This document shows, one piece after another, positions 1 to 64,000 of a stretch of DNA of 64,000 bases (positions within the stretch are counted from its first letter, which is position 1; the number at the start of each line of letters is the position of its first letter). The notes below the pieces were generated by a model. That model did not search any database and was not told where the DNA came from. It saw only the letters and a list, made by a program, of their open reading frames with translations. This DNA comes from Patescibacteria group bacterium (GTDB lineage: Bacteria > Patescibacteriota > Minisyncoccia > JAHISW01 > Tagabacteraceae). The position numbers and the translations under genes are program-made. Where the stretch lies: assembly GCA_018819015.1 (NCBI GenBank), contig JAHJQY010000016.1, positions 18,064 through 82,063 on the forward strand. Reading direction: 5' to 3'.

Positions 1-45
1 AAACAAAAAAAATCGGAACAACTCCGAAAAGAATGGACTGATTCT

Positions 46-1374
46 CTACTGCCGTAATCTCAATCTATCCGCCAAAAAATTCTCCAAAACATGAAAATTG
101 TGATATTTTTGACCAGTTTTAAAATTGGTTTCAAGTTTTTTACCTAAATTTTCATCCAAAAACCACCGAGTTGCCTTTTCAACCGCTTTCTTTAAATTTT
201 TATCCGGCACTTCATAAAAACCCGTCTCTTCATTTTTTCTCGCCCCTGACCCCAAAGAAATAAATTTATAACCCTCAGGCTCTATATCTTTTTTAAAAAC
301 AGGGTACTCAAAAACAACAATCGGCCTTTTTGCAAATACCGCCTCAATAAACTGATTGCCCCACCCCTCCCAGATACTGGGAAAAGTTACGAGATCGGCA
401 TAAACATAGGCGTCCCACAACGAATATGTTTTAGCGCCGCCATGAAAAGCCCGTTCAGCCTTAACATAGTTAGAAATAAACTTAACGCGAATGCGCTGGT
501 CAAACGCCTTTGTTTTAAGCTTAAATAAGTAATCTTGTTTTTCATCTTCCGCATAACCGGCCGCAACTAAAACAACTTCCGCATTTTTATCCAGCCTTTT
601 GCCATTATACAATTTCCTGCCGCGCAATTTAGCCATATTTTCCTGCATTTTTTTAGTAAAATCCATGGCCATTTCAATGCCTTTTCTCGGTATCACGCGC
701 GTTGCCTGAAGAATAATTAAATCATTGGGGCTTATGTCAAATTGATTTAAAAAATCGCGGCTAAAAGAATCTTTTTTCCATTGTGCTTGATTAAAATCAA
801 ATATGTCGGGAATTATAACGGAATCTATATTATTTCTTTTTTTAAGTTCCTGCTGGGCCAAAGAATTTATGACAACATGTTCAATATAAGAACTCTGGGG
901 CGGCATATATTTCTCCATATAATTTTTTAAATATTCACCGCGAGGCGCACGGAACTCCTTGCGCTCCCAAAAAAAATCATGATGTGTGGCAATAGTCGGC
1001 AATTTATTTTTCTCAATCCACTTTGCAAAAGATTTGGCGGCCGCAATATGGCCGCCAAACGAAAAAATATTATGAATTAAAACAAAATCAAACTTTTCTT
1101 TTTTTTGAATAACCTCCAGTTTTTCTTCAATAATATTAGAAACTTTTTTTATCTTTCTCTTTAACTCTTCTGCCTCCAAATATTTTTTCTCAAAATAACG
1201 AAACCCGTTTTCTTTAATAATCGGAATAATGCCGTCATCCCACTCCAGCTCTTCTATAATATAATCCGCTCCACGGCTGCGCTTGCCGGCAATTAATTTA
1301 ACTTCAATACCATGTTTCTCCAAAATCTGTTTGCGTTTTTCAATCTCAAGAGAAACGCCGTCGGTTCCGCCCAC
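46..1374 (-). CDS. Glycosyltransferase, GT-B fold (family 4/group 1-like)
   Basis: 442-aa ORF. It carries the C-terminal 'FPSIWEGWGNQFIEA' E-x7-E motif typical of GT4 retaining glycosyltransferases. The N-terminus has 'GGxxxV'. The sugar specificity cannot be read from sequence. Confidence 0.6.
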   Translation of the reverse strand: MGGTDGVSLEIEKRKQILEKHGIEVKLIAGKRSRGADYIIEELEWDDGIIPIIKENGFRYFEKKYLEAEELKRKIKKVSNIIEEKLEVIQKKEKFDFVLIHNIFSFGGHIAAAKSFAKWIEKNKLPTIATHHDFFWERKEFRAPRGEYLKNYMEKYMPPQSSYIEHVVINSLAQQELKKRNNIDSVIIPDIFDFNQAQWKKDSFSRDFLNQFDISPNDLIILQATRVIPRKGIEMAMDFTKKMQENMAKLRGRKLYNGKRLDKNAEVVLVAAGYAEDEKQDYLFKLKTKAFDQRIRVKFISNYVKAERAFHGGAKTYSLWDAYVYADLVTFPSIWEGWGNQFIEAVFAKRPIVVFEYPVFKKDIEPEGYKFISLGSGARKNEETGFYEVPDKNLKKAVEKATRWFLDENLGKKLETNFKTGQKYHNFHVLENFLADRLRLRQ

Positions 1375-1473
1375 CCGATAATGGCAAATGGCAATTTTTT
1401 TTGGTTTTATCTTAATCCTTTTTATGATACTGTGATTCTTTGATAATAATTGTTATTTTTATATTATACAAAG

Positions 1474-2541
1474 ATGAGAATATTAGCCATAGAAACTTCC
1501 TGCGACGAAACGGCAATAAGCGTTTTGAGCGCGGATAAAAAGGAATTTAAGATTTTATCCAACGTTATTTCCTCGCAGGTGAAAATACATGCCGAATGGG
1601 GCGGAGTGGTGCCCAGTTTGGCTAAGCGTGAACATCTTAAAAATTTGCCCGTTGTTTTAAAAAAAGCGCTGGCGCGGGCAAAAATTAAAAAACCAGAAAA
1701 AAAAATCAATCTTATCGCCGTTACCCAGGGTCCCGGGCTAGAACCAGCCTTATGGACAGGCATTAATTTTGCTGAAGAATTGGCGAAAAAATGGAGTAAA
1801 CCTTTAATACCCATAAACCACATGGAAGGGCATTTCTTTTCTGTTTTTCTTAAAAACAGAAAAGAGGGCGAACAGGAAATTCCAAAATTAGAATTTCCTG
1901 TTTTAGCCTTGCTAGTCAGCGGCGGACACACGGAATTAATTCTCGTAAAAGATTGGCTGAAATACAAAATTCTCGGACAAACCCGCGACGACGCCGCCGG
2001 TGAGGCCTTTGATAAAGTGGCGAAAATGATGAATTTGGGATACCCCGGAGGGCCTATTATCTCGAGACTCGCCAATGTTCGAAGTTCAACTTCGAACATT
2101 GAATTACCTAGGCCGATGATAAATTCAAAAGATTATGATTTTTCTTTTTCCGGCTTGAAAACCGCAGTTTTATATACTCTTAAAAAATTCCCAGTTGCCA
2201 ACTACAAATTACTAGCGCCCGGCATTTGCCGTGAATTTCAGCAGGCGGTAATTGATGTTTTGATTTCCAAAACAATACGGGCGGCCAAAGAATATAAAGC
2301 CAAAACTATTATAGTCGCAGGAGGTGTTGCCGCCAACAAAGAACTTCGCAAACAATTTGGACGAAAAATTAAAAAAGAACTGCCAATTACTAATTACTTG
2401 TTACCAATTACTAAGTTTTCAGGCGACAATGCGGCCATGATTGCTTTAGCCGCTTATTTTCGTTTCAAGGCAAATAAAAAATCCCATCAGTCACGGCTGA
2501 TGGGATTAAAAGCTCTTGGCAATTTAAAAATTAGTTATTAA
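1474..2541 (+). CDS. tsaD: tRNA N6-adenosine threonylcarbamoyltransferase TsaD (Kae1/Gcp family)
   Basis: Starts 'MRILAIETSCDETAISV' and contains 'GVAANKELR' and 'SGDNAAMIA', all hallmark TsaD motifs. The start was moved to the ATG at 1474. Carries the in-frame 27-nt palindrome at 2074-2100 (NVRSSTSNI). Confidence 0.9.
   Translation: MRILAIETSCDETAISVLSADKKEFKILSNVISSQVKIHAEWGGVVPSLAKREHLKNLPVVLKKALARAKIKKPEKKINLIAVTQGPGLEPALWTGINFAEELAKKWSKPLIPINHMEGHFFSVFLKNRKEGEQEIPKLEFPVLALLVSGGHTELILVKDWLKYKILGQTRDDAAGEAFDKVAKMMNLGYPGGPIISRLANVRSSTSNIELPRPMINSKDYDFSFSGLKTAVLYTLKKFPVANYKLLAPGICREFQQAVIDVLISKTIRAAKEYKAKTIIVAGGVAANKELRKQFGRKIKKELPITNYLLPITKFSGDNAAMIALAAYFRFKANKKSHQSRLMGLKALGNLKISY
2074..2100. 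repeat. 27-nt perfect palindrome, in-frame in tsaD (type copy of family 1)
   Basis: aatgttcgaagtt-c-aacttcgaacatt. Identical copies at 2889-2915 (valS) and 10293-10319 (SpoU). Variants at 45631-45657, 58419-58447, 62557-62585 and 59862-59910. Confidence 0.9.
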
Positions 2542-2726
2542 TCACAGCAATCTCCTGGAAACCAACCGGCAGGACAACCCTCACTAGAAAAACCCTGAAG
2601 CTCTTTGTGAACCTCGAATTCTTTTTGGTGAAGATGGGCTTTCGCCCTCAACAAAATTGCGTTTCTGTTTTTTGAAGGGACCTCCTCCAAAACCTCCACA
2701 ATCCTTCTTACTACGTCTTCATGCAT
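2538..2726 (-). CDS. Hypothetical small protein (62 aa), antisense between tsaD and valS
   Basis: Open frame filling the tsaD-valS gap on the opposite strand. No recognisable motif, so it may be spurious. Confidence 0.2.
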   Translation of the reverse strand: MHEDVVRRIVEVLEEVPSKNRNAILLRAKAHLHQKEFEVHKELQGFSSEGCPAGWFPGDCCD

Positions 2727-2792
2727 TGCCTAATCTCCTTTTTATGCGATAATTTATGTATCCACAGAGAAGTTAAGCATATAAAAGTTTTT

Positions 2793-4808
2793 ATGTCAAG
2801 TTTCAACCAGCCATACGACCCAAAAGAGACTGAAGAAAAAATTTACAAGATTTGGGAAAAATCGGGCTTTTTTAACCCCGACAATCTCAATGTTCGAAGT
2901 TCAACTTCGAACATTGGTAAAAATTTTTCTATTGTTCTGCCGCCGCCAAATATCACCGGCTCGCTCCATATGGGCCATGCCCTCAACGCTACGATTCAAG
3001 ATATTTTAATACGCAAAAAAAGAATGGAAGGATTCAAAACCCTTTGGCTTCCGGGCACTGACCACGCCGGCATTGCCACGCAAAATGTCGTGGAAAAAAA
3101 TTTACTGAAAACAGAAAACAAAAGACGGCACGACTTAAGCCGAGAAAAATTCCTGGAAAAAATCTGGGAATGGAAAGAAAAATATGGCAATGAAATTTTA
3201 AACCAACTAAAAAAACTGGGGGCTTCCTGCGACTGGTCGCGAACCCGTTTCACCATGGATGAAGATTATCAAGAAAAAGTCCGTCAGGCCTTTCTGCATT
3301 ATTACAAAAAGGGCTGGATTTACCGCGCGGAAAAAGTAGTCAACTGGTGTGTCAAATGCCAAACTAGTTTATCTGACCTGGAACTGGAATACGAAGAAGA
3401 AAAAGGGAAACTATATTATATAAAATACCTGCCTGCCGGCAAGGCAGGTGGCCCAATAACCGTCGCAACAACAAGACCAGAAACAATGCTTGGAGACACA
3501 GCTGTTGCCGTCAACCCAAAAGACAAAAGGTATAAAAATTTAATAGACAAAAAAGTACTTTTACCAATTGTTGAAGAAGAAATTCCTGTTATCGCCGACG
3601 CAGCCGTAGAAAAAGAATTTGGCACCGGCGCAGTAAAGGTAACCCCGGCTCACAGCATAGTTGATTCTGAAATGGGAGAAAGACATGAATTGCCATCCAA
3701 AAAAATAATTAACGAATTTGGTAAAATGACTTTTGGAAAATACGCCGGGCTTTCCATCAAAGACGCGCGTGAACAAATTATTAAAGATTTGGGAAATAAA
3801 ATAGAGAAAATAGAAGACTATTCTCACAACCTCGCCACCTGTTATAGGTGCGGGAGTGTTATTGAAAATCTGCCCAGCCTGCAATGGTTTTTGAAAATGG
3901 ATCAACTGGCCAAAACAGCAATCAAAGCCGTCAAATCGGGCAAAGTGGTTTTTCATCCCAAGCGCTGGGAAAAAATTTATCTGGACTGGCTTTCCAACAT
4001 AAAAGACTGGTGCATTTCACGCCAAATCTGGTGGGGACACAAAATTCCCATTGAAAATTCAGAGGATGTTTTGGATACTTGGTTTTCGTCGGCTCTTTGG
4101 CCTTTTGCCACGATGAACAAAAAAGATATCAAAGAATTTTACCCGACCAATGTTTTGTCCACGGCTCGCGACATCATAAATCTCTGGGTGGCGCGCATGG
4201 TTTTTTCAGGAATTGAATTTGAAAAAAAAGCACCTTTCAAAAACGTATTAATTCATCCGACTATTTTAAACAAAGAAGGAAGAAAAATGTCCAAGTCGCT
4301 TGGAACAGGAGTGGATCCGATGAATTATATTGAAAAATACGGCGCGGATGCTACACGCTTCGGTCTAATCTGGCAGATGATGGGCAACCAGGATATACAC
4401 TGGGCCGAAGAACATGTTTTGGCCGGCAAGAAATTCTGCAATAAAATTTGGAATGCCAGTCGGTTTGTGCTAGCACAAAACGAAAATTACAAATTACAAA
4501 TTACAAATTCTAATGAACCAATATTAAAACAGTTAAATAAAATAATTAAATCAACCGACAAAAACATCGAACAATATCAATTTGGGCCGGCGCTTCATGA
4601 TTTATACAATTTTTTCTGGCGCGAATTTTGCGACAAATATATTGAGGAGTATAAAAAAAGCCAAGACAAAAACCCGGAAACGCTTTTATTGGTTTTAACG
4701 ACCTGCCTAGAACTTCTTCATCCTTTTATGCCGTTCATTACCGAAGAAATCTGGTCTAAATTACCCAACAGAAAAAATTTATTAATAATAGAAAAGTATC
4801 CAAAATAA
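2793..4808 (+). CDS. valS: Valyl-tRNA synthetase (short form lacking C-terminal coiled coil)
   Basis: Has HIGH-region 'PPPNITGSLHMGHAL', 'KMSKSLGTG' and the 'WCISRQIWWGHKIP' editing/CP1 signature. The start was moved to 'MSSFNQPY'. Contains the 27-nt palindrome at 2889-2915. Confidence 0.9.
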   Translation: MSSFNQPYDPKETEEKIYKIWEKSGFFNPDNLNVRSSTSNIGKNFSIVLPPPNITGSLHMGHALNATIQDILIRKKRMEGFKTLWLPGTDHAGIATQNVVEKNLLKTENKRRHDLSREKFLEKIWEWKEKYGNEILNQLKKLGASCDWSRTRFTMDEDYQEKVRQAFLHYYKKGWIYRAEKVVNWCVKCQTSLSDLELEYEEEKGKLYYIKYLPAGKAGGPITVATTRPETMLGDTAVAVNPKDKRYKNLIDKKVLLPIVEEEIPVIADAAVEKEFGTGAVKVTPAHSIVDSEMGERHELPSKKIINEFGKMTFGKYAGLSIKDAREQIIKDLGNKIEKIEDYSHNLATCYRCGSVIENLPSLQWFLKMDQLAKTAIKAVKSGKVVFHPKRWEKIYLDWLSNIKDWCISRQIWWGHKIPIENSEDVLDTWFSSALWPFATMNKKDIKEFYPTNVLSTARDIINLWVARMVFSGIEFEKKAPFKNVLIHPTILNKEGRKMSKSLGTGVDPMNYIEKYGADATRFGLIWQMMGNQDIHWAEEHVLAGKKFCNKIWNASRFVLAQNENYKLQITNSNEPILKQLNKIIKSTDKNIEQYQFGPALHDLYNFFWREFCDKYIEEYKKSQDKNPETLLLVLTTCLELLHPFMPFITEEIWSKLPNRKNLLIIEKYPK

Positions 4809-4813
4809 ATTAA

Positions 4814-5518
4814 ATGACCTCGACTAATTTATTTTTCGCTTTGTCGGGCGGCATTCTGCCGGCATTATTATGGTTGTGGTTCTGGCTGAAAGAGGATCGC
4901 CTTCGTCCCGAGCCGCGGCGGCTGATAATCCTCACCTTCTTGGCCGGCATGGCCGTCGTTGCTTTCGCATTGCTGTCTGAACAAGCGGTATTTTTTGTTT
5001 TCAAAAAAGCAAATTTGACAACGGCGCTTGATGGATTCTTGCTGCTCTTTGTTTGGGCGGCGATTGAAGAAACGGCAAAATATCTGGCGGCGCAAAAAAC
5101 GGCCCTCAACAAAAAAGAATTTGACGAACCGGTTGACGCGCTGATATACCTTATAACCGCGGCTCTGGGTTTTGCCGCCCTGGAAAATGTGATTTTTTTG
5201 ATCAGCGTAATCAACGATTACGGGCTTATGGCGGGGCTTATAACCGGCAATCTGCGGTTTGCCGGAGCCACTTTGCTGCATATTCTCAGTTCATCGGCCA
5301 TTGGCGGCGCCATTGCCTTTTCTTTTTTCCGCCCAAAAAAATATTTGCGGAATATTTTTTTGGGCATAATCACGGCGATTTTGTTGCATACTGTCTTTAA
5401 TTATTTTATAATTAAAAGTAGCGGGGAAAATATTTTTCAGGTATTTTTACCGCTTTGGATATTAATAATTATACTGCTTCTGGTTTTTGAACGAATCAAA
5501 AAAATAAAAAATAAATAA
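4814..5518 (+). CDS. PrsW-family intramembrane metalloprotease
   Basis: Polytopic membrane protein with 'EETAKY' (EExxK), 'FAALEN' and two His motifs ('HILSS', 'HTVFN'), as in the PrsW/YpdC family. Confidence 0.6.
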   Translation: MTSTNLFFALSGGILPALLWLWFWLKEDRLRPEPRRLIILTFLAGMAVVAFALLSEQAVFFVFKKANLTTALDGFLLLFVWAAIEETAKYLAAQKTALNKKEFDEPVDALIYLITAALGFAALENVIFLISVINDYGLMAGLITGNLRFAGATLLHILSSSAIGGAIAFSFFRPKKYLRNIFLGIITAILLHTVFNYFIIKSSGENIFQVFLPLWILIIILLLVFERIKKIKNK

Positions 5519-5543
5519 AATATTAAAATTTAACAAAAAAAAT

Positions 5544-6041
5544 ATGCCCAAAAATTCAAGTTCATTTTTTGAAAGATTAACCGGGAATCTCTCAATTCAC
5601 GATAATGTGGAAGAAGAAATGGAAAAACTAATTAGCCGCCACGAAGACAAGCCAGCGGCCAAAAAAGATAAACAGGCCGACAAACAAACCAACAGCTGGA
5701 TGGATGAAGGGGAAGGACAGTTAACGGTTGATATGTACCACAAGCCTTCTGAAATTATAGTTCAAGCGATGCTGGCGGGGGTTAAACCGGAAGATTTGGA
5801 TGTTTCAATAACTCAAGATATGATAACCATAAAAGGCCAGCGTCAAAAAATAAAAGAGGTTTCCGAAGAGAACTATTACTACAAAGAACTTTATTGGGGC
5901 GGCTTTTCGCGGTCAATTCTTTTGCCGCAGGAAATTGATGTGGAAAATTCCGAAGCGACACTAAAAAACGGTTTGCTGACAATCAAACTGCCAAAAACCA
6001 ACAAAGAAAAATCTCAAAAAATAAAAATCAAAAGCGAGTAG
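5544..6041 (+). CDS. Hsp20/alpha-crystallin family small heat-shock protein
   Basis: Alpha-crystallin domain: '...ELYWGGFSRSILLPQEIDVENSEATLKNGLLTIKLPK'. Confidence 0.8.
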   Translation: MPKNSSSFFERLTGNLSIHDNVEEEMEKLISRHEDKPAAKKDKQADKQTNSWMDEGEGQLTVDMYHKPSEIIVQAMLAGVKPEDLDVSITQDMITIKGQRQKIKEVSEENYYYKELYWGGFSRSILLPQEIDVENSEATLKNGLLTIKLPKTNKEKSQKIKIKSE

Positions 6042-6051
6042 CAAAATTTTA

Positions 6052-6123
6052 TGCCGAAGGCGAGAATCGAACTCGCGACCCCTTCTTTTTCAGAGAAGTG
6101 CTCTACCACTGAGCTACTTCGGC
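6052..6123 (-). tRNA. tRNA-Phe (GAA)
   Basis: Reverse complement reads GCCGAAGTAGCTCAGTGGTAGAGCACTTCTCTGAAAAAGAAGGGGTCGCGAGTTCGATTCTCGCCTTCGGCA. Cloverleaf with a 7-bp acceptor, anticodon loop CTGAAAA (GAA) and T-loop TTCGATT. Confidence 0.85.
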
Positions 6124-6127
6124 TTCA

Positions 6128-6436
6128 TTAATTCCCAAAAACGTTTTGTATTTTCCCCAAAATATCCGGCGGGAGATTTTTCACTGCCTGGCCGGCCTGA
6201 CCCAAACTAGAAGCATCTTCTCTAATCTGACCCATAGATTGATAAAAAGTTTCAATAAACGGCTGGATGTAATAATAAGAGCCCAAAGACAAACCTATTA
6301 TTAAAGCCCATTTCAAAAATGTTAAAAATTTGCTAAACCTCTGCGTTCGCTGTATTTTCTTTAAAATATTAAACGATTCCTCGGAAAACGCAAGGTTTTT
6401 CTTTAATAATCTTTTTATTTCTTCTGTGTCATCCAT
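6128..6436 (-). CDS. Hypothetical small membrane protein (102 aa, one TM)
   Basis: ORF between tRNA-Val and tRNA-Phe, co-oriented with them, with one hydrophobic helix. Confidence 0.4.
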   Translation of the reverse strand: MDDTEEIKRLLKKNLAFSEESFNILKKIQRTQRFSKFLTFLKWALIIGLSLGSYYYIQPFIETFYQSMGQIREDASSLGQAGQAVKNLPPDILGKIQNVFGN

Positions 6437-6472
6437 TATTTTATTATAACAAATTTAATAAAAGTTTGTGAT

Positions 6473-6549
6473 TGGTGGACGATGAGGGGCTCGAACCCCC
6501 GACCTCCTCGGTGTAAACGAGGCGCTCTAGCCAACTGAGCTAATCGTCC
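6473..6549 (-). tRNA. tRNA-Val (TAC), CCA encoded
   Basis: Reverse complement reads GGACGATTAGCTCAGTTGGCTAGAGCGCCTCGTTTACACCGAGGAGGTCGGGGGTTCGAGCCCCTCATCGTCCACCA. Anticodon loop TTTACAC. Confidence 0.85.
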
Positions 6550-6555
6550 AAAATA

Positions 6556-6627
6556 TCTCCCCGGAGGGAATCGAACCCCCATTTAGGGCTTAGAAGGCCC
6601 CCGTTCTGTCCGTTGAACTACGGGGAG
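6556..6627 (-). tRNA. tRNA-Arg (TCT)
   Basis: Reverse complement reads CTCCCCGTAGTTCAACGGACAGAACGGGGGCCTTCTAAGCCCTAAATGGGGGTTCGATTCCCTCCGGGGAGA. Anticodon loop CTTCTAA. Confidence 0.8.
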
Positions 6628-6902
6628 GGATCGCTAATTTTAACTCCCTCTTTTAATATCCTGTCAAACGCCTGTTTCTTTTCGTCAATCCTGGAACTTG
6701 CCGCCCTAAACAAATCTTCATTTATAGCCGCTCGCTCCGTATCCTCAACGATCGCCGCTGAATCTAAATCTTTTTTCAGCGCCAAAAAGAACCAGACGTT
6801 TGAAACCAATATTACAATAAACAACAGCAAAAAAGCAACCAGGCCGACGCCCCACCAAAAATAAGGATCAAATTTTATTTTTTCAAATTTAATCATTTTC
6901 AA
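6618..6902 (-). CDS. Small membrane protein (94 aa) at the end of the pilMNO operon, a possible pilus-assembly accessory protein
   Basis: N-terminal TM helix plus a short hydrophilic tail. Its start overlaps the pilO stop. Its 3' end overlaps the tRNA-Arg 5' end by 10 nt. Confidence 0.4.
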   Translation of the reverse strand: MKMIKFEKIKFDPYFWWGVGLVAFLLLFIVILVSNVWFFLALKKDLDSAAIVEDTERAAINEDLFRAASSRIDEKKQAFDRILKEGVKISDPSP

Positions 6903-7413
6903 AACTTAAAAGCCTTAATTCCAAATCGGCCTCCCAATATTTTTCCAATTTCGGATTCTGTATATAAACTCTCTGGAAACTTAATTGATATTTGTCATTT
7001 TCCAAAAGCGAAACGAAGAAATAAATATTGGAAAAAGCGCCTTTCAAAGAAATATCGAAAACTGGTTTTTCTTCAACGCCCCCGGCGATATCGGCCCGGC
7101 GCGTTTTCAATTCAACCCCCGCCTTCTTTGCCAAATACTCAATTCTTTCAATAAAATCAACAATTGATGATTCGTTCAAAAAAGCCAATTTAATATCATT
7201 TTGTTTATCCGCCCTTAATGCCAGTTCTTTTTTAATATCTTTAATATTTTTAATCCTTTGTTCGTAAAAATAAATGCTGTTTTTTGTCTCCAAAAAAGAG
7301 TTCTTCTTAAAATTTATTTGCCTTGCCAGCAAATAGGCCAAAAAACAAAAAGCCAAATTCAAAACAACGGCCAGTATTACAGATATTAAAAATTTTTTAT
7401 TATTAATCGTCAT
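6889..7413 (-). CDS. pilO: Type IV pilus assembly protein PilO-like
   Basis: 174 aa with an N-terminal TM and a coiled-coil, sitting in the pilM-pilN-pilO position. Confidence 0.6.
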   Translation of the reverse strand: MTINNKKFLISVILAVVLNLAFCFLAYLLARQINFKKNSFLETKNSIYFYEQRIKNIKDIKKELALRADKQNDIKLAFLNESSIVDFIERIEYLAKKAGVELKTRRADIAGGVEEKPVFDISLKGAFSNIYFFVSLLENDKYQLSFQRVYIQNPKLEKYWEADLELRLLSFEND

Positions 7414-7955
7414 AATTCCAGCATTAAAGAAAAATTCACGTCTTTTTCCGTCAAAAGGCTTGATATGGGCAATTTTATATCTTTAAAATATTTTTCTGAT
7501 TTTAAATCTTCAACAAAATCCATCAATCCTTTCCTTGTGTCGGCGCGACCCTCAAGAGAGAGTTTTAGCGAAGTTTTTTTGCCCTCCAGGGCATCAAAAA
7601 GAAAAGAATTTATTTTAACTTGGCCAGGAGGCAAAACTTTCAAAACTTCCAAAATGCCGCCCGAAACCAAATAAATTTTCTTTTCATTTTCTTGAAACAC
7701 GGCCATTAAGTCATTCAAATTCTGAATTTCTGTTTCTGTTTTTGCCAAACTTTTTGTTTCGGCAAATTTTTTGACAAACAATAACTGTTCATTAATATTT
7801 CCTGAGTAATAATCCGCAAGAGAAGATAAGGCGAGCAACAAAACAATCTCCACCAGCGCCAAAAAGAAAAAACCCAGGCCCAAAACAACTATTAAGCGCC
7901 TTAAAAATTCACGATTGCGCTCTTTTTTATTTTTTAATGGCAGTAAATTTATCAT
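7410..7955 (-). CDS. pilN: Type IV pilus assembly protein PilN-like
   Basis: 181 aa with a short cytoplasmic N-terminus followed by a TM. Its reading frame overlaps both pilM and pilO. Confidence 0.6.
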   Translation of the reverse strand: MINLLPLKNKKERNREFLRRLIVVLGLGFFFLALVEIVLLLALSSLADYYSGNINEQLLFVKKFAETKSLAKTETEIQNLNDLMAVFQENEKKIYLVSGGILEVLKVLPPGQVKINSFLFDALEGKKTSLKLSLEGRADTRKGLMDFVEDLKSEKYFKDIKLPISSLLTEKDVNFSLMLEL

Positions 7956-9040
7956 ACTTCTCTCAAAAAATTTCTTAAAGCCAGGCCTATGGCTGTGGCA
8001 TACATAAAAGATTCCCGATGCTCCATCTCCGGCACATAATTTTCAAAAGAAAAGATATTTACCCAAGGATTGGCCGCCTCTACCGGCCTGCTTGATCCAT
8101 AGGACAAATAATCTGTAAGTCCCGGCATATTGGCATCGCCGCCGCAAAGAATAATTTTTTTTATTTCTTTATTTTTAAACCCTTGTTCTTCCGCGTATGT
8201 CTGCCAATAATTTGAAACTTCGGCAATCTCATCTTTTATTACCGAAACCACGGGCAAGATAACCTCAAAGTCGCCCCCTTCTTCTGTCTTCCGAAGGATT
8301 TTCTTTTTTTTTAATTCTTCAGCTTCAAAAATACTCAAATTCAATTTTTTTGCCAAAGCATTGTCAATATTCTCTCCGGCGACACTTACGGTGGAACCAA
8401 ATTTAACAACACTTTCCTCTCCAACCAAAAAACTGGTTCGCGTTTTTCCAAAATCTATTACCATAACCGCATCTTTGCAATCCGGCTCAACCACAGCCCT
8501 AAAAAGAGACTGCGTTTCCAGCTCAAAAACAACCGGAATAAAACCAGCTTTTTCAAAAATTTCAACGTAATCCTCAATAATTTCTCTGGGAAAAGCGCTA
8601 AGAGCAATTTCAAGACTGTCTTTTTTTGACGGATTTTTAACAATTTCAAAATCATAAACAATATCTGCCGGAGAAAAAGGAACAATTTCTTCCAATTGAA
8701 GTTCTAGACTTTTTCTAATCTGCGACCGCGACATCAAAGGAAGACGAACGATCTTCAAAAATGCTTTTTCTTCAGGCAAAGAAGCTATAACAAATTTATT
8801 GTTCGTCTCTTTTTCTATCAAACGAAGAGTCTCTATTAAAATTTCTTTTTGTTTCACTTCTCCTTTTTCCACCGCCCTCTTCTCAACTTTCTTGTCGCCG
8901 AATTTTTTTAATCTCAAAAAGCCGCCAACTTTTTCCATTTCTACATATTTTATGCTTCTATCGGAAATATCAATGCCAACAGCCGGCATTTTCAAATAGC
9001 GCGGCACCGGGAAAAATCTAAATAAAAAATTTCCACCCAT
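7952..9040 (-). CDS. pilM: Type IV pilus assembly protein PilM (actin-like ATPase fold)
   Basis: 'VGIDISDRSIKYVEM' at the N-terminus and 'ILCGGDANMPGLTDYLS' near the C-terminus, as in PilM/FtsA-like proteins. Confidence 0.75.
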   Translation of the reverse strand: MGGNFLFRFFPVPRYLKMPAVGIDISDRSIKYVEMEKVGGFLRLKKFGDKKVEKRAVEKGEVKQKEILIETLRLIEKETNNKFVIASLPEEKAFLKIVRLPLMSRSQIRKSLELQLEEIVPFSPADIVYDFEIVKNPSKKDSLEIALSAFPREIIEDYVEIFEKAGFIPVVFELETQSLFRAVVEPDCKDAVMVIDFGKTRTSFLVGEESVVKFGSTVSVAGENIDNALAKKLNLSIFEAEELKKKKILRKTEEGGDFEVILPVVSVIKDEIAEVSNYWQTYAEEQGFKNKEIKKIILCGGDANMPGLTDYLSYGSSRPVEAANPWVNIFSFENYVPEMEHRESFMYATAIGLALRNFLREV

Positions 9041-9103
9041 ACTTTTATTATAAACAATAACGGGCTTGAATAAAAGAAATTTTATCTTTATAGTAAAAAC
9101 ATT

Positions 9104-9505
9104 ATGTTAAGTTTATTTCCGGAACTTTTTGCCTATCAAAATTTGGCGCCGTTTATTATACGGCTGATTTTGGCCTTGATTTTCTTGGGAAACGGCTATT
9201 CCAAATTATTCAAAACATTTAATAAAACGATGGAGTTTTTCAATTCTGTAAAAATCAAGCCGGCGAAATTTTGGACGATTTTTGTCGGAATAACAGAGCT
9301 TCTTTCCGGGATCTTGTTGGCCATGGGTTTCTTAACTCAAGCGGCAGCCGTAGCGATAATTCTAATAATACTCGCGGCTATTATCAAAGTAAAAATAAAA
9401 CAAGGATTTTTGGGCGGTTACGATTTTGATTTATTGATTCTGGCCTGCGCGCTGGCTCTTCTTGTTTTAGGCCCCGGCGCTTTTTCAATAGATCTTCCTT
9501 TATAA
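9104..9505 (+). CDS. DoxX-family membrane protein
   Basis: 133 aa with four TM helices and 'RLILALIFLGNGYSKL', which is DoxX-like. Confidence 0.6.
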   Translation: MLSLFPELFAYQNLAPFIIRLILALIFLGNGYSKLFKTFNKTMEFFNSVKIKPAKFWTIFVGITELLSGILLAMGFLTQAAAVAIILIILAAIIKVKIKQGFLGGYDFDLLILACALALLVLGPGAFSIDLPL

Positions 9506-9510
9506 ACCGT

Positions 9511-10005
9511 ATGAGTGTTAATGCCACCTTCTACAACAGCACAATAAAAAGAAGAATAAACTTTGACCAGCTTATCAAAGAAATTATCCGCTATGTTAAT
9601 GAAAAACCAAATGCCGATTATAGAATTACAATAGGAACAGATTCTCCCGGAGTCATCAATCCTTTTTTTGTGACGGCCGTTACGGTTCTGAGGGTGGGCA
9701 ACGGCGGACGTTATTTTTGGACCAAATCGGAAAGAATTTTTTGCCACGGTCTCCAAGAAAGAATTTACAAAGAAGCCATGCGCTCAATCACATTGACGCA
9801 GGAACTAAAAAGCAAGCTGAAAGACGAATTGGGCGAAGAATCTTTTTGGGATAATAAAATCACGGTGCATATTGATATTGGCCGAAATGGCTCCACCAAA
9901 GATCTGGTAGATGGCGTGGTGGGCATGGTCAGGGGCTTCGGCTTGGAAGCAGTCATCAAGCCGGACGCTTTCTGCGCCTGTTCGGTCGCAGATAAACATA
10001 CATAA
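9511..10005 (+). CDS. Hypothetical protein (possibly a DUF458/YkuK-like RNase H-fold)
   Basis: 164-aa soluble ORF ending immediately before tRNA-Lys. The family assignment is from memory only. Confidence 0.3.
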   Translation: MSVNATFYNSTIKRRINFDQLIKEIIRYVNEKPNADYRITIGTDSPGVINPFFVTAVTVLRVGNGGRYFWTKSERIFCHGLQERIYKEAMRSITLTQELKSKLKDELGEESFWDNKITVHIDIGRNGSTKDLVDGVVGMVRGFGLEAVIKPDAFCACSVADKHT

Positions 10006-10078
10006 GCCCCGTTAGCTCAGTTGGTAGAGCAGCTCCCTCTTAAGGAGACGGTCGGGGGTTCGAATCCCTCACGGGGTA
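10006..10078 (+). tRNA. tRNA-Lys (CTT)
   Basis: GCCCCGTTAGCTCAGTTGGTAGAGCAGCTCCCTCTTAAGGAGACGGTCGGGGGTTCGAATCCCTCACGGGGTA. Anticodon loop CTCTTAA. Confidence 0.85.
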
Positions 10079-10085
10079 CATTAAA

Positions 10086-10535
10086 ATGTCTCAAAACAAA
10101 GAAATATATCTCATCCTCCACAACGTCCGCAGTCTGTATAATGTCGGCTCTATTTTTAGAACGGCTGATTGCGCCGGTGTGAAAAAAATTTTCCTGACCG
10201 GCTACACGCCGGAACCGGCTCCAAAAACCGCGCTCGGCGCGGAGAAAACCGTCCTTTGGGAAAAACACAAAAACATCTCCACCCTAATTTCCAATGTTCG
10301 AAGTTCAACTTCGAACATTAAAATAGTTGTGGTAGAACAAGACAAAAAAGCGATAAATTATAAAAATTTTAAACCAAAATATCCGCTAGTTTTAATTTTA
10401 GGCAATGAGGTGCGCGGGCTTTCCAAGCAAATCATCAAAAAATGCGACGCCATTATTGAAATCCCAATGAAGGGAAAAAAAGAATCTTTAAATGTGGCCG
10501 TGGCGGCCGGTATTATATTATTTTCTCTAAATTAA
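10086..10535 (+). CDS. SpoU/TrmH-family (SPOUT) RNA 2'-O-methyltransferase
   Basis: 'NVGSIFRTADCAGV' (motif 1) and 'LVLILGNEVRGL', 'IEIPMKG...SLNVAVAAGIILF' (SPOUT knot motifs). Contains the 27-nt palindrome at 10293-10319. Confidence 0.8.
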   Translation: MSQNKEIYLILHNVRSLYNVGSIFRTADCAGVKKIFLTGYTPEPAPKTALGAEKTVLWEKHKNISTLISNVRSSTSNIKIVVVEQDKKAINYKNFKPKYPLVLILGNEVRGLSKQIIKKCDAIIEIPMKGKKESLNVAVAAGIILFSLN

Positions 10536-10541
10536 ACTGAA

Positions 10542-11420
10542 TCAGTAGGCAACACTGCCAACTATATTACCTTCTTTATCCTGCACAATTATATTTTCCC
10601 ATTTGTCTCTCCACAATTCCGCGCTTCTGTTCAAATAAATTCTCCATTCTGGTTTATAAAAATCTGCGTCATTTTTATGCGCCTCAACACAAGAATTATA
10701 GCTTAAGATTTTATTTATACTTGTTACACATTGGTCATCCAAACCAAAAGGAATCGTGAAATTGGCCCGGCAACGCGCGAGAGTGTCTATATAAGACCGG
10801 CATTGGGGCTTAAGAGAAGCTGGCCATTGTTCGTCTTTAGGATAAGGGCATTCCTGCGGAAGATACGGTTCAAACTCGCGATTCTGACTAAAATAACCGG
10901 TGCATTTATTCAAACGGAAACTTTGCCCCAATGGGCTCTTGTCTGTAATAATGATAGCTTTATCTCCGGGGGACAAAATAATGTCACTTTCCGCATTGAC
11001 CTGATTACTAATAAATAAATTGGCCGCTTGCGGCAATTTCAAATCAAGACCCTGCTGGCCTTTTATAATCCAACCGGTTATATCCAGCCCTTGCTGATTG
11101 GATTTTGAAGCGCCTATTTCTATATATTCTTTTTGAGGATCAGTGTTTCTCGCGTTGCGCGTATACAAAGAAATTTTACCCTTGTCGCTTGCGTTGCTGC
11201 TGACTTTTTCGGCTGTGCCCGAATTTTCAAAAAAATCAGTTTTATCACTTTCAGAAATCTCAAAACTGCCGGACTTAGTCTGTTCAACATCAAGAAAAGG
11301 GCTTCGTGGCGCGCCCTGCTGAGGGCCGCCTTGTACAAACCAAATAACGCCTAAAATTATCAAAACAAGAAGTATTAACCCTATGTCTCTCCCTGGTTTT
11401 CTTATAATTTCATCCGCCAT
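10542..11420 (-). CDS. Hypothetical secreted or membrane-anchored protein
   Basis: 292 aa with an N-terminal TM/signal anchor. The remainder is a Cys-containing extracellular domain with no recognised motif. Confidence 0.4.
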   Translation of the reverse strand: MADEIIRKPGRDIGLILLVLIILGVIWFVQGGPQQGAPRSPFLDVEQTKSGSFEISESDKTDFFENSGTAEKVSSNASDKGKISLYTRNARNTDPQKEYIEIGASKSNQQGLDITGWIIKGQQGLDLKLPQAANLFISNQVNAESDIILSPGDKAIIITDKSPLGQSFRLNKCTGYFSQNREFEPYLPQECPYPKDEQWPASLKPQCRSYIDTLARCRANFTIPFGLDDQCVTSINKILSYNSCVEAHKNDADFYKPEWRIYLNRSAELWRDKWENIIVQDKEGNIVGSVAY

Positions 11421-11435
11421 ATTTTTATGATAACA

Positions 11436-12749
11436 TTACACACTTGATTTTAATAAAGCGAGTTCTTCCCGAACAACTTCCCGGTCATCCCATTCAATTT
11501 TAGTTCCCTTGGGGCCCATAATCCAAGGATCTGTCCCTTTGCCTGTGATGAGAACTGTATCGCCGGTTTTCGCTATTTTAAGCGCCTCGGCAATGGCTTC
11601 CCGTCTGTTAATAATCATCTTGTATTTAAAAGGTGATTTTTTTATTCCTTCGGCAATATCCTCCACAATTTTTTTTGGGCTTTCATCATAAGGATCCTCG
11701 TTGGTCAAAATGACTTCGTCGCAGCAAGCGGCCGCGATTTTGCCCATTTCGGCCCTTTTCCATTTGTCGCGGCCGCCGCCGGCCGCGCCCAAAACGCATA
11801 TCTTGCGCGAAGTCTGAAAAACTTCGTAAAGTTTTTCCAGCGAATCCGGCGTATGCGCGTAATCCACGACCACCTTGAAATCCTGTCCTTCTTCCACAAA
11901 TTCCACTCTCCCCGGAATACCCTTAAAGTTTTCCAGGGCGATTTTTATATCTCCCCAACCGACAGCTTGCGAACGCACAAAAGCCGCGGCCGCCAAAATA
12001 TTATAAAGGTTGAATTCGCCCAAAAGACCGGAATTAAATTCCTTGGCATCAACAACAAACTTAATGCCGAACTTGTTTAGAATATAGCTACTAGGGTATA
12101 GGGCATAGGGTATATTTATTTTTTCCGTCGGCGAATTTAATCCGTAAACCCATTTTTCATCCGCCTTAAAATCCAAAAATTGGACGGCATTTTTATCGTC
12201 TCCATTCACAATTATTACCTTCTTTTTTTTATATGATTTCTCAAGAACCTCAAAAAGTTTCAATTTCGCTTCCTTGTACTTTTCAAAGGAACCATGCGCT
12301 TCAATGTGCTCCAAAGACAAATTGGTAAAAATCACCGCGTCAAGGCCGATAAATTTATGACGAAACTGCGAAACGCCCTGCGACGTCATTTCCAAAAGAG
12401 CATATTGGCATTTTTCTTTTGCCGCCCGCCTTAAAAATCTTTGAAGAAAAAACCTGCCCGGAGTTGTCATCTTCTTCTCGTTGCGTTCCGATTCTTTGCC
12501 TATCTTAAAACGCAAAGTTGAAACCAGCGCGGTTTTATAACCGGCCTGTTCCAAAATAGCGCTCATAATTTCCAAAACACTGGTTTTCCCTTTGGTGCCG
12601 GTAACACCGACCACAAAAATTTTCCTGGAAGGAAATCTGTAAATCAAAGCCGCTAAAAAAGCCAGCAGCCAATGATAGGTTGGTTGAAAAAATTCAAATA
12701 ATTTTTTAGGAATAAGACTTTTGATAAAAATTAATATTTTGTTTATCAT
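11436..12749 (-). CDS. Mur-ligase family protein (MurE-like) with an N-terminal TM helix
   Basis: 'VVGVTGTKGKTS' (P-loop), 'MTTP', 'KYKEAKLKLFE' and 'VVDYAHTPDSLEKL' are Mur ligase central and C-terminal domain motifs. The usual N-terminal domain is replaced by a hydrophobic segment. Confidence 0.55.
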   Translation of the reverse strand: MINKILIFIKSLIPKKLFEFFQPTYHWLLAFLAALIYRFPSRKIFVVGVTGTKGKTSVLEIMSAILEQAGYKTALVSTLRFKIGKESERNEKKMTTPGRFFLQRFLRRAAKEKCQYALLEMTSQGVSQFRHKFIGLDAVIFTNLSLEHIEAHGSFEKYKEAKLKLFEVLEKSYKKKKVIIVNGDDKNAVQFLDFKADEKWVYGLNSPTEKINIPYALYPSSYILNKFGIKFVVDAKEFNSGLLGEFNLYNILAAAAFVRSQAVGWGDIKIALENFKGIPGRVEFVEEGQDFKVVVDYAHTPDSLEKLYEVFQTSRKICVLGAAGGGRDKWKRAEMGKIAAACCDEVILTNEDPYDESPKKIVEDIAEGIKKSPFKYKMIINRREAIAEALKIAKTGDTVLITGKGTDPWIMGPKGTKIEWDDREVVREELALLKSSV

Positions 12750-12756
12750 AAAAAGA

Positions 12757-13335
12757 TTAATGTTTATTCATGTTCCTCAGCGCGTGTTTAACGATTTTCT
12801 CTGTTCCTTTGGCATCTTCCGGCAAATTACGAAGCGCGTCGCGACTTTCTTTCAATGAATAACCCAAAGACCGCAAAGCTTCAAGCGCGTCCTCTTCTTC
12901 CTTAAACCCTTGGCCTGTTTTATCCACTCCGGCCGCGCCAAGTTTATCCCTCAATTCCACCACGATTTTTTCCGACAACCGCCGGCCTACGCCGGAAACT
13001 TTAGTCAGATACGAAGTTTCCCCGGCCGCGATGGCTTTTTTAAGCGCGTCCAATGGCGCCACAGAAATAATCGCCAAGGCGCTTTTGGGACCGATGCCGG
13101 AAATACCGATAAGCATTTCAAAAAAATGAAGTTCCGCATAATTTAAAAATCCATAAAGATCCATTAAATTTTCCCGAACGTGCTGATGTGTCCACAGCAA
13201 AACCGGCCCCTTCTTTTTGGCCGCCTCTTTCATGGTTTCAAAAGCAACAAAAACGCGGTAGCCAACCCCGTTCACGTCCAGCACCACAAAACGCTCTGTT
13301 TTGAACTTAATTTCCCCCTCCAATTGGATTATCAT
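12757..13335 (-). CDS. ruvA: Holliday junction DNA helicase RuvA
   Basis: 'MIIQLEGEI...VLDVNGVGYRVFV' and the HhH motif 'LIGISGIGPKSALAII'. Confidence 0.9.
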   Translation of the reverse strand: MIIQLEGEIKFKTERFVVLDVNGVGYRVFVAFETMKEAAKKKGPVLLWTHQHVRENLMDLYGFLNYAELHFFEMLIGISGIGPKSALAIISVAPLDALKKAIAAGETSYLTKVSGVGRRLSEKIVVELRDKLGAAGVDKTGQGFKEEEDALEALRSLGYSLKESRDALRNLPEDAKGTEKIVKHALRNMNKH

Positions 13336-13390
13336 GCCTATATCTTACCATGAACTTGCGTTTTTTAAGATAATTGATAAAGTAGAGAAT

Positions 13391-13651
13391 ATGCCAATTA
13401 CACGTTCAGCAAAAAAGGCCCTCAGGCAATCGGAAAAGAAAAGGATTTTTAATATCAGAAGAAAAAAAGAAATGAGAGGCCGGCTAAAAGAGATTAAAAA
13501 ACTTCTTGAAGAAAATAAAAAAGAAGCCGCTTTAAAGTTGGTTCCAACCGCTTACAAAGCGCTGGACAAAGCGGCCAAAAGGGGAGTCATCAAGAAAAAC
13601 ACCGCCAGCCGAAAAAAATCCCGCCTGATGCGGGCCATCCTCAAGATTTAA
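13391..13651 (+). CDS. rpsT: 30S ribosomal protein S20
   Basis: 'MPITRSAKKALRQSEKKRIFNIRRK...' of 86 aa. The start was trimmed from the longer ORF. Confidence 0.85.
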   Translation: MPITRSAKKALRQSEKKRIFNIRRKKEMRGRLKEIKKLLEENKKEAALKLVPTAYKALDKAAKRGVIKKNTASRKKSRLMRAILKI

Positions 13652-13667
13652 ATATTATATAGTTTTA

Positions 13668-14387
13668 TTAAATCCTCAATAAAAATCTTTCCAAGCCGAT
13701 AGCCAGACCGCCAACGCCCTGGCGATCTTTGTGATAAAGGCCAACCAAATCACCCATAAAATTTTCCAATTCTTTTTCTTCAAACAAATCCGCCCCCCTC
13801 TTGGCCTTGCCATAAACAAACCGGTGCAAATCTTTTCCTCCTCCCTTTTTGACCAAAATTAAATTCTTAATCTGCCACAAAACTTTCCAAAAAAATTCCT
13901 CCGCCGGAACGCCTTCAAAAACTTCTTTCTGAAACAAGAGCCATGCCTCATTTCTTTTTCTTAGGGCCACCAAATCGGCTAGGCGGAAAAGTTTGTTAAC
14001 GGCCTGTTTTTCTTCATCTTTTTTCCCGCCCGGAACGGAAAATTCCCAGACATTTTTCGTATATTTTTTAATTTCATCCAGATAATCTTTCTTAACTTCT
14101 TCTTCAAAAAAAATAAAAATATTTTCCGAATCGCTTATCCTGCTCAAATTATTCAAAATATAATCCCGGCCGGCCGTATTGCCCAACAGCCTCTTGGCCG
14201 CCACCAAGTTTTTTCCGGAAAAAAGATTGCTCGTCTTTAAAGCATCCTCAAAAAGAGAAACTTCAAAAGATTCCTCGTCAAATTTAAAAAAAGATAAATT
14301 TTTCTCCTTTTCTAAAAATTGCGCCGCGATAGCGTTAAATTTTTCGTGGCCTCTTCCAACATCATTCCCGAAAACAAAATAGAGCAT
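13668..14387 (-). CDS. DNA polymerase III delta subunit (HolA)-like, short
   Basis: 'MLYFVFGNDVGRGHEKF...' matches a HolA-like N-terminus. At 239 aa it is shorter than canonical HolA. Confidence 0.4.
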   Translation of the reverse strand: MLYFVFGNDVGRGHEKFNAIAAQFLEKEKNLSFFKFDEESFEVSLFEDALKTSNLFSGKNLVAAKRLLGNTAGRDYILNNLSRISDSENIFIFFEEEVKKDYLDEIKKYTKNVWEFSVPGGKKDEEKQAVNKLFRLADLVALRKRNEAWLLFQKEVFEGVPAEEFFWKVLWQIKNLILVKKGGGKDLHRFVYGKAKRGADLFEEKELENFMGDLVGLYHKDRQGVGGLAIGLERFLLRI

Positions 14388-14396
14388 AAGTTGCTT

Positions 14397-15185
14397 TTAT
14401 AAATATTTTTGGCCCAACACATCTTTCACTTTTTGAACAATTTCGGCCGGAGAAAAATTCGCCTTAATTAAATAATCCGCGGCTCCGGCCGCCAAAGCGC
14501 TGTCCACCTCATCTTTTTCGCACAAATTGCTTAAAATAATAACCGGTACATCCTTAATAACAGGTTCCTTCTTAATCTGGGCCAAAAACTCGTAGCCGTC
14601 CATGCCGGGCAAAATCAAATCCAATAATATTATTTGGGGCATCTTTTTCTTAATTATCTCAAGGGCTTCTTTGGCGTCTATGGCCGCCTGAACATCAAAA
14701 CCTTCCTTGCTTAATTTTCGAGAAATTACTTCTCTTAGAAATTCGTCATCCTCAACAATTAAAACAGAAACAGTTCTCCGCAATTTCTCATCTTGAGATT
14801 TGTCAGGAAGACTGAAACCAATAACTTTCTCAACTTTATCCAAAACATCTTGAGGGGTAAAATCAGCTTTTACAAGATAATCTTTCACCCCCAATTTTAA
14901 TACCCGGTCAATCTCAACCGGCTGGCCGGAATTTGAAATAATAATAATAGGCACCGTGTTTTTCTTCCTGTGCAAACTCTCCAACACCTCAAGGCCGTCT
15001 TTTTTGGGAAGCAAAATATCCAAAAGAACCAAGTCCGGCTTTTCTTCCTCAATCAGTCTTTCTCCTTCCTCTCCGTCTTCCGCAGAAACAACATCAAATC
15101 CCACCATTTGCAATTTAGATTTCATGGCCATAAGAAGCGGTTTTTCATCTTCTATGATAAGTATTTTCTTTTTGCTGTTAACCAT
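14397..15185 (-). CDS. Response regulator with two tandem receiver (REC) domains
   Basis: Two copies of a phospho-acceptor Asp context: 'LVLLDILLPKKDG' and 'IILLDLILPGMDG'. No output domain. Confidence 0.8.
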   Translation of the reverse strand: MVNSKKKILIIEDEKPLLMAMKSKLQMVGFDVVSAEDGEEGERLIEEEKPDLVLLDILLPKKDGLEVLESLHRKKNTVPIIIISNSGQPVEIDRVLKLGVKDYLVKADFTPQDVLDKVEKVIGFSLPDKSQDEKLRRTVSVLIVEDDEFLREVISRKLSKEGFDVQAAIDAKEALEIIKKKMPQIILLDLILPGMDGYEFLAQIKKEPVIKDVPVIILSNLCEKDEVDSALAAGAADYLIKANFSPAEIVQKVKDVLGQKYL

Positions 15186-15205
15186 ACTATGTTATTAATT
15201 TTATA

Positions 15206-16864
15206 TTAATTCTTTGGCAGAGTAAAATAAAACTTGCTTCCCCTGCCGGCATCAGACTCAAACCAAATTTTGCCGCCATGCCCCTTTATAATATTTTTAG
15301 TCAGATAAAGTCCGAGTCCTGAACCTTCGGTCTGCATTTTAACCACGTTGTCGGCCCTAAAAAACTTGCTGAAAACTCTGCCCTGCTGCTTCTTTGGAAT
15401 CCCGACGCCCGTGTCGGCAACAGAAACCTCAACAAACCTGCCTTTCTTTTTTACGGAAACAATAACCCGCCCGCCCGAGGACGTATAACGAATTGCGTTG
15501 TCAATCAGATTAGAAAGGGCCATTCTTAGCCGGCGAATATCAATTTTTAACAATAATGGCTCTTTTTTCTCTTCAAAAATCAACTTCACTTTTCTCCTTG
15601 CCGCCTCTACCCTAAAAGAATCAACGGTCTCTTCAACAAAACCAATAACGTCGTTTTCCAAAAAATCAAAACCAAATTTTCCTTCTTCCACGCGGCTGAT
15701 ATCCAACAAGTCGTTTACCAAGCGAGCCATTCTTTCGTTTGCCAAATAACCTTTTTCCAGAAAATTCTTTTGTTCTAAAGAAAGAGGGCCGAAATCGCCA
15801 TCCAGGGTCATTTTTAAAATCCACTTTACCGAAGAAAGAGGAGTTCTCAATTGATGGGCCGCTATAGTAATAAACTCGGCTTTTAGGCGATCAATCATTT
15901 TGCTCCTTGTTACATCATGAATAACGAACATAGTGCCTTCTTTATCGTCTTCATCAATACGCACGGTTTTAGCCGAGATATTAAAAAAGTATTCCTCTTC
16001 TTTTGCGGTGTCAAAAAGAGAAAGATCTTTTGCTAAAAATTTTTCCTTGCCCGTACTTTTAATTTCTTTAAACAAATCGGCAAAACATTTATGCACTCCT
16101 ATTTCAGCGATTTTTTTGCCGACAACATTTTTTTGTTTTATCTTGAGATTTTTTTCTGCCTGCGGATTAACCATCATCACCCTGCCTGCGCTATCCAACA
16201 TAATCAGGCCGTCCACCAAACTGTCCAAAATAAGGGCGATTTTTTCTTTTTCTTCTATTATTTCTTTTGTTGCCTTCTTAATTTTTTGTTCCAATTGCTT
16301 GCGGCTTAGCAAGGCCATTTGCCCTTTTTCCAAAAACTCAATCGGCAGCTCGTCGTCCATGGACAAAACAATTTTATGTTTTGATTTTTCTCTTTTAATT
16401 ATCCTGTAATAAACCTTCTTTTTTGTTATCCTCTCGTAAACACCCGCCAAAATTCCTCTTTCCAAGCTTAAATCATATGTTTCTGAAAATTTGCCGGATG
16501 GCATGTTTGATATTTCAACCTTTGCCGTATTTTTATTCAAATCCATTTCATTAACCCTTATGCGGCCCCATCCCGATTCCATAAAAATAGCGTTGCAAAC
16601 AATCTTAATTTTGGTCTTTTTGCTAAATTTTACTTTTTCCTTCTTAAGAATTGATTCCAGCGAACAAACGAAACCGCGACCCAAACCTTCACCAATCTTA
16701 TAAATCAATAACTCCGCCCCTTCTTTGCCCAGAAGGCGCACAAAGACAGAGTGCAAGGTTTTAACAATATCAACAGGCACCAACAAGCTTTGTCTGCCTG
16801 CGGCATACAAAACACCCTTGAGGTCGTCCAACTCTATATACTTTACAGATTTTAATCCCATCAA
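15206..16864 (-). CDS. Sensor histidine kinase (N-terminal sensor + PAS + HisKA + HATPase_c)
   Basis: H-box 'AAHQLRTPLSSVKW', N-box 'LSNLIDNAIRYT', and G-boxes 'DTGVGIP' and 'GSGLGL'. Confidence 0.85.
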   Translation of the reverse strand: MMGLKSVKYIELDDLKGVLYAAGRQSLLVPVDIVKTLHSVFVRLLGKEGAELLIYKIGEGLGRGFVCSLESILKKEKVKFSKKTKIKIVCNAIFMESGWGRIRVNEMDLNKNTAKVEISNMPSGKFSETYDLSLERGILAGVYERITKKKVYYRIIKREKSKHKIVLSMDDELPIEFLEKGQMALLSRKQLEQKIKKATKEIIEEKEKIALILDSLVDGLIMLDSAGRVMMVNPQAEKNLKIKQKNVVGKKIAEIGVHKCFADLFKEIKSTGKEKFLAKDLSLFDTAKEEEYFFNISAKTVRIDEDDKEGTMFVIHDVTRSKMIDRLKAEFITIAAHQLRTPLSSVKWILKMTLDGDFGPLSLEQKNFLEKGYLANERMARLVNDLLDISRVEEGKFGFDFLENDVIGFVEETVDSFRVEAARRKVKLIFEEKKEPLLLKIDIRRLRMALSNLIDNAIRYTSSGGRVIVSVKKKGRFVEVSVADTGVGIPKKQQGRVFSKFFRADNVVKMQTEGSGLGLYLTKNIIKGHGGKIWFESDAGRGSKFYFTLPKN

Positions 16865-16882
16865 TATTTGGCTTTATGGGCG

Positions 16883-17920
16883 CTAAGACGACTTTCTTCT
16901 GACAAAAATCAAATAAACCAGGAGAGTGGTGGAAAATATTATAGTGAAACCGCTAACAAAACTTCCTATGGATAATTGGGGCATGTGGCTAATTATATGA
17001 GCAACATTGCATCCTCCCGCGGCAGTGACCGCGCCAACGCCCATCAGCAGCCCGCCGACAAAAAGAGCCGGAATTCTTTTCGCTTTCGGCCATACAATCC
17101 TAAATTCTCCCGCAATTACCGCCGAAACAAAAACGCCCAAAAGAATTCCCGTGATTTCAGCTACCGGCCAATCAAAAGGCAAACTGCCCGTGAACAAAGC
17201 TTTAAAATAAGAAGCATATCCCTTAATAAAACCCCCCAAACCGGCAGGAGATTTTCCTGTCAAAAAAGCTATCATTTCAAGCGCGCCCAAAGAAACACCG
17301 ACAACAGCGGGCGCCCAAAGAGTTTTAAAAATTTTAGAAAAAATGGAAGTTCCCTGTGCGGACGCCTGCTGGTCTTCAACAGCGTGAACTTCTTTTTTGC
17401 TCTTTAGTCTAATTAACAAATAAACGGAAAGGGCAGACAAAACCATTACAACAACCCAATGATTAACCCCCAACAAAGCGTCAAGCGTCGGGCTTTTGCC
17501 ATTCAGCATGACTTTTGTGGATTCCTGTAAAAATACCCTGTAAGAAGTAAGCGGACCCCAAATTACCGACCATCCGCCAATGGCCATGCCCAAAAGCGTC
17601 AGCCAGTACCCAATTTTTCCGCTAGCGGCCCTCAAGGGAGTACCGACTATGCAGCTACCGGACAAAACCATGCCCACAGAAAAAAGAACGGCGCCGATTA
17701 TGCTGGCCGCCCAAAAAAACGGTTTTGGATTAAGCGCTATAACCCCCAAACTGGACAAAACATGGAAGCCAAGCATGGTCGCCAAAAAAGCCCAAATGGC
17801 CGCCTTGATTACCCTATAATCCCTGGATATCACCATATTGGCAAAACCATTATACATACAAAAGAAACCCCTGCGAATAATAAAGCCCAAAAGCAGGCCG
17901 ACTATTAATCCTTCAATCAT
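16883..17920 (-). CDS. YeeE/YedE-family membrane protein (thiosulfate transporter TsuA-like)
   Basis: Polytopic protein with conserved Cys-containing motifs 'FFCMYNGF' and 'GGCNVAH'. Adjacent to a TusA-like gene. Confidence 0.65.
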   Translation of the reverse strand: MIEGLIVGLLLGFIIRRGFFCMYNGFANMVISRDYRVIKAAIWAFLATMLGFHVLSSLGVIALNPKPFFWAASIIGAVLFSVGMVLSGSCIVGTPLRAASGKIGYWLTLLGMAIGGWSVIWGPLTSYRVFLQESTKVMLNGKSPTLDALLGVNHWVVVMVLSALSVYLLIRLKSKKEVHAVEDQQASAQGTSIFSKIFKTLWAPAVVGVSLGALEMIAFLTGKSPAGLGGFIKGYASYFKALFTGSLPFDWPVAEITGILLGVFVSAVIAGEFRIVWPKAKRIPALFVGGLLMGVGAVTAAGGCNVAHIISHMPQLSIGSFVSGFTIIFSTTLLVYLIFVRRKSS

Positions 17921-17989
17921 AATAATAAATAATTAAAAAAATAATAATGCTAAAATTAATAATAAAAACGACCCAATAAACTAACTTTT

Positions 17990-18232
17990 TTAATTTTGAA
18001 CTATCACGCGCCAGCGCGACAGGCTATATTTTACCACTTTAACCTTATGCCCCCTCCTCTCAAATTCTTCGGGAAAATTATCTATTGCCGGCGGGTGGTC
18101 TACGGTAATTTCCAAAATTTTTAAACCGGCTTTCAAATCCGCCCCAATCTCCTCTATTTTTTTTATCGCCGAAATCAAAGTATAAGGGCAGATCTCTCCC
18201 TCCAGATCCAATTTTACAACTTCAACAGCCAT
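17990..18232 (-). CDS. TusA-like sulfurtransferase
   Basis: 80 aa with 'LDLEGEICPYTL', the CPxP active-site motif. Confidence 0.75.
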   Translation of the reverse strand: MAVEVVKLDLEGEICPYTLISAIKKIEEIGADLKAGLKILEITVDHPPAIDNFPEEFERRGHKVKVVKYSLSRWRVIVQN

Positions 18233-18241
18233 ATTATTATT

Positions 18242-20587
18242 TTAATACCAAAAACGATAAATCTCAACCAGTTCTCCCCAGTTGTCTCCGGCCAGCACAT
18301 CAACCGCCACCGGCACGCCCGGAAGATTTTCTTCTTCCATAATTTTTTTAATCACCGGCGCTATTTCTCCAACCAGACTATTTTCCGCTTCAAAAATCAA
18401 TTCATCGTGAACTTGCAAAAGCAGATGTATTTTCCCGGAAAAATCTTTTTTTGATAAAACGCCGTCCAACTTAACCATGGCCCGCTTGATAATATCGGCT
18501 GCCGTGCCCTGAATCGGCGCGTTAACCGCCATTCTTTCCGCTTCTTTCCGAATATATTCAATGGGGGAATTAATTTCCGGCAGATAACGGCGGCGGCCAA
18601 ACATGGTCTCGGTAAAGCCGTTCTTTCTGGCGTTATGTTTTATCTTTTCCAGATAATCGGCCATGCCGGCGAAATCATGAAAATATTCTTCGTAAAAAAT
18701 TCTGGCTTCTTCTTGCGAACAATTAAGATTTTTCTTCAGACTGTTAATGCCCATGCCGTAAATAATGCCGAAGTTGATTATTTTGGCGCGCCGCCTCATT
18801 TCAGAAGTCACTTCTTCAAAAGGAGTGTTAAAAACTTCGGAAGCGACTTTTGCGTGAATGTCTTTGTTGTTAACAAAGGCATCTTTTAATTTTTCATCGC
18901 CGCTCAAGGCGGCGGCTATCCGCAATTCTATCTGCGAATAGTCAAAAGAAATCAAACTCCATTTTTTTGGAGCCACAAAAGCCCGGCGGACGGCGCGGCC
19001 GAATTCAGTTCTGGTGGGGATATTCTGCAAATTCGGCTCGGAAGACGAAAGCCGGCCGGTGGTTGTGCCGGTCTGGTTAAAAGAAGTATGAAGGCGGCTA
19101 TCTTTGTCAACCAATTTAGGCAAATTATCAATATAAGTTGATGTTAATTTTGCCAGTTCCCGGTAGGAAAATATTTCATCTACAATCGGGTGCCTGTCCT
19201 GTATTTTTTCCAGCTCGGAAAAACGGGTGGAAATCGCCCCCTGGCCGGTGCGGCGCATTCCCTTGGAAGAAACGCCCAGCTTGTTAAACAGCGCGTCTCC
19301 TAGTTGTTTGGGAGAATTGATATTAAATTCAAATCCGGCCAGTTTCCAAATTTTCTTTTCCAAAAATTCAAGGCGGCGATGATATTCTTTGGAAATTTTT
19401 TTCAAATGGTCCGTATCCAGCAAAATCCCTCTTTGCTCCATTTTGGAAAAAATATGAATCAGGGGCAATTCCGTTTCAAAAAAAAGTTTGGCAAAATTTG
19501 TTTTCTTAATTTCTTCATTCAATAATTTACTTGCTTCTTTCAGAGAAGGAACTTTTGTTTCGTTTATAATATCTTCAACAGATGGATTAACCCGGCGGGA
19601 ATCCAGCATCCAAAAGGCCAGTTTGGTTTCTTTTTCCAGCGCCGCGCCGTTTTCTTCAAAAGAAGCTGTTTCGTTTTCCGTTTCTCCCAACGGAAGTTTT
19701 TTCAAAAAACTTTTAAAACCGAATTCTTGAAAAAATTCTTTCACTTTGCCGGCCTCAAAACCAACGCCCCATTCGGAATCTTCAAGAGAAAATTCCATTG
19801 GCGCGTCCTTTCTTGTCTGAGCCAGCGCCTTGCTAAAAAACGCTTCCTCCTCGTTTTCTTCAAGCAGTTTTATTATTCTCGGCTTGATACCGGCTCTTTC
19901 AAACAAATCGGGAGATTTTTTGATCTTCTTATATAAATCTTCCAGCGAGCCAAAATTTTGTATCAAAATTTTGGCGGTCTTCTCGCCGATGCCGACCACG
20001 CCGATTATGTTATCCGACGGGTCGCCCATCAGACCCTTAAAGTCAGGGAGAAGCTCTGGCCGAAAACCATATCTTTCTTTAACCGCTTTTTCGTCGTAAA
20101 TAACAGAATCGAACATACCCTTCCGCATGGTAAAAACTTCCACGCCCGGCCGAACCAATTGCAACGCGTCCAAATCTCCAGTCACTATAATAATTTTTAA
20201 TCCTGATTTTTTTAACTGATGAACAATTGAAGCAAGGACATCATCTGCTTCAAAACCGGCTTTTTCATAAATCGGAACGCCGAATAATTTCAGAATTTTT
20301 TTTGATTTCTCAATTTGAGAACTTAGCTCGTCGTCCATTTTCGGCCGCTTGGCTTTATACTGGTCGTAAACTTGATGCCTGAAAGTGGGCTCCGGCAAAT
20401 CAAAACAAGCCGCGATATAATCGGGCTTCAAATCTTTTATGATTTTTAAAAAAGTGGAAATAAAACCGAACAGCGCGCCGGTGGGCTCGCCCCGAGGGGA
20501 AGTCAGGCCGGGCAGGGCATGAAAAGCGCGGTGCAAAACCGCGTGAGAATCAAGCAAAACCAAAGTTTTTTTTCCTTCCCGCGCCAT
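18242..20587 (-). CDS. polA: DNA polymerase I (5'-3' exonuclease + polymerase domains)
   Basis: 'LVLLDSHAVLHRAFHALP' is the 5' nuclease N-terminus. Pol A motifs are 'DYSQIELRIAA' and 'LQVHDELIFE'. Confidence 0.9.
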   Translation of the reverse strand: MAREGKKTLVLLDSHAVLHRAFHALPGLTSPRGEPTGALFGFISTFLKIIKDLKPDYIAACFDLPEPTFRHQVYDQYKAKRPKMDDELSSQIEKSKKILKLFGVPIYEKAGFEADDVLASIVHQLKKSGLKIIIVTGDLDALQLVRPGVEVFTMRKGMFDSVIYDEKAVKERYGFRPELLPDFKGLMGDPSDNIIGVVGIGEKTAKILIQNFGSLEDLYKKIKKSPDLFERAGIKPRIIKLLEENEEEAFFSKALAQTRKDAPMEFSLEDSEWGVGFEAGKVKEFFQEFGFKSFLKKLPLGETENETASFEENGAALEKETKLAFWMLDSRRVNPSVEDIINETKVPSLKEASKLLNEEIKKTNFAKLFFETELPLIHIFSKMEQRGILLDTDHLKKISKEYHRRLEFLEKKIWKLAGFEFNINSPKQLGDALFNKLGVSSKGMRRTGQGAISTRFSELEKIQDRHPIVDEIFSYRELAKLTSTYIDNLPKLVDKDSRLHTSFNQTGTTTGRLSSSEPNLQNIPTRTEFGRAVRRAFVAPKKWSLISFDYSQIELRIAAALSGDEKLKDAFVNNKDIHAKVASEVFNTPFEEVTSEMRRRAKIINFGIIYGMGINSLKKNLNCSQEEARIFYEEYFHDFAGMADYLEKIKHNARKNGFTETMFGRRRYLPEINSPIEYIRKEAERMAVNAPIQGTAADIIKRAMVKLDGVLSKKDFSGKIHLLLQVHDELIFEAENSLVGEIAPVIKKIMEEENLPGVPVAVDVLAGDNWGELVEIYRFWY

Positions 20588-20708
20588 ATATATACCTTAG
20601 TATACATTACTCATATATTATCCAAAACTCTGCGACCGCTTAAAATTGGATAGTGATTAAAATATTGGAAATAAAAAACTTGTGTATAGCCACCGCCGAC
20701 CGGCGTTA

Positions 20709-20750
20709 ACTATATAACCATGTCCGGTCGGACATGGTTATATAGTGTTA
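20709..20750. repeat. Long hairpin element downstream of tsaE (aactatataaccatgtcc-ggtc-ggacatggttatatagtg)
   Basis: 18-bp near-perfect inverted repeat. A related 'actatatag...gttatatagtgtt' element occurs at 49636-49680. Confidence 0.6.
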
Positions 20751-20764
20751 ATTTATTATTGATA

Positions 20765-21214
20765 TTATCGACTTACGAAATCGATAATTCGTCTTTTTTC
20801 GTCCAAATGCTCAAATTTTATCCAGATAGTATTCTTGGGCAGGATTTTTTTAACTTTCTCCGCCCATTCCACCAAAATTATATTTTCCGGATTATTAACC
20901 AACTCCTCCCACCCCAGATATAAAATTTCCTTGGGATTGTCAATTCTATAAGCGTCAATATGTACTAAATTTTTGAATTTCTTGAGTATTACAAAAGTAG
21001 GACTGGTAATTTTATCCTTTATTCCCAACGCCTTGGCAAATCCCTGAACAAAAACCGTCTTGCCCGCGCCCAAATCGCCGCTCAAAGCAATAACACAAGC
21101 CTCGCACGACTTCCGAAGTCGTGTGGATATGATTTTTTTAGCCAGAGATTCGGCCAACTTACCGGTCTGACCGCAGGTGCGACTAATTTTTCTCATAAAC
21201 TCATTACACCGCAA
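20765..21214 (-). CDS. tsaE: tRNA threonylcarbamoyladenosine biosynthesis ATPase TsaE
   Basis: 'LSGDLGAGKTVFVQGFAKALGI...SPTFVILKKF'. Confidence 0.8.
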   Translation of the reverse strand: MRCNEFMRKISRTCGQTGKLAESLAKKIISTRLRKSCEACVIALSGDLGAGKTVFVQGFAKALGIKDKITSPTFVILKKFKNLVHIDAYRIDNPKEILYLGWEELVNNPENIILVEWAEKVKKILPKNTIWIKFEHLDEKRRIIDFVSR

Positions 21215-21269
21215 AATCGAACAGACTGCAATATTGATAAGATTTTTTCAAAATGCTAAAAGAAGAATA

Positions 21270-22337
21270 ATGATTGAGAGAATCAAGCCACTTATTGAAA
21301 ACTCCGGAAGCTTCGGCCTGCTGACCGACCAAAATCCGGAAGACCATGAATTCCTGGCCAAAGAAGCTCTGAAAAAAACAATAAGCCAGAAGTTTTTGCC
21401 TGTTTTAGACCTGCCCCGGCCGCATACGGAACTTCTGGAAAAATGGTCTGCTATAATAAAACCGGTTCAGGAAATTGAATTTCCCAAAAAAACTCTTTTA
21501 AAATTGCCAAAAAGCAAATATGGCATCAAAGAAGTGGCCTACAAAGAAGATGGGGAAAATTTGGCGCTGGTGATAACCTCGGACAACGGCTTAATTTCCA
21601 GCAATGACATCTCTTTTGAAACACTTCTTCCTGAAACAGAAACAGTTTTTTGTTTTTTTGAAAACCAAGCCAAGCTGGAAAAATTTCAAGGCATGCTGCA
21701 ACTGCCCGATAATGAAAAAATAGTATTTCTTTCTCCAAACCGCAGAACGCAAACGGAAAAAGTTTTTGAAATTATAAAAATCTTTAATCCCGACATCCTG
21801 GAAGACGCGGGGATTTCCAGCCTTCTTTACGCGGCCCTTGTTTCAGAAACGAATAATTTTTCAGAAAAAAACACAAAAGAAGTTTTGTCCCTGGGGAGTC
21901 TTCTTTTGGAAAATACAATTCAACATGAAATAATTTCGGAAATTCTGGAAAAAGAAAAAAGCGACATTTCTCCGCAGCTTTTTGGACGCGCTTTGGCGCG
22001 CACTTTTATTGACCCCCTACTCAATATCTCCTGGAGTTTTCTGAACAGCCGAGATTTGCAAAAAACCAACAGCTCATCAATTTCTTTAAAAAGCTTATAT
22101 AAAATAACTCAAAAAATAAGTAAGATTATAACCAGCCAGAATCTGCATATCTTAATTTGGCAGTCCATAGACGGCATACAGGCCTTGGTGGCCGCCGGCA
22201 AAGGCAGGAATGAATCATTCCTTCTGCCTTTTGCCGAGAAAATGAACGCCGCGCCCCAAAGCCGCTTTTTTACGGTGGGGCCTTTCAAAAATTTCTCCGA
22301 GGCGGAAATCTATCTGCGAGACGCTTTAAAAACCTAG
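21270..22337 (+). CDS. Hypothetical protein (possibly a degenerate DHH/NrnA-like phosphoesterase)
   Basis: 355 aa from the internal Met. The catalytic motif is not clear, so the call is weak. Confidence 0.3.
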   Translation: MIERIKPLIENSGSFGLLTDQNPEDHEFLAKEALKKTISQKFLPVLDLPRPHTELLEKWSAIIKPVQEIEFPKKTLLKLPKSKYGIKEVAYKEDGENLALVITSDNGLISSNDISFETLLPETETVFCFFENQAKLEKFQGMLQLPDNEKIVFLSPNRRTQTEKVFEIIKIFNPDILEDAGISSLLYAALVSETNNFSEKNTKEVLSLGSLLLENTIQHEIISEILEKEKSDISPQLFGRALARTFIDPLLNISWSFLNSRDLQKTNSSSISLKSLYKITQKISKIITSQNLHILIWQSIDGIQALVAAGKGRNESFLLPFAEKMNAAPQSRFFTVGPFKNFSEAEIYLRDALKT

Positions 22338-22361
22338 AATAGATGTGATAAAATTAAAACA

Positions 22362-24026
22362 GTGCCTAAATTCCAAGAAGAACAACAAAAAAAGAAGCTT
22401 GAACAAATCAGAGAACGGGAAGAGGAAGATGTAACAAAAATATTGTCTGAAAAATACAAAATTCCTTATCTTGACCTCTCAGAAATGACCATAGATTTGG
22501 ATTACTTGAAAATAATTCCCGAGCAGCAGGCGCGTGAAGCGAAAATGGCCGTTTTTCAGGGGGTGGGGAAGAAAATACAGGTAGCGACGCAAAACCCAAA
22601 ACTTGAGCTCGCGCAAAATATTCTAAAAAATCTGGAGGAAAAATACCAAATCCAAACTTTTTTGGTTTCTCTGTCAAATCTTGAAAAAGCATGGAAAAAA
22701 TACAAGGAAGTTCCGGAATTCGTAGAGCTGAGAAAAGGAATAATTGACGTATCGCCGGAAAGAATAGAAGAATTTTCTTCCCAAACAACTTCTCTGGAAA
22801 AACTTAAAGAAATTTTTAACCAAAGCGTCACCAGCAAAAAAAATCGCAGTATTTCAGAACTGATAGAAATAATGCTGGGTGGAGCGCTGGCAATGGATGC
22901 TTCCGATATCCACATTGAACCGCAAGAAAACAAGGTAAAAGTGCGTTTCCGTTTTGATGGAGTGCTACACGATATTTTAGAGTTCAATCCCCAGCCATAC
23001 CAACTGCTGATTTCCAGAATAAAACTGGTCTCTGAAATGAAATTAAACATAAAAGACCAAGCGCAAGACGGGCGATTTTCAATAAAAGTCAAAGGGTTAG
23101 AAATAGAAGTGCGTTCATCAATTATTCCCAGCCCTTACGGAGAATCAATTGTCATGAGAATCCTGAACCCCAAATCAATCAATGTTCCATTGGAAGCGCT
23201 GGGAATACATCCGGACCTCCTTGAAATAATCAAGAAAGAAATCAAAAAACCTAACGGCATGATATTAACCACCGGCCCTACCGGCTCAGGGAAAACCACG
23301 AGTCTTTACACCTTCCTGAAAGAAGTAAACAGCCCTTCCGTAAAAATCATTACAATTGAAAATCCTATTGAATATCACCTGACGGGAATAACCCAGACAC
23401 AGACAAGGGGGAAAAATTACACTTTTGCCTCTGGCTTGCGCTCAATACTGCGCCAAGACCCTGATATTATCATGGTCGGCGAAATAAGGGACCTGGAAAC
23501 GGCTGAAACCGCGCTGAACGCGGCTTTAACCGGCCACCTGGTCCTATCCACTCTCCATACCAATGACGCCGCCGGCATCATCCCTAGACTAATAGAACTT
23601 GGCGCCAACCCAGCTACAATTGCTCCAGCCATTAATCTGGCCCTGGCCCAACGCTTGGTGAGAAAATTGTGCCAAAACTGCAGAAAAGAATATTTACCAG
23701 ACGAAAAAGAAATGGAAACCATAGAAAAAATCGTTAATTCTTTCCCCCAGGGCAAAAAGAAACCAAATATAAAAAATATTAAATTATTTAAAGCGGTTGG
23801 CTGCGACCAGTGCCGAAAAACTGGTTATAAGGGACGAACCGGCATTTTTGAAGGAATAATAGTTGATGACGAAACAGAAAAATTAATATTAAAAAAACCG
23901 TCACGAACGGAATTAATAGATCGAGCGAAAAAACAAGGATTTTTAAATATGCAGCAAGATGCAATTTTGAAAATAATAAATGGAGACACTTCTTTAGAAG
24001 AAGTAAATAGGGTTATAGAACTTTAA
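22362..24026 (+). CDS. Type II/IV secretion-system ATPase (GspE/PilB family) with C-terminal tetracysteine motif
   Basis: N-terminal T2SSE_N-like domain, Walker A 'TGPTGSGKTT', 'MVGEIRD', 'TLHTND' His-box, and CxxC...CxxC ('CQNCRK','CDQCRK'). Confidence 0.85.
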   Translation: MPKFQEEQQKKKLEQIREREEEDVTKILSEKYKIPYLDLSEMTIDLDYLKIIPEQQAREAKMAVFQGVGKKIQVATQNPKLELAQNILKNLEEKYQIQTFLVSLSNLEKAWKKYKEVPEFVELRKGIIDVSPERIEEFSSQTTSLEKLKEIFNQSVTSKKNRSISELIEIMLGGALAMDASDIHIEPQENKVKVRFRFDGVLHDILEFNPQPYQLLISRIKLVSEMKLNIKDQAQDGRFSIKVKGLEIEVRSSIIPSPYGESIVMRILNPKSINVPLEALGIHPDLLEIIKKEIKKPNGMILTTGPTGSGKTTSLYTFLKEVNSPSVKIITIENPIEYHLTGITQTQTRGKNYTFASGLRSILRQDPDIIMVGEIRDLETAETALNAALTGHLVLSTLHTNDAAGIIPRLIELGANPATIAPAINLALAQRLVRKLCQNCRKEYLPDEKEMETIEKIVNSFPQGKKKPNIKNIKLFKAVGCDQCRKTGYKGRTGIFEGIIVDDETEKLILKKPSRTELIDRAKKQGFLNMQQDAILKIINGDTSLEEVNRVIEL

Positions 24027-24272
24027 ATTGAGCCCTAAAATCTCCAAGCAATAACTTTTAGTGTGGGCACCAAAAGTTTTGGGATTCTCCCGGGATAACC
24101 CTCGCCTATTTGAATAAACAAACAAACCAGGATGTCCTTAAACAAAATCCCTGGAAAGGTAAATAAATAACTTCATTGCTTGGAGATTTTAAAGATCAAT
24201 CCCGCCCAAGCGAGATAAATATTTTGTTTATTAGGTTATTGTATCAATAAAATTAAGCTTTGTCAAGTACCT

Positions 24273-25298
24273 ATGACGACATCAAAAAAAGAGCAATTGC
24301 CAGAAGACCGATACGAAGACCGGTCTTTGGATGTTGCCCTGCGGCCAAAAGCTTGGGATGAATATATTGGTCAAAAAAACATCAAAAAAAATCTGAAAAT
24401 TCTCATAGACGCAGCCGGAGAAAGAAAAGAACCAATAGAACATCTTCTTTTTTACGGGCCGGCCGGCTTGGGCAAAACCACCCTAGCTCATGTTGTTGCA
24501 AAAGAAACAAATGCTTCAATGAAAATCAGTTCGGGTCCGGCCATAGAAAAAGTGGGGGATCTAGCCTCGGTGCTGACCAACCTCGCGCCCGGAGAAATAC
24601 TCTTCATAGACGAAGCCCATCGGCTGAACAAATCCATAGAAGAAATACTTTACCCGGCAATGGAATCAAGGTCGTTAAATATTATAATAGGCAAAGGGGC
24701 GTCGGCCAGAACTATTCAATTGGAATTGCCGCCGTTCACTCTTATCGCCGCGACAACAAAAATAGCCGCCTTGTCAGCGCCGCTGCGGTCTCGTTTTTCC
24801 GGAGGAACTTTCAAATTAGAGCCCTATGAAACAAAAGAGATTGAAAAAATCATCGAGCGCTCGGCAATTATTCTGGGAGTCAAAATAGACGACGAAGCCG
24901 CCCAGAAAATAGCCGAAAGAAGCAGATTCACTCCCAGAGTGGCAAATCGGCTCTTAAAACGCTGCCGCGACTTCGCGCAAATAAACAAACATAAAGTCAT
25001 CAGCCAAGACATAGTAGAACAGACTCTCCAATTGCTAGAAATAGACGAAAAAGGGCTTGAAAACACGGATAGAAATATTATACTGACAATCATAAAAAAA
25101 TTTAGCGGCGGGCCGGTCGGGCTGCAGACATTGTCAGCCGCCACCTCCGAAGACTCGGCAACAATAGAAGACGTTTACGAGCCCTACCTGATTAAATTGG
25201 GATTTATAGAAAGAACTCCTCGCGGACGAAAAGCCACGCCTCATGCCTATGAACATTTAAACATAACCAACCCCGGCCAACAAAACACACTATTATGA
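24273..25298 (+). CDS. ruvB: Holliday junction DNA helicase RuvB
   Basis: 'LLFYGPAGLGKTTLA' plus sensor and arginine-finger motifs. Confidence 0.9.
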   Translation: MTTSKKEQLPEDRYEDRSLDVALRPKAWDEYIGQKNIKKNLKILIDAAGERKEPIEHLLFYGPAGLGKTTLAHVVAKETNASMKISSGPAIEKVGDLASVLTNLAPGEILFIDEAHRLNKSIEEILYPAMESRSLNIIIGKGASARTIQLELPPFTLIAATTKIAALSAPLRSRFSGGTFKLEPYETKEIEKIIERSAIILGVKIDDEAAQKIAERSRFTPRVANRLLKRCRDFAQINKHKVISQDIVEQTLQLLEIDEKGLENTDRNIILTIIKKFSGGPVGLQTLSAATSEDSATIEDVYEPYLIKLGFIERTPRGRKATPHAYEHLNITNPGQQNTLL

Positions 25299-25834
25299 GC
25301 GGGCATTCAAAATGGTCAAAAGTAAAACATCAGAAAGCGCTGACTGACGCGAAAAAAAGCCAGGCGTTTTCAAAAATATCGCGCTTGGTCAGCATTGCCG
25401 CCAAAAAAGGCGGCGACCCAGAAATGAACCCGGGACTCAAATACGCCATCGGCCAGGCAAAATCTGCCAACATGCCATCAGATAAAATAGAACGCGCTAT
25501 AAAAAAAGGGGCTGGCGAGATGGAGGGAGAAAGACTGGAAGAAGTCGTCTATGAAGCTTTTGGCCCGGAAGGCAGCGCCTTGCTGATAACGGGCATCACC
25601 GACAACAAAAACCGGACCACCGGACAAATAAAACATTTGTTATCCGACTTGGGCGCGAAAATGGGAGAACCAGGAACAGCGGCCTGGGCTTTTGAAAGAC
25701 TGCCCGACAAAACGTGGAAGGCTAAAAATTTAATAAATACTTCTACGGAAGGCAAAGAAAAAATCAAAAAACTAATTGAAGAACTGGAACAACACGAAGA
25801 CCTGCAATCTATTTATACCAACGTTAACTTATGA
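25295..25834 (+). CDS. yebC: YebC/PmpR-family transcriptional regulator (short)
   Basis: 'MSGHSKWSKVKHQKA...' Sits between ruvB and ruvC, the conserved position. At 179 aa it is shorter than the usual ~240 aa. Confidence 0.75.
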   Translation: MSGHSKWSKVKHQKALTDAKKSQAFSKISRLVSIAAKKGGDPEMNPGLKYAIGQAKSANMPSDKIERAIKKGAGEMEGERLEEVVYEAFGPEGSALLITGITDNKNRTTGQIKHLLSDLGAKMGEPGTAAWAFERLPDKTWKAKNLINTSTEGKEKIKKLIEELEQHEDLQSIYTNVNL

Positions 25835-26304
25835 TAATTCTGGGAATTGACCCCGGCTATGGCCGGCTGGGCTACGCGGTGCTAGAAAAAAACGACAAAG
25901 AAAACTTGATTGATTGCGGTTGTTTGGAAACAACCTCCAAAGAAGAACATTCAGACAGAATTCTTAAAATAGCCGACGGGGTTGAAAAAATCATTAAAAA
26001 ATACAAGCCGGAAATACTGGCTATTGAAAAAATTTACTTCACGACCAATCAAAAAACAGCGCTTAAGGTTTCAGAAATTAAAGGTATTATTACTTATTTG
26101 GCCCTGAAAAATAAAATGCGGCTTGCCGAATATACCCCCCTGGAAGTAAAGATAGCGGTTTGCGGTTATGGCCGAGCGCCTAAGGAGCAAATTAAAAAAA
26201 TGGTGGATTTGTTAATCAAAGTAAAAAATCCGCCCAAAAACGACGACACCTACGACGCCATCGCGCTGTGTTTAACTTGTTCGGCCACCCTGCCTTGCCG
26301 GTAG
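25831..26304 (+). CDS. ruvC: Holliday junction resolvase RuvC
   Basis: 'IILGIDPGYGRLGYAVLE' and 'YDAIALCLTC'. Confidence 0.85.
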   Translation: MIILGIDPGYGRLGYAVLEKNDKENLIDCGCLETTSKEEHSDRILKIADGVEKIIKKYKPEILAIEKIYFTTNQKTALKVSEIKGIITYLALKNKMRLAEYTPLEVKIAVCGYGRAPKEQIKKMVDLLIKVKNPPKNDDTYDAIALCLTCSATLPCR

Positions 26305-26442
26305 GCAGACCTCTTTACAAAAAAAAGTTTTTCTGATAAACATTATTAAGTCCCGCTTAGGCGAGGCAAACCCCGCCTTATGGCGGGGTAAATAAGGTCG
26401 GAAACCCTTAGATTATATTTAGAATTAAAGTATTTTATTAAT

Positions 26443-26562
26443 ATGGACGAAAAAGAAAAAGAATTAGAGTTAGACGCCGAGAAAACTGACGAAGACGAGG
26501 AAGTAGACGCGGTGGCTGACGACGCGGAAGAAACCGAAGAAGTAGAAGAAGAAACCGAGTAA
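26443..26562 (+). CDS. Possible 39-aa highly acidic small protein
   Basis: ATG...TAA ORF encoding MDEKEKELELDAEKTDEDEEVDAVADDAEETEEVEEETE. A strong terminator follows immediately. It is not in the ORF track because it is under 60 aa. Confidence 0.25.
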   Translation: MDEKEKELELDAEKTDEDEEVDAVADDAEETEEVEEETE

Positions 26563-26570
26563 TTAAAAAC

Positions 26571-26600
26571 AAATCCCGCCAATTGGCGGGATTTGTTTTT
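26571..26600. terminator. Bidirectional rho-independent terminator
   Basis: aaatcccgcc-aatt-ggcgggattt, a 10-bp stem flanked by T-runs on both strands. It overlaps the tyrS stop. Confidence 0.7.
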
Positions 26601-27795
26601 ACCCAAAAACCAACTTAACAAAAACTTTCTTCCCAACCCGGACAACACCGGGATTTATTATTTTGAAATGAATATCACTTATTGCCTCACCATTAAAATC
26701 AATCGCTCCGTCTTTTATAAGTCTGCGAAATTCCATGTTGGAAGAAATTATATTATTAAACAAAAGCGCGTCTTTTAATTCACTGTCTTTTTTAACAATA
26801 ATTTCTTTGGCATCTTCCGGCAACTCTCTTTTTTGAAAAGTTTTTATAAAATTATCTTGGGCTTGTTTAGTTTTTTTCTCTCCAAAAAACAATTTGATAA
26901 TTTCGTGAGCCGCAATTTTTTTAGCCTCCATTTTATCTCCCATTTTTTTAATTTTTTCCACCTCCGGTAAAGGTAGACGAGTATTGTTAACCAGAAAAAT
27001 TTCCGTCATCTCGTCGGGCTGAGACATAATGGCGCCAAACATTTCTCTTGGCGCTAAATCAAGAAAAACTCCGGTGCCACGGCTTTTGGACATCATCTCA
27101 CCAGTCTTGGGGTTTTCCATTAAATTAACCACCAAAACAAACTTATTTTTATTTTTAAATTTTTTTAACAATGTCCGGCCAACCAAAGCGTTAAAAATTT
27201 GATCCGTGCCGCACATTTCCACATCAACATCCAATTCAACACTGTCATAACCCTGCATCAATGGATATAAAAACTCGTGAAGATAAATGGGCTTATTTTC
27301 CGTCATTCTTTTTTGGAACATATCCCGGCCCAACAGCTGCTGGATAGTCAGATTTGAAGCTAAATCCACCACTTTCTCAAAACGAAGTTTGGAAAGCCAT
27401 TTATTATTATATAAAACTTTGGGTGGATTATTTTTATCCTTAAAATCCATCAGGGGACTAATTTGTTCTAGCCACCCCTTAACATTTTCCTTAATTTCAT
27501 CCGAAGAAAGCTGTTTTCTGCCTTCGCTTTGGTCTGTCGGGTCGCCAATTCTGGCGGTAAAATCACCTACCAAAACTATAACTTCGTGACCCAGTTGACG
27601 GAATTCCTCCAAAAGCAAATAATTTTTGGCATGGCTCAAATGAAGAGAAGGAGAAGTCGGATCAGCCCCGATATAAAATCTCAAACATTGACCGCTCAAA
27701 AGTTTATCTTTAAATTCTTTCAAAGAAGGGATAGCGTCTACAATCACGCCCCTGTTTAGAATTTCGTCAATTTTTTTCTCATCTTTTTTTATCAT
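26599..27795 (-). CDS. tyrS: Tyrosyl-tRNA synthetase
   Basis: Class I motifs 'PTSPSLHLSHA' and 'KMSKS', plus a C-terminal S4-like domain. Confidence 0.8.
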   Translation of the reverse strand: MIKKDEKKIDEILNRGVIVDAIPSLKEFKDKLLSGQCLRFYIGADPTSPSLHLSHAKNYLLLEEFRQLGHEVIVLVGDFTARIGDPTDQSEGRKQLSSDEIKENVKGWLEQISPLMDFKDKNNPPKVLYNNKWLSKLRFEKVVDLASNLTIQQLLGRDMFQKRMTENKPIYLHEFLYPLMQGYDSVELDVDVEMCGTDQIFNALVGRTLLKKFKNKNKFVLVVNLMENPKTGEMMSKSRGTGVFLDLAPREMFGAIMSQPDEMTEIFLVNNTRLPLPEVEKIKKMGDKMEAKKIAAHEIIKLFFGEKKTKQAQDNFIKTFQKRELPEDAKEIIVKKDSELKDALLFNNIISSNMEFRRLIKDGAIDFNGEAISDIHFKIINPGVVRVGKKVFVKLVFG

Positions 27796-27862
27796 AGTTA
27801 TAATTTACCAAAAATATTGAATAAATACAATTTTTGTGTTAATTTGCAAGAATAATATCTTT

Positions 27863-30040
27863 ATGAGAAAATTTCTTTTGGGCTTAATTACTTTTTTTCT
27901 TTTATGCGCCGTAATTGGCGGGATCTTATTGTTTGTCTGGATAAAATCCATACCCATACCGGACTTCCAATCTTTCAATGAAAGAAAGGTTGTTCAGTCC
28001 ACAAAAATTTACGACAGAACAGGAAAAATAATCCTGTACGATATACATGAAAACATAAAAAGAACGGTAATTCCATACGAAGACATACCCATTTATATAA
28101 AAAATGCGACGGTTGCCATTGAAGATTCCAATTTTTATCAACACAGAGGAATAAGTATCACCGGAATAATAAGGGCGTTTATGACAAATATAAAAAGCGG
28201 AAAAATAAAAGGACAAGGCGGATCAACCATCACGCAACAATTGATAAAAAACACTTTCCTAACTCCGGAAAAAACTTTCACAAGAAAAATCAAAGAAGTT
28301 ATATTGTCATTTAAACTAGAAAGGGCGGTTTCAAAAGAAGAAATTTTAACCCTCTATTTAAACGAAGTGCCTTACGGAGGAAGCAATTATGGGATAGAAG
28401 CGGCTTCTCAGTCTTTTTTTAATAAATCAGCCAAAGATTTAAATCTGGCTGAATCTGCCTATCTGGCCGCCCTACCCCAAGCCCCAAGTTATTATTCCCC
28501 CTACGGCATACATACGGACGAACTGGAACAAAGAAAAAACCTTGTTTTAAAAAGAATGCTGGATTTAAGTTTTATAGAAGAAGGAACCTATGAAGAAAAC
28601 AAAAATAAAAAAATAACATTTACCAATCCGGATGAAAAAAACATTAAAGCGCCTCATTTTGTAATGTTTATAAAAAATTATCTGGAAGAAAATTACGGAG
28701 AAGATATGGCGGAAAACGGCGGTTTGAAAGTTATAACTACTATTGATTTAGATTTGCAAAAAGAGGCGGAGAAATTAGTTTTTGATTATTCAAAAGAAAA
28801 TGAAGAAAAATTCAACGCAAAAAATGCCGGTTTGGTTGCCGTGGACCCAAAAACAGGCCAAATACTTGTTATGGTTGGATCAAAAAATTATTTTGACGAA
28901 AATTATGAAGGAAAATTTAATGTGACGCTGGCAAAAAGACAGCCCGGTTCCGCTTTTAAGCCCTTTGTTTACGCCACGGCTTTTAAAAGAGGGTATACTC
29001 CGCAAACAGTAGTTTTTGATTTAAAAACAGAATTTAACAGCTCTTGTAATCCTGATGGGTCGCCAAAAGAAGGAACAAAAGAGGAAGAATGTTATCATCC
29101 GGTAAACTATGACGGTATTTTTAGGGGCCCGATCACACTAAAAGATGCCTTGGCCCAATCTATAAATATTCCCGCAATAAAAACACTGTACCTGGCCGGA
29201 TTAAAAAACTCTTTGGAAACAGCCCAAAGTTTGGGTATAACAACACTAACAGATCCTTTGCGGTACGGCCTTACCCTTGTTTTGGGCGGCGGAGAAGTAA
29301 CATTATTGGAAATGACCGGCGCTTATTCTGTTTTCGCGAACAATGGTATTAAAAATAAAACAACCGGTATTTTAAAAATAGAAGATAGTCGAGGAAATAT
29401 AATTGAAGAATTTATTCCTGAACCAAAATCGGTTTTAGACCAAAAAGTAGTAATAATGATAAACAATATATTGTCTGATAATAATGCCAGAACGCCTGCC
29501 TTTGGAGAATCTTCATGGCTTTATTTTCCCAAAAGGGAAGTTGCCGTCAAAACAGGAACAACAAATGATTATAGGGATGCCTGGGTAATCGGCTATACCC
29601 CAAATTTCGCGCTTGGAGTATGGGTTGGAAACAACAACAACACATCTATGGAAAAAAAAGTAGCCGGTTTTATCGCCGCCCCACTGTGGAATTCTTTTTT
29701 TAAAAAAGTTTTTGAAAAACTTCCCAAAGAAGATTTTTTAAAACCAGAAAACATTAATACAGAATTATTAAGCGGTGTAAAGCCAATACTTAAAGGGTAT
29801 TGGAAAGGAAATAGAATATATTTAATAGACAAAACAACACAAAATCCCGCGACAGAAAATACGCCGTCGGAATCAATAGAAGAAAAAATACTTACTCAAA
29901 TTCACTGCATTCTTTATTGGGTTGATAAAAATAATCCAGCAGGAGAAATACCAATAAATCCAGAAAAAGATTCTCAATTTATTTCATGGGAAACACCAGT
30001 GAGAGAATGGGTAAAAAATCAAAACATAAAAGAAGATTAG
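27863..30040 (+). CDS. mrcA: Class A penicillin-binding protein (transglycosylase + transpeptidase)
   Basis: GT51 motifs 'IEDSNFYQHRGI' and 'GGSTITQQL'. Transpeptidase 'SAFKPFVYATAF' (SxxK) and 'KTGTTND'. Confidence 0.85.
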   Translation: MRKFLLGLITFFLLCAVIGGILLFVWIKSIPIPDFQSFNERKVVQSTKIYDRTGKIILYDIHENIKRTVIPYEDIPIYIKNATVAIEDSNFYQHRGISITGIIRAFMTNIKSGKIKGQGGSTITQQLIKNTFLTPEKTFTRKIKEVILSFKLERAVSKEEILTLYLNEVPYGGSNYGIEAASQSFFNKSAKDLNLAESAYLAALPQAPSYYSPYGIHTDELEQRKNLVLKRMLDLSFIEEGTYEENKNKKITFTNPDEKNIKAPHFVMFIKNYLEENYGEDMAENGGLKVITTIDLDLQKEAEKLVFDYSKENEEKFNAKNAGLVAVDPKTGQILVMVGSKNYFDENYEGKFNVTLAKRQPGSAFKPFVYATAFKRGYTPQTVVFDLKTEFNSSCNPDGSPKEGTKEEECYHPVNYDGIFRGPITLKDALAQSINIPAIKTLYLAGLKNSLETAQSLGITTLTDPLRYGLTLVLGGGEVTLLEMTGAYSVFANNGIKNKTTGILKIEDSRGNIIEEFIPEPKSVLDQKVVIMINNILSDNNARTPAFGESSWLYFPKREVAVKTGTTNDYRDAWVIGYTPNFALGVWVGNNNNTSMEKKVAGFIAAPLWNSFFKKVFEKLPKEDFLKPENINTELLSGVKPILKGYWKGNRIYLIDKTTQNPATENTPSESIEEKILTQIHCILYWVDKNNPAGEIPINPEKDSQFISWETPVREWVKNQNIKED

Positions 30041-30043
30041 GAG

Positions 30044-31147
30044 TTATATATTCTTCATCGGCATAATCAAACAAAAAAAAGATTTATCATCTAAGCTTGT
30101 TATTAAAAGTGGTTTTCCTTCTCCGTTAAATTTTAAAATAATTTTTTCAGAATTTACAGAAGATAAACAGTCAATTAAATAACGGTGATTAAAAACCATC
30201 ATTAGATCATCTCCCTCTGTTTCTGTTTTAATATTCACAGTGTGTTCTCCTAAATCAGGGTTGTTAGTTTGAACTTCTAGAAAATTTTCATCTTTGTAAA
30301 TTTTTAACTTTACTTCGTTTAATTTTCCGCGGAATATTGCCGAACTTTTTAAACAATTATTAAATTCTTTTTTGTTAACTATTGCTGTGTTGGTAAAATC
30401 AACGGGAATAATTTGTTTATAATCAATAAAATTTCCATCAGTTAAACGAGTTGTAAATTCAATATTATCGTTTTCTAAAATTAAATTGTTGTCGTCTGTT
30501 TTTATTACAATGTCTCCTTCTTGATTTTCAAAAATTCTTAATATTTCAACCGCGCTCCGATAAGGTATTAAAATATTGGGAAAATTTGAAAAATTATAAG
30601 GAATTGTTTTTTCAGATAAACGAAAAGAGTCTGTGGCAACAAAAGTTAAAGGTGTTTTTACTGAAGAAAACAATAAAATACTATTTATTTCCGGCTTAAT
30701 TTCTGACAATGAAGCTGAACAATAAACCGACTTTAAACCTGATATAAAATCATTAACAGAAACAATAAAAGAATTTTTTTCTTTTATTGTTGGCAATAAA
30801 GGAAAATCCTCCACAAGATAACCTTTTATGGTTGTTGAACTGTTTTTTGTTGTAATAATTAAATTATCTTTAATACTGTCTAGTTTTATTTCATTATGGT
30901 CTGGCAAAGAAGAAATAAGGCTGCAAAAAAGCTTAGAAGGTAGGGCGACTTTTCCCTCTTTTTCTATTTTTGCGGGTATTGAAATTTTTAAAGCTATTTC
31001 AAGATTAGTATTAAAAAAAACTAAAGAATTTTTATTGGCAGAAATTAAGACTGCGTTTAAAATCGGCAAGGTTGGATTACGATTAGGTATTTTTTCGCTT
31101 AACAACCCCGCTTTTTGTAAATAATGTTTTAAACAAGTTGCCTTCAT
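30044..31147 (-). CDS. dnaN: DNA polymerase III beta sliding clamp
   Basis: 367 aa, immediately downstream of dnaA, with a typical N-terminus 'MKATCLKHYLQKA'. Confidence 0.85.
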   Translation of the reverse strand: MKATCLKHYLQKAGLLSEKIPNRNPTLPILNAVLISANKNSLVFFNTNLEIALKISIPAKIEKEGKVALPSKLFCSLISSLPDHNEIKLDSIKDNLIITTKNSSTTIKGYLVEDFPLLPTIKEKNSFIVSVNDFISGLKSVYCSASLSEIKPEINSILLFSSVKTPLTFVATDSFRLSEKTIPYNFSNFPNILIPYRSAVEILRIFENQEGDIVIKTDDNNLILENDNIEFTTRLTDGNFIDYKQIIPVDFTNTAIVNKKEFNNCLKSSAIFRGKLNEVKLKIYKDENFLEVQTNNPDLGEHTVNIKTETEGDDLMMVFNHRYLIDCLSSVNSEKIILKFNGEGKPLLITSLDDKSFFCLIMPMKNI

Positions 31148-31345
31148 AATTAATTTAATATTTATTTAAATAATTTATTATTATTATTAAACATGTGGAT
31201 ATTGTTGATAACTTGAATTTGATTTGTAAAATTAAAGAATAAAAACATTTTTTAATTTAATAATTTGTTGATAAATATTTTATTAATCGTTGATATGTTA
31301 TTAATATAATAAATCCAATAATAACTTATAAACCAATTATCAACA
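31148..31345. promoter_or_regulatory. Candidate oriC: AT-rich dnaA-dnaN intergenic region with DnaA boxes
   Basis: Four to five TTATCCACA-like boxes, each 8/9 match: tgtggatat (31193-31201), tgttgataa (31203-31211), tgttgataa (31266-31274) and ttatcaaca (31337-31345). Confidence 0.6.
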
Positions 31346-32722
31346 TTATTTATACAAACAATCCCTTATTTTTTGTATCTCATCTTTTATTTGATAGTTG
31401 TTTTTTATATCTTTTGAGATTTTTTCATAAGCATGAATTGCTGTTGTGTGGTCTCTGCCTCCAAGTTTTTTTCCAATATATGGATAAGAAGCGTTAAAAT
31501 CTTCTCTTAATAAATACATTATAATTTGCCTTGGTAAAACATATTCTTTTCTTCTTGATTTTTCAAAAATAAATCTTTCTTCTATTTCATAAAAATCGCC
31601 TATAGTTTTAATTATTTTATTAAATGTTATTTTTTTCTTTGAATAAATAATGTTTTTATTGAATATTTCTTTTAATTCCTGGGTGGATAAATTTTTACCA
31701 AGAAGTTTTGATTGAGCCAATAGAAGATTTAAGGCACCCTCAAGCTCCCGCACATTGTTTTTTATTGTTGAAGCAATATAATTTATTGTTTCTTCCGACA
31801 AGTCAATATCTTTTGTTTGTAGTTTTGATTTTAAAATAGCTATTCTTGCTTCATATTCCGGTTCTGATATATCAGCCATCATTCCTCCTTCAAATCTAGA
31901 CCTTAATCTTTCTTCTAGATCAAGTATTGATTTTGGCGATCTGTCTGAGGAAAAAATAATTTGCTTATTTTTTTCATATAAAGAATTAAAAATATGAAAA
32001 AGTTCTTCTTGTGTTTTTGTTTTACCTGATAAAAATTGGATATCATCTATTATTAATAAATCATATTTTTTATAACCTTCTTTGAATTCATGTATTGTGT
32101 TGTTTTGTATTGAAGATATGAGCATGTTGGCGAATTTTTCCAAAGTCGTGTATTTTATTTGAGATTTTTCATTATCTTCTTTTATTTTATTGCCGATAGC
32201 TTGTAATAAATGAGTTTTACCCAAACCAACCCCTCCATATATAAATAATGGGTTATATGTTGTTCCTGGATTTTTTATCACAGCCACGGCGGCGGCATGA
32301 GCCAGTTCATTAAATGAACCAACTATAAAATCATTAAAAGTATAGCGGGGATTTAACGACTCTTTTGTTTCGTGGAATTCTTTAAATTCCATTTGTTGGC
32401 TTTCTTCTGTTTTTTGCGGCATTAATTTAATTGTCGAGATTTTTTCACAGATAGGCTTTATTTTATTACTAACAATATATTCTGTATCTTTGATTGACGG
32501 GTCTATTTTTCGTAAAGCGCTTATTATAAATTTATTATATTTGTTTTTTACCCATTCTTTACTGAAACTGTTCGGCACACCTATAAAAACAATGCCGTTT
32601 TCAGTTTTTTCTATATTGGTGTTTTTTAACCAGGTAACAAAATTAGCTTTTGATATAAGCATTTCCAATTCATTGAGTGTTTTTTCCCAGATTTGTCCTT
32701 TTTCTGTTTGTTGGGTATCCAT
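31346..32722 (-). CDS. dnaA: Chromosomal replication initiator DnaA
   Basis: 'GGVGLGKTHLLQAIGN', 'DDIQFL', and a C-terminal HTH 'LGGRDHTTAIHAYEKI'. Confidence 0.95.
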   Translation of the reverse strand: MDTQQTEKGQIWEKTLNELEMLISKANFVTWLKNTNIEKTENGIVFIGVPNSFSKEWVKNKYNKFIISALRKIDPSIKDTEYIVSNKIKPICEKISTIKLMPQKTEESQQMEFKEFHETKESLNPRYTFNDFIVGSFNELAHAAAVAVIKNPGTTYNPLFIYGGVGLGKTHLLQAIGNKIKEDNEKSQIKYTTLEKFANMLISSIQNNTIHEFKEGYKKYDLLIIDDIQFLSGKTKTQEELFHIFNSLYEKNKQIIFSSDRSPKSILDLEERLRSRFEGGMMADISEPEYEARIAILKSKLQTKDIDLSEETINYIASTIKNNVRELEGALNLLLAQSKLLGKNLSTQELKEIFNKNIIYSKKKITFNKIIKTIGDFYEIEERFIFEKSRRKEYVLPRQIIMYLLREDFNASYPYIGKKLGGRDHTTAIHAYEKISKDIKNNYQIKDEIQKIRDCLYK

Positions 32723-32841
32723 GTTTTGATTATAGCTTAATAAGAGAACAGACGTAAAATCGTCTAAATTGGTTATATGTTAACAATCTGTGTATTATTT
32801 GTGAATATTGCTTTTTGGTGATTATAATTTATAATAAAAAC

Positions 32842-32976
32842 ATGTCTGTTACCTATCAACCAAAAAAAAGAAAAAGGAAAAAAACTCACGGTTTTTTAAA
32901 AAGATCAAAAACTCCGGGCGGAAGAAATATTTTGAAAAACAGAAGGAGAAAAAATAGAAAGAAATTAACAGTCTAG
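32842..32976 (+). CDS. rpmH: 50S ribosomal protein L34
   Basis: [44 protein letters not shown], 44 aa, in the conserved position upstream of rnpA. Too short for the ORF track. Confidence 0.9.
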
Positions 32977-32985
32977 TTTAATGGC

Positions 32986-33324
32986 ATGTTGCCTTTTTTG
33001 AATAGGTTAAAAAAAGAAGACTTCAAATTATTAAAAAATTTTAAAAAAAAATTTTTTGTTTCCGATAATATTAATTTGAAGCTGTATTATTCCGGTTTCA
33101 ATCCAAGTCGTTTTTCTGTTGTTGTTCCGACAAGTTTTTCAAAGAAGGCGACAAAAAGAAATAAAATAAAAAGACAAACAAAAGCGGCTCTTTTGAATTA
33201 TTTAAAAAAAATTGAACCCGGCTTTGCTTCTGTTTTTTATTTTAAAAAAGAAACAAAAAATCTTTCTTTTGAAGAAATAAAAAAAGAGATATTGTTTCTT
33301 TTAAAAAAATCTAAAATTTTATGA
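32986..33324 (+). CDS. rnpA: RNase P protein component
   Basis: 112 aa and basic, with 'KRNKIKRQ'. Sits in the rpmH-rnpA-yidC context. Confidence 0.8.
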   Translation: MLPFLNRLKKEDFKLLKNFKKKFFVSDNINLKLYYSGFNPSRFSVVVPTSFSKKATKRNKIKRQTKAALLNYLKKIEPGFASVFYFKKETKNLSFEEIKKEILFLLKKSKIL

Positions 33325-34055
33325 TTGGGAATATTTATCAAATTGTTTTTTTTCAGCCGTTGTATAACGGTCTTATTTTTTTAACGAAAATTCTGCCGTT
33401 TAATGATTTAGGGCTGGCAATTGTTTTTTTGACGGTGATAGTCAGATTTATTTTATTTCCTTTGAGCCATAAATCAATAGTTACGCAAAAAAAAATAAAA
33501 ATTTTAGAACCGGAGATTAATAAAATTAAAAATAAGCATAAAGAAAAACAAGAAGAACAGACGAAACAAATAATGGCTTTGTATAAAAATCACGGCATAA
33601 ATCCCTTCTCTGGTTTCTTTTTAATTCTTATACAATTACCCGTTTTTATCGCTTTATATACGATTCTTAGAAATTTTTCTGCTATAAATTCCGATTTACT
33701 CTATTCTTTTTTGGGCGTTGTTGAAAAAGTGAACACATCTTTTTTGGGGTTAATAGATATTTCAAAGCCCAGTTATTTAATTTCTATTCTGGCGGGTCTT
33801 TCCCAGTTTTTTCAAATAAAATTATCTTTACCTCCCGGCAAAAAAATACCCCAAAAAGAACGTTCTTTTAAGGATGAGTTGCAAAGAAGCATGGGAATTC
33901 AGATGAGATACGTTATGCCCGTATTTATTTTTTTTATTGCCCAGCGTTTTTCCTCCGGACTGGCGCTTTATTGGACAACTTCAAACATTTTTGCTATATT
34001 TCATGAAATTATCGTAGCCAGAAAAGCAAAGAAATTAGAACAAAATGGAAGATAA
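33321..34055 (+). CDS. yidC: Membrane protein insertase YidC (short, Oxa1-like)
   Basis: 'QIMALYKNHGINPFSG' and 'LPVFIALY', with 5 TM helices. Confidence 0.85.
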   Translation: MIGNIYQIVFFQPLYNGLIFLTKILPFNDLGLAIVFLTVIVRFILFPLSHKSIVTQKKIKILEPEINKIKNKHKEKQEEQTKQIMALYKNHGINPFSGFFLILIQLPVFIALYTILRNFSAINSDLLYSFLGVVEKVNTSFLGLIDISKPSYLISILAGLSQFFQIKLSLPPGKKIPQKERSFKDELQRSMGIQMRYVMPVFIFFIAQRFSSGLALYWTTSNIFAIFHEIIVARKAKKLEQNGR

Positions 34056-34512
34056 AAAAATAGCAATAATTAAAAAATTAATGGAGGAATTGTTGGAAAA
34101 ACTGACGGTTTGCGCGGAGGTTGAAGTGCTGGAGACGACCGATGGACCAAAATTTATTGTAAAAACTCCAGAAGGTAGCTTGCTTATCGGGGAGAATGGC
34201 AAGAATTTAATTTCTTTTAATCATATTGTTAAAAAAATGGCCGGAAAAATTATCGGAAAAAACGAAGAAGAAAATTTTTCTTTTTCGTTGGACATCAATG
34301 ATTATCAGGCGAAGAAAATAGAAGATTTAAAAAATTTGGCCAGGGTGAATGCTCAGCGCGTCAGGTATTTTAAAAAGGAAATTGTTTTAAGGCCGATGAG
34401 TTCTTTTGAGAGAAGAATTGTCCACATGACTTTGTCGGATTGTCCGGATATTATAACCGATAGCATTGGCGACGAACCGGAAAGAAAAGTTACTATAAAA
34501 CCCTATCTCTAA
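34045..34512 (+). CDS. Jag/KhpB RNA-binding protein (KH + R3H)
   Basis: 'FSLDINDYQAKKIEDLKNLA' and an R3H motif 'ERRIVHMTL'. Confidence 0.8.
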   Translation: MEDKKIAIIKKLMEELLEKLTVCAEVEVLETTDGPKFIVKTPEGSLLIGENGKNLISFNHIVKKMAGKIIGKNEEENFSFSLDINDYQAKKIEDLKNLARVNAQRVRYFKKEIVLRPMSSFERRIVHMTLSDCPDIITDSIGDEPERKVTIKPYL

Positions 34513-35714
34513 TTTAATTGCAAGCTCCACAAGGCGCCGTCTTTTTTGTTTTGGAATAAAAGATAATTTTCACTATCGTCCGTGAAAAGATTTATGGCGT
34601 CAAAACCATCTTTGTCCATTATTATTTTTGTGGAGCCGTTGGCTAAATCTATAGCCCAAAGAGAATCTTCAAAAGAAATCAGTCCTTTATACCAGTCATT
34701 GGGATAATTGCCGCCGGGTATGGATTTTGGCGCGGCGCAGTATATCAGATTTTCTTTTGTTGGGCTGAAAAAACATTTTTCCGGAAGCACTTTATAAGAA
34801 AAATCGGAAAAAGTTTTTTCTTTGGCGTCGTATATTTTGGCGGAAAAGCCATTTTTTTCACTTTGGCTGTAAATTACTTTATTACCAACAGAAGAATAAA
34901 GCGCCGTCAGTCCTTTGATACCGCCGATTATTTTTGAAAAATCTCCCGTTTGGGGATTTAAACTATAAAAATATCCTTCAATTGAGGCAGACGGTTTGGT
35001 TTGAATGGTTATAATGTCTTTTTGTGGCCATTTGATTAAAAAGTTTTCAAAAGGTGAGGAAAATATTTCTTTTTGGTTTTTGTTTTCCAGAGAAGCCGTT
35101 ACGCCCGTCACCCCGTTATTTTTAAGCAGGTAAAATATTTTTTCTTGACTAGGCGACATAACTATGGCCGATAAGTTTAGGGGGAGGAAGCTCCCTTCTA
35201 GTTGGTTTGTCGTGGTAGTGGTGGATGTTGTTGGGGATGAGACTAAAAAAGTTCTTAAACTGTCAGTTTCCGGGTCAATATATTTTAAAGCGGCTTTTGA
35301 TAAATCATTGGACCAGACTGTTTCAAACACTTTTGGGATAGTGGTAATGCTGATTTGTTTTTTTTCTCCGCCACGCGGGCTTATTTCGTAAAGATGTCCG
35401 GTTGATTGCTCAAAATAATTTATCTTGCCGGTATTTTTATTGAAAACGGCGCCGGAAACGGGTATTTGTGTCAGCTGCGTTAATTTCCCCGCCGGCTGCG
35501 CTGATTCTGTTTCAGAGCTTTTGGGCCGGATACTTGCTATGGGTTGTTCAAACAGGCTTAAATCACCTCTTTCTTTGCTGGAGGGAAAAAGATAAGAGAA
35601 AAATCCTTGTTCTCCCGGCTGGGCGCTTTGCGAAGGCCAGAGAAAATATATAGCCAAACCAATAATGACTATCCCTATAATTATTCCTGTTATGATTAAT
35701 ATTTTTTTGTTCAT
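34509..35714 (-). CDS. Secreted hypothetical protein, beta-propeller-like, at the distal end of the T4SS-like operon
   Basis: N-terminal TM or signal peptide, then repeated beta-strand-rich segments. Confidence 0.4.
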   Translation of the reverse strand: MNKKILIITGIIIGIVIIGLAIYFLWPSQSAQPGEQGFFSYLFPSSKERGDLSLFEQPIASIRPKSSETESAQPAGKLTQLTQIPVSGAVFNKNTGKINYFEQSTGHLYEISPRGGEKKQISITTIPKVFETVWSNDLSKAALKYIDPETDSLRTFLVSSPTTSTTTTTNQLEGSFLPLNLSAIVMSPSQEKIFYLLKNNGVTGVTASLENKNQKEIFSSPFENFLIKWPQKDIITIQTKPSASIEGYFYSLNPQTGDFSKIIGGIKGLTALYSSVGNKVIYSQSEKNGFSAKIYDAKEKTFSDFSYKVLPEKCFFSPTKENLIYCAAPKSIPGGNYPNDWYKGLISFEDSLWAIDLANGSTKIIMDKDGFDAINLFTDDSENYLLFQNKKDGALWSLQLN

Positions 35715-35730
35715 GAAATAAAACCGATGT

Positions 35731-36147
35731 TTAAAGCGGTGTAATGCCTAAGTTTAAATTGACTAAGTCTGGATTGATGGTGGAAAGAATCAGCCACGCG
35801 CCAATAATTACCAATAATCCTAAGATGGCTTGCCAGATTCTGTTCTTTGCTTTTTCTACGGTGCTGGTATTGCCGCCGGCCATAATATATTCAAATCCGC
35901 CGACGGTTATGACAACGACAGCCAATATTCCCCCCAGTACAATGGCAAATTTTAAGACATCGTTGGCGTAAGAGGAAAAAGGTTTGACAGTTGGTGGGTT
36001 TGATGTTTGGTTGTGGGCTGTGAATGTTTCGTTTGGGACTAGTATTTCAGCCAGACTTTTGTTTGTGGCAGCAAAACTAACAATGAACAATATTCCGATT
36101 GCCGCGAAAACAAAAATTATCTTATTAAATTTTATATTTTTCTTCAT
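35731..36147 (-). CDS. TrbC/VirB2-like pilin
   Basis: 138 aa: a signal/TM segment, a ~40-aa hydrophilic stretch, then two hydrophobic helices ('FAIVLGGILAVVVITVGG' and 'AILGLLVIIGAWLIL') separated by a short loop. This is the VirB2/TrbC architecture. It is operonic with the VirB4-like ATPase. Confidence 0.5.
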   Translation of the reverse strand: MKKNIKFNKIIFVFAAIGILFIVSFAATNKSLAEILVPNETFTAHNQTSNPPTVKPFSSYANDVLKFAIVLGGILAVVVITVGGFEYIMAGGNTSTVEKAKNRIWQAILGLLVIIGAWLILSTINPDLVNLNLGITPL

Positions 36148-37121
36148 TAAAAATTGATATTTAAACTTTCCTCGGCAAATTGGAAAAAATTAGCCAAATT
36201 TTTAATTTGCAGATTTATGGCGCCGGTTCCAGTTATGCCGGTTGGCGTTTCAAAATTCATAACTTTCGGATTGTTTTCTTCCGGCGCTATGTTTTGGCCA
36301 TTCATTTTCCAATTGTAATCAAGTTTTTCCGGGTTGGAGAAAAAGAATGGCTCGGCTATAATGTTAATTGTTTTAACTAGCATTTGGAATTCGCCCTTAA
36401 TGGCTTTGTTGAACAAGGTTCCCAAGCTGGGGTTGTCTTCGTAGAAAATTATTTCCGGCTTTGCTTGGTTGGCCGGCAGTATTATGGTTTTTTCAAAAAC
36501 AGCGCTTTTGTCCGCGTTAGAAACCTTAACAGTTACGGCGTAATTATTATAATTTTCTATTTTGAACGAAAAAGAATTCTTTTTATAGCCCGAAGAATTC
36601 AATATTCCTTCATAATTTAAAGACCATTCATAAAATAAATTTGACGGCAGGATTCTTTTTCCGCCGGAAAACAGGTGGGGGATGGCGACTGCTTTTACCC
36701 GCGAGTCTATAACGGGGAGCGGCAGGCCATTATACCAATAAGGAGCGCAAGTCATGGCTTCGCACAAAAGATCTACATCGTTTCCTTGCAGTATTAAAGT
36801 TTTTGTTAATTGAATATCATTTTCGGTCGTAACAGAAACGGAAATTGTTTTGCTTTTTCCGGCATCGGGCGCCACGGTTTCTATAGAGGTTTTACCGATG
36901 CCTTTTTCGGTGGTTTTGTCTCCGATGCGCCAGATGATATTGCTTCGGCTGGCGTCAAAGCCGGAGCTGTATATTTGCGCTTTGATAGGCGAACCCGGCG
37001 TTGGATTTTGAGGAACAATACTTATGGAAACATTTTCCCCGAATGCCCGGGCATTTTGGAAAAAGGCCAATAAAACAAGAATTACGCAACCAAATAAAAA
37101 TTTTAAAATTTCTTTTCTCAT
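36147..37121 (-). CDS. Secreted hypothetical protein (T4SS-like operon)
   Basis: 324 aa with an N-terminal signal peptide. Confidence 0.4.
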   Translation of the reverse strand: MRKEILKFLFGCVILVLLAFFQNARAFGENVSISIVPQNPTPGSPIKAQIYSSGFDASRSNIIWRIGDKTTEKGIGKTSIETVAPDAGKSKTISVSVTTENDIQLTKTLILQGNDVDLLCEAMTCAPYWYNGLPLPVIDSRVKAVAIPHLFSGGKRILPSNLFYEWSLNYEGILNSSGYKKNSFSFKIENYNNYAVTVKVSNADKSAVFEKTIILPANQAKPEIIFYEDNPSLGTLFNKAIKGEFQMLVKTINIIAEPFFFSNPEKLDYNWKMNGQNIAPEENNPKVMNFETPTGITGTGAINLQIKNLANFFQFAEESLNINF

Positions 37122-37129
37122 TTTTTAAA

Positions 37130-37498
37130 TTATAACATTTCTTTGGTAAAGATTCTTACCAGTGTGGCGCCAAAACAGACAGGCAGAACTCCCACAAAGA
37201 AATCAATTATACTTCCAATTCCTATCGTTAATACTGTTTTTTCTATATTTTTTCCACCAAAATTAAGATAAAGCACTCCGCCCCAAATAAAGTTAAATAA
37301 AGGCGCGCTAAATGGAATCATGGCCAGTAGGTCAAATAACAGCGCTCCTGATAAAATCAGCCAATGTTCAGATAATTTTTTTCCGACAGACATTGCTGCC
37401 ACGGTTTTTTCAATGGGATTTTCTTCGCCTTCTTCTTTTTTTCTGTCTTCTTGTAATTGCATCAGCCGTTCGTTTTCAATTGTTGTCGCTTGGTCCAT
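37130..37498 (-). CDS. Small membrane protein (T4SS-like operon)
   Basis: 122 aa with about three TM helices. Its start overlaps the end of the VirB4 ATPase ORF. Confidence 0.4.
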   Translation of the reverse strand: MDQATTIENERLMQLQEDRKKEEGEENPIEKTVAAMSVGKKLSEHWLILSGALLFDLLAMIPFSAPLFNFIWGGVLYLNFGGKNIEKTVLTIGIGSIIDFFVGVLPVCFGATLVRIFTKEML

Positions 37499-39359
37499 CG
37501 GAATCTAATTTTTGTTTAGCCCTTTTAATGGCTATTAGTTGGGCCGGGTCAGAGGTGATAATTTGGTCTTCGGTATAAGAGGCGATTATTTTTATGGCCA
37601 CATGTTTTAAGCCGGCAAAAAACATTCCTTCTCCCACATCGGATTCCAGCAGCAAGAATTTTTCCTCGTCTGTCAGTTTGAATATATTTTGCAGAACATC
37701 AATGGCGGCTGGGGATTGTTTTAGGAGTATTTGTATCGCTGAGTTTGTTATGATGGGGCTTCCGTAGGGCGATGACAAAAAATCTCCGACATCCTGGGTA
37801 ATTGTAGCCAGCCCTAGATAATATTTTCTGCACCTTTTGGCTATGTGCGTTAAGAACGACGCGCCGTCGGGCGATTTCATCATCCACCATGCTTCATCAA
37901 TTACCAGCAGCCGTTTTTTGAGCTCCCGTCTTACGGCATTCCAAACAAATTGGATGATAAGGTACATGGCCACCGGCCTTAATTCGTCCTCCATATCGCG
38001 CACGGAAAAGGTTATGAGTTTTTGGTCTATGGCCACATTTGTCGGCTGGTTTATGAATCCGGCCCAAGTGCCTTGAGTGTATTTTTTAAGTTTTGTAGCC
38101 ATAGTCTCGCCTCCTTCCAGGCTGGCTAAAACCAATTCCAGGTCGGAAAGCACCGGCGGCACTTTGTTTGAGAAATCGGAATCCGGCGTAATATCTCTGG
38201 CGGCGTAGGTTTCCGTTATGGCTCTGTCCAGCACCGAGTCTTCTTCCGGTGTCAGTCCGCCAAGCATTATTCTGAAAAGGCCTACCAGACTTATAATATG
38301 CGATCTTAAAATATCCGATGGCGCTTCGTCTTCTCTTGGCAGAGGCAAGTCAAAAGGGTTGATGTGGTGTTCCGAACTCAATGAGATATTAAAATAATCT
38401 CCGCCGACCGCTTGGGTCAAATATTTATATTCCATTTCCGGGTCAATAATAATAACACTGGTTCCGAACATCAGCGATCTCAGTATTTCAAGTTTTGTGG
38501 CGTAAGATTTTCCGGCGCCGGCCTTGGCAAATGTTACGGAGTTGTAATTTTCAAGAGAAAAGCGGTCAAACAAAACCAAGCTGTTGTTGTGCCTGTTGAT
38601 GCCGTAAAGAATGCCCTTGTTGGAGGTCAGGTCAAAAGAAACAAAAGGGAATAAACTTGAAAGGGGAGAAGAATTCATTTTGCAGTGCACTTCCAATTTG
38701 TCTGTTCCCAAAGGAAAAGATGTTTCAATGCCCTCTGTTTGCTGAAAGAGCGCCGGTTTGGCATAAATCAGTTTTGCTTCAAGCGCCGATCGAATTTCTT
38801 TTTCCAGTGAATTTAATTCTTCAAAATTGTCCGCATAAACCGTGATATATAAACCCAGATTGAAAAGCCGCTCCTGCGCTTGCTGTAATTTATCTCGCAA
38901 GTCTTCCAAGTCTTGATAAGCGGTATCCAGCATCGGGTCTCTGATGAGCCCTTTTTCTTCCCGTATGTGAATTTGCGATTGGACTTCGGCGACTTTTTTC
39001 TGCAGTTGTTTCAAAACACTGGAAGTGTCAACCGGATGGATGAAGATTGAAATATCAAAAACTTTATCCATGTTTATAATCGGGGAAAACCAATTGGCCG
39101 ACAAAAAGCGCGGATAGGAAAAAATGAAAATAGTTTTCGCTATTTTGTTGCCGATTCTTATATAATTGGGAGCAACCTGAAGCGCCGAAGGAGCTATGAT
39201 GTCTTTAAGTTCCAAAACCCCGGAGCTGTAAATTTCTCCCGGATGAACCGGCAGAATTTTTTCTTCTTCTTTGTTTTTGTTAAATAGTTGCATATTCTTG
39301 TTTTGGTATTGATGTTCTTTCTTCTTCCTCCGGGTTGTAGAGGCCGTAGAAAAGTTCAA
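37476..39359 (-). CDS. VirB4/TraC/TrbE-family type IV secretion ATPase, ATPase portion
   Basis: Walker A 'AKAGAGKSYA' and Walker B 'LLVIDEAWWMM'. The segment 'DIIAPSALQV...IGNKIAKTIFIFSYP' resembles the VirB4 family of Gram-positive conjugation systems. The likely start is 'MQLFNKNK' at 39293. Confidence 0.7.
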   Translation of the reverse strand: MNFSTASTTRRKKKEHQYQNKNMQLFNKNKEEEKILPVHPGEIYSSGVLELKDIIAPSALQVAPNYIRIGNKIAKTIFIFSYPRFLSANWFSPIINMDKVFDISIFIHPVDTSSVLKQLQKKVAEVQSQIHIREEKGLIRDPMLDTAYQDLEDLRDKLQQAQERLFNLGLYITVYADNFEELNSLEKEIRSALEAKLIYAKPALFQQTEGIETSFPLGTDKLEVHCKMNSSPLSSLFPFVSFDLTSNKGILYGINRHNNSLVLFDRFSLENYNSVTFAKAGAGKSYATKLEILRSLMFGTSVIIIDPEMEYKYLTQAVGGDYFNISLSSEHHINPFDLPLPREDEAPSDILRSHIISLVGLFRIMLGGLTPEEDSVLDRAITETYAARDITPDSDFSNKVPPVLSDLELVLASLEGGETMATKLKKYTQGTWAGFINQPTNVAIDQKLITFSVRDMEDELRPVAMYLIIQFVWNAVRRELKKRLLVIDEAWWMMKSPDGASFLTHIAKRCRKYYLGLATITQDVGDFLSSPYGSPIITNSAIQILLKQSPAAIDVLQNIFKLTDEEKFLLLESDVGEGMFFAGLKHVAIKIIASYTEDQIITSDPAQLIAIKRAKQKLDSDGPSDNN

Positions 39360-39945
39360 TTAATTCTTCTGTATTAAGAGGCACGGTTCTTATTCCCGCG
39401 CGCGCCAGTCCCTGCGTTACCGTGTCAGCGCGCTGCAATAGCTGGTTTTTTTCTTTTTCAAAATCATTTTGGCTTATGGCCGGCGTTTTTTTGCCGCTGC
39501 TTAATATTTTATCCAAAAAAGCGGAGAAAGGATTATTTTTTTTCTCAAAGATGGTTGAGGAGTAAGGGATCACAATATAAAATGTTTTGTTTACTATTTT
39601 AGTTGAGGCTACGAAGTCTCTGATAAAATCTATATATTCTTTGGTTTGGATTTTCAGCAGTTCGTCGGTTTGCTCCCGTTCTTTTTTTCTCAGCGCCTCA
39701 AGGTATGTTTCTATGTTTAGTCCTCTTGATTGGATGTAAAATTGCACATGAAAATCCAGAGAGTTTAAAAAGTTTTGGTATTGCGATATGGTTGCCTCCT
39801 GTTCGTCTGCCGATTTCAGGGCGAAGTTTAAGGAAGACGCCATTAAAATCATACGCATTGAGCCGTCTTTAAGTATAATCACGCCGTCTCTGATTTCTTT
39901 TATGGAAACAAATTCTTGTGATGGTGCGCTTTTTATATTTGCCAT
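39280..39945 (-). CDS. VirB4 N-terminal domain encoded as a separate ORF (split or frameshifted VirB4)
   Basis: 'VSIKEIRDGVIILKDGSMRMILMASSLNFALKSADEQE' matches the N-terminal region of VirB4/TraE-type ATPases. The reading frame differs by +1 from the downstream ATPase ORF, with a 14-nt overlap. Confidence 0.5.
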   Translation of the reverse strand: MANIKSAPSQEFVSIKEIRDGVIILKDGSMRMILMASSLNFALKSADEQEATISQYQNFLNSLDFHVQFYIQSRGLNIETYLEALRKKEREQTDELLKIQTKEYIDFIRDFVASTKIVNKTFYIVIPYSSTIFEKKNNPFSAFLDKILSSGKKTPAISQNDFEKEKNQLLQRADTVTQGLARAGIRTVPLNTEELIELFYGLYNPEEEERTSIPKQEYATI

Positions 39946-39953
39946 ATTTATAT

Positions 39954-40367
39954 TTAATTTTTTTCTATTTCCTGTTTAATGTCTAAGCTCCATGCCAGGT
40001 CTCTAAGCTTGTTTTTGGTCAGGGCGGGTAATGGTGTTGGCGGGGTTTCTTTTTCTGACAAAATGCGCTGTATTTTTTGCGGTTCGGGTTCTCTTTTTTT
40101 CCAGGTATAAATTTTATTTTTCATCAAATAATTAAATCCATTTTCTGCGACATTGATGAGTGGTTTGTTGTGAATTTTGTAAAAAGCCAGCGCCACCGCC
40201 AGCGCCCCTACCAGCATTCCTAGTATAATAAAAAGAAAGAAGGGGAGGGAGATGTAAAGCAGGAAGATGGCGGCGCCTCCGCCAGCCAAATAAAGAAACT
40301 GGCTTAAGGTCAGCGGCCCGAAAATTTTGTCTTCAACTTCAATAAATTGTGGTACTTGAAATTTCAT
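39954..40367 (-). CDS. PrgI/VirB3-like 2-TM protein
   Basis: 'QVPQFIEVEDKIFGPLTLSQFLYLAGGG' followed by two TM helices, resembling the PrgI family. Lies immediately upstream of VirB4. Confidence 0.45.
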   Translation of the reverse strand: MKFQVPQFIEVEDKIFGPLTLSQFLYLAGGGAAIFLLYISLPFFLFIILGMLVGALAVALAFYKIHNKPLINVAENGFNYLMKNKIYTWKKREPEPQKIQRILSEKETPPTPLPALTKNKLRDLAWSLDIKQEIEKN

Positions 40368-40372
40368 ATTGG

Positions 40373-40903
40373 CTAACTTAGCGGTTCTCGATAAGGATCA
40401 ATGTCTTTAGTATAGCTTGTAATTTCCGGTTTGGCGCGGAAAGTTTTGCTTCTTTGCTCAAAAATGTCTTTTTTATTTTTTTCCGCGATTGGTTCGTTGT
40501 TGGAAAAAGTTTTCAGGGGATTTATGACTGGCGGCATTTGCTGTTCCGGTTGCTCTTTTTCTTTTTCTTCTTTCTCGGTTTCTCCACTATGAATTTTTCT
40601 CAATGATTCCCTAATTTTGGAAAATATTTTTTCGTTTATTTCATGGGCCACTTTTCTGGCCAATTCTTTTTGGAGGTCCATTCGGTTGGCCAAATTGGAG
40701 ATGAATTCGGCTGGATGAGTGATGCCCAACATTAGCAGTCCGGTCTCGTCCGCCATGATGCCCAATTTTTCCGTGGTCAGATTATTTTCTTTGGCGATAC
40801 TTTGCAGAATTTCAGCCGTGTTCACGCCGAAATACGCTTCTTTCACATCCGGCGGAAGTTTTTGATAAAGTTCGTTTAATTTTTCTGATGTTAAATTTGC
40901 CAT
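40373..40903 (-). CDS. Hypothetical cytoplasmic protein (T4SS-like operon)
   Basis: 176 aa, hydrophilic, with a charged C-terminus. Confidence 0.4.
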   Translation of the reverse strand: MANLTSEKLNELYQKLPPDVKEAYFGVNTAEILQSIAKENNLTTEKLGIMADETGLLMLGITHPAEFISNLANRMDLQKELARKVAHEINEKIFSKIRESLRKIHSGETEKEEKEKEQPEQQMPPVINPLKTFSNNEPIAEKNKKDIFEQRSKTFRAKPEITSYTKDIDPYREPLS

Positions 40904-40909
40904 GAATTT

Positions 40910-42721
40910 TTATTTTCGTTTTGTTATTTTTTCCCATTCTTTTTCGGCATGTTCTCTTGTTCCTTCTTCTCCTCCCCGAGTTTTTTTTATATTTTGAGCG
41001 GCCGGGCCAATCGTCCAAGCCATAGCCGCTTTGTTGTTGGCCGCCTTAAGGTTTTCAGTCAGTTGATTAAAATCGTCAAATATTTTATCGGCATTTTTTC
41101 CGCCTTTTTCCGCAATCTCATTAAGCTCTTTCGGGCTTATCTTTTGATAGAGACTGGTTTTTTCTTCCGGAGTCAGTTTTTCCATTCTGTTTATGTAATC
41201 TTTTACTTCATATCCTCTATATTCTTTGCCGGTTTTCTCTTTTTCTTCTACTGAAAGAGTGTTCACTAAATTGTCATAAGTTGATCGGAAGGCAGGATTT
41301 TTCTCCAGCAGTTCAACTCGTTCTCTGGCAGACATTTTCTTAAACATTTCTTTTTGCGCTTGTTTGTCGGCTAGCGCTCCCTTGCCCAAACTGGTCAAAT
41401 AGGTGGCTCTTTCCGCCGCCGGTAGATTCATTCCTCTTTGAACATAGGTTTCTATTTGTTCTTTTCTGCCGCCAACTCCGGCCAATTGTTTCGCCTTGTC
41501 CATTGTCCATCCGCCCAAGAGAGGGCTAGCCGCGACAAACCTTTCCATTTTTGGGGAGCCGGCAATACCTTCTCCGGCTCTGGCAATAGTTCGTCTGGCG
41601 GCGAATCGTGGAATGGCCCCGGCATAACCCAGCATTTTATTTTTGGCTCCCGTGGCAAAAGATATGGCGCTGGTCGCTCCCGCCCCGCCCATTTTTTTCG
41701 CCACCGTTAAACAGCCGAGCATGAGTATTATAAGCGTAACAAATTGGATGGCCAGCGCGGCGGTATTAGAGTCCGGCTGTAATATGGCGGTGGCGTAGCT
41801 GGCATCGGTTGTTCCTAAAAGAGTTTGATAAGACCCTTCACTGATAATTTTGGCCACCAGATAAAAAAGGAAAAGAAAAGCCGGCGCGAAAAGCGCTTGG
41901 CTGAAAAGAGTGTCCCACCATTGGCTGGCGTAAGATTTTGTTTTTGGCAGAACCATAGCGATAAAAGCCAAAGGAGCTAGCAGTATTAAAAATTGCAGAG
42001 CTATGGACCGGACGAGAAATAGCAACCCGCCGGCAAAAAGCACAAAAGAAGTTATTAGTATCATGGCGCAGCCGAAAACGGAAATTATAATTATCTGCTG
42101 GTAGGTGGCCGTTGGCTGGCCCGCAACAACAAAACTGTCACCTTTTGGCTCAAAAATGGTTTGTATTTTTAACCCTTCTGCGAAAATTTCTGAAATGTTA
42201 CTTTTTCCGTTGACAGTCATACTTTGGTAAAATTCATTGGCAAGGATGTTTGTTGCGTTAATTACCGTTGTTGTTATTAGCATACTGAAATTTACCAAGA
42301 GCGCTACAATGACAACTGTTCTTAAAAGTTCTTTCATTCCATAACCGCTGATTTGCAGAATGGTGGCAATGCCGATATAGATTAGGATGAATATGAAAAA
42401 TAGGTTGGCCAAATCTCTGGTTATTGTCCAGCCGGTAGCCACTAGACCGCCGGTCTGGGTTAATTTGGCGTTGTTTATGGAGTATGTTATAGATGCGTCA
42501 AAAAGACCAGCCGCCACATACAAAACTTTAGAGCAGACTTCCATCATTACGTTTCCCAGATTACTTAGAAGTGATTTTACCATTCCGCCCGGGTTGGACA
42601 TAACATCGGCCGGGTTTTCCGCGCTATAATTATCTTCTCCATAACTCGTTTTTATTCCAATTGGCCCCAGGACTATCACCAGCGCTATAATTATTATTAA
42701 AATTTTTCTTTTATTGGACAT
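40910..42721 (-). CDS. VirB6/TrbL-like polytopic membrane protein with charged C-terminal tail
   Basis: 603 aa: a signal peptide, at least six TM helices, and a ~200-aa K/E-rich C-terminal tail. This matches the VirB6 architecture. Confidence 0.45.
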   Translation of the reverse strand: MSNKRKILIIIIALVIVLGPIGIKTSYGEDNYSAENPADVMSNPGGMVKSLLSNLGNVMMEVCSKVLYVAAGLFDASITYSINNAKLTQTGGLVATGWTITRDLANLFFIFILIYIGIATILQISGYGMKELLRTVVIVALLVNFSMLITTTVINATNILANEFYQSMTVNGKSNISEIFAEGLKIQTIFEPKGDSFVVAGQPTATYQQIIIISVFGCAMILITSFVLFAGGLLFLVRSIALQFLILLAPLAFIAMVLPKTKSYASQWWDTLFSQALFAPAFLFLFYLVAKIISEGSYQTLLGTTDASYATAILQPDSNTAALAIQFVTLIILMLGCLTVAKKMGGAGATSAISFATGAKNKMLGYAGAIPRFAARRTIARAGEGIAGSPKMERFVAASPLLGGWTMDKAKQLAGVGGRKEQIETYVQRGMNLPAAERATYLTSLGKGALADKQAQKEMFKKMSARERVELLEKNPAFRSTYDNLVNTLSVEEKEKTGKEYRGYEVKDYINRMEKLTPEEKTSLYQKISPKELNEIAEKGGKNADKIFDDFNQLTENLKAANNKAAMAWTIGPAAQNIKKTRGGEEGTREHAEKEWEKITKRK

Positions 42722-44639
42722 TGACCGTAATGGGTATTGAATTATAAAGTCCTTCGTCGTCCGTCACCCGCAAGTTGATTATTTTTGTTCCGCTGGTTGA
42801 ATATTGCACTTGTATTATTCCCGGTTTGGCATTTGGCGCGGCGCTGATTCCTTCAAAACCATTGCCTATCGGCGTTTCCGTTGTGTCTCTGCTTTGGCTT
42901 TCGTCAAAAGTTCCGTCTCGGTTCCAGTCGGCTATATACCAATCGTAAAGGCCGTCGTTGTCAAAATCCCATTCGTACATGGCGATTTTGGGTGTTTTGT
43001 CGTTGTCTTTGGAAAGAGAAGGGTCAAGAGTAAAAAATTGGTCTTGCATGGCCGAACTTGGGGCGGTTATTTTTGCCTCCGGCGTTATTAGGTCTAAAAT
43101 TTCAGGAAAGTCATAATTGGGAAAAGGAGGTATGACTCCGATTTCGTGGACAATTCCTTCCGGAGTTCCTTCCGTGCTTACTCCAAACCACTTGATTGGC
43201 AAAAATAAACTAGCCTCAATTTTTTTCATAAAGCGTTCAGAAGATGTGTTCGGAGCGGAGCCGTCGGTTGTGTAATAGATAGTCGCCGGAATATTTGAAA
43301 GTAGACTGATACTGCTGGGTCCGACAGCCACGGCGGCCGTGGACGGAGTTTTTTCAGTAGATAGAAAAGGCGGGAAAAGATTTATGGTATGCCATTTTTC
43401 TTTGTTTCCGCTCTGGTCTATGCCGAACCATTTTAAGGTGGCAGACGAAATTATCTCTATTGGTCCGGTGTATGGGATAGAGGATAGTCCGGGCTCTGTT
43501 CCATCAAGCGTGTAGTAAATAATAGCATCTTCATTGGCTGTGATTTTGATATGCCAGCCATCGGATGGAGAGGCGGTTGTGACCGGAGCTGAATCATCCA
43601 TAAGGCCGGAAGCGGATACTGCCGAAGTCGCCCCTGCGGAACTTGTATCAGACGCGGTTATGGCCATGACACCTTCTTGGACCAGTCGGTTTATCAGCGC
43701 GTCTGTAATGGCGACAACATAAGATTCCCATTCTTCGTTGCTTATCAGCCAATCAAGGTTTGTTTGGACTGATTTTGATGTGGCATCGGCAATTATTTTG
43801 CCAGGTGTTCTTGTTTGCCATTTTTCGCAAGTGCATTCAGGTGGTACCTCGTTCTCTTTGTATGAACCTGTTTGAAGAGATGTATTGTTAGTTCCTTCAA
43901 TACGGCAAGTCATTTGTTTGCAAACTTTATCATTTAAAAATCCAACACCGGATTCCGCTTCACTTTTAGCCGCCTCTTTGGCTTTTACTGCCGCGGCAAT
44001 TTGTTGATTTGAAGTTTTGATAAAAAGTCCGTACGGGTTGTTTTGTTCTTCGCTGGTTGCAATCCAGGCTTTCCAGCCGCCATTTTGGAAATTTCCCATA
44101 AAGTCGTCAAAATTCGCTCCTACTTCAGAAAGGGTGCACATTGCCGTGTTGGTGAATGTTTGGGGATTTCTTAGGCCTAGATTTATTCTTATTGCCCAGC
44201 CGGGCTGACAAAGCGCGGACATAACCTGGTCTCCGACTAATTGTTGAACTGCTTGACCGCCTGCTATTTCAGCCGTATCTCTTAAAAAACCTTTCCAGTC
44301 GGTGACAAATTTTGGCTTGCCCCCGCCCTGTATCCATTCTACGATTTGATTGACCATAGTATCTAAAAGCACTTTTCTGAATTTGGCCATAACTGCTTTC
44401 ATAAGACTGTTTTGTTTTATAAAGGCCCATTCAAATGCCTCGACGACATATTGTTGTCCGGCTATTGCGGCTTGTTTTACTTGGGTCGCTGCGTCTGATA
44501 ACCATTGGCCGATATCAACACTTAGGTCTGTCCTGATTGTTGGCCAGGCAGCGCGGCTTTTTTGAGGATAAAATAAACCTCCGACGCAGGACGCGCAGAT
44601 TGTAAAAATTAAAAATATAAACAAAATTTTATTCCGCAT
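42711..44639 (-). CDS. Secreted surface protein with chitobiase-C-like (CHB_HEX_C) repeats and a PKD domain
   Basis: Signal peptide. 'IIYYTLDGTEPGLSSIPYTGPIEI' and 'TIYYTTDGSAPNTSS' motifs. C-terminal 'YEWDFDNDGLYDW...ITVNVQ' (PKD WxFxDG motif). Confidence 0.5.
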   Translation of the reverse strand: MRNKILFIFLIFTICASCVGGLFYPQKSRAAWPTIRTDLSVDIGQWLSDAATQVKQAAIAGQQYVVEAFEWAFIKQNSLMKAVMAKFRKVLLDTMVNQIVEWIQGGGKPKFVTDWKGFLRDTAEIAGGQAVQQLVGDQVMSALCQPGWAIRINLGLRNPQTFTNTAMCTLSEVGANFDDFMGNFQNGGWKAWIATSEEQNNPYGLFIKTSNQQIAAAVKAKEAAKSEAESGVGFLNDKVCKQMTCRIEGTNNTSLQTGSYKENEVPPECTCEKWQTRTPGKIIADATSKSVQTNLDWLISNEEWESYVVAITDALINRLVQEGVMAITASDTSSAGATSAVSASGLMDDSAPVTTASPSDGWHIKITANEDAIIYYTLDGTEPGLSSIPYTGPIEIISSATLKWFGIDQSGNKEKWHTINLFPPFLSTEKTPSTAAVAVGPSSISLLSNIPATIYYTTDGSAPNTSSERFMKKIEASLFLPIKWFGVSTEGTPEGIVHEIGVIPPFPNYDFPEILDLITPEAKITAPSSAMQDQFFTLDPSLSKDNDKTPKIAMYEWDFDNDGLYDWYIADWNRDGTFDESQSRDTTETPIGNGFEGISAAPNAKPGIIQVQYSTSGTKIINLRVTDDEGLYNSIPITVNVQ

Positions 44640-45600
44640 ATGTCTGGGCTATTTTTAAAAAATTTTGTATTAATCCTGCCATTTCTTCTCTTATTTTTTG
44701 GTTTTCCTGAAGAGCCAAGACCGTTTTTAAGGGATCGCTGTTTACTTCTTTGACGCTTTCATAAACTTTTTTGGTCGCCATAAGCAATTCTGTTTCTCTT
44801 TTGTGGATTTGCAGAAAATCAGATGGTACGGCAATTTTTTTCATATTGGCAATGGCGATTTCAAAATAGTTTATAAATTCATCAACTTTTTTAAAATTTT
44901 CTGTTTCAATTGCCTCTGACAGAATTTCTTCTTCGCTCTTACCTTGGTAAGGGCTTTTCGGCATGGCTTTTTCTATTTCGCTGACGTATTTCTGCACGGC
45001 CGTGAAAGAATTATCACTACCGGTTTTTATTTCAGACAAAGCGATTTGCGGATTGAGGCCGGCAATAAAATTTAAAAGCGCTTGCCCGGTATTTTTATCA
45101 ACCATGCTTAATGGGTTTGAAAGGTCAACTTGTTCCAGTTGTGTCGGGTCTTGGATTTGTGAACTGATGATTTGGGCGAAGCTTTGTGTTAAGTTGACCG
45201 GTTGCTGTGATTTTTGATTGTCGGCTAAAAAATTATTTTCGTCTTTTTTACCGGTTTTCGGATTGGAGGTTGGGTCTGTTGGGCTGTATCCCAGTATTGT
45301 TTCTTCTTTGTCCGAGTATCCGTCTTTGTCGGTGTCTTTGTTGTTGGGGTCGGTTTTCCAGAGCGCTTCTTCCCAGTTTCTTAATCCGTCGTCGTCGTTG
45401 TCCAAGGTCGCGCTTTCAATCACATCAGGGGAGATGACTTGGTTGGCGATTTTTTCATAAATTGTTTTCGGTTCTTTGTTTTTAGCAAGCCAAAACCAGC
45501 CGGCTACAACAAAAAATGCCAGCAAAAGCAGGATTGCCAGAACAATCAAATATATTCTGTTTTTCACATTTAAATTATAACACTTTTTTCGCTTTTCCAC
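44629..45600 (-). CDS. Membrane-anchored protein with thrombospondin-type-3-like Ca-binding repeats
   Basis: N-terminal TM, then 'DNDDDGLRNWEE...DPNNKDTDKDGYSDKEE'. First gene of the T4SS-like operon. Confidence 0.45.
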   Translation of the reverse strand: MEKRKKCYNLNVKNRIYLIVLAILLLLAFFVVAGWFWLAKNKEPKTIYEKIANQVISPDVIESATLDNDDDGLRNWEEALWKTDPNNKDTDKDGYSDKEETILGYSPTDPTSNPKTGKKDENNFLADNQKSQQPVNLTQSFAQIISSQIQDPTQLEQVDLSNPLSMVDKNTGQALLNFIAGLNPQIALSEIKTGSDNSFTAVQKYVSEIEKAMPKSPYQGKSEEEILSEAIETENFKKVDEFINYFEIAIANMKKIAVPSDFLQIHKRETELLMATKKVYESVKEVNSDPLKTVLALQENQKIREEMAGLIQNFLKIAQTYAE

Positions 45601-45670
45601 CGCCCTTTTTCCGCCCCCATGTGGATAATCAATGTTCGAAGTTCAACTTCAATCATTGGCGTGCGGGGGA

Positions 45671-45698
45671 TTGACAAGTTACTATTTTTGTGTATAAT
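45671..45698 (+). promoter_or_regulatory. Sigma-70-like promoter (TTGACA-16-TATAAT)
   Basis: ttgaca at 45671-45676 and tataat at 45693-45698, preceded by TG-rich sequence. It lies upstream of the lipoprotein gene. Confidence 0.5.
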
Positions 45699-45790
45699 TA
45701 TAGTTAGAAAATAACTAGAGTTTTTTTGACAATATTAATAATTTTGATGGCCCTAATCCCACCTACGGTGGGACGGGCGAGGAGGTTTGA

Positions 45791-46391
45791 GATGATAAAA
45801 AAAATTTCGGAAAGTTTAATTAAAGATTTTATTTGGTTTTGTTTTCTTTTTTTGGCCCTGCTTTTTGCGCTTGTAATGAGTGGCTGCGCCACCGGGCCGC
45901 TGAACCAGAAGGAGATGTCGCCGGTTTTAAGTTCGCTGGACGGCAACCCGCGAGAGGGCCTGATTATTTTGGAAGGCGAGCCGGCCGCAAGCATTGAGTT
46001 TCGCGACCAAGCCGGCTGCTTGGTGGCTCCTCAATGGAACGAGGCCGGAGCCAGTCCGCTCGCGCCGACCTATAATGGCCAACGCCGGCCGCGGTTGTAT
46101 GCCTATTCCGCGCTGGAATTTGGCTCGTACACAGTTAAGATCCGGCCGTTTTACTACACTGCTAATCTTTTTTTAAAAAGGCAGTTGGTGGAGTTGCCGG
46201 TTCAAACTTCGTCGGTTTATATTGACCGGCGGACTGACGATTATGACGGCCAGTACACCGGCCGGCACTGGGGTTGGATTTTGCGGATAAACACCGGCAA
46301 TATTCCCCGGGGACATTTTTCCGGGCCAAAAATTAATATTTCGGGTACCGGATTGCCGGGGTTGGTATTGAATAGACTTTTCGGGAGGTAA
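45791..46391 (+). CDS. Lipoprotein with a GC-rich, codon-usage-atypical mature domain
   Basis: AGGAGG 8 nt upstream of the start. The signal peptide 'LFALVMSGC' ends in a lipobox. The mature region uses ccg/ctg/ggc/cgc codons, unlike the rest of the window. Confidence 0.5.
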
Positions 46392-46482
46392 TTTAAGAGG
46401 CGTTGAGTTTTGAAAAATAAACTTGACGCCTTTTATCATTTTGGGGGAATTTGGTATAATTTGGTATAATAAAGATAATAAT

Positions 46483-47460
46483 ATGAAAGAATTTTTTACA
46501 AAAATTTTTGAAACTTTTAATTTTAAGAAGTACTGTGAAGAATACAGGGTCGGCTTATGGGAATGCCCGCCGTTTCTTTTTCTTATAATGGGTTTGTTTA
46601 TAATTTTTTCCATCCTGGCGACTTATTTTGTCAGTAGAGTTTATGTTGACCCGATGATAGTGGCACTGATTGTTATTGGCGTGACATCGGTTCTTTTTAT
46701 TCTTAGTTACGTGATTATTGGTTCTTTTGAGCGAGTGGCGTCAGTATCAAAAGAAAAATCGGAATTTATCAGTATCATGTCGCATCAATTAAGAACTCCG
46801 TTGTCGTCAATCAAGTGGCAGCTGGATTTGTTGCTGCGTAAAGGAATTGGCCTTAGTGGTGAAGCCGGCCAAAAAGCCCTTTCGGCTATTGATGAACAGA
46901 ACGAAAGAATGATCCGGTCTATCAATGACATGCTCGAAGTCAGCCGCTTGGAGGATACGGTTTTTATTTTTGATACGTCAGTTTTTTCACTAGTCGGTTT
47001 GGTTAAAGAGATTATTAAGAAGAGCGAAAATCAAGCTAAATTGATGGGCTTGGAGATAATTTTTACTCCGCCGGCTGAAGATATAGAAATTAAGGCTGAC
47101 AAGATGCGGCTCGGCGTCGTTATTTTTCATTTTTTGGAGAATTCTATTAAGTATAGCCGTAGCGGAGGGAAAATAAGTATTTTTCTTGAAAATTTGCCGG
47201 ACAAAATTCGCTTTTCGGTCAGTGATGAGGGGATAGGTATTTCTAAACAGGATTTGGATAAAATTTTTAAAAAGTTTTATCGCGGAAGCGAGTCTAGAAA
47301 GTACAAAAGTGATGGATTGGGCGTCGGCCTTTATGTGGCAAAGTCTATTATTGACTCTTTGGGCGGGCAAATAGATTTTTCCAGCATAGAAGGCAAGGGG
47401 TCTACTTTCTGGTTTACCCTGCCTGCCGGACAGGCAGGTTTGCCATTAAACAATAAATAA
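46483..47460 (+). CDS. Sensor histidine kinase (2 TM + HisKA + HATPase_c)
   Basis: 'MSHQLRTPLSSIKWQ', 'ENSIKYS', 'DEGIGIS' and 'GLGVGLY'. It is preceded by a tandem 'ttggtataat ttggtataat' extended -10 at 46451-46470. Confidence 0.8.
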   Translation: MKEFFTKIFETFNFKKYCEEYRVGLWECPPFLFLIMGLFIIFSILATYFVSRVYVDPMIVALIVIGVTSVLFILSYVIIGSFERVASVSKEKSEFISIMSHQLRTPLSSIKWQLDLLLRKGIGLSGEAGQKALSAIDEQNERMIRSINDMLEVSRLEDTVFIFDTSVFSLVGLVKEIIKKSENQAKLMGLEIIFTPPAEDIEIKADKMRLGVVIFHFLENSIKYSRSGGKISIFLENLPDKIRFSVSDEGIGISKQDLDKIFKKFYRGSESRKYKSDGLGVGLYVAKSIIDSLGGQIDFSSIEGKGSTFWFTLPAGQAGLPLNNK

Positions 47461-47470
47461 AATAAACAAT

Positions 47471-47848
47471 ATGAAGAAACGCATACTTTTTATTGAAGAC
47501 GAAGAACATTTGCAAAAACTGGCCGTTTCGGCGCTGCAAGAGGCCGGTTATGAAGTTTTGAGCGCTTACGATGGGGAAGCGGGCATTAAAATTTTGGAAG
47601 AAAGAAAGCTTGATTTGATTTTGCTGGACTTGATTCTGCCAAAAAAAGATGGTTTTGATGTGCTGGCCTATATGCGTTCAAAAGAAGAAATGAAAAATAT
47701 TCCGGTTATTGTTTTGACTAACTTGGAAGAAAAATTTGATATAGGGCGCGCCATGAAATACGGCATCCGGGCTTATTTGGTCAAGGCGAATTACAGTTTA
47801 GACGAAGTAATAAGCAAAATAAAAGAAATTCTTGGAAATGAAAGTTGA
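47471..47848 (+). CDS. Single-domain response regulator (CheY-like)
   Basis: 'ILFIEDEEHL', 'LILLDLILPKKDG' and 'KYGIRAYLVK'. Confidence 0.85.
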   Translation: MKKRILFIEDEEHLQKLAVSALQEAGYEVLSAYDGEAGIKILEERKLDLILLDLILPKKDGFDVLAYMRSKEEMKNIPVIVLTNLEEKFDIGRAMKYGIRAYLVKANYSLDEVISKIKEILGNES

Positions 47849-49592
47849 ACCGCGACAATTAAAAGTTTTTTTGCTGGACGCCGGGCTTGTTTCTGAATCT
47901 GATTTGGAAAAAATCGGCCAGGAAGCGGAAAAAGAAAAAAAAGACCTTGGAGAACTTTTAGTAAAAAAAGGAAAAATTACCAGCAATGATTTGCGCCGCT
48001 TGCAAGCGTATATTTTGGGCATTCCTTTTGTTGATTTGGAAAAGGAAAAAATTGATTTCAAAATTTTGTCTTTTATTCCGGAGCCGATAGCCAGGTCGTA
48101 CAACATAATCGCTTTTAATAAAAAAGACAGCGAGCTTGAAGTGGCCATGCTTGACCCGCAGGATTTGAAAGCAATAGATTTTATCAAGAAAAAATCCGAT
48201 TTGAAAATTTTGCCAAGACTGACCACGGATAAATCCATAAAAAACGCGCTTCAGCAGTACCACAAAAGTTTGAAGGCGGAGTTTGGCGACATTATTAAAA
48301 AAGAAAGCGGCGAATTTATAAAACCTATTATTGAAGAAGTTGCCGGTAGCGGAAGCAAGGTGGATTTGGAAAAAATGGCCGGTGAATTGCCCGTGATAAA
48401 AATTGTTGACACCTTATTGAAACACGCGATTATTCAAAGGGCCAGTGATATACACATTGAGCCGATGGAAAAAGAAGTTTTGGTCAGGTATAGGATTGAC
48501 GGTATTCTGCATGATGCCATGGATTTGCCGAAAGAAGTTGCCGATGCTGTTACTGCCAGGATAAAAGTCCTTTCCAGTTTGAAGCTGGACGAAAAAAGAC
48601 TGCCGCAGGACGGGCGCTTTAAAATAGAAACACCGGAAGAAAAAATTTCTTTTCGCGTTTCCATATTGCCTGTTTACGGAGGAGAAAAAACTGTTTTAAG
48701 AATTTTACATGAGAATGCCAAAGGTTTTTCTTTGGAAACTTTGGGTTTTCACGGCGAGCAGCTGGAAGCGGTGCATAAAGCCATAATCCGGCCGCATGGC
48801 ATGATTTTGGCGACCGGCCCGACCGGCTGCGGGAAAACCACCACTCTTTATACCGTTTTGGATATTTTGAATACTCCGGGCGTAAATATTTCCACCATTG
48901 AAGATCCGATTGAATACCAGATTCCGCGGATAAACCAGACACAGGTTAAGCCGGAAATCGGATTTTCTTTTTCCAGCGGTTTGAGGTCTTTGGTTCGTCA
49001 GGACCCGGATATTATTATGGTCGGCGAAATCAGGGATTCCGAGACGGCCTCTTTGGCGGTTAATGCCGCCCTAACCGGCCATTTGGTGCTGTCAACTTTG
49101 CATACTAATTCCGCCTCCGGCGCTTTTCCTCGCTTGCTGGATATGGGCATAGAGCCGTTTCTTTTGGTTTCAACCTTGAACCTTGTTATTGCTCAGCGTT
49201 TGGTCAGGCGCTTGTGCGAAGGAAAAGAGCCGTATAAATTAACTAAGCAAAATTTGGAAGATTTGGGGGAGGAGGTGGATTTGAAAAGAGTTTTGGAAAT
49301 TTTGAAAAAAACAAAAACGATAAAGCCAGATCAAGATTGGGACAGCATAGTTTTTTACAAACCAAAGTCGACGCCGGATTCTCCTGATGGTTACAAGGGC
49401 AGGATTGGCATTCACGAGGCTTTAGTTGTCACCGAGACTATCAAGGAACTCATGATGAAAAATTCTACCGCCGATGAAGTGGAAGCACGGGCGAAAAAGG
49501 AAGGCATGCAGACGATGTTTGAAGACGGAATTTTGAAAGCGGCGCAAGGACTGATCTCGCTGGAAGAAGTTTTCAGAGTGACGCGGGAGTAA
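47832..49592 (+). CDS. pilB: Type IV pilus assembly ATPase PilB/GspE-like (no C-terminal CxxC pairs)
   Basis: T2SSE_N domain, Walker A 'TGPTGCGKTT', 'MVGEIRD' and 'TLHTNS'. The C-terminal zinc-binding cysteines seen in the 22362 paralog are absent. Confidence 0.85.
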   Translation: MEMKVEPRQLKVFLLDAGLVSESDLEKIGQEAEKEKKDLGELLVKKGKITSNDLRRLQAYILGIPFVDLEKEKIDFKILSFIPEPIARSYNIIAFNKKDSELEVAMLDPQDLKAIDFIKKKSDLKILPRLTTDKSIKNALQQYHKSLKAEFGDIIKKESGEFIKPIIEEVAGSGSKVDLEKMAGELPVIKIVDTLLKHAIIQRASDIHIEPMEKEVLVRYRIDGILHDAMDLPKEVADAVTARIKVLSSLKLDEKRLPQDGRFKIETPEEKISFRVSILPVYGGEKTVLRILHENAKGFSLETLGFHGEQLEAVHKAIIRPHGMILATGPTGCGKTTTLYTVLDILNTPGVNISTIEDPIEYQIPRINQTQVKPEIGFSFSSGLRSLVRQDPDIIMVGEIRDSETASLAVNAALTGHLVLSTLHTNSASGAFPRLLDMGIEPFLLVSTLNLVIAQRLVRRLCEGKEPYKLTKQNLEDLGEEVDLKRVLEILKKTKTIKPDQDWDSIVFYKPKSTPDSPDGYKGRIGIHEALVVTETIKELMMKNSTADEVEARAKKEGMQTMFEDGILKAAQGLISLEEVFRVTRE

Positions 49593-49606
49593 TTTCTTTT
49601 TTAGTA

Positions 49607-49634
49607 TCTGTGGGAGGTCGGACCTCCCACAGAT
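49607..49634 (+). terminator. Perfect 13-bp stem hairpin downstream of pilB
   Basis: tctgtgggaggtc-g-gacctcccacaga. Confidence 0.6.
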
Positions 49635-49836
49635 TATTTACTATATAGTTTAAAGCGGTCGTCACTAGTTATATAGTGTTTTTTTCACAAGGTACAAAAA
49701 AGGCCGACCGGACCATTTTGTACCTTTTTTGAATAACCCTTTTTTGAATAACCCTTTGTAATTTGACAGGGTAGTATAAATATGCTATCTTGTTTTTAGA
49801 ATTTGGCATTGAAAATCGAAAAAAGGAGAGAAATAA

Positions 49837-50030
49837 TGTTATCAAATACAAATAATGTTTTTGGCAGGATGGTGTTAATTGTTATTTTCCCAGCCTGTTT
49901 CTATTTAAGTATAAAGTTTCTGGGTTTTCTATTTGAGGTGGGCTGGAATTCTGTTCTTCTAAAAAAACTTTTTGTTGTTGCAATTTCTTCTATGGTTTAT
50001 GGGGTTATTGCGAGTAAAATGATTAAATAA
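49837..50030 (+). CDS. Small hydrophobic protein (64-75 aa) between pilB and pilC
   Basis: Two predicted TM helices. It is followed by its own terminator. Confidence 0.3.
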
Positions 50031-50053
50031 GATAAATATTTTTATTCTAAAAA

Positions 50054-50077
50054 CTCGGAGAACGAGAATTCTCCGAG
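50054..50077 (+). terminator. Rho-independent terminator
   Basis: ctcggagaa-cgagaa-ttctccgag followed by ttttttc. Confidence 0.65.
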
Positions 50078-50123
50078 TTTTTTCATTTTTAGCAAATTGT
50101 TTTTGTGATATTATTTAAATAAG

Positions 50124-51335
50124 ATGCCGAGTTTTAAATTTAAGGCGAAAAATTTGGAAGGAAAGGAAATTAATGGCACGCGCGAAGCGGAGGACAAATT
50201 CGCTTTGGCGCGCGCTTTGAGGCAGGAAAATTACATCCTCATTGATTTTCAGGAAGAGGGCAAAAAAAGAAAATGGAATATTTTTTCTTTTAGTTTTGAT
50301 GGAGTGCCTTTTGCCGAGAAAATGATTTTTACTCATAATCTGGCAGTCATGGTGGGCGCCGGCATTTCTTTAACCAGGGCGCTGGGTATTTTGATAGAAC
50401 AGTCAAAGAATGTAAAATTCAAAAAAATTATTTTAAAAATTTCCAATGATATTACGAAAGGGCGGAGTTTAAGCGACAGTTTGTCCGATCATAAAAAAAT
50501 TTTTTCCGCTCTGTATGTTTCCATGGTCAAGGCGGGCGAAAAGAGCGGTAAGCTTCACGAGTCTCTGAATTTGCTGGCCGACCAGATGGAAAAGGAGATG
50601 CGCATAAAAAGAAAAATAAGAGGCGCCATGGTTTACCCGCTCATTGTGTTAATTACCATGGTTGGCATCGCTATTTTAATGCTGATTTATGTTGTTCCCA
50701 GCCTGGTTTCCACCTTTGGGGAATTGGGCATTCAATTGCCTTTGAGTACAAGAATCATAATCTGGCTTAGCCGGTCTTTGATTTCCAGTTCTCTTTTGAT
50801 TCTTTCTGTTTTTGTTGTTTTGGTAATTTCTTTTATTTATCTTTTGCGCTTGGCAGCCGTCAGAAAATTTTTAGACGGCGCTTGGCTGCGTCTTCCTATA
50901 ATTTCTCCATTGATACAGAAAATTAATTCGGCCAGAACGGCGCGGACATTATCTTCTCTTATTGATTCCGGTGTTGAGATTTTGGAGGCGATGACCATAA
51001 CCTCGGAGGTTGTTCAAAACGTGCATTATAAAAATGTTTTGATGGAATCTAAAAAAGATATACAAAAAGGCGAGGCAATTTCCGTTTCAATTAGAAAGTC
51101 AAAGGGAGTTTTTCCTTTGCTTTTCGGGGAAATGGTGGCCGTTGGAGAAGAAACAGGAAAGCTTTCAGAAATGCTTTTGCAGCTGGCAGTTTTTTATGAG
51201 GAAGAAGTGAACGAGGCGACAAAAGATATGGCAACCGTGATAGAACCGGTATTAATGGTTGTTATCGGCGCCGCCGTGGGTTTTTTCGCGATTTCAATGG
51301 TGAAGCCGATGTATTCAATGCTTGACGCTATTTAA
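50124..51335 (+). CDS. pilC: Type IV pilus platform protein PilC/GspF
   Basis: 'MPSFKFKAKNLEGKEINGT' and two T2SSF domains. Confidence 0.85.
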   Translation: MPSFKFKAKNLEGKEINGTREAEDKFALARALRQENYILIDFQEEGKKRKWNIFSFSFDGVPFAEKMIFTHNLAVMVGAGISLTRALGILIEQSKNVKFKKIILKISNDITKGRSLSDSLSDHKKIFSALYVSMVKAGEKSGKLHESLNLLADQMEKEMRIKRKIRGAMVYPLIVLITMVGIAILMLIYVVPSLVSTFGELGIQLPLSTRIIIWLSRSLISSSLLILSVFVVLVISFIYLLRLAAVRKFLDGAWLRLPIISPLIQKINSARTARTLSSLIDSGVEILEAMTITSEVVQNVHYKNVLMESKKDIQKGEAISVSIRKSKGVFPLLFGEMVAVGEETGKLSEMLLQLAVFYEEEVNEATKDMATVIEPVLMVVIGAAVGFFAISMVKPMYSMLDAI

Positions 51336-51352
51336 TTAATGCAAAGCGCAAA

Positions 51353-52669
51353 ATGCAAAACTTAAACAAGGGAATTTCTTTGGTGGAGGCATTGGTTGGC
51401 ATTGCTTTGATGCTGGTTGTTTTTGTCAGCTTTGTGGGTTTTTTGAATGCGGGGATAAAAATTGTCGGTGTTTCAAGCGCCAAGGTTGGGGCCGTGGCGC
51501 TGGCCAATGAGCAAATGGAAAAAATAAGAAATCTGCCTTACGCCGAGGTTGGCACAGTCGGCGGCATTCCCTCCGGCAATGTGCCGCAAAATATTTCTTC
51601 TGTTTTGAACGGCATAAATTATACGATTCGCACTTTGATACAATATGTTGACGACCCGGCTGACGGCGAAGGAGCCGAAGATGAGAATGGCATAACTGCG
51701 GATTATAAAAGAGTAAAAGTGGAAGTTGGCTGGGAGGGAAAAAATTTTACAAATCCGCTAGTTTTTGTTTCCGATGTCATGCCAAAAGGCATGGAAACAA
51801 ATGCCGGCGACGGAACTTTGAAGATAAATGTTTTTGATGCCGCTATTTCTCCTGTTGTTTCAGCCGATGTTCATATTGAAAATAGCGAACTTGTTCCGTC
51901 TGTTTCCGTTGATGTTTTTACCAATTCACAAGGTAAAGTAGTCTTTCCTGGCGCGCCAACAGCCGCTTCTTACAAGATTACTGTAACTAAAACTGGACAT
52001 AGTTCAGCTCAAACTTATGATGTTACACCTGAAAATCCCAATCCTCAGCCGGGACACTTGACTATTTTGGAAGGAGAAACTACTGAAGCCAGTTTTTCTA
52101 TAGATTTAGTTTCTACAAAAACTGTTAAAACTTTTGAAGCTACCACCACGCTTCCGTTAATTCCTTTTCACATGAGGGGAGAAAAGATTATTGGCAAAGA
52201 TATAGACAATGAACCTATTTATAAATATTCCCATGATTTATTGAGTGGCGGCGACGGGGCAAAAGAGATATTTAATCTTGAGTGGGATAATTATTTGTTG
52301 ACAATAGATGGGCCATCCACCGGTTATGATATTTCGGAAATATGTCCGTTTCAACCATTTAATATTCTGCCTGATACGAATAATACAACAGATATAATTT
52401 TGTTTCCGCATGTAACTAATACATTTTTGGTGTCAGTGAAAGACGGAAGCGGTAATTTTATTCCCGGCGCTTCAGCGCGGTTGTATAAAACCGGTTATGA
52501 TAAAACAGTGGACTCGTCGGCTACTTGCGGCCAATCGTTTTTTTCGCCGCTTTCAGCCTCGGCTAGTTATACACTTGAAGTGACAAAAACCGGTTATCAG
52601 AATTTTAGTTTGTCCAACATTAGTATTAGCGGACAATCAAATATGGAAATAAATCTTTCGCCGCTTTAA
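51353..52669 (+). CDS. Large prepilin-type protein (type IV pilin-like, 438 aa)
   Basis: Class III signal 'NKG|ISLVEALVGIALMLVV' with Glu at +5. Confidence 0.75.
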   Translation: MQNLNKGISLVEALVGIALMLVVFVSFVGFLNAGIKIVGVSSAKVGAVALANEQMEKIRNLPYAEVGTVGGIPSGNVPQNISSVLNGINYTIRTLIQYVDDPADGEGAEDENGITADYKRVKVEVGWEGKNFTNPLVFVSDVMPKGMETNAGDGTLKINVFDAAISPVVSADVHIENSELVPSVSVDVFTNSQGKVVFPGAPTAASYKITVTKTGHSSAQTYDVTPENPNPQPGHLTILEGETTEASFSIDLVSTKTVKTFEATTTLPLIPFHMRGEKIIGKDIDNEPIYKYSHDLLSGGDGAKEIFNLEWDNYLLTIDGPSTGYDISEICPFQPFNILPDTNNTTDIILFPHVTNTFLVSVKDGSGNFIPGASARLYKTGYDKTVDSSATCGQSFFSPLSASASYTLEVTKTGYQNFSLSNISISGQSNMEINLSPL

Positions 52670-52681
52670 TTTTATATTTTT

Positions 52682-53263
52682 ATGAACAAAGGCTTAACAA
52701 TAGTAGAAACATTGGTTTATATAGCGGTTTTCACTTTGGCCATGGGGGCTGTCTCCGGTTTCATCATCTATTTTTACAGAGGAAATTTTTATATTATTCA
52801 GCAGGCTTATGCCGTGAATAGCGCCAGGAGGGGGATTGAAACCATGACGCGCGAGATAAGGGAAATTACTTATTCCGATTCCGGCGCTTATCCGGTGGTG
52901 GCTGCCCAAGAACAAAGTTTTATTTTTTACAGCGATATTGATAAAGATGAGAATGTTGAAAAAGTGCGGTATTTTTTGGAAGGAACTGATTTTAAAAAGA
53001 GCGAGATTCAAGCCGTCGGCGACCCTCCCGTTTATCAAGACGGAGAAGAAATAATTTCGGTTATTTCAGACAATGTTCGCAATGGAGTTCAGTTGGTTTT
53101 TACTTATTATAACGCTTCAAGTACGGAAGTCGCTGATTTGAGTTGGATTACGGACATCAGATTGGTAAAAGTTAATTTGGTAGTGAATGTTGAACCAAAT
53201 AGGGCGCCGGGGGAATTTACTTTGACATCCAGCGCCCAGATTAGAAACCTTAAAGAGGAATGA
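52682..53263 (+). CDS. Prepilin-type minor pilin-like protein
   Basis: 'NKG|LTIVETLVYIAVFTL'. Confidence 0.75.
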   Translation: MNKGLTIVETLVYIAVFTLAMGAVSGFIIYFYRGNFYIIQQAYAVNSARRGIETMTREIREITYSDSGAYPVVAAQEQSFIFYSDIDKDENVEKVRYFLEGTDFKKSEIQAVGDPPVYQDGEEIISVISDNVRNGVQLVFTYYNASSTEVADLSWITDIRLVKVNLVVNVEPNRAPGEFTLTSSAQIRNLKEE

Positions 53264-54669
53264 GCAAATTTCATCATTTTAATAACAGGGGTAGTATTGT
53301 TCTTATGGTTCTGGTGTTCAGCGGCATTTTTATTATTTTGTTCAGCGGAACTTTCGGATTTATTTTTACGCAGCACAAATTTCAAGCGGAAAAAGCGGAA
53401 AGAGAGAAAGCTTTGGAAATTGCGGAGGCGGGCGCGAATTATTATAAATGGTTTTTATCCCATTATCCGGATGATTTAACCGACGGCACGGGGGAGCCGG
53501 GTCCTTATGAGCATGAATATTATGATCCAGAAGGCGGCGCTATTGGTAAATTCAGTTTGGAGATTAGCGGAGTGCAATCCTGCGGTTTTTATTCGGCTAT
53601 TGATATAACATCTACTGGCTGGACCCATAAAGAACCGTCTTTAAAAAGAGTGGTTAAGGTAAAATATGCCAGACCTTCTGTGGCGGAATACGCTTATATA
53701 CTTAATGATAATGTTTGGGCGGGCGCGGACAGAGAAATAAAAGGAAAATATCATTCCAATGGCGGAATAAGAATGGACGGTGAAAATGATTCCTTGGTGA
53801 CCAGCGCCAAAACGACATGGCAGTGCACTTCGTCTTTCGGTTGTTCTAGCCCTTACGAGGTAAAGCCGGGAGTGTTTGGCGACGGCGAAGGAGGAGAGCG
53901 AGGTTTGTGGGAATTTCCGGTTCAATCAATTGATTTTGCCGGCTTGTCTTTGGATCTAGTTCAGATGAAAAATTTGGCTCAAGCCGCCGGCGTTTATTTT
54001 GCTCCGCAAGGCAAAGGATATCGCGTAGTTTTCAAAAATAACGGCACTTTTGACGCGTATGCCGTTAATTCGGTTAACGCTGTTTATGGTTATAGCTTGG
54101 AAGAGGGTTACCATTGGGATTATCATGTGATTCAGAGCGAAACTTTTTTGCAGAATTCTGTTATTCCTGGAAGTTGTAGTTTAATTTTTGTGGAAGATGA
54201 TCTTTGGTTGGAGGGGGAAGTGAACGGAAAGGTTTCAATTATTGCCGCTGACCTTATTACTCCCAATGTGGATCCGGATATAATTTTGGACGGCAATATA
54301 ACGTATACTTCTTCCGATGGCTCTGATGGTTTGTTGGCGGTGGCGGAAAGAAATGTTTTGATACCGCTTTATTCGCCCGACCAGATGGAGCTGAAAGGAA
54401 TTTTCATAGCGCAAAAAGGGCACTTCGGAAGAAACCATTATTCTTGTTCGTCGTATAGTCCTTGGTGTAAAAGGAATAAGTTAGAGATGGTTGGTTCCGT
54501 GGTCAGTAATGGCCGAGTCGGCACCAAATGGACATCTGGCGGAACATTTGTTTCAGGATATGAAAACAGGGAAAATTCTTATGATAGGAAATTGATGACT
54601 TCTCCTCCGCCAATGACGCCTTTTTCTGACGACGAGTTCCGGTTTGTTAAATGGGAGGAAGTAAACTAA
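53260..54669 (+). CDS. Large pilin-like protein with PilX-type N-terminus (possible tip or adhesin subunit)
   Basis: 'NRG|SIVLMVLVFSGIFIIL' hydrophobic N-terminus without Glu5, followed by a 440-aa domain. Confidence 0.5.
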   Translation: MSKFHHFNNRGSIVLMVLVFSGIFIILFSGTFGFIFTQHKFQAEKAEREKALEIAEAGANYYKWFLSHYPDDLTDGTGEPGPYEHEYYDPEGGAIGKFSLEISGVQSCGFYSAIDITSTGWTHKEPSLKRVVKVKYARPSVAEYAYILNDNVWAGADREIKGKYHSNGGIRMDGENDSLVTSAKTTWQCTSSFGCSSPYEVKPGVFGDGEGGERGLWEFPVQSIDFAGLSLDLVQMKNLAQAAGVYFAPQGKGYRVVFKNNGTFDAYAVNSVNAVYGYSLEEGYHWDYHVIQSETFLQNSVIPGSCSLIFVEDDLWLEGEVNGKVSIIAADLITPNVDPDIILDGNITYTSSDGSDGLLAVAERNVLIPLYSPDQMELKGIFIAQKGHFGRNHYSCSSYSPWCKRNKLEMVGSVVSNGRVGTKWTSGGTFVSGYENRENSYDRKLMTSPPPMTPFSDDEFRFVKWEEVN

Positions 54670-55340
54670 TAAAACAACTCTTTTAAAATAAATTTTATTT
54701 TAATTTCCATCATTGCCAGGATTCCCATTGAATTCATTTTATTTTCAAATTGTCTTTTTTTGATGGCTTCAAAAATCGCCCTTGGTGTTTTTTCATTTGC
54801 ATTAATCAAGGCATAGCCCCTATTCGCGTCTTTTAATTGGTGCGTGTCAGAAGTGGCAATGAGTGGTTTGTTATATTTTGTTGACACCGCCATTGCTTTT
54901 TTGTTGAAGTCGAATATTTTATTGGAAAAGATGGTGAGCTCTATGGCGTCAAATAATGCAATGTTTTTGATTAGTTTTTTGCCCAGACTTTTTCTGCTCC
55001 AAACAAACGGGTGTGGAGCCAGAATAAAAATTTGCGGATTGTTTTTTTTGTAATTTTTTAGTTCCTGAAAAGTTTTAATTTTTTCTGCCTCTTCGTTGCA
55101 TCCCAAAATTACAACATGTTTTTTTTTAATCTTTGCTTCTATGCCGGGTATCAGCAAAATGCCTTTTTGTTTCGCGTATTCTATATATTCTTTTTTGAAG
55201 ACGACTTTTTCGTGGCAGGTTATAGCCAAAGCGCCATACCCTTTTTCTTTGGCCTTATCTACGGCTTCGTAAATAGTATGTGGAATTTTATCTTTCGGGT
55301 CGTCCGCGGTATGGAGATGAAAATTGGTTTTTATTATCAT
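54666..55340 (-). CDS. PHP-domain phosphoesterase
   Basis: 'NFHLHTADD' and 'ITCHE', the PHP metal-binding histidines. Confidence 0.6.
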   Translation of the reverse strand: MIIKTNFHLHTADDPKDKIPHTIYEAVDKAKEKGYGALAITCHEKVVFKKEYIEYAKQKGILLIPGIEAKIKKKHVVILGCNEEAEKIKTFQELKNYKKNNPQIFILAPHPFVWSRKSLGKKLIKNIALFDAIELTIFSNKIFDFNKKAMAVSTKYNKPLIATSDTHQLKDANRGYALINANEKTPRAIFEAIKKRQFENKMNSMGILAMMEIKIKFILKELFY

Positions 55341-55402
55341 ATTTATTTACTATATAAAATTATAGACAATAAAAAAATCCCTCGCGATTAATGCGGGGGA
55401 TT

Positions 55403-56209
55403 TTATTTTGTTAAATTAAAATATTCATCCAAGCTTTCGAAGTCGCCAAAGACCTTTTTTTGTTCAGGGTTTTGCGTTTCCAAAGCTTTCTTTTTGGAAA
55501 TGTATTGTTCTTTTTGTGCTTCTAGCATTTTGGCGGGCGAGGTTAAATTATTTTTTCTGCCGAAATGCGTTGGGCAAATACTAATGACTTCAGTGAAAGC
55601 GGATTTTTCATTGCCTATCAGTAAATTTTTCTTTATGCCCTTGATTAAATTTTTTGGAAAAACGATCGGATATCGGGAAACAAATTTTGCTTCGGCGCCC
55701 AGAGCGAGCTTGATAATATCAAAAGGTTTTTCAATACTGCCTTCCGGTGTCACCGGTGTTATGGTTTTTTGCGGCGTTGTCGCTCCGGGTTGTCCGCCGG
55801 TCATTCCGTAAACATAATTGTTTAGGCAGAAAATACTCATCGGCAGGTTTCTTCTTAAGGTATGGATTAGGTGGTTGCCGCCGATGGTTGCTAGGTCGCC
55901 ATCTCCGCTGATGACCACAATTTTACTGGCAGGTTTGGCTAGTTTGACTCCTGTGGCGAAAGCCAAGGCGCGGCCGTGCGTGGTGTGAAGCGTTTCGGCC
56001 AGAAAATAAGGATTGGGAATCCAGGCGGCGCAACCAATGCCGGAGATAAAAATAGTTTTATGAAAATCAAATTTTCCTTCTTTTTCCAATTCTTCAGCGG
56101 CTTTTAAAAAGCAGTTGGTGAAAATTCCATAACCGCAGCCGGCGCAGAATGTTGTTTTTTCAATTCTTAAATATTTTTTTCTCAGAGAATATATATTTGT
56201 CATTACCAT
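55403..56209 (-). CDS. porB: 2-oxoacid:ferredoxin oxidoreductase beta subunit (TPP-binding)
   Basis: 'FCAGCGYG', 'ISGIGCAAW' and 'GDGDLATIGGNHL'. Confidence 0.8.
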   Translation of the reverse strand: MVMTNIYSLRKKYLRIEKTTFCAGCGYGIFTNCFLKAAEELEKEGKFDFHKTIFISGIGCAAWIPNPYFLAETLHTTHGRALAFATGVKLAKPASKIVVISGDGDLATIGGNHLIHTLRRNLPMSIFCLNNYVYGMTGGQPGATTPQKTITPVTPEGSIEKPFDIIKLALGAEAKFVSRYPIVFPKNLIKGIKKNLLIGNEKSAFTEVISICPTHFGRKNNLTSPAKMLEAQKEQYISKKKALETQNPEQKKVFGDFESLDEYFNLTK

Positions 56210-57552
56210 ATACCTTTCATAATGTATTTATAAATTCTTTCGGGGTTTATTAGTTCGCCGTCTTGTTGGGGAAGGGAAACTACTTTTGCGCTGACTTTTT
56301 CCCGCACGACAAAAAATAATTGACCTTGGTTCATTTCCGGGACTATAAATTTTGCGCATCGCTTTTCATATTTTTTGATAATCTCGGTTGGAAACGGCCA
56401 CAAAATTTTTAATCTTAATAAACCAATTTTTTCCCCTTTTTTTCTAGCCTTTTTAATTGCTTCTTTGGCAATGCGGCCGACAAGCCCGTAGGCAACGATT
56501 ATTTGTTTCGCGTCTTCCAGAAAAAATTTTTCGACATCAATGGGCCGTTTTTTTATAATTTTATTTTCCAGGTGGTGGATTAATTTTTCATAAGATTCTG
56601 AATCGGCAGTATTACGCCAGCCCCGCTCGTCGTGCGCGGAACCGGTGATCATTAAATGTTCTCCGTCAGCAAAATTAGGCATACTCGGGGCGGAGTAATT
56701 TTTTGTCGGGCCAAATGGCGGTTCGTTGGGAATATAAATTCTGTTAAAAACTTTTTGCGGTTTGATAATCAACGTTTCCGTTAAATGCGCCAGAAACGCG
56801 TCGGTTAAAATAATTACCGGTGTTCTGTATTTTTCTGAAAGATTGAAGGCCTTGATTGTTAGGTCATAGCACTCTTGGACCGAGGCAGGGCAAAGCGCTA
56901 TGTGTTGCAACCCTCCGTGGTCGCCCCAGCGCGCCATTCGTATATCGCCAGTAGAGGGTTTGGTTGGCATGCCGGTACTTGGTCCGCCTCTTTGCACGTT
57001 AATTATTACGCAAGGCGTTTCAGTCATGTCAGCGAAACTGATGTTTTCTTGCATTAATGAGAAGCCGGGGCCGGAAGTGGCAGTCATTGATTTGACTCCT
57101 GCCCAGGAGGCGCCAATTATGGCGGCCATAGAAGCAATTTCATCTTCCATTTGAATAAAAGAACCGTTTAGTTTCGGCATTCTTATGGCCATTCTTTCAA
57201 GAATTTCAGAGGCCGGGGTAATCGGATAGCCGGCAAAAAATCTGCAGCCGGCGGCCAGGGCGCCTTCCGCGCAGGCGTCGTTTCCTGAAAGAAAATATTT
57301 TTGACCTGTTTTTAGGAGTGGCTTGGAATTTATCCAGCCGCCTCGTTTTTCGGATTTTATCTTGCTTTTTATTTTTTCTATTTCTTCATTTTTAAAACAA
57401 ATTGCTCCTTCTGGGCACAAAAGTTCGCATTGCCGGCACGAATTGCATTTTTCCTGAATAATTTTTAACCCATCATTTTTCACAATGGCTTTTTGTTGGC
57501 AAAATTCCATACAAATACCGCATTCTTTGCATAAAGAATTATCTATTTCCAT
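56203..57552 (-). CDS. porA: 2-oxoacid:ferredoxin oxidoreductase, fused delta (2x[4Fe-4S] ferredoxin) + alpha subunit
   Basis: N-terminal 'CKECGICMEFC' and 'CNSCRQCELLCP', then 'GNDACAEGALAAGCRFFAGYPITPASE'. Confidence 0.8.
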   Translation of the reverse strand: MEIDNSLCKECGICMEFCQQKAIVKNDGLKIIQEKCNSCRQCELLCPEGAICFKNEEIEKIKSKIKSEKRGGWINSKPLLKTGQKYFLSGNDACAEGALAAGCRFFAGYPITPASEILERMAIRMPKLNGSFIQMEDEIASMAAIIGASWAGVKSMTATSGPGFSLMQENISFADMTETPCVIINVQRGGPSTGMPTKPSTGDIRMARWGDHGGLQHIALCPASVQECYDLTIKAFNLSEKYRTPVIILTDAFLAHLTETLIIKPQKVFNRIYIPNEPPFGPTKNYSAPSMPNFADGEHLMITGSAHDERGWRNTADSESYEKLIHHLENKIIKKRPIDVEKFFLEDAKQIIVAYGLVGRIAKEAIKKARKKGEKIGLLRLKILWPFPTEIIKKYEKRCAKFIVPEMNQGQLFFVVREKVSAKVVSLPQQDGELINPERIYKYIMKGIW

Positions 57553-57598
57553 TTTTATTTTCCTTTCAAGGGTCTTTTCCCCATGCTATATTGAGAAT

Positions 57599-57817
57599 AT
57601 GTGTTTGGCAATACCGTCTAAAATTGTAGATATAAAAGAAGGTTGGGCGACTGTTCGGTCAGATAAACATAATCATAGGGCCAATTTGTCGCTGGTTAAA
57701 GATGTTAAAGTGGGAGATTATGTTTTGGTTCACGGCGATATGGTTTTGAATAAAGTTGAAAAAGAAGAAGCGGAAAAAATATTAAAAATGGTAAATAATA
57801 ATTATTATGAAAAATAA
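57599..57817 (+). CDS. hypC: [NiFe]-hydrogenase maturation factor HypC/HupF
   Basis: 'MCLAIPSKIVDI...' of 72 aa, with the canonical MC(L/I)(A/G)(I/V)P N-terminus. The ORF-track start at 57485 is an unlikely upstream extension. Confidence 0.85.
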   Translation: MCLAIPSKIVDIKEGWATVRSDKHNHRANLSLVKDVKVGDYVLVHGDMVLNKVEKEEAEKILKMVNNNYYEK

Positions 57818-58712
57818 AGGTGTGTACATGGCTTTGGCCACGGCTTTTGTCAGCGGTTTCGCAGTTTTTTTTAATAAATTTGCCGTCGATTTTTGGCAGA
57901 ATTCTTCGGTTTTTACAACCGGCAAAAATTTAGTGGCTGCGTTGTTTTTAACTTCTCTTATTTTATTGTTAAAAAAGAGAACCGAGTTGAAAAATTTAAC
58001 CAAAAAACAGTGGTTGCAGCTGGTTGTTATTGGTTTTGTCGGCGGTTCGGTTCCTTTTCTTTTGTTTTTTAAAGGATTGTCGCTTGCCTCGGCGGTTAAC
58101 GCCGCTTTTATTCATAAAACATTGTTTGTTTGGGTCGCGTTTTTGGCTGTTTTGTTTCTTAAAGAAAAAACTTCTGTTTTGCAGTGGTTGGCACTGGCTG
58201 TTCTTTTTGCGGGAGTTTATCTTTTTTCTTCGCCCGGCGATTTTAAAATTGGTTACGGAGAAATTTTAGTTTTTGGCGCCACTTTAATATGGGCTGTTGA
58301 AAATATAATTGCCAAAAAGGTTTTAGAAAATATTTCTGCGCTGGTTGTGGGGTGGGGCAGGATGTTTTTCGGGTCGTTTTTTCTTTTGGTTTATCTAGTT
58401 GCGACTGGCGATATTGTCCAACTATTGAAGTTCAACTTCAATAGTTGGGGCTGGTTGGTTTTAAGCGGCGCGATTCTTTTTGGCTATGTCGTCACCTGGT
58501 ATTCGGCTCTAAGGCGCGCGCCGGCCACAGTGGTTTCTTCAATTTTGGTTCTGGCGGCGCCGATTACCGCTTTGCTAAATTCTATTTTTATAACCCATCA
58601 ATTTAAAATTTCTTTGCTTTGGCCGACGGTCTTGATTTTGACCGGAGTTTTATTAGTCAGCGGATTATATGGATGGTTTAGAACTTTTTATCAAGTACGC
58701 CCTGCCTCCTAA
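57807..58712 (+). CDS. EamA/DMT-family transporter
   Basis: About 10 TM helices in two EamA repeats. Contains a 29-nt palindrome at 58419-58447. Confidence 0.7.
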   Translation: MKNKGVYMALATAFVSGFAVFFNKFAVDFWQNSSVFTTGKNLVAALFLTSLILLLKKRTELKNLTKKQWLQLVVIGFVGGSVPFLLFFKGLSLASAVNAAFIHKTLFVWVAFLAVLFLKEKTSVLQWLALAVLFAGVYLFSSPGDFKIGYGEILVFGATLIWAVENIIAKKVLENISALVVGWGRMFFGSFFLLVYLVATGDIVQLLKFNFNSWGWLVLSGAILFGYVVTWYSALRRAPATVVSSILVLAAPITALLNSIFITHQFKISLLWPTVLILTGVLLVSGLYGWFRTFYQVRPAS

Positions 58713-59334
58713 TGTTTTGGGCTATTGCGGCCCGAAGTTTTTAGCTTGCGACAAAAGTTCGCTTCTTCAATTTGAAGGAGCTGTTCCTTATCTTCGGCTC
58801 ATCGCGCAGGCGAATAACATAAAAGATGAATTTGACGCGCGGGTGGTGGAGGCTTATTGGTTGGGCAATGATTTGTTGAAAAAGGTTTCTGATAAAAATT
58901 TATACGGCAATATTGAAAACCGTTTTAAAAAAAGGATGTCCGGGAAAGATTGGTCGTGGTTAGTCGCCGAATCGATTCGCGAAGCTAAACCGCACCATGT
59001 TTTCCATGTTTTTGACATTTATCGCCGCGCCGGGCTGATGCGTTCCGGGGCAATAGAAAAAGTTTTGGAGACCATGGATAATTGCCGTATTTCTTGGGGG
59101 AGCATGACAGATGAAGGATTTGTGGAATATAGCCCATTAGTTTTTAAAAACAATAAGCTGGATTTTGGCGAAAAAACTGAAAAGAAATTAATATCTTTAG
59201 ATTCAACAATTAAGGTTGGGGACGAGGTTTCTTTTCATTGGAATTATATTTGCGATAAAATTAGTCCAAGGCAAAAACAAAATTTAACTTTTTGGACCAA
59301 GTATCATTTAGATATTACAAATAAAACTATTTAA
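58669..59334 (+). CDS. Hypothetical protein
   Basis: 221-aa soluble ORF between the transporter and the hydrogenase genes. No motif recognised. Confidence 0.4.
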   Translation: MDGLELFIKYALPPNVLGYCGPKFLACDKSSLLQFEGAVPYLRLIAQANNIKDEFDARVVEAYWLGNDLLKKVSDKNLYGNIENRFKKRMSGKDWSWLVAESIREAKPHHVFHVFDIYRRAGLMRSGAIEKVLETMDNCRISWGSMTDEGFVEYSPLVFKNNKLDFGEKTEKKLISLDSTIKVGDEVSFHWNYICDKISPRQKQNLTFWTKYHLDITNKTI

Positions 59335-59393
59335 TGTGCCGAGCAGGTGAGGTTGAGCTTCTTGCCTTGCTGTGTTAAGATGAAATCGCAATT

Positions 59394-59588
59394 ATGAAAG
59401 GCAAGCTTAAAACAAAAGCAGAGAGTAAAAAAACAGCTCAAGAAATTCAAGATGAATCTTTTAGAAAAATGTCGGCCGACCACAAGTTGGCGCTAGCTTT
59501 TAATTTATGGAAAATCGCAAAGGAATTATCAAAAGATAATTTTAAATATGCCATCAGACCCGCGACGTCTTTTGATAGACGTTACTAA
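59394..59588 (+). CDS. Hypothetical small protein (64 aa)
   Basis: ORF only. Confidence 0.25.
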   Translation: MKGKLKTKAESKKTAQEIQDESFRKMSADHKLALAFNLWKIAKELSKDNFKYAIRPATSFDRRY

Positions 59589-59609
59589 AATTTTAAAATC
59601 TCAAGAAAT

Positions 59610-60827
59610 TTAGTGTACAGAACAAGTAATACATGGATCATAGGCCCGGACGAGCATCTCAAGTAGGCGCTCTTTTTCTTTTTGGGTTTTTTCTTTGTTT
59701 TGCTCCAAAAGCGCGTTAGCGCTTTTTTCTATGGAGGTAAGGTTTTGCACGGTTGGAGTGATAATGTTGGCGTAGGTGATAATGCCTTTGTTGTTCCAGC
59801 GCAGTTCATGGTAAAGCCCGCCGCGCGGGGCTTCTATTGCGCCTATACCCTCGCTTGCGTAAACATCGAAGTCCGACTTCGATGTTCCATCGAAGTCGGA
59901 CTTCGATGCAAGTAATTGTTCTAAAATTTTTCCGGCTTGTTTGTGATAAAGCAAAATTTCAATGGCCTGCGCGATATTGTTATGGAAAGGATTTTGAAAA
60001 TCTAGGATTTCTTTTTCTTTGTGGTCGGAAAAATAAAGCCGGGCCAGCGCGCCAACCATTATTTCTCGGCCCTTATAGCCGCCAAATTTGGCAGTGGAAT
60101 AGTTTCTGATTTCCTCGGTAATAACTTCTTTATAATTTTTTATAGAAGGGTTTACCCTGAGCGGAGTCGAAGGGTCGTTTTTGTTTGATAAAATTTTTTC
60201 TTTCTTTTGGGTTACTAGCTCTAAATCAACTTTTAGTTCCGGAAATTTAATTTTTGAGCAGATATTCAAGGCGCGACCAGCCGACGCTCTTGTTTGTTTG
60301 ATTTTTTGGAGCAGTTTTTCCAATTGTTCTCTAGTCGGAATTTTATGAAAACCGCCGATGGTGGTGGTTGTCGGGTGGACGTTGCGGCCGGCCACGACAG
60401 CCGCGATGTCATCGGAGACTTCTTTTATATCCAGCGCGGCCTTAAAATCTTTTGGATTTTTTTGGGCCAGCTCGGTGCCGCGGTCTATTCCCAGATAGTC
60501 CGGCAAAGACAAAAAGAATAAATGAAGAGCGTGGCTTTGCATCATTTGGGCGCAGACCATCAATTCGCGAAGGAGTTCTGTTGTTTCGCTGATTTCAATT
60601 TTCAGGCCATCCTCGCAAGCGCGCAAAGAGGCCAGATTATGGGCGATAGGGCAGACGCCGCAGATGCGCGGGGTTATCCAGTGGCTTTCTTCAATGGTTC
60701 GGCCGACCAGCAATCCTTCAAAAAGCCGCTCGCCTTCGTGAATATGCAGTTTGACTTGGCTCTTGGAAAAATCAGTTTCCAAGCTACCGTGTCCCTCAAT
60801 TTTCGCGATATATTTATCGGTGATCAT
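59610..60827 (-). CDS. [NiFe]-hydrogenase large subunit, group 3 (sulfhydrogenase alpha-like)
   Basis: 'KIEGHG' at the N-terminus, L1 'RICGVCPIAH', and L2 'DPCITCSVH' as the very C-terminus with no extension. Contains tandem in-frame palindromes at 59862-59910 and a family-2 repeat at 60155-60174. Confidence 0.85.
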   Translation of the reverse strand: MITDKYIAKIEGHGSLETDFSKSQVKLHIHEGERLFEGLLVGRTIEESHWITPRICGVCPIAHNLASLRACEDGLKIEISETTELLRELMVCAQMMQSHALHLFFLSLPDYLGIDRGTELAQKNPKDFKAALDIKEVSDDIAAVVAGRNVHPTTTTIGGFHKIPTREQLEKLLQKIKQTRASAGRALNICSKIKFPELKVDLELVTQKKEKILSNKNDPSTPLRVNPSIKNYKEVITEEIRNYSTAKFGGYKGREIMVGALARLYFSDHKEKEILDFQNPFHNNIAQAIEILLYHKQAGKILEQLLASKSDFDGTSKSDFDVYASEGIGAIEAPRGGLYHELRWNNKGIITYANIITPTVQNLTSIEKSANALLEQNKEKTQKEKERLLEMLVRAYDPCITCSVH

Positions 60828-61588
60828 TTTTCATTTTTATTATAAAACATCGTGAAATATCTTTTTATTTCTTCTTCGTCGGCGAATTTTTTGAGGGCTT
60901 GTTTTAATCCTTCAACATTGGCTTCTTCGCGTGGGCCGAAACAGCCGTAGCAGGGCGAGCCGCCGGAAATACAGATGGCCTGGCATCCGCCTTGCGTTAT
61001 CGGGCCCAGGCAGATTTTTTTGTTTATAATGCGGCATTCATTGCCGGCTCGCTTGCAGTCAAAGCAGACCGAGTATGGCCGGTAACTCGGTTTTTTGCCG
61101 GCCAAAAGTTCTTCAAAAATTCTTTCCAGCTCGCCGGCATTAACCGGACAGCCATGAATAGCAAAATCCACCTTGACATAAGCGCTAAGCGGTAAAGCGT
61201 CAATTCCTTTCGGCTTGTACACTTGCCCTGAGCTTGTCGAAGGGTATATTTTTTTGTACCACCCGGCGCGTTTTTCTTGGTCCATAATTCCCGGTATCCC
61301 CGCCAGCGCGGCGCAGGCGCCGAGCGCGATGACATATTGGGAGTTTTCGCGAAGCCATTTCAAGGTGTCAATTTCATCTTGGGTGATGGGCGCTCCTTCA
61401 ATAAGCGCAATGTCAAAATATTTATCCTGAGCAGAGTCGAAGGATTTTCGTTCTTGCCCCAGCCGCCAGTCAACAATGTCAACTTGTTTTTCCAAATCCA
61501 AAAATCGTTCGCGAAGAGAAATTATTTCCACTTCGCACCCCTCGCAGTCGGTAAAATCATAGATGGCTACTTTAGGTTTTAATCCCAT
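60824..61588 (-). CDS. [NiFe]-hydrogenase small subunit, group 3 (delta-like)
   Basis: 'DFTDCEGCE', 'GACA' and 'HGCP' proximal-cluster cysteines, plus a C-terminal Cys-rich region for additional FeS clusters. Confidence 0.8.
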   Translation of the reverse strand: MGLKPKVAIYDFTDCEGCEVEIISLRERFLDLEKQVDIVDWRLGQERKSFDSAQDKYFDIALIEGAPITQDEIDTLKWLRENSQYVIALGACAALAGIPGIMDQEKRAGWYKKIYPSTSSGQVYKPKGIDALPLSAYVKVDFAIHGCPVNAGELERIFEELLAGKKPSYRPYSVCFDCKRAGNECRIINKKICLGPITQGGCQAICISGGSPCYGCFGPREEANVEGLKQALKKFADEEEIKRYFTMFYNKNEK

Positions 61589-62394
61589 GATTTATCTATT
61601 TCATCATAATTAAATACCGGGCCGTTTAGGCAGACATATTTGTCGCCGATTGTGCAATGCTGGCATCTGCCAACTCCACACTGCATTTTTCTTTCTAGAC
61701 TGACAAAAATCCGGCGGTCGGAAATTCCCAATGGTCTTAAAACTTTTTCCAGCGCGTCCATCATCGGGCCCGGTCCGCACATGGTGGCCACCGCGTTGGC
61801 CGGATCTATTTCTATTTTTTTGACAAGGTCGGTCACAAAACCAACGCATCCTTGCCATTCCGGATGGGGCGAGTCTATTGTCAAAATTATATTGATTTGT
61901 TTTTCCCAATCTTTAATTTCATCTTTCATTAAAATATCGTTCGGCGTGCGCGCTCCGTATAATAAATAAACTTTGCTGAATTTGCCGCGGTTTTTAATAA
62001 TGTATTTTACAAGAGAAGCGATAGGCGGAATGCCGCAACCGCCGGTGGCCATGACAATATCTTTTCCTTCAAAAAAATCCAAAGGAAAACCATTGCCATA
62101 AGGGCCGCGCAGAGTTATTTCGTCGCCGATTTTCAGATTGTGGAGCGCCGAGGTGACATTGCCGCCCGTGTCTCTGACTACTATGTCTATATGTTTTTTT
62201 TCATAAGGCGATGAAGCTGGCCCAAAAGGAGCTTCGCCGTAACCCCAAACGCCGGCCAGCACAAACTGGCCCGGCGTAAAATCCATTCTTTTTTTTAACC
62301 GGAAAAGTTTAACATTTTCGGAAAGTTTTTTTATATCAAGTATTTTTATTTGTTCAGGCAGATAAATATTTTCCATACATTTATAATACTGCAA
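61579..62394 (-). CDS. Hydrogenase gamma subunit (PyrK-like FAD/NAD(P)-binding with C-terminal [2Fe-2S])
   Basis: 'FRLKK...PGQFV' FAD-binding barrel, 'GGCGIPP' Rossmann motif, and 'CGVGRCQHCTIGDKYVCLNGPVFNYDE'. Confidence 0.75.
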   Translation of the reverse strand: MQYYKCMENIYLPEQIKILDIKKLSENVKLFRLKKRMDFTPGQFVLAGVWGYGEAPFGPASSPYEKKHIDIVVRDTGGNVTSALHNLKIGDEITLRGPYGNGFPLDFFEGKDIVMATGGCGIPPIASLVKYIIKNRGKFSKVYLLYGARTPNDILMKDEIKDWEKQINIILTIDSPHPEWQGCVGFVTDLVKKIEIDPANAVATMCGPGPMMDALEKVLRPLGISDRRIFVSLERKMQCGVGRCQHCTIGDKYVCLNGPVFNYDEIDKSWD

Positions 62395-63145
62395 AATACA
62401 GGCATTTCCAATTTCCCAGCGACAAGTCTTCCGCCCGCGTTTTTTCCGGAATTCCGCATTCTCTCAGTGTTTCTATTGATATATTAAGATTGTTTTTCAG
62501 CATCTTTCTTTTTTGGGAAAATCCTTTTTTAATCAGATTAAAAAATTTTTGTTCATCAATGATGGAAGTTGAACTTCCATCATTGAAAAAATTTTTGGAA
62601 ATGTTGTTTATTTTAATTACGGCCGAATCAACTTTCGGCGTTGGCGAGAAATTGCCGGCCGGCACTTTTTTTATAATTTTCGGCTGGCCGTAGGCATTTA
62701 CGCTTAACGATAGTATGCTGGCTTTTTTGTCGCGCATTACGATTCTCTCGGCTACTTCTTTTTGAATCATCAGAACCATCAGCGATGGCTGGTGTTCCGC
62801 GCCTAGAAATTGCCGCAGGAAATGCGAAGTGATGTAATAAGGAATGTTTGCCACAATTTTGAAATTTTTTATCCTGAGCTTGTCGAACGGATTGAATCTT
62901 AAAATATCGTCTTGGATAATTTCAAGATTTTTGGCGCCGGAAAATTTCTGTTTTAAAAATTCAACAAGCGATGGATCTTTTTCAACCGCGATAACTTGGC
63001 CGGCTTTGGCCAAAAGTTTTTCGGTCAGGATTCCTTTACCCGGACCGACCTCCAAGATGATGTCGTCCTTTTTTATTTCGGCGGCCTCAATAATTTCTTC
63101 GGCTATTTTTTTGTTTTGTAAAAAATTTTGTCCCAGTTTGGCCAT
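62381..63145 (-). CDS. rsmA: 16S rRNA (adenine1518/1519-N6)-dimethyltransferase
   Basis: 'MAKLGQNFLQN', 'EVGPGKGILT' and 'VANIPYYITS'. The start was trimmed to the canonical Met. Contains a palindrome at 62557-62585 and a family-2 repeat at 62871-62892. Confidence 0.85.
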   Translation of the reverse strand: MAKLGQNFLQNKKIAEEIIEAAEIKKDDIILEVGPGKGILTEKLLAKAGQVIAVEKDPSLVEFLKQKFSGAKNLEIIQDDILRFNPFDKLRIKNFKIVANIPYYITSHFLRQFLGAEHQPSLMVLMIQKEVAERIVMRDKKASILSLSVNAYGQPKIIKKVPAGNFSPTPKVDSAVIKINNISKNFFNDGSSTSIIDEQKFFNLIKKGFSQKRKMLKNNLNISIETLRECGIPEKTRAEDLSLGNWKCLYFAVL

Positions 63146-63146
63146 A

Positions 63147-64000
63147 TTAAAAATCCAGATAATTAGTAGCCGGTAAATTTTCAAAATTTTGTTCAAAAAG
63201 CTCTGGCGGGATTTCGTTTATGAATCTTGACGGCTGGTTTATCTGCCGTCCGCCCATCATGGTCCGGCTGTAAGCGAAAGATAAATGGATTTTTTTCTGA
63301 GCGCGCGTCAGGGCGACGTAAAACAGACGTCTCTCTTCCTCTTCTTCGTCTTTGCCGAACGAGAAAGGTTTGATATACGGGAATAATCCGTCTTCAAGGC
63401 CGGCTATAAAAACACAGGGGAATTCCAGTCCTTTGGCGGCGTGTACTGTCATCAGCCGCACTTTTCCTTCCGAGGTTTTGGTAGGTGAGGGCGCAACTTC
63501 GTCTTGGTCTGTCATTAGCGCCGCGTCTTCCATAAATTTTTCCATCCCCCGAGGAGGTTTTAGGCCGTCATGTTTCATGGACAAGACAACAAGTTCTTTC
63601 AGGTTATCCATTCTCATTATTCCTTCCTCGGTGCCGTTGTCAAGATAGTTTTGGTACCCGCTTTCTTTTATTATGAAAAACAGCGCTTTTGAGAGAGGTT
63701 GGCTGTTTATTGTTTTTTTGATTTTTTCAAGCAGTCCAAAAAATTCTTTTATTTTTTCCATCCTGAGCGGAGTTGAAGGATTGCCGGTGAGATGATTCAG
63801 CAGGCTTGCTTTTCCCAGACCCCTCGAGGGTTCATTTATGATTCTTTCAAGGCTTATTATATCGCCAGGGTTCATGGCTGCTTTGGCGTAAGCAATAATA
63901 TCTTTCACTTCTTTTCTTTCAAAAAATTTTGTTCCTACAACTTGGTAGGGCAGGCCGCGGGAGATAAAAGATTCTTCCAGCGCTCGCGACTGGAAATTTG
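63147..64000 (-). CDS. UvrD/PcrA/Rep-family helicase, C-terminal portion (continues beyond the window)
   Basis: 'MTVHAAKGLEFPCVFIAGLEDGLFP' and 'YVALTRAQKKIHLS' (helicase motifs V and VI). The frame remains open at the window end. Confidence 0.7.
   Translation of the reverse strand, partial: NFQSRALEESFISRGLPYQVVGTKFFERKEVKDIIAYAKAAMNPGDIISLERIINEPSRGLGKASLLNHLTGNPSTPLRMEKIKEFFGLLEKIKKTINSQPLSKALFFIIKESGYQNYLDNGTEEGIMRMDNLKELVVLSMKHDGLKPPRGMEKFMEDAALMTDQDEVAPSPTKTSEGKVRLMTVHAAKGLEFPCVFIAGLEDGLFPYIKPFSFGKDEEEEERRLFYVALTRAQKKIHLSFAYSRTMMGGRQINQPSRFINEIPPELFEQNFENLPATNYLDF

What the first reader, a model, noticed from the sequence alone, without database searches (positions are those of the whole stretch)
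2074..2100. Family of perfect 25-29 nt palindromes inserted IN FRAME in unrelated conserved genes (RPE-like)
The 27-mer 'aatgttcgaagttcaacttcgaacatt' (13-nt arms, 1-nt spacer) occurs at nucleotide-identical sequence in three unrelated housekeeping genes. The copies are in tsaD (2074-2100), valS (2889-2915) and the SpoU methyltransferase (10293-10319). Each time it is in frame and encodes NVRSSTSNI.

Related palindromes share the 'gaagtt-N-aacttc' core but have different arms. They occur in-frame in the EamA transporter (58419-58447, 'caactattgaagtt-c-aacttcaatagttg', VQLLKFNFNSW), in rsmA/ksgA (62557-62585, 'caatgatggaagtt-g-aacttccatcattg', DGSSTSIID) and in the NiFe hydrogenase large subunit (59862-59910). 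A degenerate copy lies intergenic at 45631-45657.

All lengths are multiples of 3 and all encode hydrophilic Ser/Thr-rich loops. This is the behaviour of Rickettsia palindromic elements: selfish palindromes tolerated inside ORFs. I am not aware of it being described for CPR/Patescibacteria. Three 100%-identical copies imply recent mobility or gene conversion.
Basis: seen in the sequence. Interest (0 to 1): 0.85.

Follow-up and report, generated by a model that had tools for sequence, protein, structure and literature searches.

The report
Perfect palindrome repeats inside Patescibacteria genes
A family of short, perfectly self-complementary DNA repeats sits in frame inside essential genes of an ultra-small (Patescibacteria) bacterium and its relatives; it behaves like the hairpin repeats usually found between genes, and it shows how proteins absorb repeats that arise at the DNA level.

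Summary
The 27-mer is exact in tsaD, valS and a SpoU gene, and 9 palindromes sharing a GRRGTY-N-RACYYC centre occur in 64 kb (0.02 expected). It is a DNA-level feature:
- The core is read in three frames.
- Synonymous-codon shuffles give 3.5 palindromes in coding sequence against 21 observed.
- Across 13 family members, 11 of 14 arm pairs change on both sides and none on one side.

The same family occurs in other Patescibacteria contigs, in TatD, RuvX, MnmA, ComF and RsmA. Orthologous sites ("slots") in TsaD, RsmA and hydrogenase carry palindromes in several genomes, with different arms or cores. About half of RsmA homologues have the slot empty.

"Inserted like RPEs" is only partly right:
- Palindrome lengths are 21-31 nt (45 for the doublet), so only the 27- and 21-nt units are multiples of 3.
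- Net length gain is 0-8 residues, not 9-10.
- One arm often overlaps conserved native codons, and some palindromes replace native sequence with no length change.

My best reading is a REP-like hairpin repeat that is copied between loci and kept perfect by templated correction. It may be serviced by a conserved single-copy RAYT-like Y1 transposase. In relatives, that gene is flanked by hairpins with the same AATGTTCG arms, but no such gene lies in the window. I rate it a new variant of a known kind.

The parts
2073..2101 (.). 29-nt perfect palindrome CAATGTTCGAAGTT-C-AACTTCGAACATTG in tsaD (gene 1474-2541 +). It encodes A-NVRSSTSNI-E, residues 201-209.
   Evidence: The AlphaFold model places it in coil after helix 192-200, with a pLDDT dip to 77. 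Net gain is +1-2 aa against solved TsaD structures. The same slot holds related palindromes in L079 and L082.
2888..2916 (.). An identical 29-nt palindrome in valS (about 2793-4808 +), 815 bp downstream of the tsaD copy. It encodes L-NVRSSTSNI-G.
   Evidence: Net gain is +8 aa against T. thermophilus ValRS, +5 against L079 and 0 against L077. L077 has a small CCAGCC-TCG-GGCTGG hairpin at the same place.
10293..10319 (.). The 27-nt palindrome in a SpoU/TrmH-type methyltransferase gene (10086-10535 +), encoding NVRSSTSNI.
   Evidence: It replaces the segment K--RLKKQGV of a 50%-identical homologue (L019) for a net +2 aa. Net gain is also +2 against PDB TrmH structures.
45631..45657 (.). Intergenic imperfect copy AATGTTCGAAGTT-C-AACTTCAATCATT. 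The left arm is tsaD-type and the right arm is close to rsmA-type. It lies just upstream of a TTGACA-17-TATAAT promoter-like site.
49606..49634 (.). Intergenic family member ATCTGTGGGAGGTC-G-GACCTCCCACAGAT, 14 nt after the stop of a T2SS/T4P ATPase gene (47832-49592).
   Evidence: It has the same arms as the TsaD-slot palindrome of L082 (GCTGTGGGAAGTT-C-AACTTCCCACAGC), with two compensated changes.
58418..58448 (.). 31-nt perfect palindrome CCAACTATTGAAGTT-C-AACTTCAATAGTTGG in an EamA transporter gene (57807-58712 +). The core is read in another frame (VQLLKFNFNSW).
   Evidence: The same arm type occurs in a prepilin-peptidase-like ORF (my reading of its translation, not scanned against Pfam) of L051 and in L001.
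59862..59908 (.). A doublet of two palindromes (59862-59886 and 59888-59908) with a GAAGTC-N-GACTTC core and opposite centre bases. Together they form a 21-nt-arm inverted repeat with spacer TTC, in the NiFe hydrogenase large subunit gene (59610-60827 -), encoding ASKSDFDGTSKSDFDV.
   Evidence: L077 has a doublet of unrelated sequence at the same protein site. A HisRS-gene doublet in L077 (4548-4588) has the same TTC spacer. Net gain is +3 aa against sulfhydrogenase 9e1j.
62556..62586 (.). 31-nt perfect palindrome TCAATGATGGAAGTT-G-AACTTCCATCATTGA in rsmA/ksgA (62381-63145 -), encoding FNDGSSTSIID.
   Evidence: Net gain is +6 aa against empty-slot homologues. L096 and L097 carry the same core at the same slot with compensated arm changes.

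Best explanation
The 27-mer is one subfamily of a REP-like family of short, perfect, odd-centred DNA palindromes with the general form AAYKWTN-GAAGTT-N-AACTTC-N'AWMRTT. More distant variants also exist. The family lives mostly inside housekeeping genes of this Patescibacterium and its relatives.

Shown:
- It is a DNA-level repeat, not a peptide motif.
- Copies occur in many unrelated genes and in several genomes.
- The same permissive loop positions ('slots') are occupied in divergent orthologues.
- The arms stay strictly Watson-Crick through double-sided changes.
- Only stop-free frames are seen. In the NVRSSTSNI frame a centre G would create TGA, which explains the constant centre C.

Inferred mechanism:
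1. A hairpin-forming unit is copied into another locus. This could be single-strand transposition or microhomology-primed ectopic template switching.
2. A candidate enzyme for this step is the lineage's conserved single-copy Y1 HUH (RAYT-like) transposase.
3. Intra-strand template switching then keeps or extends the arms. It overwrites one flank with the complement of the other, which explains the small net length change and the native residues found in one arm.
4. Selection on the protein leaves survivors only in surface loops.
5. The segments are presumably translated as loop residues.
For: DNA level:
- The core is read in three frames.
- Coding sequence holds 21 perfect palindromes against 3.45 +/- 1.7 in synonymous-codon shuffles. 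For arms of 11 or more the figures are 12 against 0.45.

Structure kept at the DNA level:
- In the pair count on 13 members, 94.5% of cells are paired.
- 11 of 14 pairs change on both sides, in 40 cells.
- There are 0 one-sided (G-U type) cells.

Dispersal:
- The same element occurs in 8 contigs of sample Ga0180009 that do not overlap the window. There it lies in ORFs I read, from their translations and not from Pfam, as TatD, RuvX, MnmA and ComF.
- It also occurs in RsmA of L097.

Slots:
- TsaD: window, L079 and L082 share either arms or core.
- RsmA: window, L096 and L097 are filled, L095 is empty, and about half of 120 homologues are empty.
- The hydrogenase doublet is at the same site in L077.
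- The TsaD segment is a low-confidence coil in the model.

In-situ palindromisation without length change:
- tsaD 1835-1865 encodes FSVFL|KNRKE. Its left arm is the conserved native motif.
- The same is seen in PrsW and in the RsmA C-terminus of L095 and L097.

Y1 lead:
- The closest relative, L077, has a Y1_Tnp gene (Pfam E = 3e-8) flanked by AATGTTCGCCAC-TCG-GTGGCGAACATT. This has the same 8-nt outer arm as the window element.
- The family is single-copy, has been found only in Patescibacteria so far, and sits in conserved synteny.
- The gene is hairpin-flanked in L085 and L086 and in L087 (perfect hairpin downstream, one mismatch upstream). In L095 the flanking palindrome has a 1-nt centre.
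Against: - No Y1 transposase gene is present in the 64-kb window (tblastn), and the rest of the genome could not be read.
- The hairpins flanking Y1 genes have other tips (CAC-TCG-GTG) than the GAAGTT-N-AACTTC core.
- Three Y1-bearing loci (L085-L087) show few intragenic palindromes.
- No strain-level presence/absence polymorphism was available, because the nearest relative is 68% identical in TsaD. Mobility is therefore inferred from identical copies only.
- Net length changes of 0-8 aa do not fit simple insertion of a 27-31 nt unit.
- Long persistence at conserved slots could equally mean function.
- The members in the pair count were chosen because they are palindromes, so the percentage paired is partly circular.
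Confidence: 0.55

Rival explanations
1. There is no transposition at all. The palindromes arise and are perfected in place by quasi-palindrome template-switch mutagenesis in AT-rich coding sequence. Identical copies come from short-patch ectopic template switching or gene conversion between nearby hairpins. No dedicated enzyme is involved.
For: - Several palindromes overlie native-length sequence, with one arm encoding conserved residues: tsaD 1835-1865, PrsW and the RsmA C-terminus in L095/L097.
- Net length change at family sites is small.
- Strict Watson-Crick compensation is seen.
- The two 29-nt identical copies are only 815 bp apart.
- The intergenic copy at 45631 has hybrid arms.
- Template-switch correction of quasi-palindromes is an established mutational process (papers listed).
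Against: - The same 25-27-mer is found in at least 10 unrelated genes on non-overlapping contigs, with no obvious flanking homology.
- RsmA shows a discrete +6-codon gain at one point relative to empty slots.
- Seeding a new site needs more than correction of an existing inverted repeat.
Confidence: 0.22
2. The palindromes are functional sites. They could be binding sites for a dimeric, genome-specific DNA-binding protein, or for the domesticated Y1 protein itself. They could also be mRNA hairpins that tune translation or decay. In either case they would be placed inside genes because these genomes have almost no intergenic space.
For: - The same slots are occupied in genomes 55-68% identical in the host protein.
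- The core is conserved while the arms vary.
- Coding density is about 95%.
- The predicted RNA hairpins are stable, at -15.8 to -36.8 kcal/mol.
Against: - About half of RsmA homologues lack anything at the slot.
- Arms vary freely as long as they pair, which is not how a sequence-specific operator behaves.
- No G-U type pairs are seen, which argues against RNA-level selection.
- No Rfam family matches.
- Host genes have no common function.
Confidence: 0.15
3. DNA uptake signal sequences. These would be short motifs favoured by the competence machinery and spread by biased uptake and homologous recombination, which replaces sequence without changing length.
For: - Replacement without length change occurs at several sites.
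- Motif sharing looks genome-specific or lineage-specific.
- A type IV pilus/T2SS ATPase is present in the window.
Against: - Density is about 1 per 7 kb, not about 1 per kb.
- The units are 21-31 nt perfect palindromes, not 9-12 nt oriented motifs.
- Several distinct arm subfamilies coexist in one genome.
Confidence: 0.04
4. An assembly, adapter or chimera artefact.
For: Palindromes can be created by some amplification and assembly errors.
Against: - An independent Logan assembly carries both copies.
- All intragenic copies keep the frame open in conserved genes.
- Related palindromes occur at orthologous sites in NCBI, ENA and JGI assemblies from other samples.
Confidence: 0.01

Closest known systems
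Rickettsia palindromic elements (RPEs)
   Same: Both are repeat families found in frame inside unrelated conserved genes of a reduced-genome bacterium, translated as extra or altered surface segments (PMC10969869).
   Different: RPEs are about 150 bp and each encodes a conserved peptide. The units here are 21-31 nt perfect palindromes read in three frames. They often give little or no net length gain, are shared across slots of divergent genomes, and show strict compensated arm changes.
REP / REPIN elements with RAYT (TnpAREP) Y1 transposases ('REPtrons')
   Same: - Both are 20-40 nt hairpin repeats. Some known REPs are perfect palindromes with 3-4 nt loops (PMC8266576).
- Inverted doublets occur, like the hydrogenase doublet here.
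- The transposase is single-copy, vertically inherited and flanked by its own hairpins. This is seen in relatives L077, L085-L087 and L095.
   Different: - REPs are by definition extragenic, and carry a GTAG or CGTC tag. Neither holds here.
- The Y1 protein scores 30 bits against the NCBIfam REP_Tyr_transpos cut-off of 80.
- No Y1 gene was found in the window.
Quasi-palindrome template-switch mutagenesis (Ripley model; E. coli and yeast work listed)
   Same: It converts imperfect inverted repeats into perfect ones and copies a change in one arm to the other without changing length. That matches the compensated changes and the in-situ palindromes seen here.
   Different: It is known as a mutational hotspot mechanism at single loci. 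It is not known to maintain a dispersed, multi-genome repeat family inside genes.
Palindromic repeats with coding potential in Methanocaldococcus jannaschii (Suyama, Lathe and Bork 2000; cited from memory, not checked here)
   Same: Short palindromic repeats that can lie within ORFs.
   Different: They are archaeal and of different sequence and size. No slot conservation or compensated evolution was described, to my knowledge.
High density of perfect inverted repeats in CPR phyla (PMC13155455)
   Same: That survey ranks Ca. Campbellbacteria and Ca. Kaiserbacteria highest of all phyla for density of perfect inverted repeats. This is consistent with the excess seen here.
   Different: The survey reports inverted repeats as mainly intergenic. 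It does not describe in-frame intragenic families, slots or concerted changes.

Membership tests
Rickettsia palindromic elements (RPE) | Element length about 100-150 bp, encoding a conserved peptide of about 30-50 aa | tested here: not met
   The units are 21-31 nt, or 45 nt for the doublet. The core is read in three different frames. RPE size is taken from PMC10969869.
Rickettsia palindromic elements (RPE) | Inserted in frame within unrelated protein-coding genes | tested here: met
   Six host genes in the window. Further hosts occur in other contigs.
Rickettsia palindromic elements (RPE) | The insertion adds the whole element length relative to orthologues without it | tested here: not met
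   Net gain is 0 to +8 aa, against the 9-10 expected.
REP / REPIN-RAYT system | Short (20-40 nt) hairpin-forming repeat present in many copies | tested here: inconclusive
   Size and hairpin are met. There are 9 units in 64 kb, but the whole-genome copy number could not be counted.
REP / REPIN-RAYT system | Extragenic location | tested here: not met
   7 of 9 units lie inside coding sequence.
REP / REPIN-RAYT system | Conserved GTAG (or CGTC) tetranucleotide at the foot of the hairpin | tested here: not met
   The flanks of 16 listed occurrences of the element show no GTAG or CGTC; a C...G extension is most common. Y1-flanking hairpins in relatives also lack the tag in the canonical position.
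REP / REPIN-RAYT system | A cognate single-copy Y1 (RAYT) gene flanked by the same repeat | not testable with these tools
Relative L077 has a Y1 gene flanked by hairpins with the same AATGTTCG arm but a different tip.
REP / REPIN-RAYT system | The Y1 protein belongs to the RAYT family (HUH motif plus catalytic Tyr; NCBIfam REP_Tyr_transpos) | tested here: inconclusive
   Pfam Y1_Tnp E = 3e-8. NCBIfam gives 30 bits, below the cut-off of 80. HFH and YIHLN motifs are visible in the alignment.
MITE | Terminal inverted repeats around an internal region, with target-site duplications, 50-500 bp in length | tested here: not met
   The whole unit is one palindrome with a 1-nt centre, and no direct repeats are seen at the flanks.
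Intrinsic terminator | GC-rich hairpin followed by a T-run at a gene end | tested here: not met
   The intragenic copies lie mid-gene without T-runs. Only 49606-49634 lies after a stop codon, and it is followed by ATTATTT.

The most novel reading that the evidence does not exclude
Patescibacteria may maintain a genome-wide set of conserved hairpin 'slots' inside essential genes. The perfect palindromes in these slots would be rewritten in a genome-specific, concerted way by a domesticated Y1 HUH enzyme. In that reading it is a vertically inherited DNA-hairpin system with a cellular role, for example in replication or chromosome handling or in self-marking, rather than junk. A consequence would be an enzyme-driven route by which nucleic-acid constraints continually remodel protein loops.
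Probability: 0.15. Interest if true: 0.85.

Novelty: new variant of a known kind. Interest (0 to 1): 0.62.

Why it matters
- It extends hairpin repeats of the REP type from intergenic DNA into the reading frames of essential genes, in a huge and poorly understood bacterial radiation.
- It gives a concrete explanation for the odd, hypervariable loop segments seen in many Patescibacteria proteins, such as the TsaD and RsmA slots. These segments affect homology modelling, alignment and phylogenetics of these lineages.
- It offers a natural system for studying how DNA-level processes (templated palindrome correction, and possibly a domesticated HUH transposase) write protein sequence.
- It points to a testable enzyme-substrate pair: the conserved Y1 gene and its flanking hairpins.

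Tried and rejected
- Genome contigs and metagenome-contig scans with TTCGAAGTTSAACTTCGAA. The source contig itself is in neither collection, so no whole-genome census was possible. Twenty-odd metagenome hits, all with the same flanks (accaa...gagtt), belong to one conserved locus, mostly from human-gut assemblies, that also turned up in viral contigs and has no extended palindrome. It is unrelated.
- The Rfam gathering scan of the window found only 4 tRNAs.
- Fetching the 96.5-kb source contig through the exact TsaD protein returned only a 4.4-kb Logan contig.
- tblastn with five Y1 transposases against the window found nothing.
- I looked for orthologues in the window of the palindrome-bearing genes from Ga0180009 contigs, to obtain empty sites. 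None were present.
- Literature searches for intragenic or in-frame palindromes in CPR/Patescibacteria found no description.
- I rejected a peptide-level motif (three reading frames; codon shuffles), a terminator role (mid-gene, no T-run) and an artefact (independent assemblies).
- I considered parS-like and operator-like sites. I set them aside because the arms vary freely as long as they pair.
Full report
**1. The observation**

The 27-mer AATGTTCGAAGTTCAACTTCGAACATT is exact at 2074, 2889 and 10293. A 2-mismatch copy lies at 45631, and none is expected by chance. The core GAAGTTNAACTTC occurs six times against 0 expected.

A scan for perfect palindromes shows the true extents:
- 29 nt in tsaD and valS (14-nt arms)
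- 27 nt in the SpoU gene
- 31 nt in EamA and rsmA
- two adjacent units in the hydrogenase gene, which together form an inverted repeat with 21-nt arms

Pfam confirms the hosts: TsaD, class-I tRNA synthetase (ValS), SpoU methylase, EamA, NiFe hydrogenase large subunit and RsmA. All copies keep the frame open.

With the core relaxed to GRRGTY-N-RACYYC there are nine palindromic units at eight sites, against 0.02 in shuffles.

NCBI names the exact TsaD and RsmA proteins as Patescibacteria. An independent Logan assembly of run SRR6514730 contains the same tsaD and valS copies. The statements 'all lengths are multiples of 3' and 'all Ser/Thr-rich' are wrong.

**2. It is a DNA-level feature**

The core is translated in three frames:
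- NVRSSTSNI and DGSSTSIID
- LLKFNFNSW and SKSDFD
- PMFEVELRTLV, in a ComF-like gene of L051

In the NVRSSTSNI frame a centre G would create a TGA stop. That explains why those copies all have C in the sense strand; this follows directly from the sequence.

Keeping every protein sequence and the codon usage, but shuffling synonymous codons, gives 3.45 +/- 1.7 perfect palindromes (arms of 9 or more) in coding sequence, against 21 observed. For arms of 11 or more the figures are 0.45 against 12.

I counted base pairs on 13 family members from the window and five other loci:
- 94.5% of cells are paired.
- 11 of 14 pairs change on both sides, in 40 cells.
- No cell has a one-sided (G-U type) change.

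The members were chosen as palindromes, so the percentage paired is partly circular. The complete absence of wobble intermediates still points to a constraint or process acting on DNA rather than on RNA.

**3. The family extends beyond this window**

Pattern scans found extended perfect palindromes around the same centre in low-GC MAGs, including Saccharibacteria. Arms reach 26 nt (L004), and one locus has a tandem of cores (L001).

Eight contigs of one sample (Ga0180009) do not overlap the window but carry the same 23-27-mer. It lies in genes I read as TatD, RuvX, MnmA, ComF and a prepilin peptidase. These names come from the translations and were not scanned against Pfam.

Arm subfamilies recur across genomes:
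- AATGTTC: window, Ga0180009 contigs, L079, L097
- AACTATY: window EamA, L051, L001, L096
- CTGTGGG: window 49606, L082

**4. Slots**

*TsaD.* Among 120 Patescibacteria TsaD homologues, the loop between helix 192-200 and LPRPM is hypervariable in length and sequence. DNA was obtained for six of them, and four have a perfect palindrome there:

| Locus | TsaD identity to window | Palindrome in the loop |
|---|---|---|
| window | - | CAATGTTC-GAAGTT-C-AACTTC-GAACATTG |
| L079 | 55% | CAATGTTCG-GAGTC-G-GACTC-CGAACATTG |
| L082 | 61% | GCTGTGG-GAAGTT-C-AACTTC-CCACAGC |
| L084 | 60% | a doublet with 19-nt arms |

*RsmA.* About half of 120 homologues have the slot empty (FFx-DID-E). The rest carry inserts, many of which back-translate to palindromes, at exactly that point, including NVRSSTSNS, NVRGSTSNI and GSSTPIV. 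At the DNA level the window, L096 and L097 all have +6 codons relative to the empty L095. They share the centre and have compensated arm differences.

*Hydrogenase.* The window and L077 (the closest relative, 68% identical in TsaD) both have a doublet at the same protein site, but of unrelated sequence. A separate doublet in L077's HisRS gene has the same TTC spacer as the window's.

L077 has its own intragenic families, CTCGACAAC-N-GTTGTCGAG and CTTGGCGGT...ACCGCCAAG.

Positions are therefore conserved while sequences are shared within genomes. That is concerted change.

**5. Insertion or replacement?**

A 27-31 nt insertion should add 9-10 residues. The observed net changes are:

| Gene | Net change (aa) | Comparator |
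|---|---|---|
| TsaD | +1 to +2 | solved structures |
| SpoU | +2 | TrmH structures and a 50%-identical CPR homologue |
| ValS | +8 | T. thermophilus |
| ValS | +5 | L079 |
| ValS | 0 | L077 |
| Hydrogenase | +3 | 9e1j |
| RsmA | +6 | empty-slot homologues |
| MnmA (L052) | -2 | L048 |

One arm often encodes conserved native residues. Examples are HYVR in MnmA, I-x-LPRPM in TsaD and N-[IY]-G-K in ValS.

Other palindromes unrelated to the family are clearly made in place:
- tsaD 1835-1865 encodes FSVFL|KNRKE. The left arm is the conserved HMEGHxFSVFL motif and the right arm is its reverse complement.
- The PrsW palindromes involve no length change in four orthologues.
- L095 and L097 have a 23-nt palindrome over native-length RsmA C-terminal codons, with one compensated difference.

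The lineage therefore both gains short hairpin units and 'palindromises' existing sequence.

**6. Where the segments sit in the protein**

The AlphaFold model of TsaD was built from 54 sequences and has a mean pLDDT of 90.9. It places NVRSSTSNI (residues 201-209) in coil directly after helix 192-200, with a local pLDDT dip to 77. The second palindrome lies at the end of helix 116-125 and the following low-confidence coil. In SpoU the segment lies where TrmH-type homologues have the sequence LIKRLKKQG followed by VKII; I read that as the turn between a helix and a strand from general knowledge of the SpoU fold, not from a structure examined here.

**7. A candidate enzyme**

L077 encodes a 222-aa Y1_Tnp protein. 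Its Pfam E-value is 3e-8. Against NCBIfam REP_Tyr_transpos it scores 30 bits, below the cut-off of 80.

The gene is flanked upstream by AATGTTCGCCAC-TCG-GTGGCGAACATT and downstream by the same hairpin with one mismatch. There are also three TGTTCG motifs upstream and three CGAACA motifs downstream. The 8-nt outer arm is identical to that of the window element.

The family has 139 detectable members. Those that carry a source name are all Patescibacteria, and each cluster is on few contigs. In three genomes the gene sits in conserved synteny next to pth, S1 and hisS. It is hairpin-flanked on both sides in L085 and L086, and in L087 with one mismatch in the upstream copy; the orientation is inverted in L086.

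A second subfamily, 36-39% identical to the first, lies next to rsmA in L095. It is flanked on both sides by CCAAGGAT-T-ATCCTTGG (extending to CCCCAAGGAT-T-ATCCTTGGGG on the downstream side), a palindrome with a 1-nt centre like the window family.

This is the arrangement of RAYT/REP 'REPtrons' (PMC8266576), and one homologue is annotated RayT by JGI. Several points weaken the link, however:
- No Y1 gene lies in the window.
- The tips of the flanking hairpins differ from GAAGTT-N-AACTTC.
- No GTAG tag is present.
- L085-L087 show few intragenic palindromes.

The link is a lead, not a demonstration.

**8. Interpretation**

The best-supported reading is a REP-like hairpin repeat family that resides in reading frames. 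The proposed steps are:
- Units are copied between loci. The enzyme is uncertain, and the Y1 transposase is the best candidate.
- Units are kept perfect, and sometimes extended over native codons, by intra-strand template switching. This is an established mechanism for correcting quasi-palindromes (papers listed).
- Selection filters the survivors to stop-free frames in permissive loops.

The rivals are purely in-situ template switching with ectopic patch conversion, functional protein- or RNA-binding sites, uptake sequences, and artefact. They are weighed in the rival section. The first of these overlaps with the preferred model and cannot be cleanly separated with the present data.

**9. Comparison with known systems, and novelty**

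RPEs share the behaviour of in-frame repeats in conserved genes. They differ in size (about 150 bp), in having a fixed peptide, and in being clean insertions.

REP/RAYT shares hairpin size, doublets and the flanked single-copy Y1 gene. The defining extragenic location and GTAG tag are not met here.

A recent survey reports the highest perfect inverted-repeat densities of any phylum in CPR lineages. It describes inverted repeats as mainly intergenic and does not mention in-frame families (PMC13155455). My literature searches found no description of this phenomenon.

I therefore rate it a new variant of a known kind, and of moderately high interest. Three combined features make it more than another selfish repeat:
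- conserved slots
- sequence sharing that is specific to each genome
- strictly compensated change

Noticed in passing
window 1835-1865: A second, unrelated perfect palindrome in tsaD, TCTTTTCTGTTTTT-CTT-AAAAACAGAAAAGA, encoding FSVFL|KNRKE. The left arm is the conserved HMEGHxFSVFL motif and the right arm is its reverse complement. K-N-R/K after FL recurs in many Patescibacteria TsaD homologues.
   Followed up: partly
window 5331-5365 and 5396-5416 (PrsW protease gene 4814-5518): Two palindromes lie in a membrane protease with no length difference from three orthologues. The second (FNYFIIK; TTTAATTAT-TTT-ATAATTAAA) is present almost identically in L077 PrsW (13733-13755).
   Followed up: partly
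window 19694-19712, 19949-19975 (PolA); 21105-21123 (TsaE); 30761-30791 (DnaN); 11816-11837 (Mur ligase): Further perfect palindromes lie inside housekeeping genes and are not of the GAAGTT family. Overall, coding sequence holds 21 palindromes against 3.5 in synonymous-codon shuffles.
   Followed up: partly
window 20709-20746 and 26564-26601: Two long perfect palindromes with 18-19 nt arms. The first is intergenic. The second lies between the called genes 25831-26304 and 26599-27795, within a weak 100-aa ORF, so it is probably intergenic too. They may be terminators. An ACTATATA motif recurs at 20709 and around 49640-49680.
   Followed up: no
window 45660-45700: A sigma-70-like TTGACA-17-TATAAT site lies immediately downstream of the intergenic palindrome copy, facing the gene at 45726.
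   Followed up: no
window 18242-20587: The DNA polymerase I gene is 781 aa. It has 5'-3' exonuclease and polymerase domains, but no Pfam hit for a 3'-5' exonuclease domain. This may be relevant to tolerance of template switching.
   Followed up: no
window 59610-62394: A cytoplasmic NiFe (sulfhydrogenase-like) hydrogenase operon in a Patescibacterium, also present in relative L077. The best PDB match is Pyrococcus-type sulfhydrogenase alpha.
   Followed up: no
L077:2068-2736; L085:10001-10696; L086:9604-10257; L087:4672-5355 and 8785-9420; L095:2497-3192: Two subfamilies of a single-copy Y1 (IS200-like/RAYT-like) transposase are conserved in synteny in Patescibacteria. Each is flanked by its own hairpins, whose stems differ between genomes by compensated changes.
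   Followed up: partly
P0003-P0120 (TsaD) and P0242-P0360 (RsmA) loop segments: Recurrent peptide motifs in Patescibacteria loop inserts suggest many other repeat families at the nucleotide level are written into proteins of this radiation. Examples are KSQISNLK, EFSISNFQ, KFQIPK, GGSASGG, PPAGG, CATLNVAQ and HLEAGLPS.
   Followed up: no
L088-L094 and about 20 metagenome loci, mostly human gut (e.g. L016, L017, L021): The 19-mer TTCGAAGTTSAACTTCGAA also occurs at one conserved locus of an element represented in IMG/VR viral contigs of 5-108 kb and in mostly human-gut metagenome assemblies, without extended palindromy. It is unrelated to the family.
   Followed up: partly

What the first reader, a model, noticed from the sequence alone, without database searches (positions are those of the whole stretch)
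24037..24189. ~150-nt intergenic element closed by a 16-bp long-range helix: candidate structured ncRNA
'aaaatctccaagcaat' (24037-24052) pairs perfectly with 'attgcttggagatttt' (24174-24189). The pair encloses several local hairpins, including aactttt/aaaagtt, ggga-ttc-tccc and ccagg...cctgg. It lies in the 246-nt gap between the GspE-like ATPase and ruvB, which are otherwise tightly packed neighbours. A long closing helix with an internal multi-stem is typical of a stable small RNA (for example 6S-like or a cis-regulatory element) rather than a simple terminator.
Basis: seen in the sequence. Interest (0 to 1): 0.55.

Follow-up and report, generated by a model that had tools for sequence, protein, structure and literature searches.

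The report
New structured small-RNA gene in Patescibacteria
The inverted repeat is real and closes a conserved, independently transcribed, roughly 200-nt structured RNA gene on the opposite strand to its neighbours; it matches no Rfam 15 family and occurs at this spot in at least 21 related ultra-small (Patescibacteria) bacterial genomes, with function unknown.

Summary
The repeat exists: perfect 17 bp at 24036-24052 / 24175-24191, extending to 26-nt arms at 24027-24052 / 24175-24200. The RNA lies on the minus strand, where three of the four plus-strand mismatches become G-U pairs. The minus strand folds at -82 kcal/mol (z -6.3) against -59.5 for the plus strand, and scores 151 against 40 bits with the family model.

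A near-consensus sigma-70 promoter (TTGACA-17-TGnTACAAT, 24266-24238) drives it, and a U-rich tail follows the helix. The same gene sits between the PilB-like T2SSE ATPase gene and ruvB in 21 distinct Patescibacteria loci, plus two weaker and one marginal.

The fold is a 25-31 bp closing helix P1, hairpin P2, a long arm P3 with an invariant AGGA/UCCU-UGG core, and hairpin P4. Covariation is strong: 97% of cells paired, 32 of 44 pairs with double changes, slid controls 42-54%.

No Rfam 15 family matches at any threshold, and no viral copies were found. It is not canonical 6S, because the centre is a structured junction and P1 is nearly perfect. It is not a MITE, a riboswitch or a plain terminator.

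Best reading: a new stand-alone, protein-binding housekeeping RNA. A 6S-type RNA polymerase decoy is the leading specific guess (about 0.25).

The parts
24238..24266 (-). Sigma-70 promoter of the RNA gene. The -35 TTGACA is at 24266-24261, followed by a 17-nt spacer ending in TG (extended -10) and the -10 TACAAT at 24243-24238. The predicted transcription start is about 24231-24232.
   Evidence: 11 of 12 consensus matches plus the TG; these columns are invariant in the alignment. TTGACA-17-TG-TAnnnT is exact in 16 of 21 family loci, 7-64 nt upstream of P1. The transcription start itself is inferred, not measured.
24199..24216 (-). 5' leader hairpin (AUCUCGC-UUGG-GCGGGAU) between the predicted start and P1. 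It is specific to this genome and is not part of the family core.
   Evidence: 7-bp stem. It is absent from the other members in alignments A1 and A2.
24175..24200 (-). P1, 5' strand of the closing helix. The inner half (AAAUCUCCAAGCAAU) is conserved in sequence; the outer half covaries freely.
   Evidence: There are 25 model pairs, 21 of them with double compensatory changes and 96% of cells paired.
24155..24174 (-). P2 region, the 5' side of the junction. The hairpin is weak in this genome. In most relatives it is a clear 5-8 bp hairpin with many different stem sequences. It is absent in the Giovannonibacteria members and in L024.
   Evidence: Per-sequence folds. Examples: AUCCCGC/GCGGGAU, AAGAC/GUCUU, UAGAC/GUCUA, AAAACC/GGUUUU. 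It is not in the covariance model because MAFFT could not keep it in register.
24081..24151 (-). P3, the long apical arm.
- Outer stem P3a: 24141-24151 / 24081-24091.
- Invariant AGGA (24135-24138) pairing with UCCU.
- Conserved 1-nt versus UA (24096-24097) internal loop.
- Covarying P3c.
- Conserved U-G-G with a bulged G.
- Variable apical hairpin.
   Evidence: Helix 2 has 10 pairs, 98% of cells paired, 4 pairs with double changes; the AGGA/UCC core is invariant in 21 sequences.
24053..24078 (-). P4, an 11-bp hairpin in this genome (9-10 bp in relatives) with tetraloop CCCA (24064-24067).
   Evidence: Helix 3 has 9 pairs, 7 with double changes, 98% paired. The loop is CCCA in the closer members only.
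24027..24052 (-). P1, 3' strand of the closing helix.
24018..24026 (-). U-rich 3' tail (UUUAAAGUU), the probable transcript end. It overlaps the stop codon of the convergent T2SSE gene (24024-24026).
   Evidence: Close relatives have U4-U6 directly after P1. Distant relatives instead have a separate canonical terminator hairpin a few nt after P1. The 3' end itself is inferred.
22362..24026 (+). Convergent neighbour: PilB/GspE-like T2SSE ATPase gene. This is context, not part of the RNA.
   Evidence: PF00437, E 3.7e-117; it lies upstream of the RNA in every locus where that flank was captured.
24273..25298 (+). Divergent neighbour: ruvB. Its start codon is only 6 nt from the RNA's -35 hexamer.

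Best explanation
Window 24020-24232 (minus strand) is an independent gene for a roughly 200-nt structured RNA.

**How it is made.** The housekeeping sigma factor transcribes it from a near-consensus extended -10 promoter. Its ends are brought together by a 25-31 bp near-perfect helix (P1) followed by a U-tract. I infer that P1 both ends transcription and protects the RNA.

**Fold.** P1 opens into a compact junction carrying three elements:
- a short hairpin, P2;
- a long arm, P3, whose AGGA/UCCU + Y/UA loop + UGG core is invariant;
- a 9-11 bp hairpin, P4.

**Classification.** It belongs to a previously undescribed family. Each locus, and each long contig scanned by pattern, held one copy. The family is confined so far to Paceibacteria-type Patescibacteria.

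**Proposed mechanism.** I propose that it acts in trans as a stable protein-binding RNA, not as a cis-regulatory leader or a base-pairing sRNA. The most likely specific mechanism is a 6S-type decoy for the sigma-70 RNA polymerase holoenzyme. In that model:
- P1 is the downstream duplex;
- the junction with P2 and P4 stands in for the bubble and the -10-like region;
- the invariant P3 core, 12-23 bp from the junction, is the -35-like element.

**What is shown and what is inferred.**
- Shown: gene, strand, promoter motif, fold, conservation, and absence from Rfam.
- Inferred: transcription, transcript ends, stability, protein binding.
- Speculative: RNA polymerase as the partner.

**Probabilities.**
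- Real structured RNA gene on the minus strand: about 0.95.
- Trans-acting protein-binding RNA: about 0.55.
- 6S-type polymerase decoy specifically: about 0.25.
For: **Strand and fold**
- The minus strand folds at -82.2 kcal/mol (z -6.3) against -59.5 (z -3.5) for the plus strand.
- The family model scores 151 bits on the minus strand and 39.7 on the plus strand.

**Promoter**
- One search finds it in the window.
- The same TTGACA-17-TG-TAnnnT is present in 16 of 21 loci.

**Conservation**
- The gene order T2SSE -> RNA (antisense) -> ruvB holds in every locus examined where both flanks were captured.
- Homologues were found three ways: by synteny, by a DNA pattern scan of metagenomes, and by covariance model in ruvB loci of GTDB genomes.
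- They include Giovannoni-, Taga-, Terry- and Yanofskybacteria.

**Covariation**
- 97.1% of 916 cells are paired.
- 32 of 44 pairs have changes on both sides.
- 0 of 500 shuffles reach the observed values.
- Slid controls give 42-54% paired.

**Discrete transcription unit**
- A U-tract or a separate terminator hairpin follows P1 directly.

**Single copy**
- One model hit in the 64-kb window.
- One pattern match in a 706-kb contig and one in a 320-kb contig.

**Not a base-pairing sRNA or a leader**
- There is no long conserved unpaired seed.
- No gene lies downstream on its strand.

**6S-like traits**
- Size is 155-205 nt.
- A closing stem is formed by the two termini.
- The apical arm has conserved internal loops.
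- A hairpin sits on the 3' side of the centre, as in B. subtilis 6S-1.
- The definitions of these traits come from PMC8414754 and PMC8876501.
Against: - There is no expression data, so the transcript and its ends are inferred.
- No Rfam 6S or other family hit at E<=10 for three diverse members.
- The centre is a structured three- or four-way junction, not an open bubble. P2 covaries as a real hairpin, and the Giovannonibacteria members leave only about 5 unpaired nt on the 5' side.
- P1 is nearly perfect: 26-29 uninterrupted pairs in 8 of 14 members. By contrast, 6S arms are described as 'not perfectly base-paired' (PMC8876501). Such a helix is also a good RNase III substrate.
- I could not check whether a canonical 6S gene exists elsewhere in these genomes.
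- The tight, conserved placement antisense to the T2SSE-ruvB spacer also fits a local (cis-antisense) role.
Confidence: 0.55

Rival explanations
1. **Local cis-antisense or insulator module.** The RNA gene is transcribed against the T2SSE -> ruvB direction. In this model it blocks or processes read-through between the two genes. It would do so by polymerase collision, or by pairing of the abundant antisense RNA with the spacer of a T2SSE-ruvB transcript followed by RNase III cleavage. The RNA would have no trans target.
For: - The RNA is antisense to the T2SSE-ruvB spacer in every locus where both flanks were captured.
- In close relatives its 3' end abuts or overlaps the T2SSE stop codon.
- Its -35 hexamer is 6 nt from the ruvB start codon, which leaves little room for a ruvB promoter.
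Against: - Selection clearly acts on the RNA's own fold. G-U pairs exist on one strand only, internal loops are invariant, and hairpins covary. An insulator would need none of this.
- Insertions separate the RNA from ruvB (about 780 nt in Tagabacteria L099/L010) or from T2SSE (about 800 nt in L017) without loss of the RNA.
- Distant members carry their own terminators on both sides.
Confidence: 0.13
2. **Precursor processed by RNase III.** The 25-31 bp near-perfect P1 would be a processing stem, as in rRNA precursors. The functional molecule would be the released core of about 105-140 nt (P2-P3-P4), or else the P1 duplex itself.
For: - P1 has 26-29 uninterrupted pairs in many members, which is long enough for RNase III.
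- The inner P1 sequence is conserved, while the outer half only covaries.
Against: - No processing data exist.
- Long terminal stems also occur in stable unprocessed RNAs.
- This model is compatible with the best explanation and does not exclude it.
Confidence: 0.1
3. **Riboswitch-like or ribozyme element.** In this model a ligand-binding or self-cleaving four-way-junction RNA controls antisense transcription into the T2SSE gene.
For: - It has a multi-stem junction with invariant internal-loop nucleotides.
- Read-through would be antisense to T2SSE.
Against: - A 25-31 bp P1 is far too stable to act as a switch helix.
- No alternative terminator/antiterminator pairing was seen.
- There is no match to any Rfam riboswitch or ribozyme.
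- Distant members have a constitutive terminator right after P1.
Confidence: 0.05
4. **DNA-level element or chance.** In this model the repeat is a miniature inverted-repeat transposable element (MITE), a recombination site, or a chance palindrome that doubles as a bidirectional terminator.
For: - It has terminal inverted repeats of 17-26 bp enclosing about 120 bp.
- A perfect repeat of at least 16 bp arises by chance in about 4% of shuffled windows.
Against: - There is a single copy in the window and in two long contigs.
- It occupies a fixed syntenic position across genomes whose RuvB is only 54-78% identical.
- Compensatory changes and G-U pairs are valid only on one strand.
- It has its own promoter.
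- No transposase is nearby.
Confidence: 0.01

Closest known systems
6S RNA (ssrS; Rfam RF00013 and relatives; B. subtilis 6S-1 type)
   Same: - Size is about 160-200 nt.
- It is a stand-alone gene with a strong housekeeping promoter.
- The 5' and 3' ends form a long closing stem.
- The apical arm is interrupted by conserved internal loops at a '-35-like' distance from the centre.
- A hairpin sits on the 3' side of the centre.
- Sequence conservation is poor outside the structure, so models built on one lineage miss others (PMC8414754, PMC8876501).
   Different: - There is no Rfam hit, even at E<=10.
- The centre is a compact three- or four-way junction with a covarying 5' hairpin (P2) and a 9-11 bp 3' hairpin (P4), not a largely unstructured bubble.
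- The closing stem is nearly perfect for 25-31 bp, whereas 6S arms are interrupted by bulges.
- Polymerase binding and product-RNA synthesis are untested.
Ms1 RNA of Actinobacteria (6S-related RNA that binds the RNA polymerase core)
   Same: It is a lineage-restricted, structure- and synteny-defined RNA that 6S models cannot find. It was identified through conserved gene neighbourhood (PMC9130861, listed).
   Different: From my own knowledge, Ms1 is about 300 nt and has a different fold. There is no sequence or model relationship. It occurs in a different phylum.
Bacterial Y RNA / YrlA (Ro60/Rsr-associated)
   Same: It has a long stem formed by the two termini, with a conserved sequence in the stem, plus a multi-helix junction module at the other end. 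It is a stable ribonucleoprotein-type RNA.
   Different: - No rsr (TROVE) or rtcB gene is nearby.
- There is no conserved T-loop-like motif.
- There is no Rfam Y-RNA hit.
Orphan structured ncRNA classes of unknown function (for example the raiA motif, OLE, ROOL)
   Same: It is defined purely by covariation and conservation, is lineage-restricted, has its own transcription unit, and has no known partner.
   Different: It is smaller than OLE, ROOL or GOLLD. It has a different fold and taxonomic range (Patescibacteria). It is not in Rfam 15.

Membership tests
6S RNA | Match to the Rfam 6S covariance models (RF00013, 6S-Flavo and others) | tested here: not met
   No 6S hit at the gathering threshold. 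None at E<=10 on three diverse members: the window, Giovannonibacteria L102, and L095.
6S RNA | [quoted passage not shown] | tested here: met
   Model hits span 154-205 nt. P1 and P3 are supported by covariation.
6S RNA | Large, relatively unstructured central bubble, with a single-stranded 5' central bulge that serves as the product-RNA template | tested here: not met
   Most members have a 5-8 bp hairpin (P2) with many compensating stem sequences on the 5' side, flanked by 0-1 and 3-6 unpaired nt. Giovannonibacteria members have only about 5 unpaired nt.
6S RNA | Helical arms not perfectly paired (bulges and internal loops that give B-DNA-like geometry) | tested here: inconclusive
   P3 has conserved internal loops. 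P1, however, has 26-29 uninterrupted pairs in 8 of 14 members.
6S RNA | Binds the sigma-70/sigma-A holoenzyme and templates product RNAs | not testable with these tools
   This needs biochemistry or small-RNA sequencing.
Y RNA / YrlA | Encoded next to rsr (Ro60, TROVE domain), with a tRNA-like module containing a T-loop | tested here: not met
   The neighbours are polA, tsaE, a 386-aa protein with no Pfam hit, T2SSE, ruvB, yebC, ruvC, tyrS and a penicillin-binding protein. No Rfam hit. No conserved UUCRANY loop in the alignment.
SRP RNA (4.5S / ffs) | Helix 8 with a GNAR tetraloop and conserved AGCA/GGA loops, matching Rfam SRP models | tested here: not met
   No SRP hit at E<=10. The motifs are absent from the consensus.
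Riboswitch / cis-regulatory leader | Lies in the 5' UTR of a gene on the same strand, with a short ligand-sensitive P1 and an expression platform | tested here: not met
   There is no downstream gene on the minus strand, only the antisense of T2SSE. P1 is 25-31 bp. No Rfam hit.
MITE / IS-derived inverted-repeat element | Multiple dispersed copies, terminal inverted repeats with target-site duplication, symmetry at the DNA level | tested here: not met
   Single copy. Fixed syntenic site. Pairing is valid on one strand only because of G-U pairs.
Simple intrinsic terminator | Short GC-rich hairpin with a 3-8 nt loop followed by a U-tract | tested here: not met
   The 'loop' is a conserved, covarying structure of 103-137 nt in the 14 members measured and longer in L024. 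P1 plus the U-tract may still end transcription, but the element is far more than a terminator.

The most novel reading that the evidence does not exclude
This is a previously unrecognised housekeeping ribonucleoprotein RNA of Candidate Phyla Radiation (CPR) bacteria. It could be the functional counterpart of 6S RNA in Patescibacteria: I found no paper reporting a 6S RNA there, and Rfam models found none in the roughly 200 kb scanned. In that case it would be built on a four-way junction instead of an open bubble. Alternatively, it could be the RNA subunit of an entirely new complex.

A more speculative variant: an RNA four-way junction encoded next to ruvB-ruvC might mimic a Holliday junction and bind junction-recognising proteins.
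Probability: 0.3. Interest if true: 0.8.

Novelty: new variant of a known kind. Interest (0 to 1): 0.62.

Why it matters
- Patescibacteria/CPR are a large share of bacterial diversity. They have tiny genomes of about 0.7-1 Mb, so a conserved non-coding gene kept at one copy per locus, with a consensus promoter, is likely to matter to the cell.
- Beyond rRNA, tRNA, tmRNA, RNase P RNA and SRP RNA, I know of no ncRNAs characterised in this group.
- A new, well-supported RNA family gives annotators a model. Public gene calls currently place a spurious ORF over it.
- It offers a concrete candidate for how these organisms might regulate RNA polymerase or another core machine.
- It provides a compact four-way-junction RNA with an invariant internal-loop motif for structural and pull-down studies.

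Tried and rejected
**Rfam**
- Whole window at the gathering threshold: only 4 tRNAs.
- E<=10 scans of the element in three diverse members: only noise at 12-18 bits, or nothing.
- 144 kb of related loci at the gathering threshold: nothing.

**tRNA/tmRNA**
- ARAGORN found no tRNA or tmRNA at the site.

**ruvB-anchored scan of GTDB genomes**
- It was saturated by conserved RuvB peptides. Most of the 80 loci were Firmicutes and similar, and none of the non-Patescibacteria loci included in the model search scored.
- Only about a dozen Patescibacteria loci were useful.

**DNA pattern scans**
- The strict pattern in viral contigs gave 0 hits.
- A looser pattern gave 41 hits, all rejected by the covariance model: best 17 bits.
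- One metagenome pattern hit, L096, was a false positive inside coding sequence.

**Structure details**
- A P4-loop (CCCA) to P3 (UGG) tertiary pairing was considered and rejected. UGG stays invariant where the loop changes.
- I looked for a conserved alternative pairing like the product-RNA-induced refolding of 6S. Nothing consistent was found by hand inspection.
- P2 and P3a could not be added to the model, because the MAFFT and model alignments do not keep them in register. They rest on per-sequence folds.

**Literature**
- Searches for 6S RNA or structured RNAs in Patescibacteria, CPR or Parcubacteria found nothing relevant.
- The paper describing 224 candidate structured RNAs has no such motif.

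**Coding potential**
- A small protein was considered, because a 43-aa ORF lies at 23994-24125 on the minus strand.
- It was rejected because indels are not multiples of three and the substitutions are compensatory.

Full report
**1. The observation**

'aaaatctccaagcaat' is at 24037-24052, but its partner 'attgcttggagatttt' is at 24175-24190, not 24174-24189.

- The perfect repeat is 17 bp: 24036-24052 / 24175-24191.
- It extends to 26-nt arms, 24027-24052 / 24175-24200. This is the longest inverted repeat in the 64-kb window.
- In 200 Markov-shuffled windows, a perfect repeat of at least 16 bp with a 20-300 nt loop appeared in 9, and one of at least 17 bp in 1.
- The repeat fills most of the 246-nt gap between a PilB/GspE-like T2SSE ATPase gene (22362-24026, +) and ruvB (24273-25298, +).

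**2. Strand**

The decisive first result is the strand asymmetry.

- The minus strand of the gap folds at -82.2 kcal/mol (z = -6.3). The plus strand folds at -59.5 (z = -3.5).
- Three of the four plus-strand mismatches in the 26-nt arms are C-A. On the minus strand they become G-U pairs, so 25 of 26 positions pair there.
- The minus strand also carries a near-consensus sigma-70 promoter with an extended -10: TTGACA-17 nt-TGa-TACAAT, 24266 to 24238, with 11 of 12 matches.
- That places the likely start near 24231.
- A U-rich stretch (24026-24018) follows the 3' arm and overlaps the T2SSE stop codon.

**3. Relatives**

The organism is a Patescibacteria (Parcubacteria/Paceibacteria-type) bacterium.
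- The source is a 96.6-kb metagenomic contig.
- The closest RuvB proteins elsewhere are 74-78% identical and are labelled Patescibacteria, Giovannoni-, Taga- and Terrybacteria.

*Synteny.* Contigs encoding these RuvB proteins all show T2SSE, then a 220-350 nt gap, then ruvB-yebC-ruvC. Aligning the minus strands of the gaps showed three things:
- an invariant promoter;
- conserved loops;
- compensatory changes in the closing helix, for example A-U to G-C and C-G to U-A.

*Pattern scan.* A degenerate pattern from the conserved core found 14 more stretches in metagenome contigs. One was a false positive. There was a single match in each of a 706-kb and a 320-kb contig.

*Model searches.* A covariance model (R1) found further members upstream of ruvB in seven GTDB Patescibacteria genomes.
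- Scores were 64-112 bits on the RNA strand. On the opposite strand, every member scored at least 30 bits lower (no opposite-strand hit was reported for L019).
- A second model (R2) added Yanofskybacteria L028 (43 bits) and L024 (41 bits).
- L026 scored only 16 bits, but it has the same synteny and fold.

*Where it was not found.*
- None of the Firmicutes or other non-Patescibacteria ruvB loci that were searched.
- Not the Doudnabacteria locus (L021), L022 or L029; these have no PilB-like T2SSE gene next to ruvB.
- Not viral contigs.

**4. Anatomy**

Window coordinates come and family features.

- **P1:** 24200-24175 pairs with 24052-24027. In relatives it is 25-31 bp, often 26-29 uninterrupted pairs. 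The inner half (UCUCYRRGCAA) is conserved in sequence. The outer half varies freely but stays paired.
- **P2:** 24174-24155. It is weak here. In most members it is a 5-8 bp hairpin with many different stem sequences. It is absent in Giovannonibacteria and L024.
- **P3:** 24151-24081.
  - It has an outer stem, then an invariant AGGA paired to UCCU.
  - A conserved 1-nt versus UA internal loop follows, then a covarying 5-bp stem.
  - Next come a conserved U-G-G with a bulged G and a variable tip.
- **P4:** 24078-24053. This is a 9-11 bp hairpin; the loop is CCCA in the closer members.

The centre is therefore a compact four-way junction, or three-way where P2 is missing. In close relatives a U-tract follows P1 directly. 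In distant ones a separate canonical terminator hairpin follows within a few nucleotides. The promoter TTGACA-17-TG-TAnnnT is exact in 16 of 21 loci, 7-64 nt upstream of P1.

**5. Covariation**

These figures are from the model-guided alignment of 21 distinct sequences.

| Measure | Observed | Control |
|---|---|---|
| Cells forming a standard pair | 97.1% | shuffles 77%; slid registers 42-54% |
| Pairs with changes on both sides | 32 of 44 | shuffles 20 |
| Covariation score | 0.63 | shuffles 0.23; 0 of 500 reach the observed value |

By helix, the number of pairs with double changes is:

| Helix | Pairs with double changes |
|---|---|
| P1 | 21 of 25 |
| P3 core | 4 of 10 (the AGGA/UCC core never varies) |
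| P4 | 7 of 9 |

The alignment was fitted to the model, which inflates such counts somewhat. However, a plain MAFFT alignment folded with RNAalifold gave the same helices, with 27 of 44 pairs compensated.

**6. What it is not**

- **Any Rfam 15 family.** There is nothing at the gathering threshold in the window or in 144 kb of related loci. There is nothing meaningful at E<=10 for three diverse members.
- **tRNA or tmRNA**.
- **A MITE or other DNA-level repeat.** It is single copy, sits at a fixed site, and pairs on one strand only.
- **A riboswitch or leader.** No gene lies downstream on its strand, and a 25-31 bp P1 cannot act as a switch.
- **A typical base-pairing sRNA.** There is no long conserved unpaired seed.
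- **A Y RNA.** No rsr or rtcB gene is nearby. The neighbours are polA, tsaE, an unknown 386-aa protein, T2SSE, ruvB, yebC, ruvC, tyrS and a penicillin-binding protein.

**7. Comparison with 6S RNA**

As described in PMC8414754 and PMC8876501, 6S RNAs have these features:
- They are about 160-200 nt and rod-shaped.
- They have a relatively unstructured central bubble.
- They carry a '-35-like' region in the apical arm and a '-10-like' region in the 3' central bubble.
- In B. subtilis 6S-1, a small hairpin lies opposite the 5' bulge.

This RNA shares the following:
- the size;
- the closing stem formed by the termini;
- an apical arm with a conserved internal-loop block 12-23 bp from the centre;
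- a 3'-side hairpin;
- a strong housekeeping promoter;
- single-copy status.

It fails two defining features. The centre is a structured junction with a covarying 5' hairpin, and P1 is almost perfect. I therefore do not file it as a 6S RNA. I keep 'works like 6S' as the leading specific hypothesis (about 0.25).

Ms1 of Actinobacteria is a precedent. It is a lineage-specific, 6S-related polymerase-binding RNA that was found only through structure and synteny (PMC9130861).

**8. Mechanism, with status of each step**

| Status | Steps |
|---|---|
| Shown | A conserved promoter motif; a conserved, covarying fold on the minus strand; a terminator-like end; one copy per locus; restriction to a Patescibacteria clade |
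| Inferred | The RNA is made constitutively. P1 plus the U-tract define and protect its ends. The invariant P3 core and junction are a protein-binding surface. It acts in trans. |
| Speculative | The partner is the sigma-70 holoenzyme |

Rivals:
- A local antisense or insulator role between T2SSE and ruvB (0.13). This is favoured by the tight packing: the -35 hexamer is 6 nt from the ruvB ATG, and the 3' tail overlaps the T2SSE stop codon. It is disfavoured by selection on the RNA's own fold, and by insertions that separate the RNA from either neighbour.
- An RNase III-processed precursor (0.10).
- A riboswitch or ribozyme (0.05).
- A DNA-level element or chance (0.01).

**9. Novelty and verdict**

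I found no description of this RNA in Rfam 15 or in the searchable literature. It is a new RNA family of a familiar general kind: a stable, structured, independently transcribed bacterial RNA. Its architecture is unusual, combining a very long perfect terminal helix with a compact four-way junction and an invariant internal-loop core. It occurs in a lineage where, beyond the universal ones, I know of no characterised ncRNAs.

The finding is real and worth follow-up. The function remains open.

Noticed in passing
window 2073-2101, 2888-2916, about 10292-10320, about 45630-45658, 58418-58448, 62556-62586; related nested palindrome at 59864-59908: A 29-bp perfect palindrome (CAATGTTCGAAGTTCAACTTCGAACATTG) and close variants recur. 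The core GAAGTTNAACTTC occurs 6 times against 0.17 expected. Some copies lie inside ORFs and some between genes. It could be a REP-like repeat, an operator, or an uptake-type signal.
   Followed up: partly
window about 26000-34000: The cumulative GC skew reaches its minimum around 26-30 kb and rises afterwards. At 30-34 kb the GC content drops to 0.26-0.29, against about 0.40 elsewhere. This could be a replication origin or terminus, or a foreign island, a few kb from the RNA gene.
   Followed up: no
window about 26443-26562 (+); L001 5171-5290, L003 5197-5355, L004 5177-5293, L007 5116-5247, L010 5197-5334, L012 5261-5401: A tiny, extremely acidic (D/E-rich) ORF of 38-52 aa is called between ruvC and the convergent tyrS in every syntenic locus. 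Only its composition and the start MD(E) are conserved.
   Followed up: partly
window 26564-26601: A 19-bp perfect palindrome with no spacer (TAAAAACAAATCCCGCCAA/TTGGCGGGATTTGTTTTTA) lies between the ruvC-side operon and the convergent tyrS. It is probably a bidirectional terminator.
   Followed up: no
L010 2085-2324 (-): Public gene calling places a 79-aa hypothetical ORF exactly over the RNA gene in the Tagabacteria contig. This family is therefore being mis-annotated as protein-coding.
   Followed up: partly
window 24199-24216 (-): A genome-specific 7-bp hairpin lies in the 5' leader of the RNA and is absent from relatives. The terminator scan flags it, but only a weak U-run follows.
   Followed up: partly
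window 21177-22337 (+): A 386-aa ORF directly upstream of the T2SSE gene has no Pfam match. A similar unannotated 355-376 aa gene precedes T2SSE in L003, L004, L007 and L010. It may be a divergent pilus-assembly partner.
   Followed up: no

What the first reader, a model, noticed from the sequence alone, without database searches (positions are those of the whole stretch)
35731..45600. Minimal type-IV-secretion-like operon (VirB2/TrbC-like, PrgI/VirB3-like, VirB4, VirB6-like) with surface proteins and no coupling protein or relaxase nearby
Eleven to twelve co-oriented, overlapping genes on the minus strand. The readable components are:
- A TSP3-repeat anchored protein.
- A PKD/CHB_HEX_C surface protein.
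- A 603-aa polytopic VirB6-like protein.
- A PrgI/VirB3-like 2-TM protein.
- A VirB4 ATPase.
- A VirB2/TrbC-like pilin.
- Further secreted and small membrane proteins.

No relaxase, VirD4-like coupling ATPase or integrase is seen within the window. The operon is embedded between core genes (jag and the pilus locus). This looks like a chromosomal, envelope-spanning machine suited to a cell without an outer membrane, not a conjugative element. Such systems in ultra-small episymbiotic bacteria are poorly characterised and could mediate host-cell interaction or DNA uptake.
Basis: partly seen in the sequence, partly recalled or inferred. Interest (0 to 1): 0.8.

Follow-up and report, generated by a model that had tools for sequence, protein, structure and literature searches.

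The report
Known Patescibacteria type IV secretion operon
This is a real, tightly packed 11-gene type IV secretion operon beside the replication origin of an ultra-small (Patescibacteria) bacterium, but this kind of relaxase-less, pilin-bearing system was already described in 2023 and 2025, so this is another member of a known kind.

Summary
Eleven co-oriented minus-strand genes (34509-45600) are separated by -23 to +16 nt. HMMs support a VirB2-like pilin (PF18895), PrgI/VirB3 (PF12666) and a VirB4 ATPase (NCBIfam CD1110 family, above its cut-off). The VirB6-like protein sits just below the Pfam TrbL cut-off, but its model matches R388 TrwI/VirB6 best.

- VirB4 is two genes: a 221-aa TrsD-like N-terminal domain plus a 605-aa ATPase. 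It is never fused in 78 related loci.
- The operon extends to 34509 and includes a TolB-like propeller protein.
- The 176-aa protein is cytoplasmic.

About 81 kb of the source contig holds no relaxase, VirD4 or integrase. Gene order, including yidC-rnpA-dnaA-dnaN, is conserved across 80 Paceibacteria-type species, so this is vertically inherited and not an ICE.

All of this matches published work: Wang et al. 2023 (PMC10633639) and Quinonero-Coronel et al. 2025 (PMC12102498). The substrate remains unknown. The most likely function is a VirB4-driven VirB2-type pilus or conduit for host contact.

Small additions from this work:
- Conserved unassigned accessory proteins.
- A C-terminal DPYRE motif in the 176-aa family.
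- A DnaA box in the operon leader.

The parts
44629..45600 (-). First gene of the operon: a 323-aa N-terminally anchored protein with two TSP3-type Ca-binding DxDxDG repeats and a helical C-terminal domain. Function unassigned.
   Evidence: ORF. Pfam TSP3_bac 2.7e-5, 24.3 bits, just below GA 25. Hydrophobic segment at residues 10-41. Orthologs sit at the same position in 20-21 of 80 loci.
42711..44639 (-). A 642-aa secreted protein. It has a conserved Patescibacteria-specific N-terminal domain (about residues 75-330, with four conserved Cys) followed by variable CHB_HEX_C x2 and weak PKD decorations.
40910..42721 (-). VirB6/TrbL-like polytopic membrane protein (603 aa) with a long, variable hydrophilic C-terminal tail.
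   Evidence: Pfam TrbL 1.5e-5, 25.4 bits against GA 25.9. TrbL hits in 6 of 36 orthologs, best 1.3e-7. Close homologs carry PF04610 or PF19590 and NCBI names 'type IV secretion system protein'. AF2 model has pLDDT 79.9 and pTM 0.72. Its best PDB matches are TrwI/VirB6 chains of R388 (E 4.5e-3, prob 1.0, TM 0.38-0.49). At least 5 hydrophobic segments.
40373..40903 (-). A 176-aa cytoplasmic protein with a conserved helical N-terminal domain, a disordered linker and a conserved C-terminal DPYRE(P) motif. Function unassigned.
   Evidence: No TM segment. No Pfam, NCBIfam or PDB match. BLAST orthologs in 53 loci. The C-terminal DPYRE motif occurs in 57 loci, always in the VirB6|PrgI slot.
39954..40367 (-). 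PrgI/VirB3-like 2-TM membrane protein (137 aa).
   Evidence: Pfam PrgI 6.6e-8, 33.4 bits, above GA 27. Orthologs in 78 of 80 loci.
39280..39945 (-). TrsD-like protein (221 aa). It is the N-terminal domain of VirB4 encoded as a separate polypeptide.
   Evidence: NCBIfam: positions 5-134 of the CD1110 VirB4 profile and 101-239 of VirB4_plasma, plus weak TrsD. hhalign of the ortholog profile to residues 23-199 of a 797-aa Clostridium VirB4 gives 92.4% probability, E 5.2e-7. Present in 79 of 80 loci and never fused to VirB4.
37476..39293 (-). VirB4 ATPase lacking its N-terminal domain (605 aa from ATG 39293). Walker A AGAGKS lies at 38505-38522 and Walker B LLVIDE at 37893-37910.
   Evidence: NF045971 conju_CD1110 at 359.6 bits, above cut-off 325, covering profile positions 179-733 of 752. 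PDB 4AG5 at 5.6e-47. Pfam P-loop_TraG 5e-23. 70-77% identity to the 80 best loci kept, out of 588 relatives found in species-representative genomes. Motif positions.
37130..37498 (-). Small membrane protein (122 aa, 2-3 hydrophobic segments). The slot is conserved but the sequence is not.
   Evidence: No family hit. Hydrophobic segments. A small multi-TM ORF occupies the VirB4|324-aa slot in 52 of 67 loci.
36147..37121 (-). Secreted 324-aa beta-rich protein with probable tandem Ig-like domains. Function unassigned.
   Evidence: N-terminal hydrophobic segment. Orthologs in 73-76 of 80 loci. Only weak Ig-like hits: Hoc 3.6e-3 in PDB, and Ig_3, Big_2 or BiPBP_C in a few orthologs.
35731..36147 (-). 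VirB2-like T4SS pilin (138 aa) with a signal peptide and two hydrophobic helices. It is the only copy in the window.
   Evidence: Pfam T4SS_pilin PF18895 2.6e-10, above GA. NCBIfam Mbov_0395 pilin-like 1.8e-8, 34 bits against cut-off 40. 29 of 30 orthologs hit PF18895 and 6 of 30 hit TrbC/VirB2. No paralog in the window.
34509..35714 (-).
   Evidence: ORF. Orthologs directly after the pilin in 61-63 of 80 loci. Profile against PDB gives 12 TolB entries, best 1.6e-3. PD40, DPPIV_N or DUF5050 hits in a few orthologs.
45601..45791 (.). Divergent intergenic region upstream of the operon. It holds a perfect DnaA box (TTATCCACA, 45620-45628, operon strand) and a one-mismatch box (45689-45697).
   Evidence: Same-strand boxes occur within 100 nt upstream of the first gene in 6 of 21 related loci, 3 of them perfect. 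Density is 0.445 per kb against 0.024 per kb background. No function has been shown.

Best explanation
This is the chromosomal, vertically inherited 'Patescibacteria-clade' type IV secretion system, descended from the monoderm MPF_FATA conjugation machinery. The copy here is from a Paceibacteria/Parcubacteria-type genome and lies 1.8 kb from dnaA.

Proposed working, with the status of each step:
1. Shown by homology: the 605-aa VirB4 ATPase has intact Walker A and B motifs. Its separately encoded N-terminal domain is the 221-aa TrsD-like protein. The locus also encodes the 2-TM PrgI/VirB3 protein and the polytopic VirB6-like protein. Inferred: these assemble into the membrane platform.
2. Inferred from Gram-negative T4SS biology: the Sec-exported VirB2-like pilin inserts in the membrane. 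VirB4 extracts it and it polymerises on the VirB6 platform into a pilus or conduit that crosses the thin wall.
3. Inferred from conservation and topology only: five accessory proteins provide the extracytoplasmic and cytoplasmic parts that VirB5, VirB8, VirB1 and adhesins provide elsewhere. They are the 323-aa TSP3 protein, the N-terminal domain of the 642-aa protein, the 324-aa Ig-like protein, the 401-aa TolB-like propeller and the cytoplasmic 176-aa DPYRE protein.
4. The machine is not a conjugation apparatus, because no relaxase, T4CP, integrase or oriT context is present. It most likely serves host-cell contact and contact-dependent exchange in an epibiotic lifestyle. The related Saccharibacteria system is essential for growth on the host. 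Substrate and direction of transport are unknown.

My estimates: identity as this known system about 0.9, pilus or conduit formation about 0.6, any particular substrate below 0.3.
For: - Component HMMs: VirB4 hits NF045971 above its cut-off, PrgI is above GA, and T4SS_pilin is above GA.
- Split VirB4: the TrsD profile aligns to residues 23-199 of a full-length 797-aa CD1110-family VirB4, and the 605-aa protein aligns to about residues 196-757 of it.
- VirB6: borderline Pfam score, family hits in homologs, and a fold model whose best PDB matches are TrwI/VirB6.
- The closest plasmid VirB4s are from Firmicutes and Actinobacteria at 28-36% identity. The core order VirB6-PrgI-x-VirB4 is collinear with Clostridium pCDC3875.
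- Vertical inheritance: the 11-gene order plus yidC/rnpA/dnaA/dnaN is conserved across 80 species-representative loci. VirB4 has 71% median identity, against 26-50% for the other cassette proteins. GC is 0.39-0.44, like the rest of the window.
- No relaxase, T4CP or integrase was found across about 81 kb, and there is no flanking tRNA.
- Literature: PMC12102498 describes the same repertoire, the lack of relaxase and the location near dnaA. PMC10633639 reports that the T4SS genes and pilin array are essential in Southlakia while comEC is dispensable. PMC12857230 reviews both.
Against: - There is no experimental datum for this locus or for any Paceibacteria T4SS. Essentiality is known only for one Saccharibacteria species, whose locus differs (a six-pilin array, lysozyme, an NTF2-like protein).
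- Pilus formation by a monoderm T4SS has not been observed.
- In many orthologs the pilin-domain protein carries a 100-300 aa C-terminal extension, in one case a Peptidase_M15_4 domain. That fits a membrane anchor as well as a polymerising pilin.
- VirB6 is below the Pfam gathering score, and sequence similarity to TrwI is not significant (E 0.76).
- No VirB8-, VirB5- or VirB1-like protein could be identified.
- The rest of the genome could not be searched for a T4CP or relaxase.
Confidence: 0.85

Rival explanations
1. It is a macromolecule import machine: a T4SS run 'in reverse', like H. pylori ComB or the archaeal Ced system. It would take up host DNA, nucleotides or other macromolecules for a cell that cannot make them. 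This rivals the best explanation only on function. The identity of the parts is the same.
For: - No T4CP or relaxase is present, as in ComB.
- The authors of PMC12102498 favour import of DNA or other macromolecules.
- Patescibacteria lack nucleotide biosynthesis (PMC10633639).
- VirB4 gives weak hits to CedB and CedD models.
Against: - The CedB and CedD hits are 37 and 22 bits against cut-offs of 700 and 600, which is generic P-loop similarity.
- ComB-type systems use ComEC for the inner-membrane step, yet comEC is dispensable for Southlakia growth while the T4SS is essential (PMC10633639; PMC12857230).
- No DNA-binding or nuclease component is in the operon.
Confidence: 0.2
2. It is an effector or toxin export system that delivers proteins into or onto the host bacterium. 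Comparable systems are the Xanthomonas bacteria-killing T4SS, the Streptococcus suis 89K system, and the T4CP-less Bordetella Ptl two-step secretion of Sec-exported cargo.
For: - Wang et al. suggest that the Southlakia system 'may instead export proteins'.
- T4CP-less protein exporters exist, such as Ptl and Brucella VirB (PMC12102498 and PMC12857230).
- Several Sec-exported proteins are encoded in the operon.
Against: - No recognisable effector, toxin-immunity pair or chaperone is in the operon.
- The secreted proteins are conserved structural-looking modules (Ig-like, propeller, CHB_HEX_C), not variable cargo.
- No T4CP is present to recruit cytoplasmic substrates.
Confidence: 0.2
3. It is a decayed or domesticated integrated conjugative element (ICE), with its relaxase, T4CP and integrase lost or lying just outside the region.
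For: - The VirB4 is of the conjugative CD1110 type.
- The core order VirB6-PrgI-x-VirB4 matches Clostridium plasmids.
Against: - The same 11-gene order sits in the same chromosomal place (next to yidC-rnpA-dnaA-dnaN) across 80 species-level genomes. VirB4 is 70-77% identical among them.
- There is no integrase, tRNA target or repeat boundary, and no compositional island.
- No relaxase or T4CP was found in about 81 kb.
- All genes are intact and tightly coupled.
Confidence: 0.03

Closest known systems
Patescibacteria-clade T4SS (Quinonero-Coronel et al. 2025, PMC12102498), in its Paceibacteria arrangement near dnaA
   Same: - Same repertoire: VirB4, an adjacent TrsD, PrgI/VirB3, VirB6 (which matches TrbL/VirB6 rather than PrgH/CD1112) and a PF18895 VirB2-like pilin.
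- No relaxase or T4CP nearby.
- Location next to dnaA/dnaN/rnpA.
- No VirB8, VirB9 or VirB10.
   Different: Nothing essential differs. This copy has a single short pilin (138 aa) rather than an array.

The text of that paper that I read does not discuss the accessory genes conserved in this lineage. These are the N-terminal domain of the 642-aa protein, the 324-aa Ig-like protein, the 401-aa propeller protein and the 176-aa DPYRE protein.
Southlakia epibionticum ML1 T4SS, SEML1_0006-0019 (Wang et al. 2023, PMC10633639)
   Same: - Collinear core: VirB6 - x - PrgI - TrsD-like - VirB4 (612 aa).
- PF18895 pilins.
- No relaxase and no essential T4CP.
- Chromosomal position at the start of the genome numbering.
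   Different: - Southlakia has six divergently transcribed pilins, two very long VirB6-like proteins (998 and 1088 aa), an NTF2-like (VirB8-like) protein and a lysozyme.
- The window has one pilin, one VirB6, no NTF2-like protein and no hydrolase.
- The window has TSP3, CHB_HEX_C, Ig-like and propeller proteins instead.
MPF_FATA conjugative T4SS of Firmicutes, CD1110/CTn2 type, e.g. Clostridium botulinum pCDC3875 (locus L082)
   Same: - The VirB4 scores above the CD1110-family cut-off.
- Order VirB6 - PrgI - (one gene) - VirB4.
- Monoderm architecture without outer-membrane core proteins.
   Different: - pCDC3875 has a VirD4 (CD1115), a MOBP relaxase, a 957-aa SLT hydrolase and a single full-length 797-aa VirB4, and no annotated pilin.
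- Here VirB4 is split into 221 + 605 aa, a pilin is present, and VirD4, relaxase and hydrolase are absent.
- The VirB6 profile does not match the CD1112 VirB6 (hhalign probability 0.8%).
pGO1/pSK41-type staphylococcal Trs system (TrsC-TrsD-TrsE)
   Same: A separate TrsD protein with homology to the VirB4 N-terminus is encoded just upstream of the VirB4-type ATPase. This is from PMC12102498 and a weak NF041427 TrsD hit.
   Different: The Trs system is a conjugative plasmid system with a relaxase, a T4CP and the TrsG hydrolase, and without a VirB2-like pilin. The window's TrsD-like protein scores only 21 bits against the TrsD model, whose cut-off is 200.
Mycoplasma ICE T4SS (Mbov_0395 pilin-like protein, Mbov_0397 VirB4)
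   Same: - The pilin hits the Mbov_0395 model at E 1.8e-8.
- VirB4 and TrsD both hit the Mbov_0397 VirB4 model.
- Both are wall-poor or monoderm systems with a small pilin-like 2-TM protein near VirB4.
   Different: - All scores are below the equivalog cut-offs (34 against 40, and 263 against 590).
- Mycoplasma ICEs are mobile and self-transmissible.
- I did not examine their loci.
R388 / Agrobacterium VirB (MPF_T) pilus-assembly module
   Same: - VirB2, VirB3, VirB4 and VirB6 analogues are all present.
- The VirB6 model's best structural match is TrwI.
   Different: - No VirB5, VirB7-VirB11 or VirD4 is present.
- VirB4 similarity to TrwK is only E 3.7e-5.
- The envelope is monoderm.

Membership tests
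Patescibacteria-clade T4SS (PMC12102498) | VirB4 of MPF_FATA affinity that groups with Patescibacteria VirB4s | tested here: met
   NF045971 (CD1110 family) at 359.6 bits, above cut-off 325. PDB 4AG5 (Firmicute VirB4) at 5.6e-47. 588 relatives in species-representative genomes; the 80 best kept are all uncultured MAGs, most labelled as Patescibacteria lineages, at 70-77% identity, against 36% or less to any plasmid VirB4. No formal tree was built.
Patescibacteria-clade T4SS (PMC12102498) | TrsD homologue next to virB4 | tested here: met
   The 221-aa ORF overlaps the virB4 start by 14 nt. Hits come from the VirB4 N-terminal and TrsD models. hhalign gives 92.4% probability to residues 23-199 of a full-length VirB4. 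Present in 79 of 80 loci.
Patescibacteria-clade T4SS (PMC12102498) | PrgI/VirB3 homologue near virB4 | tested here: met
   PF12666 at 33.4 bits, above GA 27. Present in 78 of 80 loci.
Patescibacteria-clade T4SS (PMC12102498) | VirB6/TrbL homologue near virB4 | tested here: met
   PF04610 at 25.4 bits is 0.5 bit below GA. However, 6 of 36 orthologs hit it (best 1.3e-7), and close homologs carry precomputed PF04610 or PF19590. The AF2 model (pTM 0.72) has R388 TrwI/VirB6 as its top PDB matches. Sequence evidence alone would be inconclusive.
Patescibacteria-clade T4SS (PMC12102498) | VirB2-like pilin (PF18895 or PF04956) near virB4 | tested here: met
   PF18895 at 40.7 bits, above GA 26.6. 29 of 30 orthologs hit PF18895 and 6 of 30 hit TrbC.
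Patescibacteria-clade T4SS (PMC12102498) | No relaxase or T4CP in the cluster, and a chromosomal position near dnaA/dnaN/rnpA | tested here: met
   Neither was found in about 81 kb. The operon ends 1.8 kb from dnaA, with rpmH-rnpA-yidC-jag between them.
Patescibacteria-clade T4SS (PMC12102498) | Required for epibiotic growth | not testable with these tools
   This is known only from Tn-seq in Southlakia (PMC10633639).
Conjugative T4SS / ICE (MPF_FATA) | MOB relaxase associated with the T4SS | tested here: not met
   No relaxase family was found among the window ORFs scanned or the called genes of the flanking contig. The rest of the genome was not searched.
Conjugative T4SS / ICE (MPF_FATA) | VirD4/TcpA-type coupling protein | tested here: not met
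   None in about 81 kb (same calls). The genome-wide state is unknown.
Conjugative T4SS / ICE (MPF_FATA) | Integrase or att boundaries, with patchy mobile distribution | tested here: not met
   There is no integrase, no adjacent tRNA and no GC island. Synteny is fixed in 80 species.
Conjugative T4SS / ICE (MPF_FATA) | VirB1-like cell-wall hydrolase (SLT/CHAP) in the cluster | tested here: not met
   No hydrolase domain occurs in any of the 11 proteins. A LysM-Peptidase_M23 gene lies about 25 kb away on the contig. One ortholog of the pilin carries Peptidase_M15_4.
   The only HerA-related hit is DUF87 at 27 bits. VirB4 models score 120-360 bits.
DNA-import T4SS (archaeal Ced, H. pylori ComB) | CedB/CedD-type ATPase, or a ComB gene set including VirB7-VirB10 | tested here: not met
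   CedB scores 37 bits against cut-off 700, and CedD 22 bits against 600. No VirB7-VirB10-like protein is present.

The most novel reading that the evidence does not exclude
The Paceibacteria-type cassette may contain a fixed set of unrecognised structural subunits. These are the Cys-containing N-terminal domain of the 642-aa protein, the 324-aa Ig-like protein, the TolB-like propeller and the cytoplasmic 176-aa protein with its invariant C-terminal DPYRE motif. They could replace VirB5, VirB8, VirB1 and the T4CP in a monoderm pilus-forming T4SS.

The operon may also be wired to the replication initiator through a DnaA box in its leader. That would tie expression of the machine to the replication cycle, not just to gene dosage near oriC.
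Probability: 0.25. Interest if true: 0.6.

Novelty: already known. Interest (0 to 1): 0.3.

Why it matters
Patescibacteria are a large share of bacterial diversity, and most are thought to live on other cells. Their T4SS is one of the few machines shown to be essential for that lifestyle, in one Saccharibacteria species, and what it transports is still an open question.

This window adds a clean, complete Paceibacteria example:
- It confirms the published picture independently.
- It shows that TrsD and the shortened VirB4 together make one canonical VirB4.
- It lists lineage-conserved accessory proteins that are candidates for the missing extracellular and adaptor parts.

It does not change the picture, and it does not make the substrate question more testable than it already is.

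Tried and rejected
- VirB6 profile against the Clostridium CD1112 VirB6: hhalign probability 0.8%. This agrees with the published note that Patescibacteria VirB6 matches the MPF_T VirB6 profile rather than the PrgH type.
- VirB6 profiles against PDB by sequence: nothing significant. TrwI appears only at E 0.76.
- Pilin and TrsD profiles against PDB: no hits.
- 176-aa protein: no Pfam, NCBIfam or PDB match. A search for other proteins ending in DPYRE found only its own orthologs, so it is not a shared secretion tag within the sequence held.
- A VirB8-like (NTF2) candidate was sought among the anchored proteins. None was found. The 401-aa protein looks like a TolB-type propeller and the 324-aa protein looks Ig-like.
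- C-terminal extensions of orthologous pilins with GGTE..H..VDLR..HWH motifs: no Pfam match. Only L070 has a confirmed Peptidase_M15_4.
- Frameshift or pseudogene explanation for the split VirB4: rejected, because the split is present in all 78 loci.
- The consensus promoter and terminator scan showed no enrichment over shuffles.
- Rfam found only the four tRNAs.
- Not possible: pCF10 (AY855841) is not in the plasmid collection. The afdb50 library was unavailable. The supplement search for the source locus tag KKB69 found nothing. One contig-edge look-up failed.

Full report
**1. What is in the sequence**

The minus strand between 34509 and 45600 carries eleven ORFs in one direction. Spacing between them runs from -23 to +16 nt.

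An independent gene caller on the source record gives the same gene models. That record is ENA ERZ27247117, contig k141_333390, 96,570 bp.

The eleventh (34509-35714, 401 aa) follows the pilin gene after 16 nt and is conserved in that place, so it belongs to the unit.

The upstream boundary is a 190-nt divergent intergenic region (45601-45791). It faces a lipoprotein-like gene, a histidine kinase/response regulator pair and a type IV pilus locus with PilB and PilC.

The downstream boundary is convergent with jag. It is followed by yidC, rnpA, rpmH and then dnaA and dnaN. The locus therefore sits 1.8 kb from dnaA in a classical origin region. There the GC falls to 0.26-0.29, and four near-consensus DnaA boxes lie between dnaA and dnaN.

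**2. Component assignments**

*VirB4*
- The 605-aa protein (ATG at 39293) scores 359.6 bits on NCBIfam NF045971, 'VirB4-like conjugal transfer ATPase, CD1110 family'. This is above the curated cut-off of 325 and covers profile positions 179-733 of 752.
- It matches the solved Thermoanaerobacter VirB4 C-terminal domain (4AG5) at 5.6e-47, and R388 TrwK at 3.7e-5.
- Walker A (AGAGKS) and Walker B (LLVIDE) are intact.
- The only HerA-type signal is a 27-bit DUF87 hit.

*TrsD-like protein*
- The 221-aa ORF just upstream overlaps virB4 by 14 nt.
- It hits positions 5-134 of the same CD1110 profile, positions 101-239 of the Mycoplasma VirB4 model, and the TrsD model weakly.
- A profile of its orthologs aligns to residues 23-199 of a full-length 797-aa Clostridium VirB4, with hhalign probability 92.4% and E 5.2e-7.
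- The 605-aa protein aligns to about residues 196-757 of that same protein.
- The two genes together therefore make one canonical VirB4.
- This is not a frameshift. In 78-79 related loci the two are always separate ORFs of about 212 and 605 aa.
- PMC12102498 already lists TrsD as the most abundant T4SS component next to virB4 in Patescibacteria.

*PrgI/VirB3*
- The 137-aa 2-TM protein is above the Pfam gathering score for PrgI.

*Pilin*
- The 138-aa protein has a signal peptide and two hydrophobic helices.
- It is above the gathering score for PF18895 T4SS_pilin.
- It hits the Mycoplasma ICE pilin-like family Mbov_0395 at 1.8e-8, which is 34 bits against a cut-off of 40.
- 29 of 30 orthologs hit PF18895 and 6 of 30 hit TrbC/VirB2.

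*VirB6*
- The 603-aa polytopic protein is 0.5 bit under the TrbL gathering score.
- 6 of 36 orthologs hit TrbL, best 1.3e-7.
- Close homologs carry precomputed PF04610 or PF19590, and some are named 'type IV secretion system protein'.
- An AlphaFold model of residues 1-400, built from 64 sequences, reached pLDDT 79.9 and pTM 0.72.
- In a Foldseek search of 350,542 PDB chains, eight of the nine best matches are TrwI/VirB6 chains of the R388 stalk. The best E is 4.5e-3, with probability 1.0 and TM 0.38-0.49 on the target. Chain identity was confirmed.
- I count VirB6 as met on combined evidence, not on sequence alone.

*Surface proteins*
- The 642-aa protein has two CHB_HEX_C_1 domains (7e-27) and a weak PKD.
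- The 323-aa protein has two TSP3-type DxDxDG repeats, just under the gathering score.

**3. Context and inheritance**

The VirB4 was searched against one genome per species, and 588 relatives were found. The 80 best are all from uncultured MAGs. Most are labelled Parcubacteria or Paceibacterota lineages or generically Patescibacteria, some only 'bacterium' or 'uncultured bacterium', and they are 70-77% identical to the query.

In these loci the gene order is strongly conserved:
323 - 642 - VirB6 - 176 - PrgI - TrsD - VirB4 - (small membrane protein) - 324 - pilin - 401 | (jag) yidC rnpA | dnaA dnaN.

Orthologs found out of 80 loci, many of which are truncated by contig ends:

| Protein | Loci with an ortholog |
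|---|---|
| TrsD | 79 |
| PrgI | 78 |
| 324-aa protein | 73-76 |
| 401-aa protein | 61-63 |
| VirB6 | 59-60 |
| Pilin | 53-59 |
| 176-aa protein | 53 by BLAST; the DPYRE motif marks 57 loci |
| dnaA | 49-51 |

Further points on inheritance and context:
- VirB4 is far more conserved (median 71% identity) than the other cassette proteins, which range from 26% to 50%.
- GC in the operon (0.39-0.44) matches the rest of the window.
- No tRNA flanks it.
- No relaxase, VirD4/TcpA or integrase family occurs among the window ORFs I scanned. I scanned mainly ORFs of about 220 aa or more.
- None occurs in the precomputed Pfam hits for the called genes of the roughly 17 kb of contig beyond the window ends either.
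- The 'decayed ICE' reading is therefore very unlikely.
- The nearest plasmid-borne VirB4s are from Firmicutes and Actinobacteria at 28-36% identity.
- Clostridium botulinum pCDC3875 shows the collinear core VirD4 - x - VirB6 - PrgI - x - VirB4 - x - SLT hydrolase. The window has lost the VirD4, relaxase and hydrolase functions, has a split VirB4, and has gained a pilin and several exported proteins.

**4. The unassigned conserved genes**

*The 642-aa protein*
- Only the N-terminal domain of the 642-aa protein (about residues 75-330) is conserved across the family. Its motifs include WIQGGGKPKFVTDW, NGGW and QNN.YG, plus four conserved Cys. The CHB_HEX_C and PKD modules are lineage-specific decorations.
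- Its 181 detected homologs are unnamed, 'hypothetical', or named only after the C-terminal CHB_HEX_C domain, and none has a Pfam domain in this region.

*The other accessory proteins*
- The 401-aa protein is N-terminally anchored. Its profile gives 12 weak but consistent TolB hits, best 1.6e-3. A few orthologs hit PD40 or DPPIV_N. It is probably an extracytoplasmic beta-propeller.
- The 324-aa protein is secreted and beta-rich, with weak Ig-like signals.
- The 176-aa protein has no hydrophobic segment and no family match. It ends in a conserved DPYRE(P) motif eight residues from the C-terminus. The motif is found in 57 loci, and only in this slot.
- A small membrane protein of 2-3 hydrophobic segments occupies the VirB4|324 slot in 52 of 67 loci, without sequence conservation.
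- No NTF2-like (VirB8-like), VirB5-like or VirB1-like protein could be identified. This agrees with PMC12102498.

**5. How it most likely works**

Shown by homology: the locus encodes an intact VirB4 motor in two polypeptides, its VirB3-type membrane partner, a VirB6-type platform and a VirB2-type pilin. This is the subset that Gram-negative systems use for pilus assembly. The parts needed to recruit and process DNA are missing.

Inferred:
- VirB4 extracts membrane-inserted pilin and feeds it to a VirB6-based assembly site, building a filament or conduit through the thin wall.
- The conserved exported proteins form or decorate the extracellular part and bind the host surface.
- The cytoplasmic DPYRE protein may dock on the ATPase.

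From the literature:
- The Saccharibacteria version, including its pilins, TrsD, PrgI and VirB6, is essential for epibiotic growth.
- Its distant T4CP homologue and comEC are not essential (PMC10633639, PMC12102498, PMC12857230).

Import of host macromolecules and export of proteins both remain open. I rate each at about 0.2 as the main role. I rate pilus or conduit formation for host contact at about 0.6 as the core activity.

One caution applies. In many orthologs the pilin-domain protein has a 100-300 aa C-terminal extension, one of them a Peptidase_M15_4 domain. This raises the possibility that the PF18895 domain is sometimes a membrane anchor rather than a polymerising pilin.

**6. Comparison with what is known, and novelty**

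The sources are PMC12102498, which covers 2,425 clade VirB4s in 2,407 assemblies, a synteny figure for Paceibacteria and the proximity to dnaA, and PMC10633639 for one cultured species.

I therefore rate the kind as already known, and this locus as a further, typical member.

- The explicit complementarity of TrsD and the shortened VirB4.
- Fold-level support for VirB6.
- The list of lineage-conserved accessory proteins, including the DPYRE motif.
- The pilin-hydrolase fusions in relatives.
- The pilin's similarity to the Mycoplasma ICE pilin-like family. This hints that a VirB2-like protein is not foreign to MPF_FATA systems.
- A DnaA box in the operon leader.

On the DnaA box: the box is a perfect TTATCCACA at 45620-45628. 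Same-strand boxes lie within 100 nt upstream in 6 of 21 related loci, three of them perfect. Perfect-box density is 0.445 per kb upstream against 0.024 per kb in the background. The loci are related to one another and the numbers are small, so this is a lead and not a result.

**7. Verdict**

- Observation: confirmed.
- Interpretation: supported, apart from its claim of novelty.
- Interest: low to moderate (0.3).

The system class is biologically exciting and its substrate is unknown. However, a specialist would recognise this locus at once, and it opens no new test.

Noticed in passing
window 45620-45628 and 45689-45697 (minus strand), and upstream of the first operon gene in L023, L014, L046, L001, L080 and L063: A perfect DnaA box (TTATCCACA) lies about 20 nt upstream of the start of the first T4SS-operon gene, with a one-mismatch box 70 nt further up. 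Same-strand boxes occur within 100 nt upstream in 6 of 21 related loci, 3 of them perfect. Perfect-box density is 0.445 per kb against 0.024 per kb background. This could mean DnaA-linked regulation, or it could be chance.
   Followed up: partly
L070:12781-14148, L071:13287-14159, L025:12286-13128, L029:11545-12723, L059:12865-13908 (orthologs of window 35731-36147): In many related loci the VirB2-like pilin-domain protein is 200-470 aa long, with a variable C-terminal extension. L070 carries a Peptidase_M15_4 domain (2.8e-18). Several others share a Cys-rich domain with GGTE..H..VDLR..HWH motifs and no Pfam match. The window's pilin (138 aa) has no extension.
   Followed up: partly
window 40373-40903 (-), and the same slot in 57 related loci: The cytoplasmic 176-aa protein family ends in a conserved DPYRE(P) motif eight residues from the C-terminus. 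The motif occurs in no other ORF of the window or of the 80 loci.
   Followed up: partly
window 30044-34512: This is a classical origin region: dnaN and dnaA (minus strand) face rpmH (about 32842-32976), rnpA, yidC and jag (plus strand). GC falls to 0.26-0.29, and four one-mismatch DnaA boxes lie at 31194-31345 between dnaA and dnaN. The cumulative GC skew has its minimum near 28-30 kb.
   Followed up: partly
window 7410-9040, 22362-24026 and 47832-54669: Type IV pilus genes lie on both sides of the T4SS: PilM (7952-9040), a second PilB-like ATPase (22362-24026), PilB (47832-49592) and PilC (50124-51335). These are followed by a CarboxypepD_reg protein and unassigned ORFs. A histidine kinase and response regulator (46423-47848) sit between the T4SS and the PilB locus.
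   Followed up: no
window 45792-46391 (+): A lipoprotein-like ORF (MIKKISES..., lipobox LVMSGC) is transcribed divergently from the T4SS operon. It has no homolog in any of the 80 related loci and no Pfam match.
   Followed up: no
window 55403-57552 and 59610-63908: Two sets of anaerobic energy-metabolism genes are present. One is 2-oxoacid:ferredoxin oxidoreductase subunits (POR_N, TPP_enzyme_C). The other is a cytoplasmic NiFe-hydrogenase-like cluster with a large subunit, an Oxidored_q6 small subunit and FAD/NAD-binding subunits. This is unusual metabolic content for a reduced genome, but it is unrelated to the finding.
   Followed up: no
L084:4549-5553 (source contig, about 5 kb beyond window position 64000): A LysM + Peptidase_M23 cell-wall hydrolase is encoded about 25 kb from the T4SS. 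PMC12102498 notes that VirB1-like candidates in Patescibacteria often carry these domains and are often not next to virB4.
   Followed up: no
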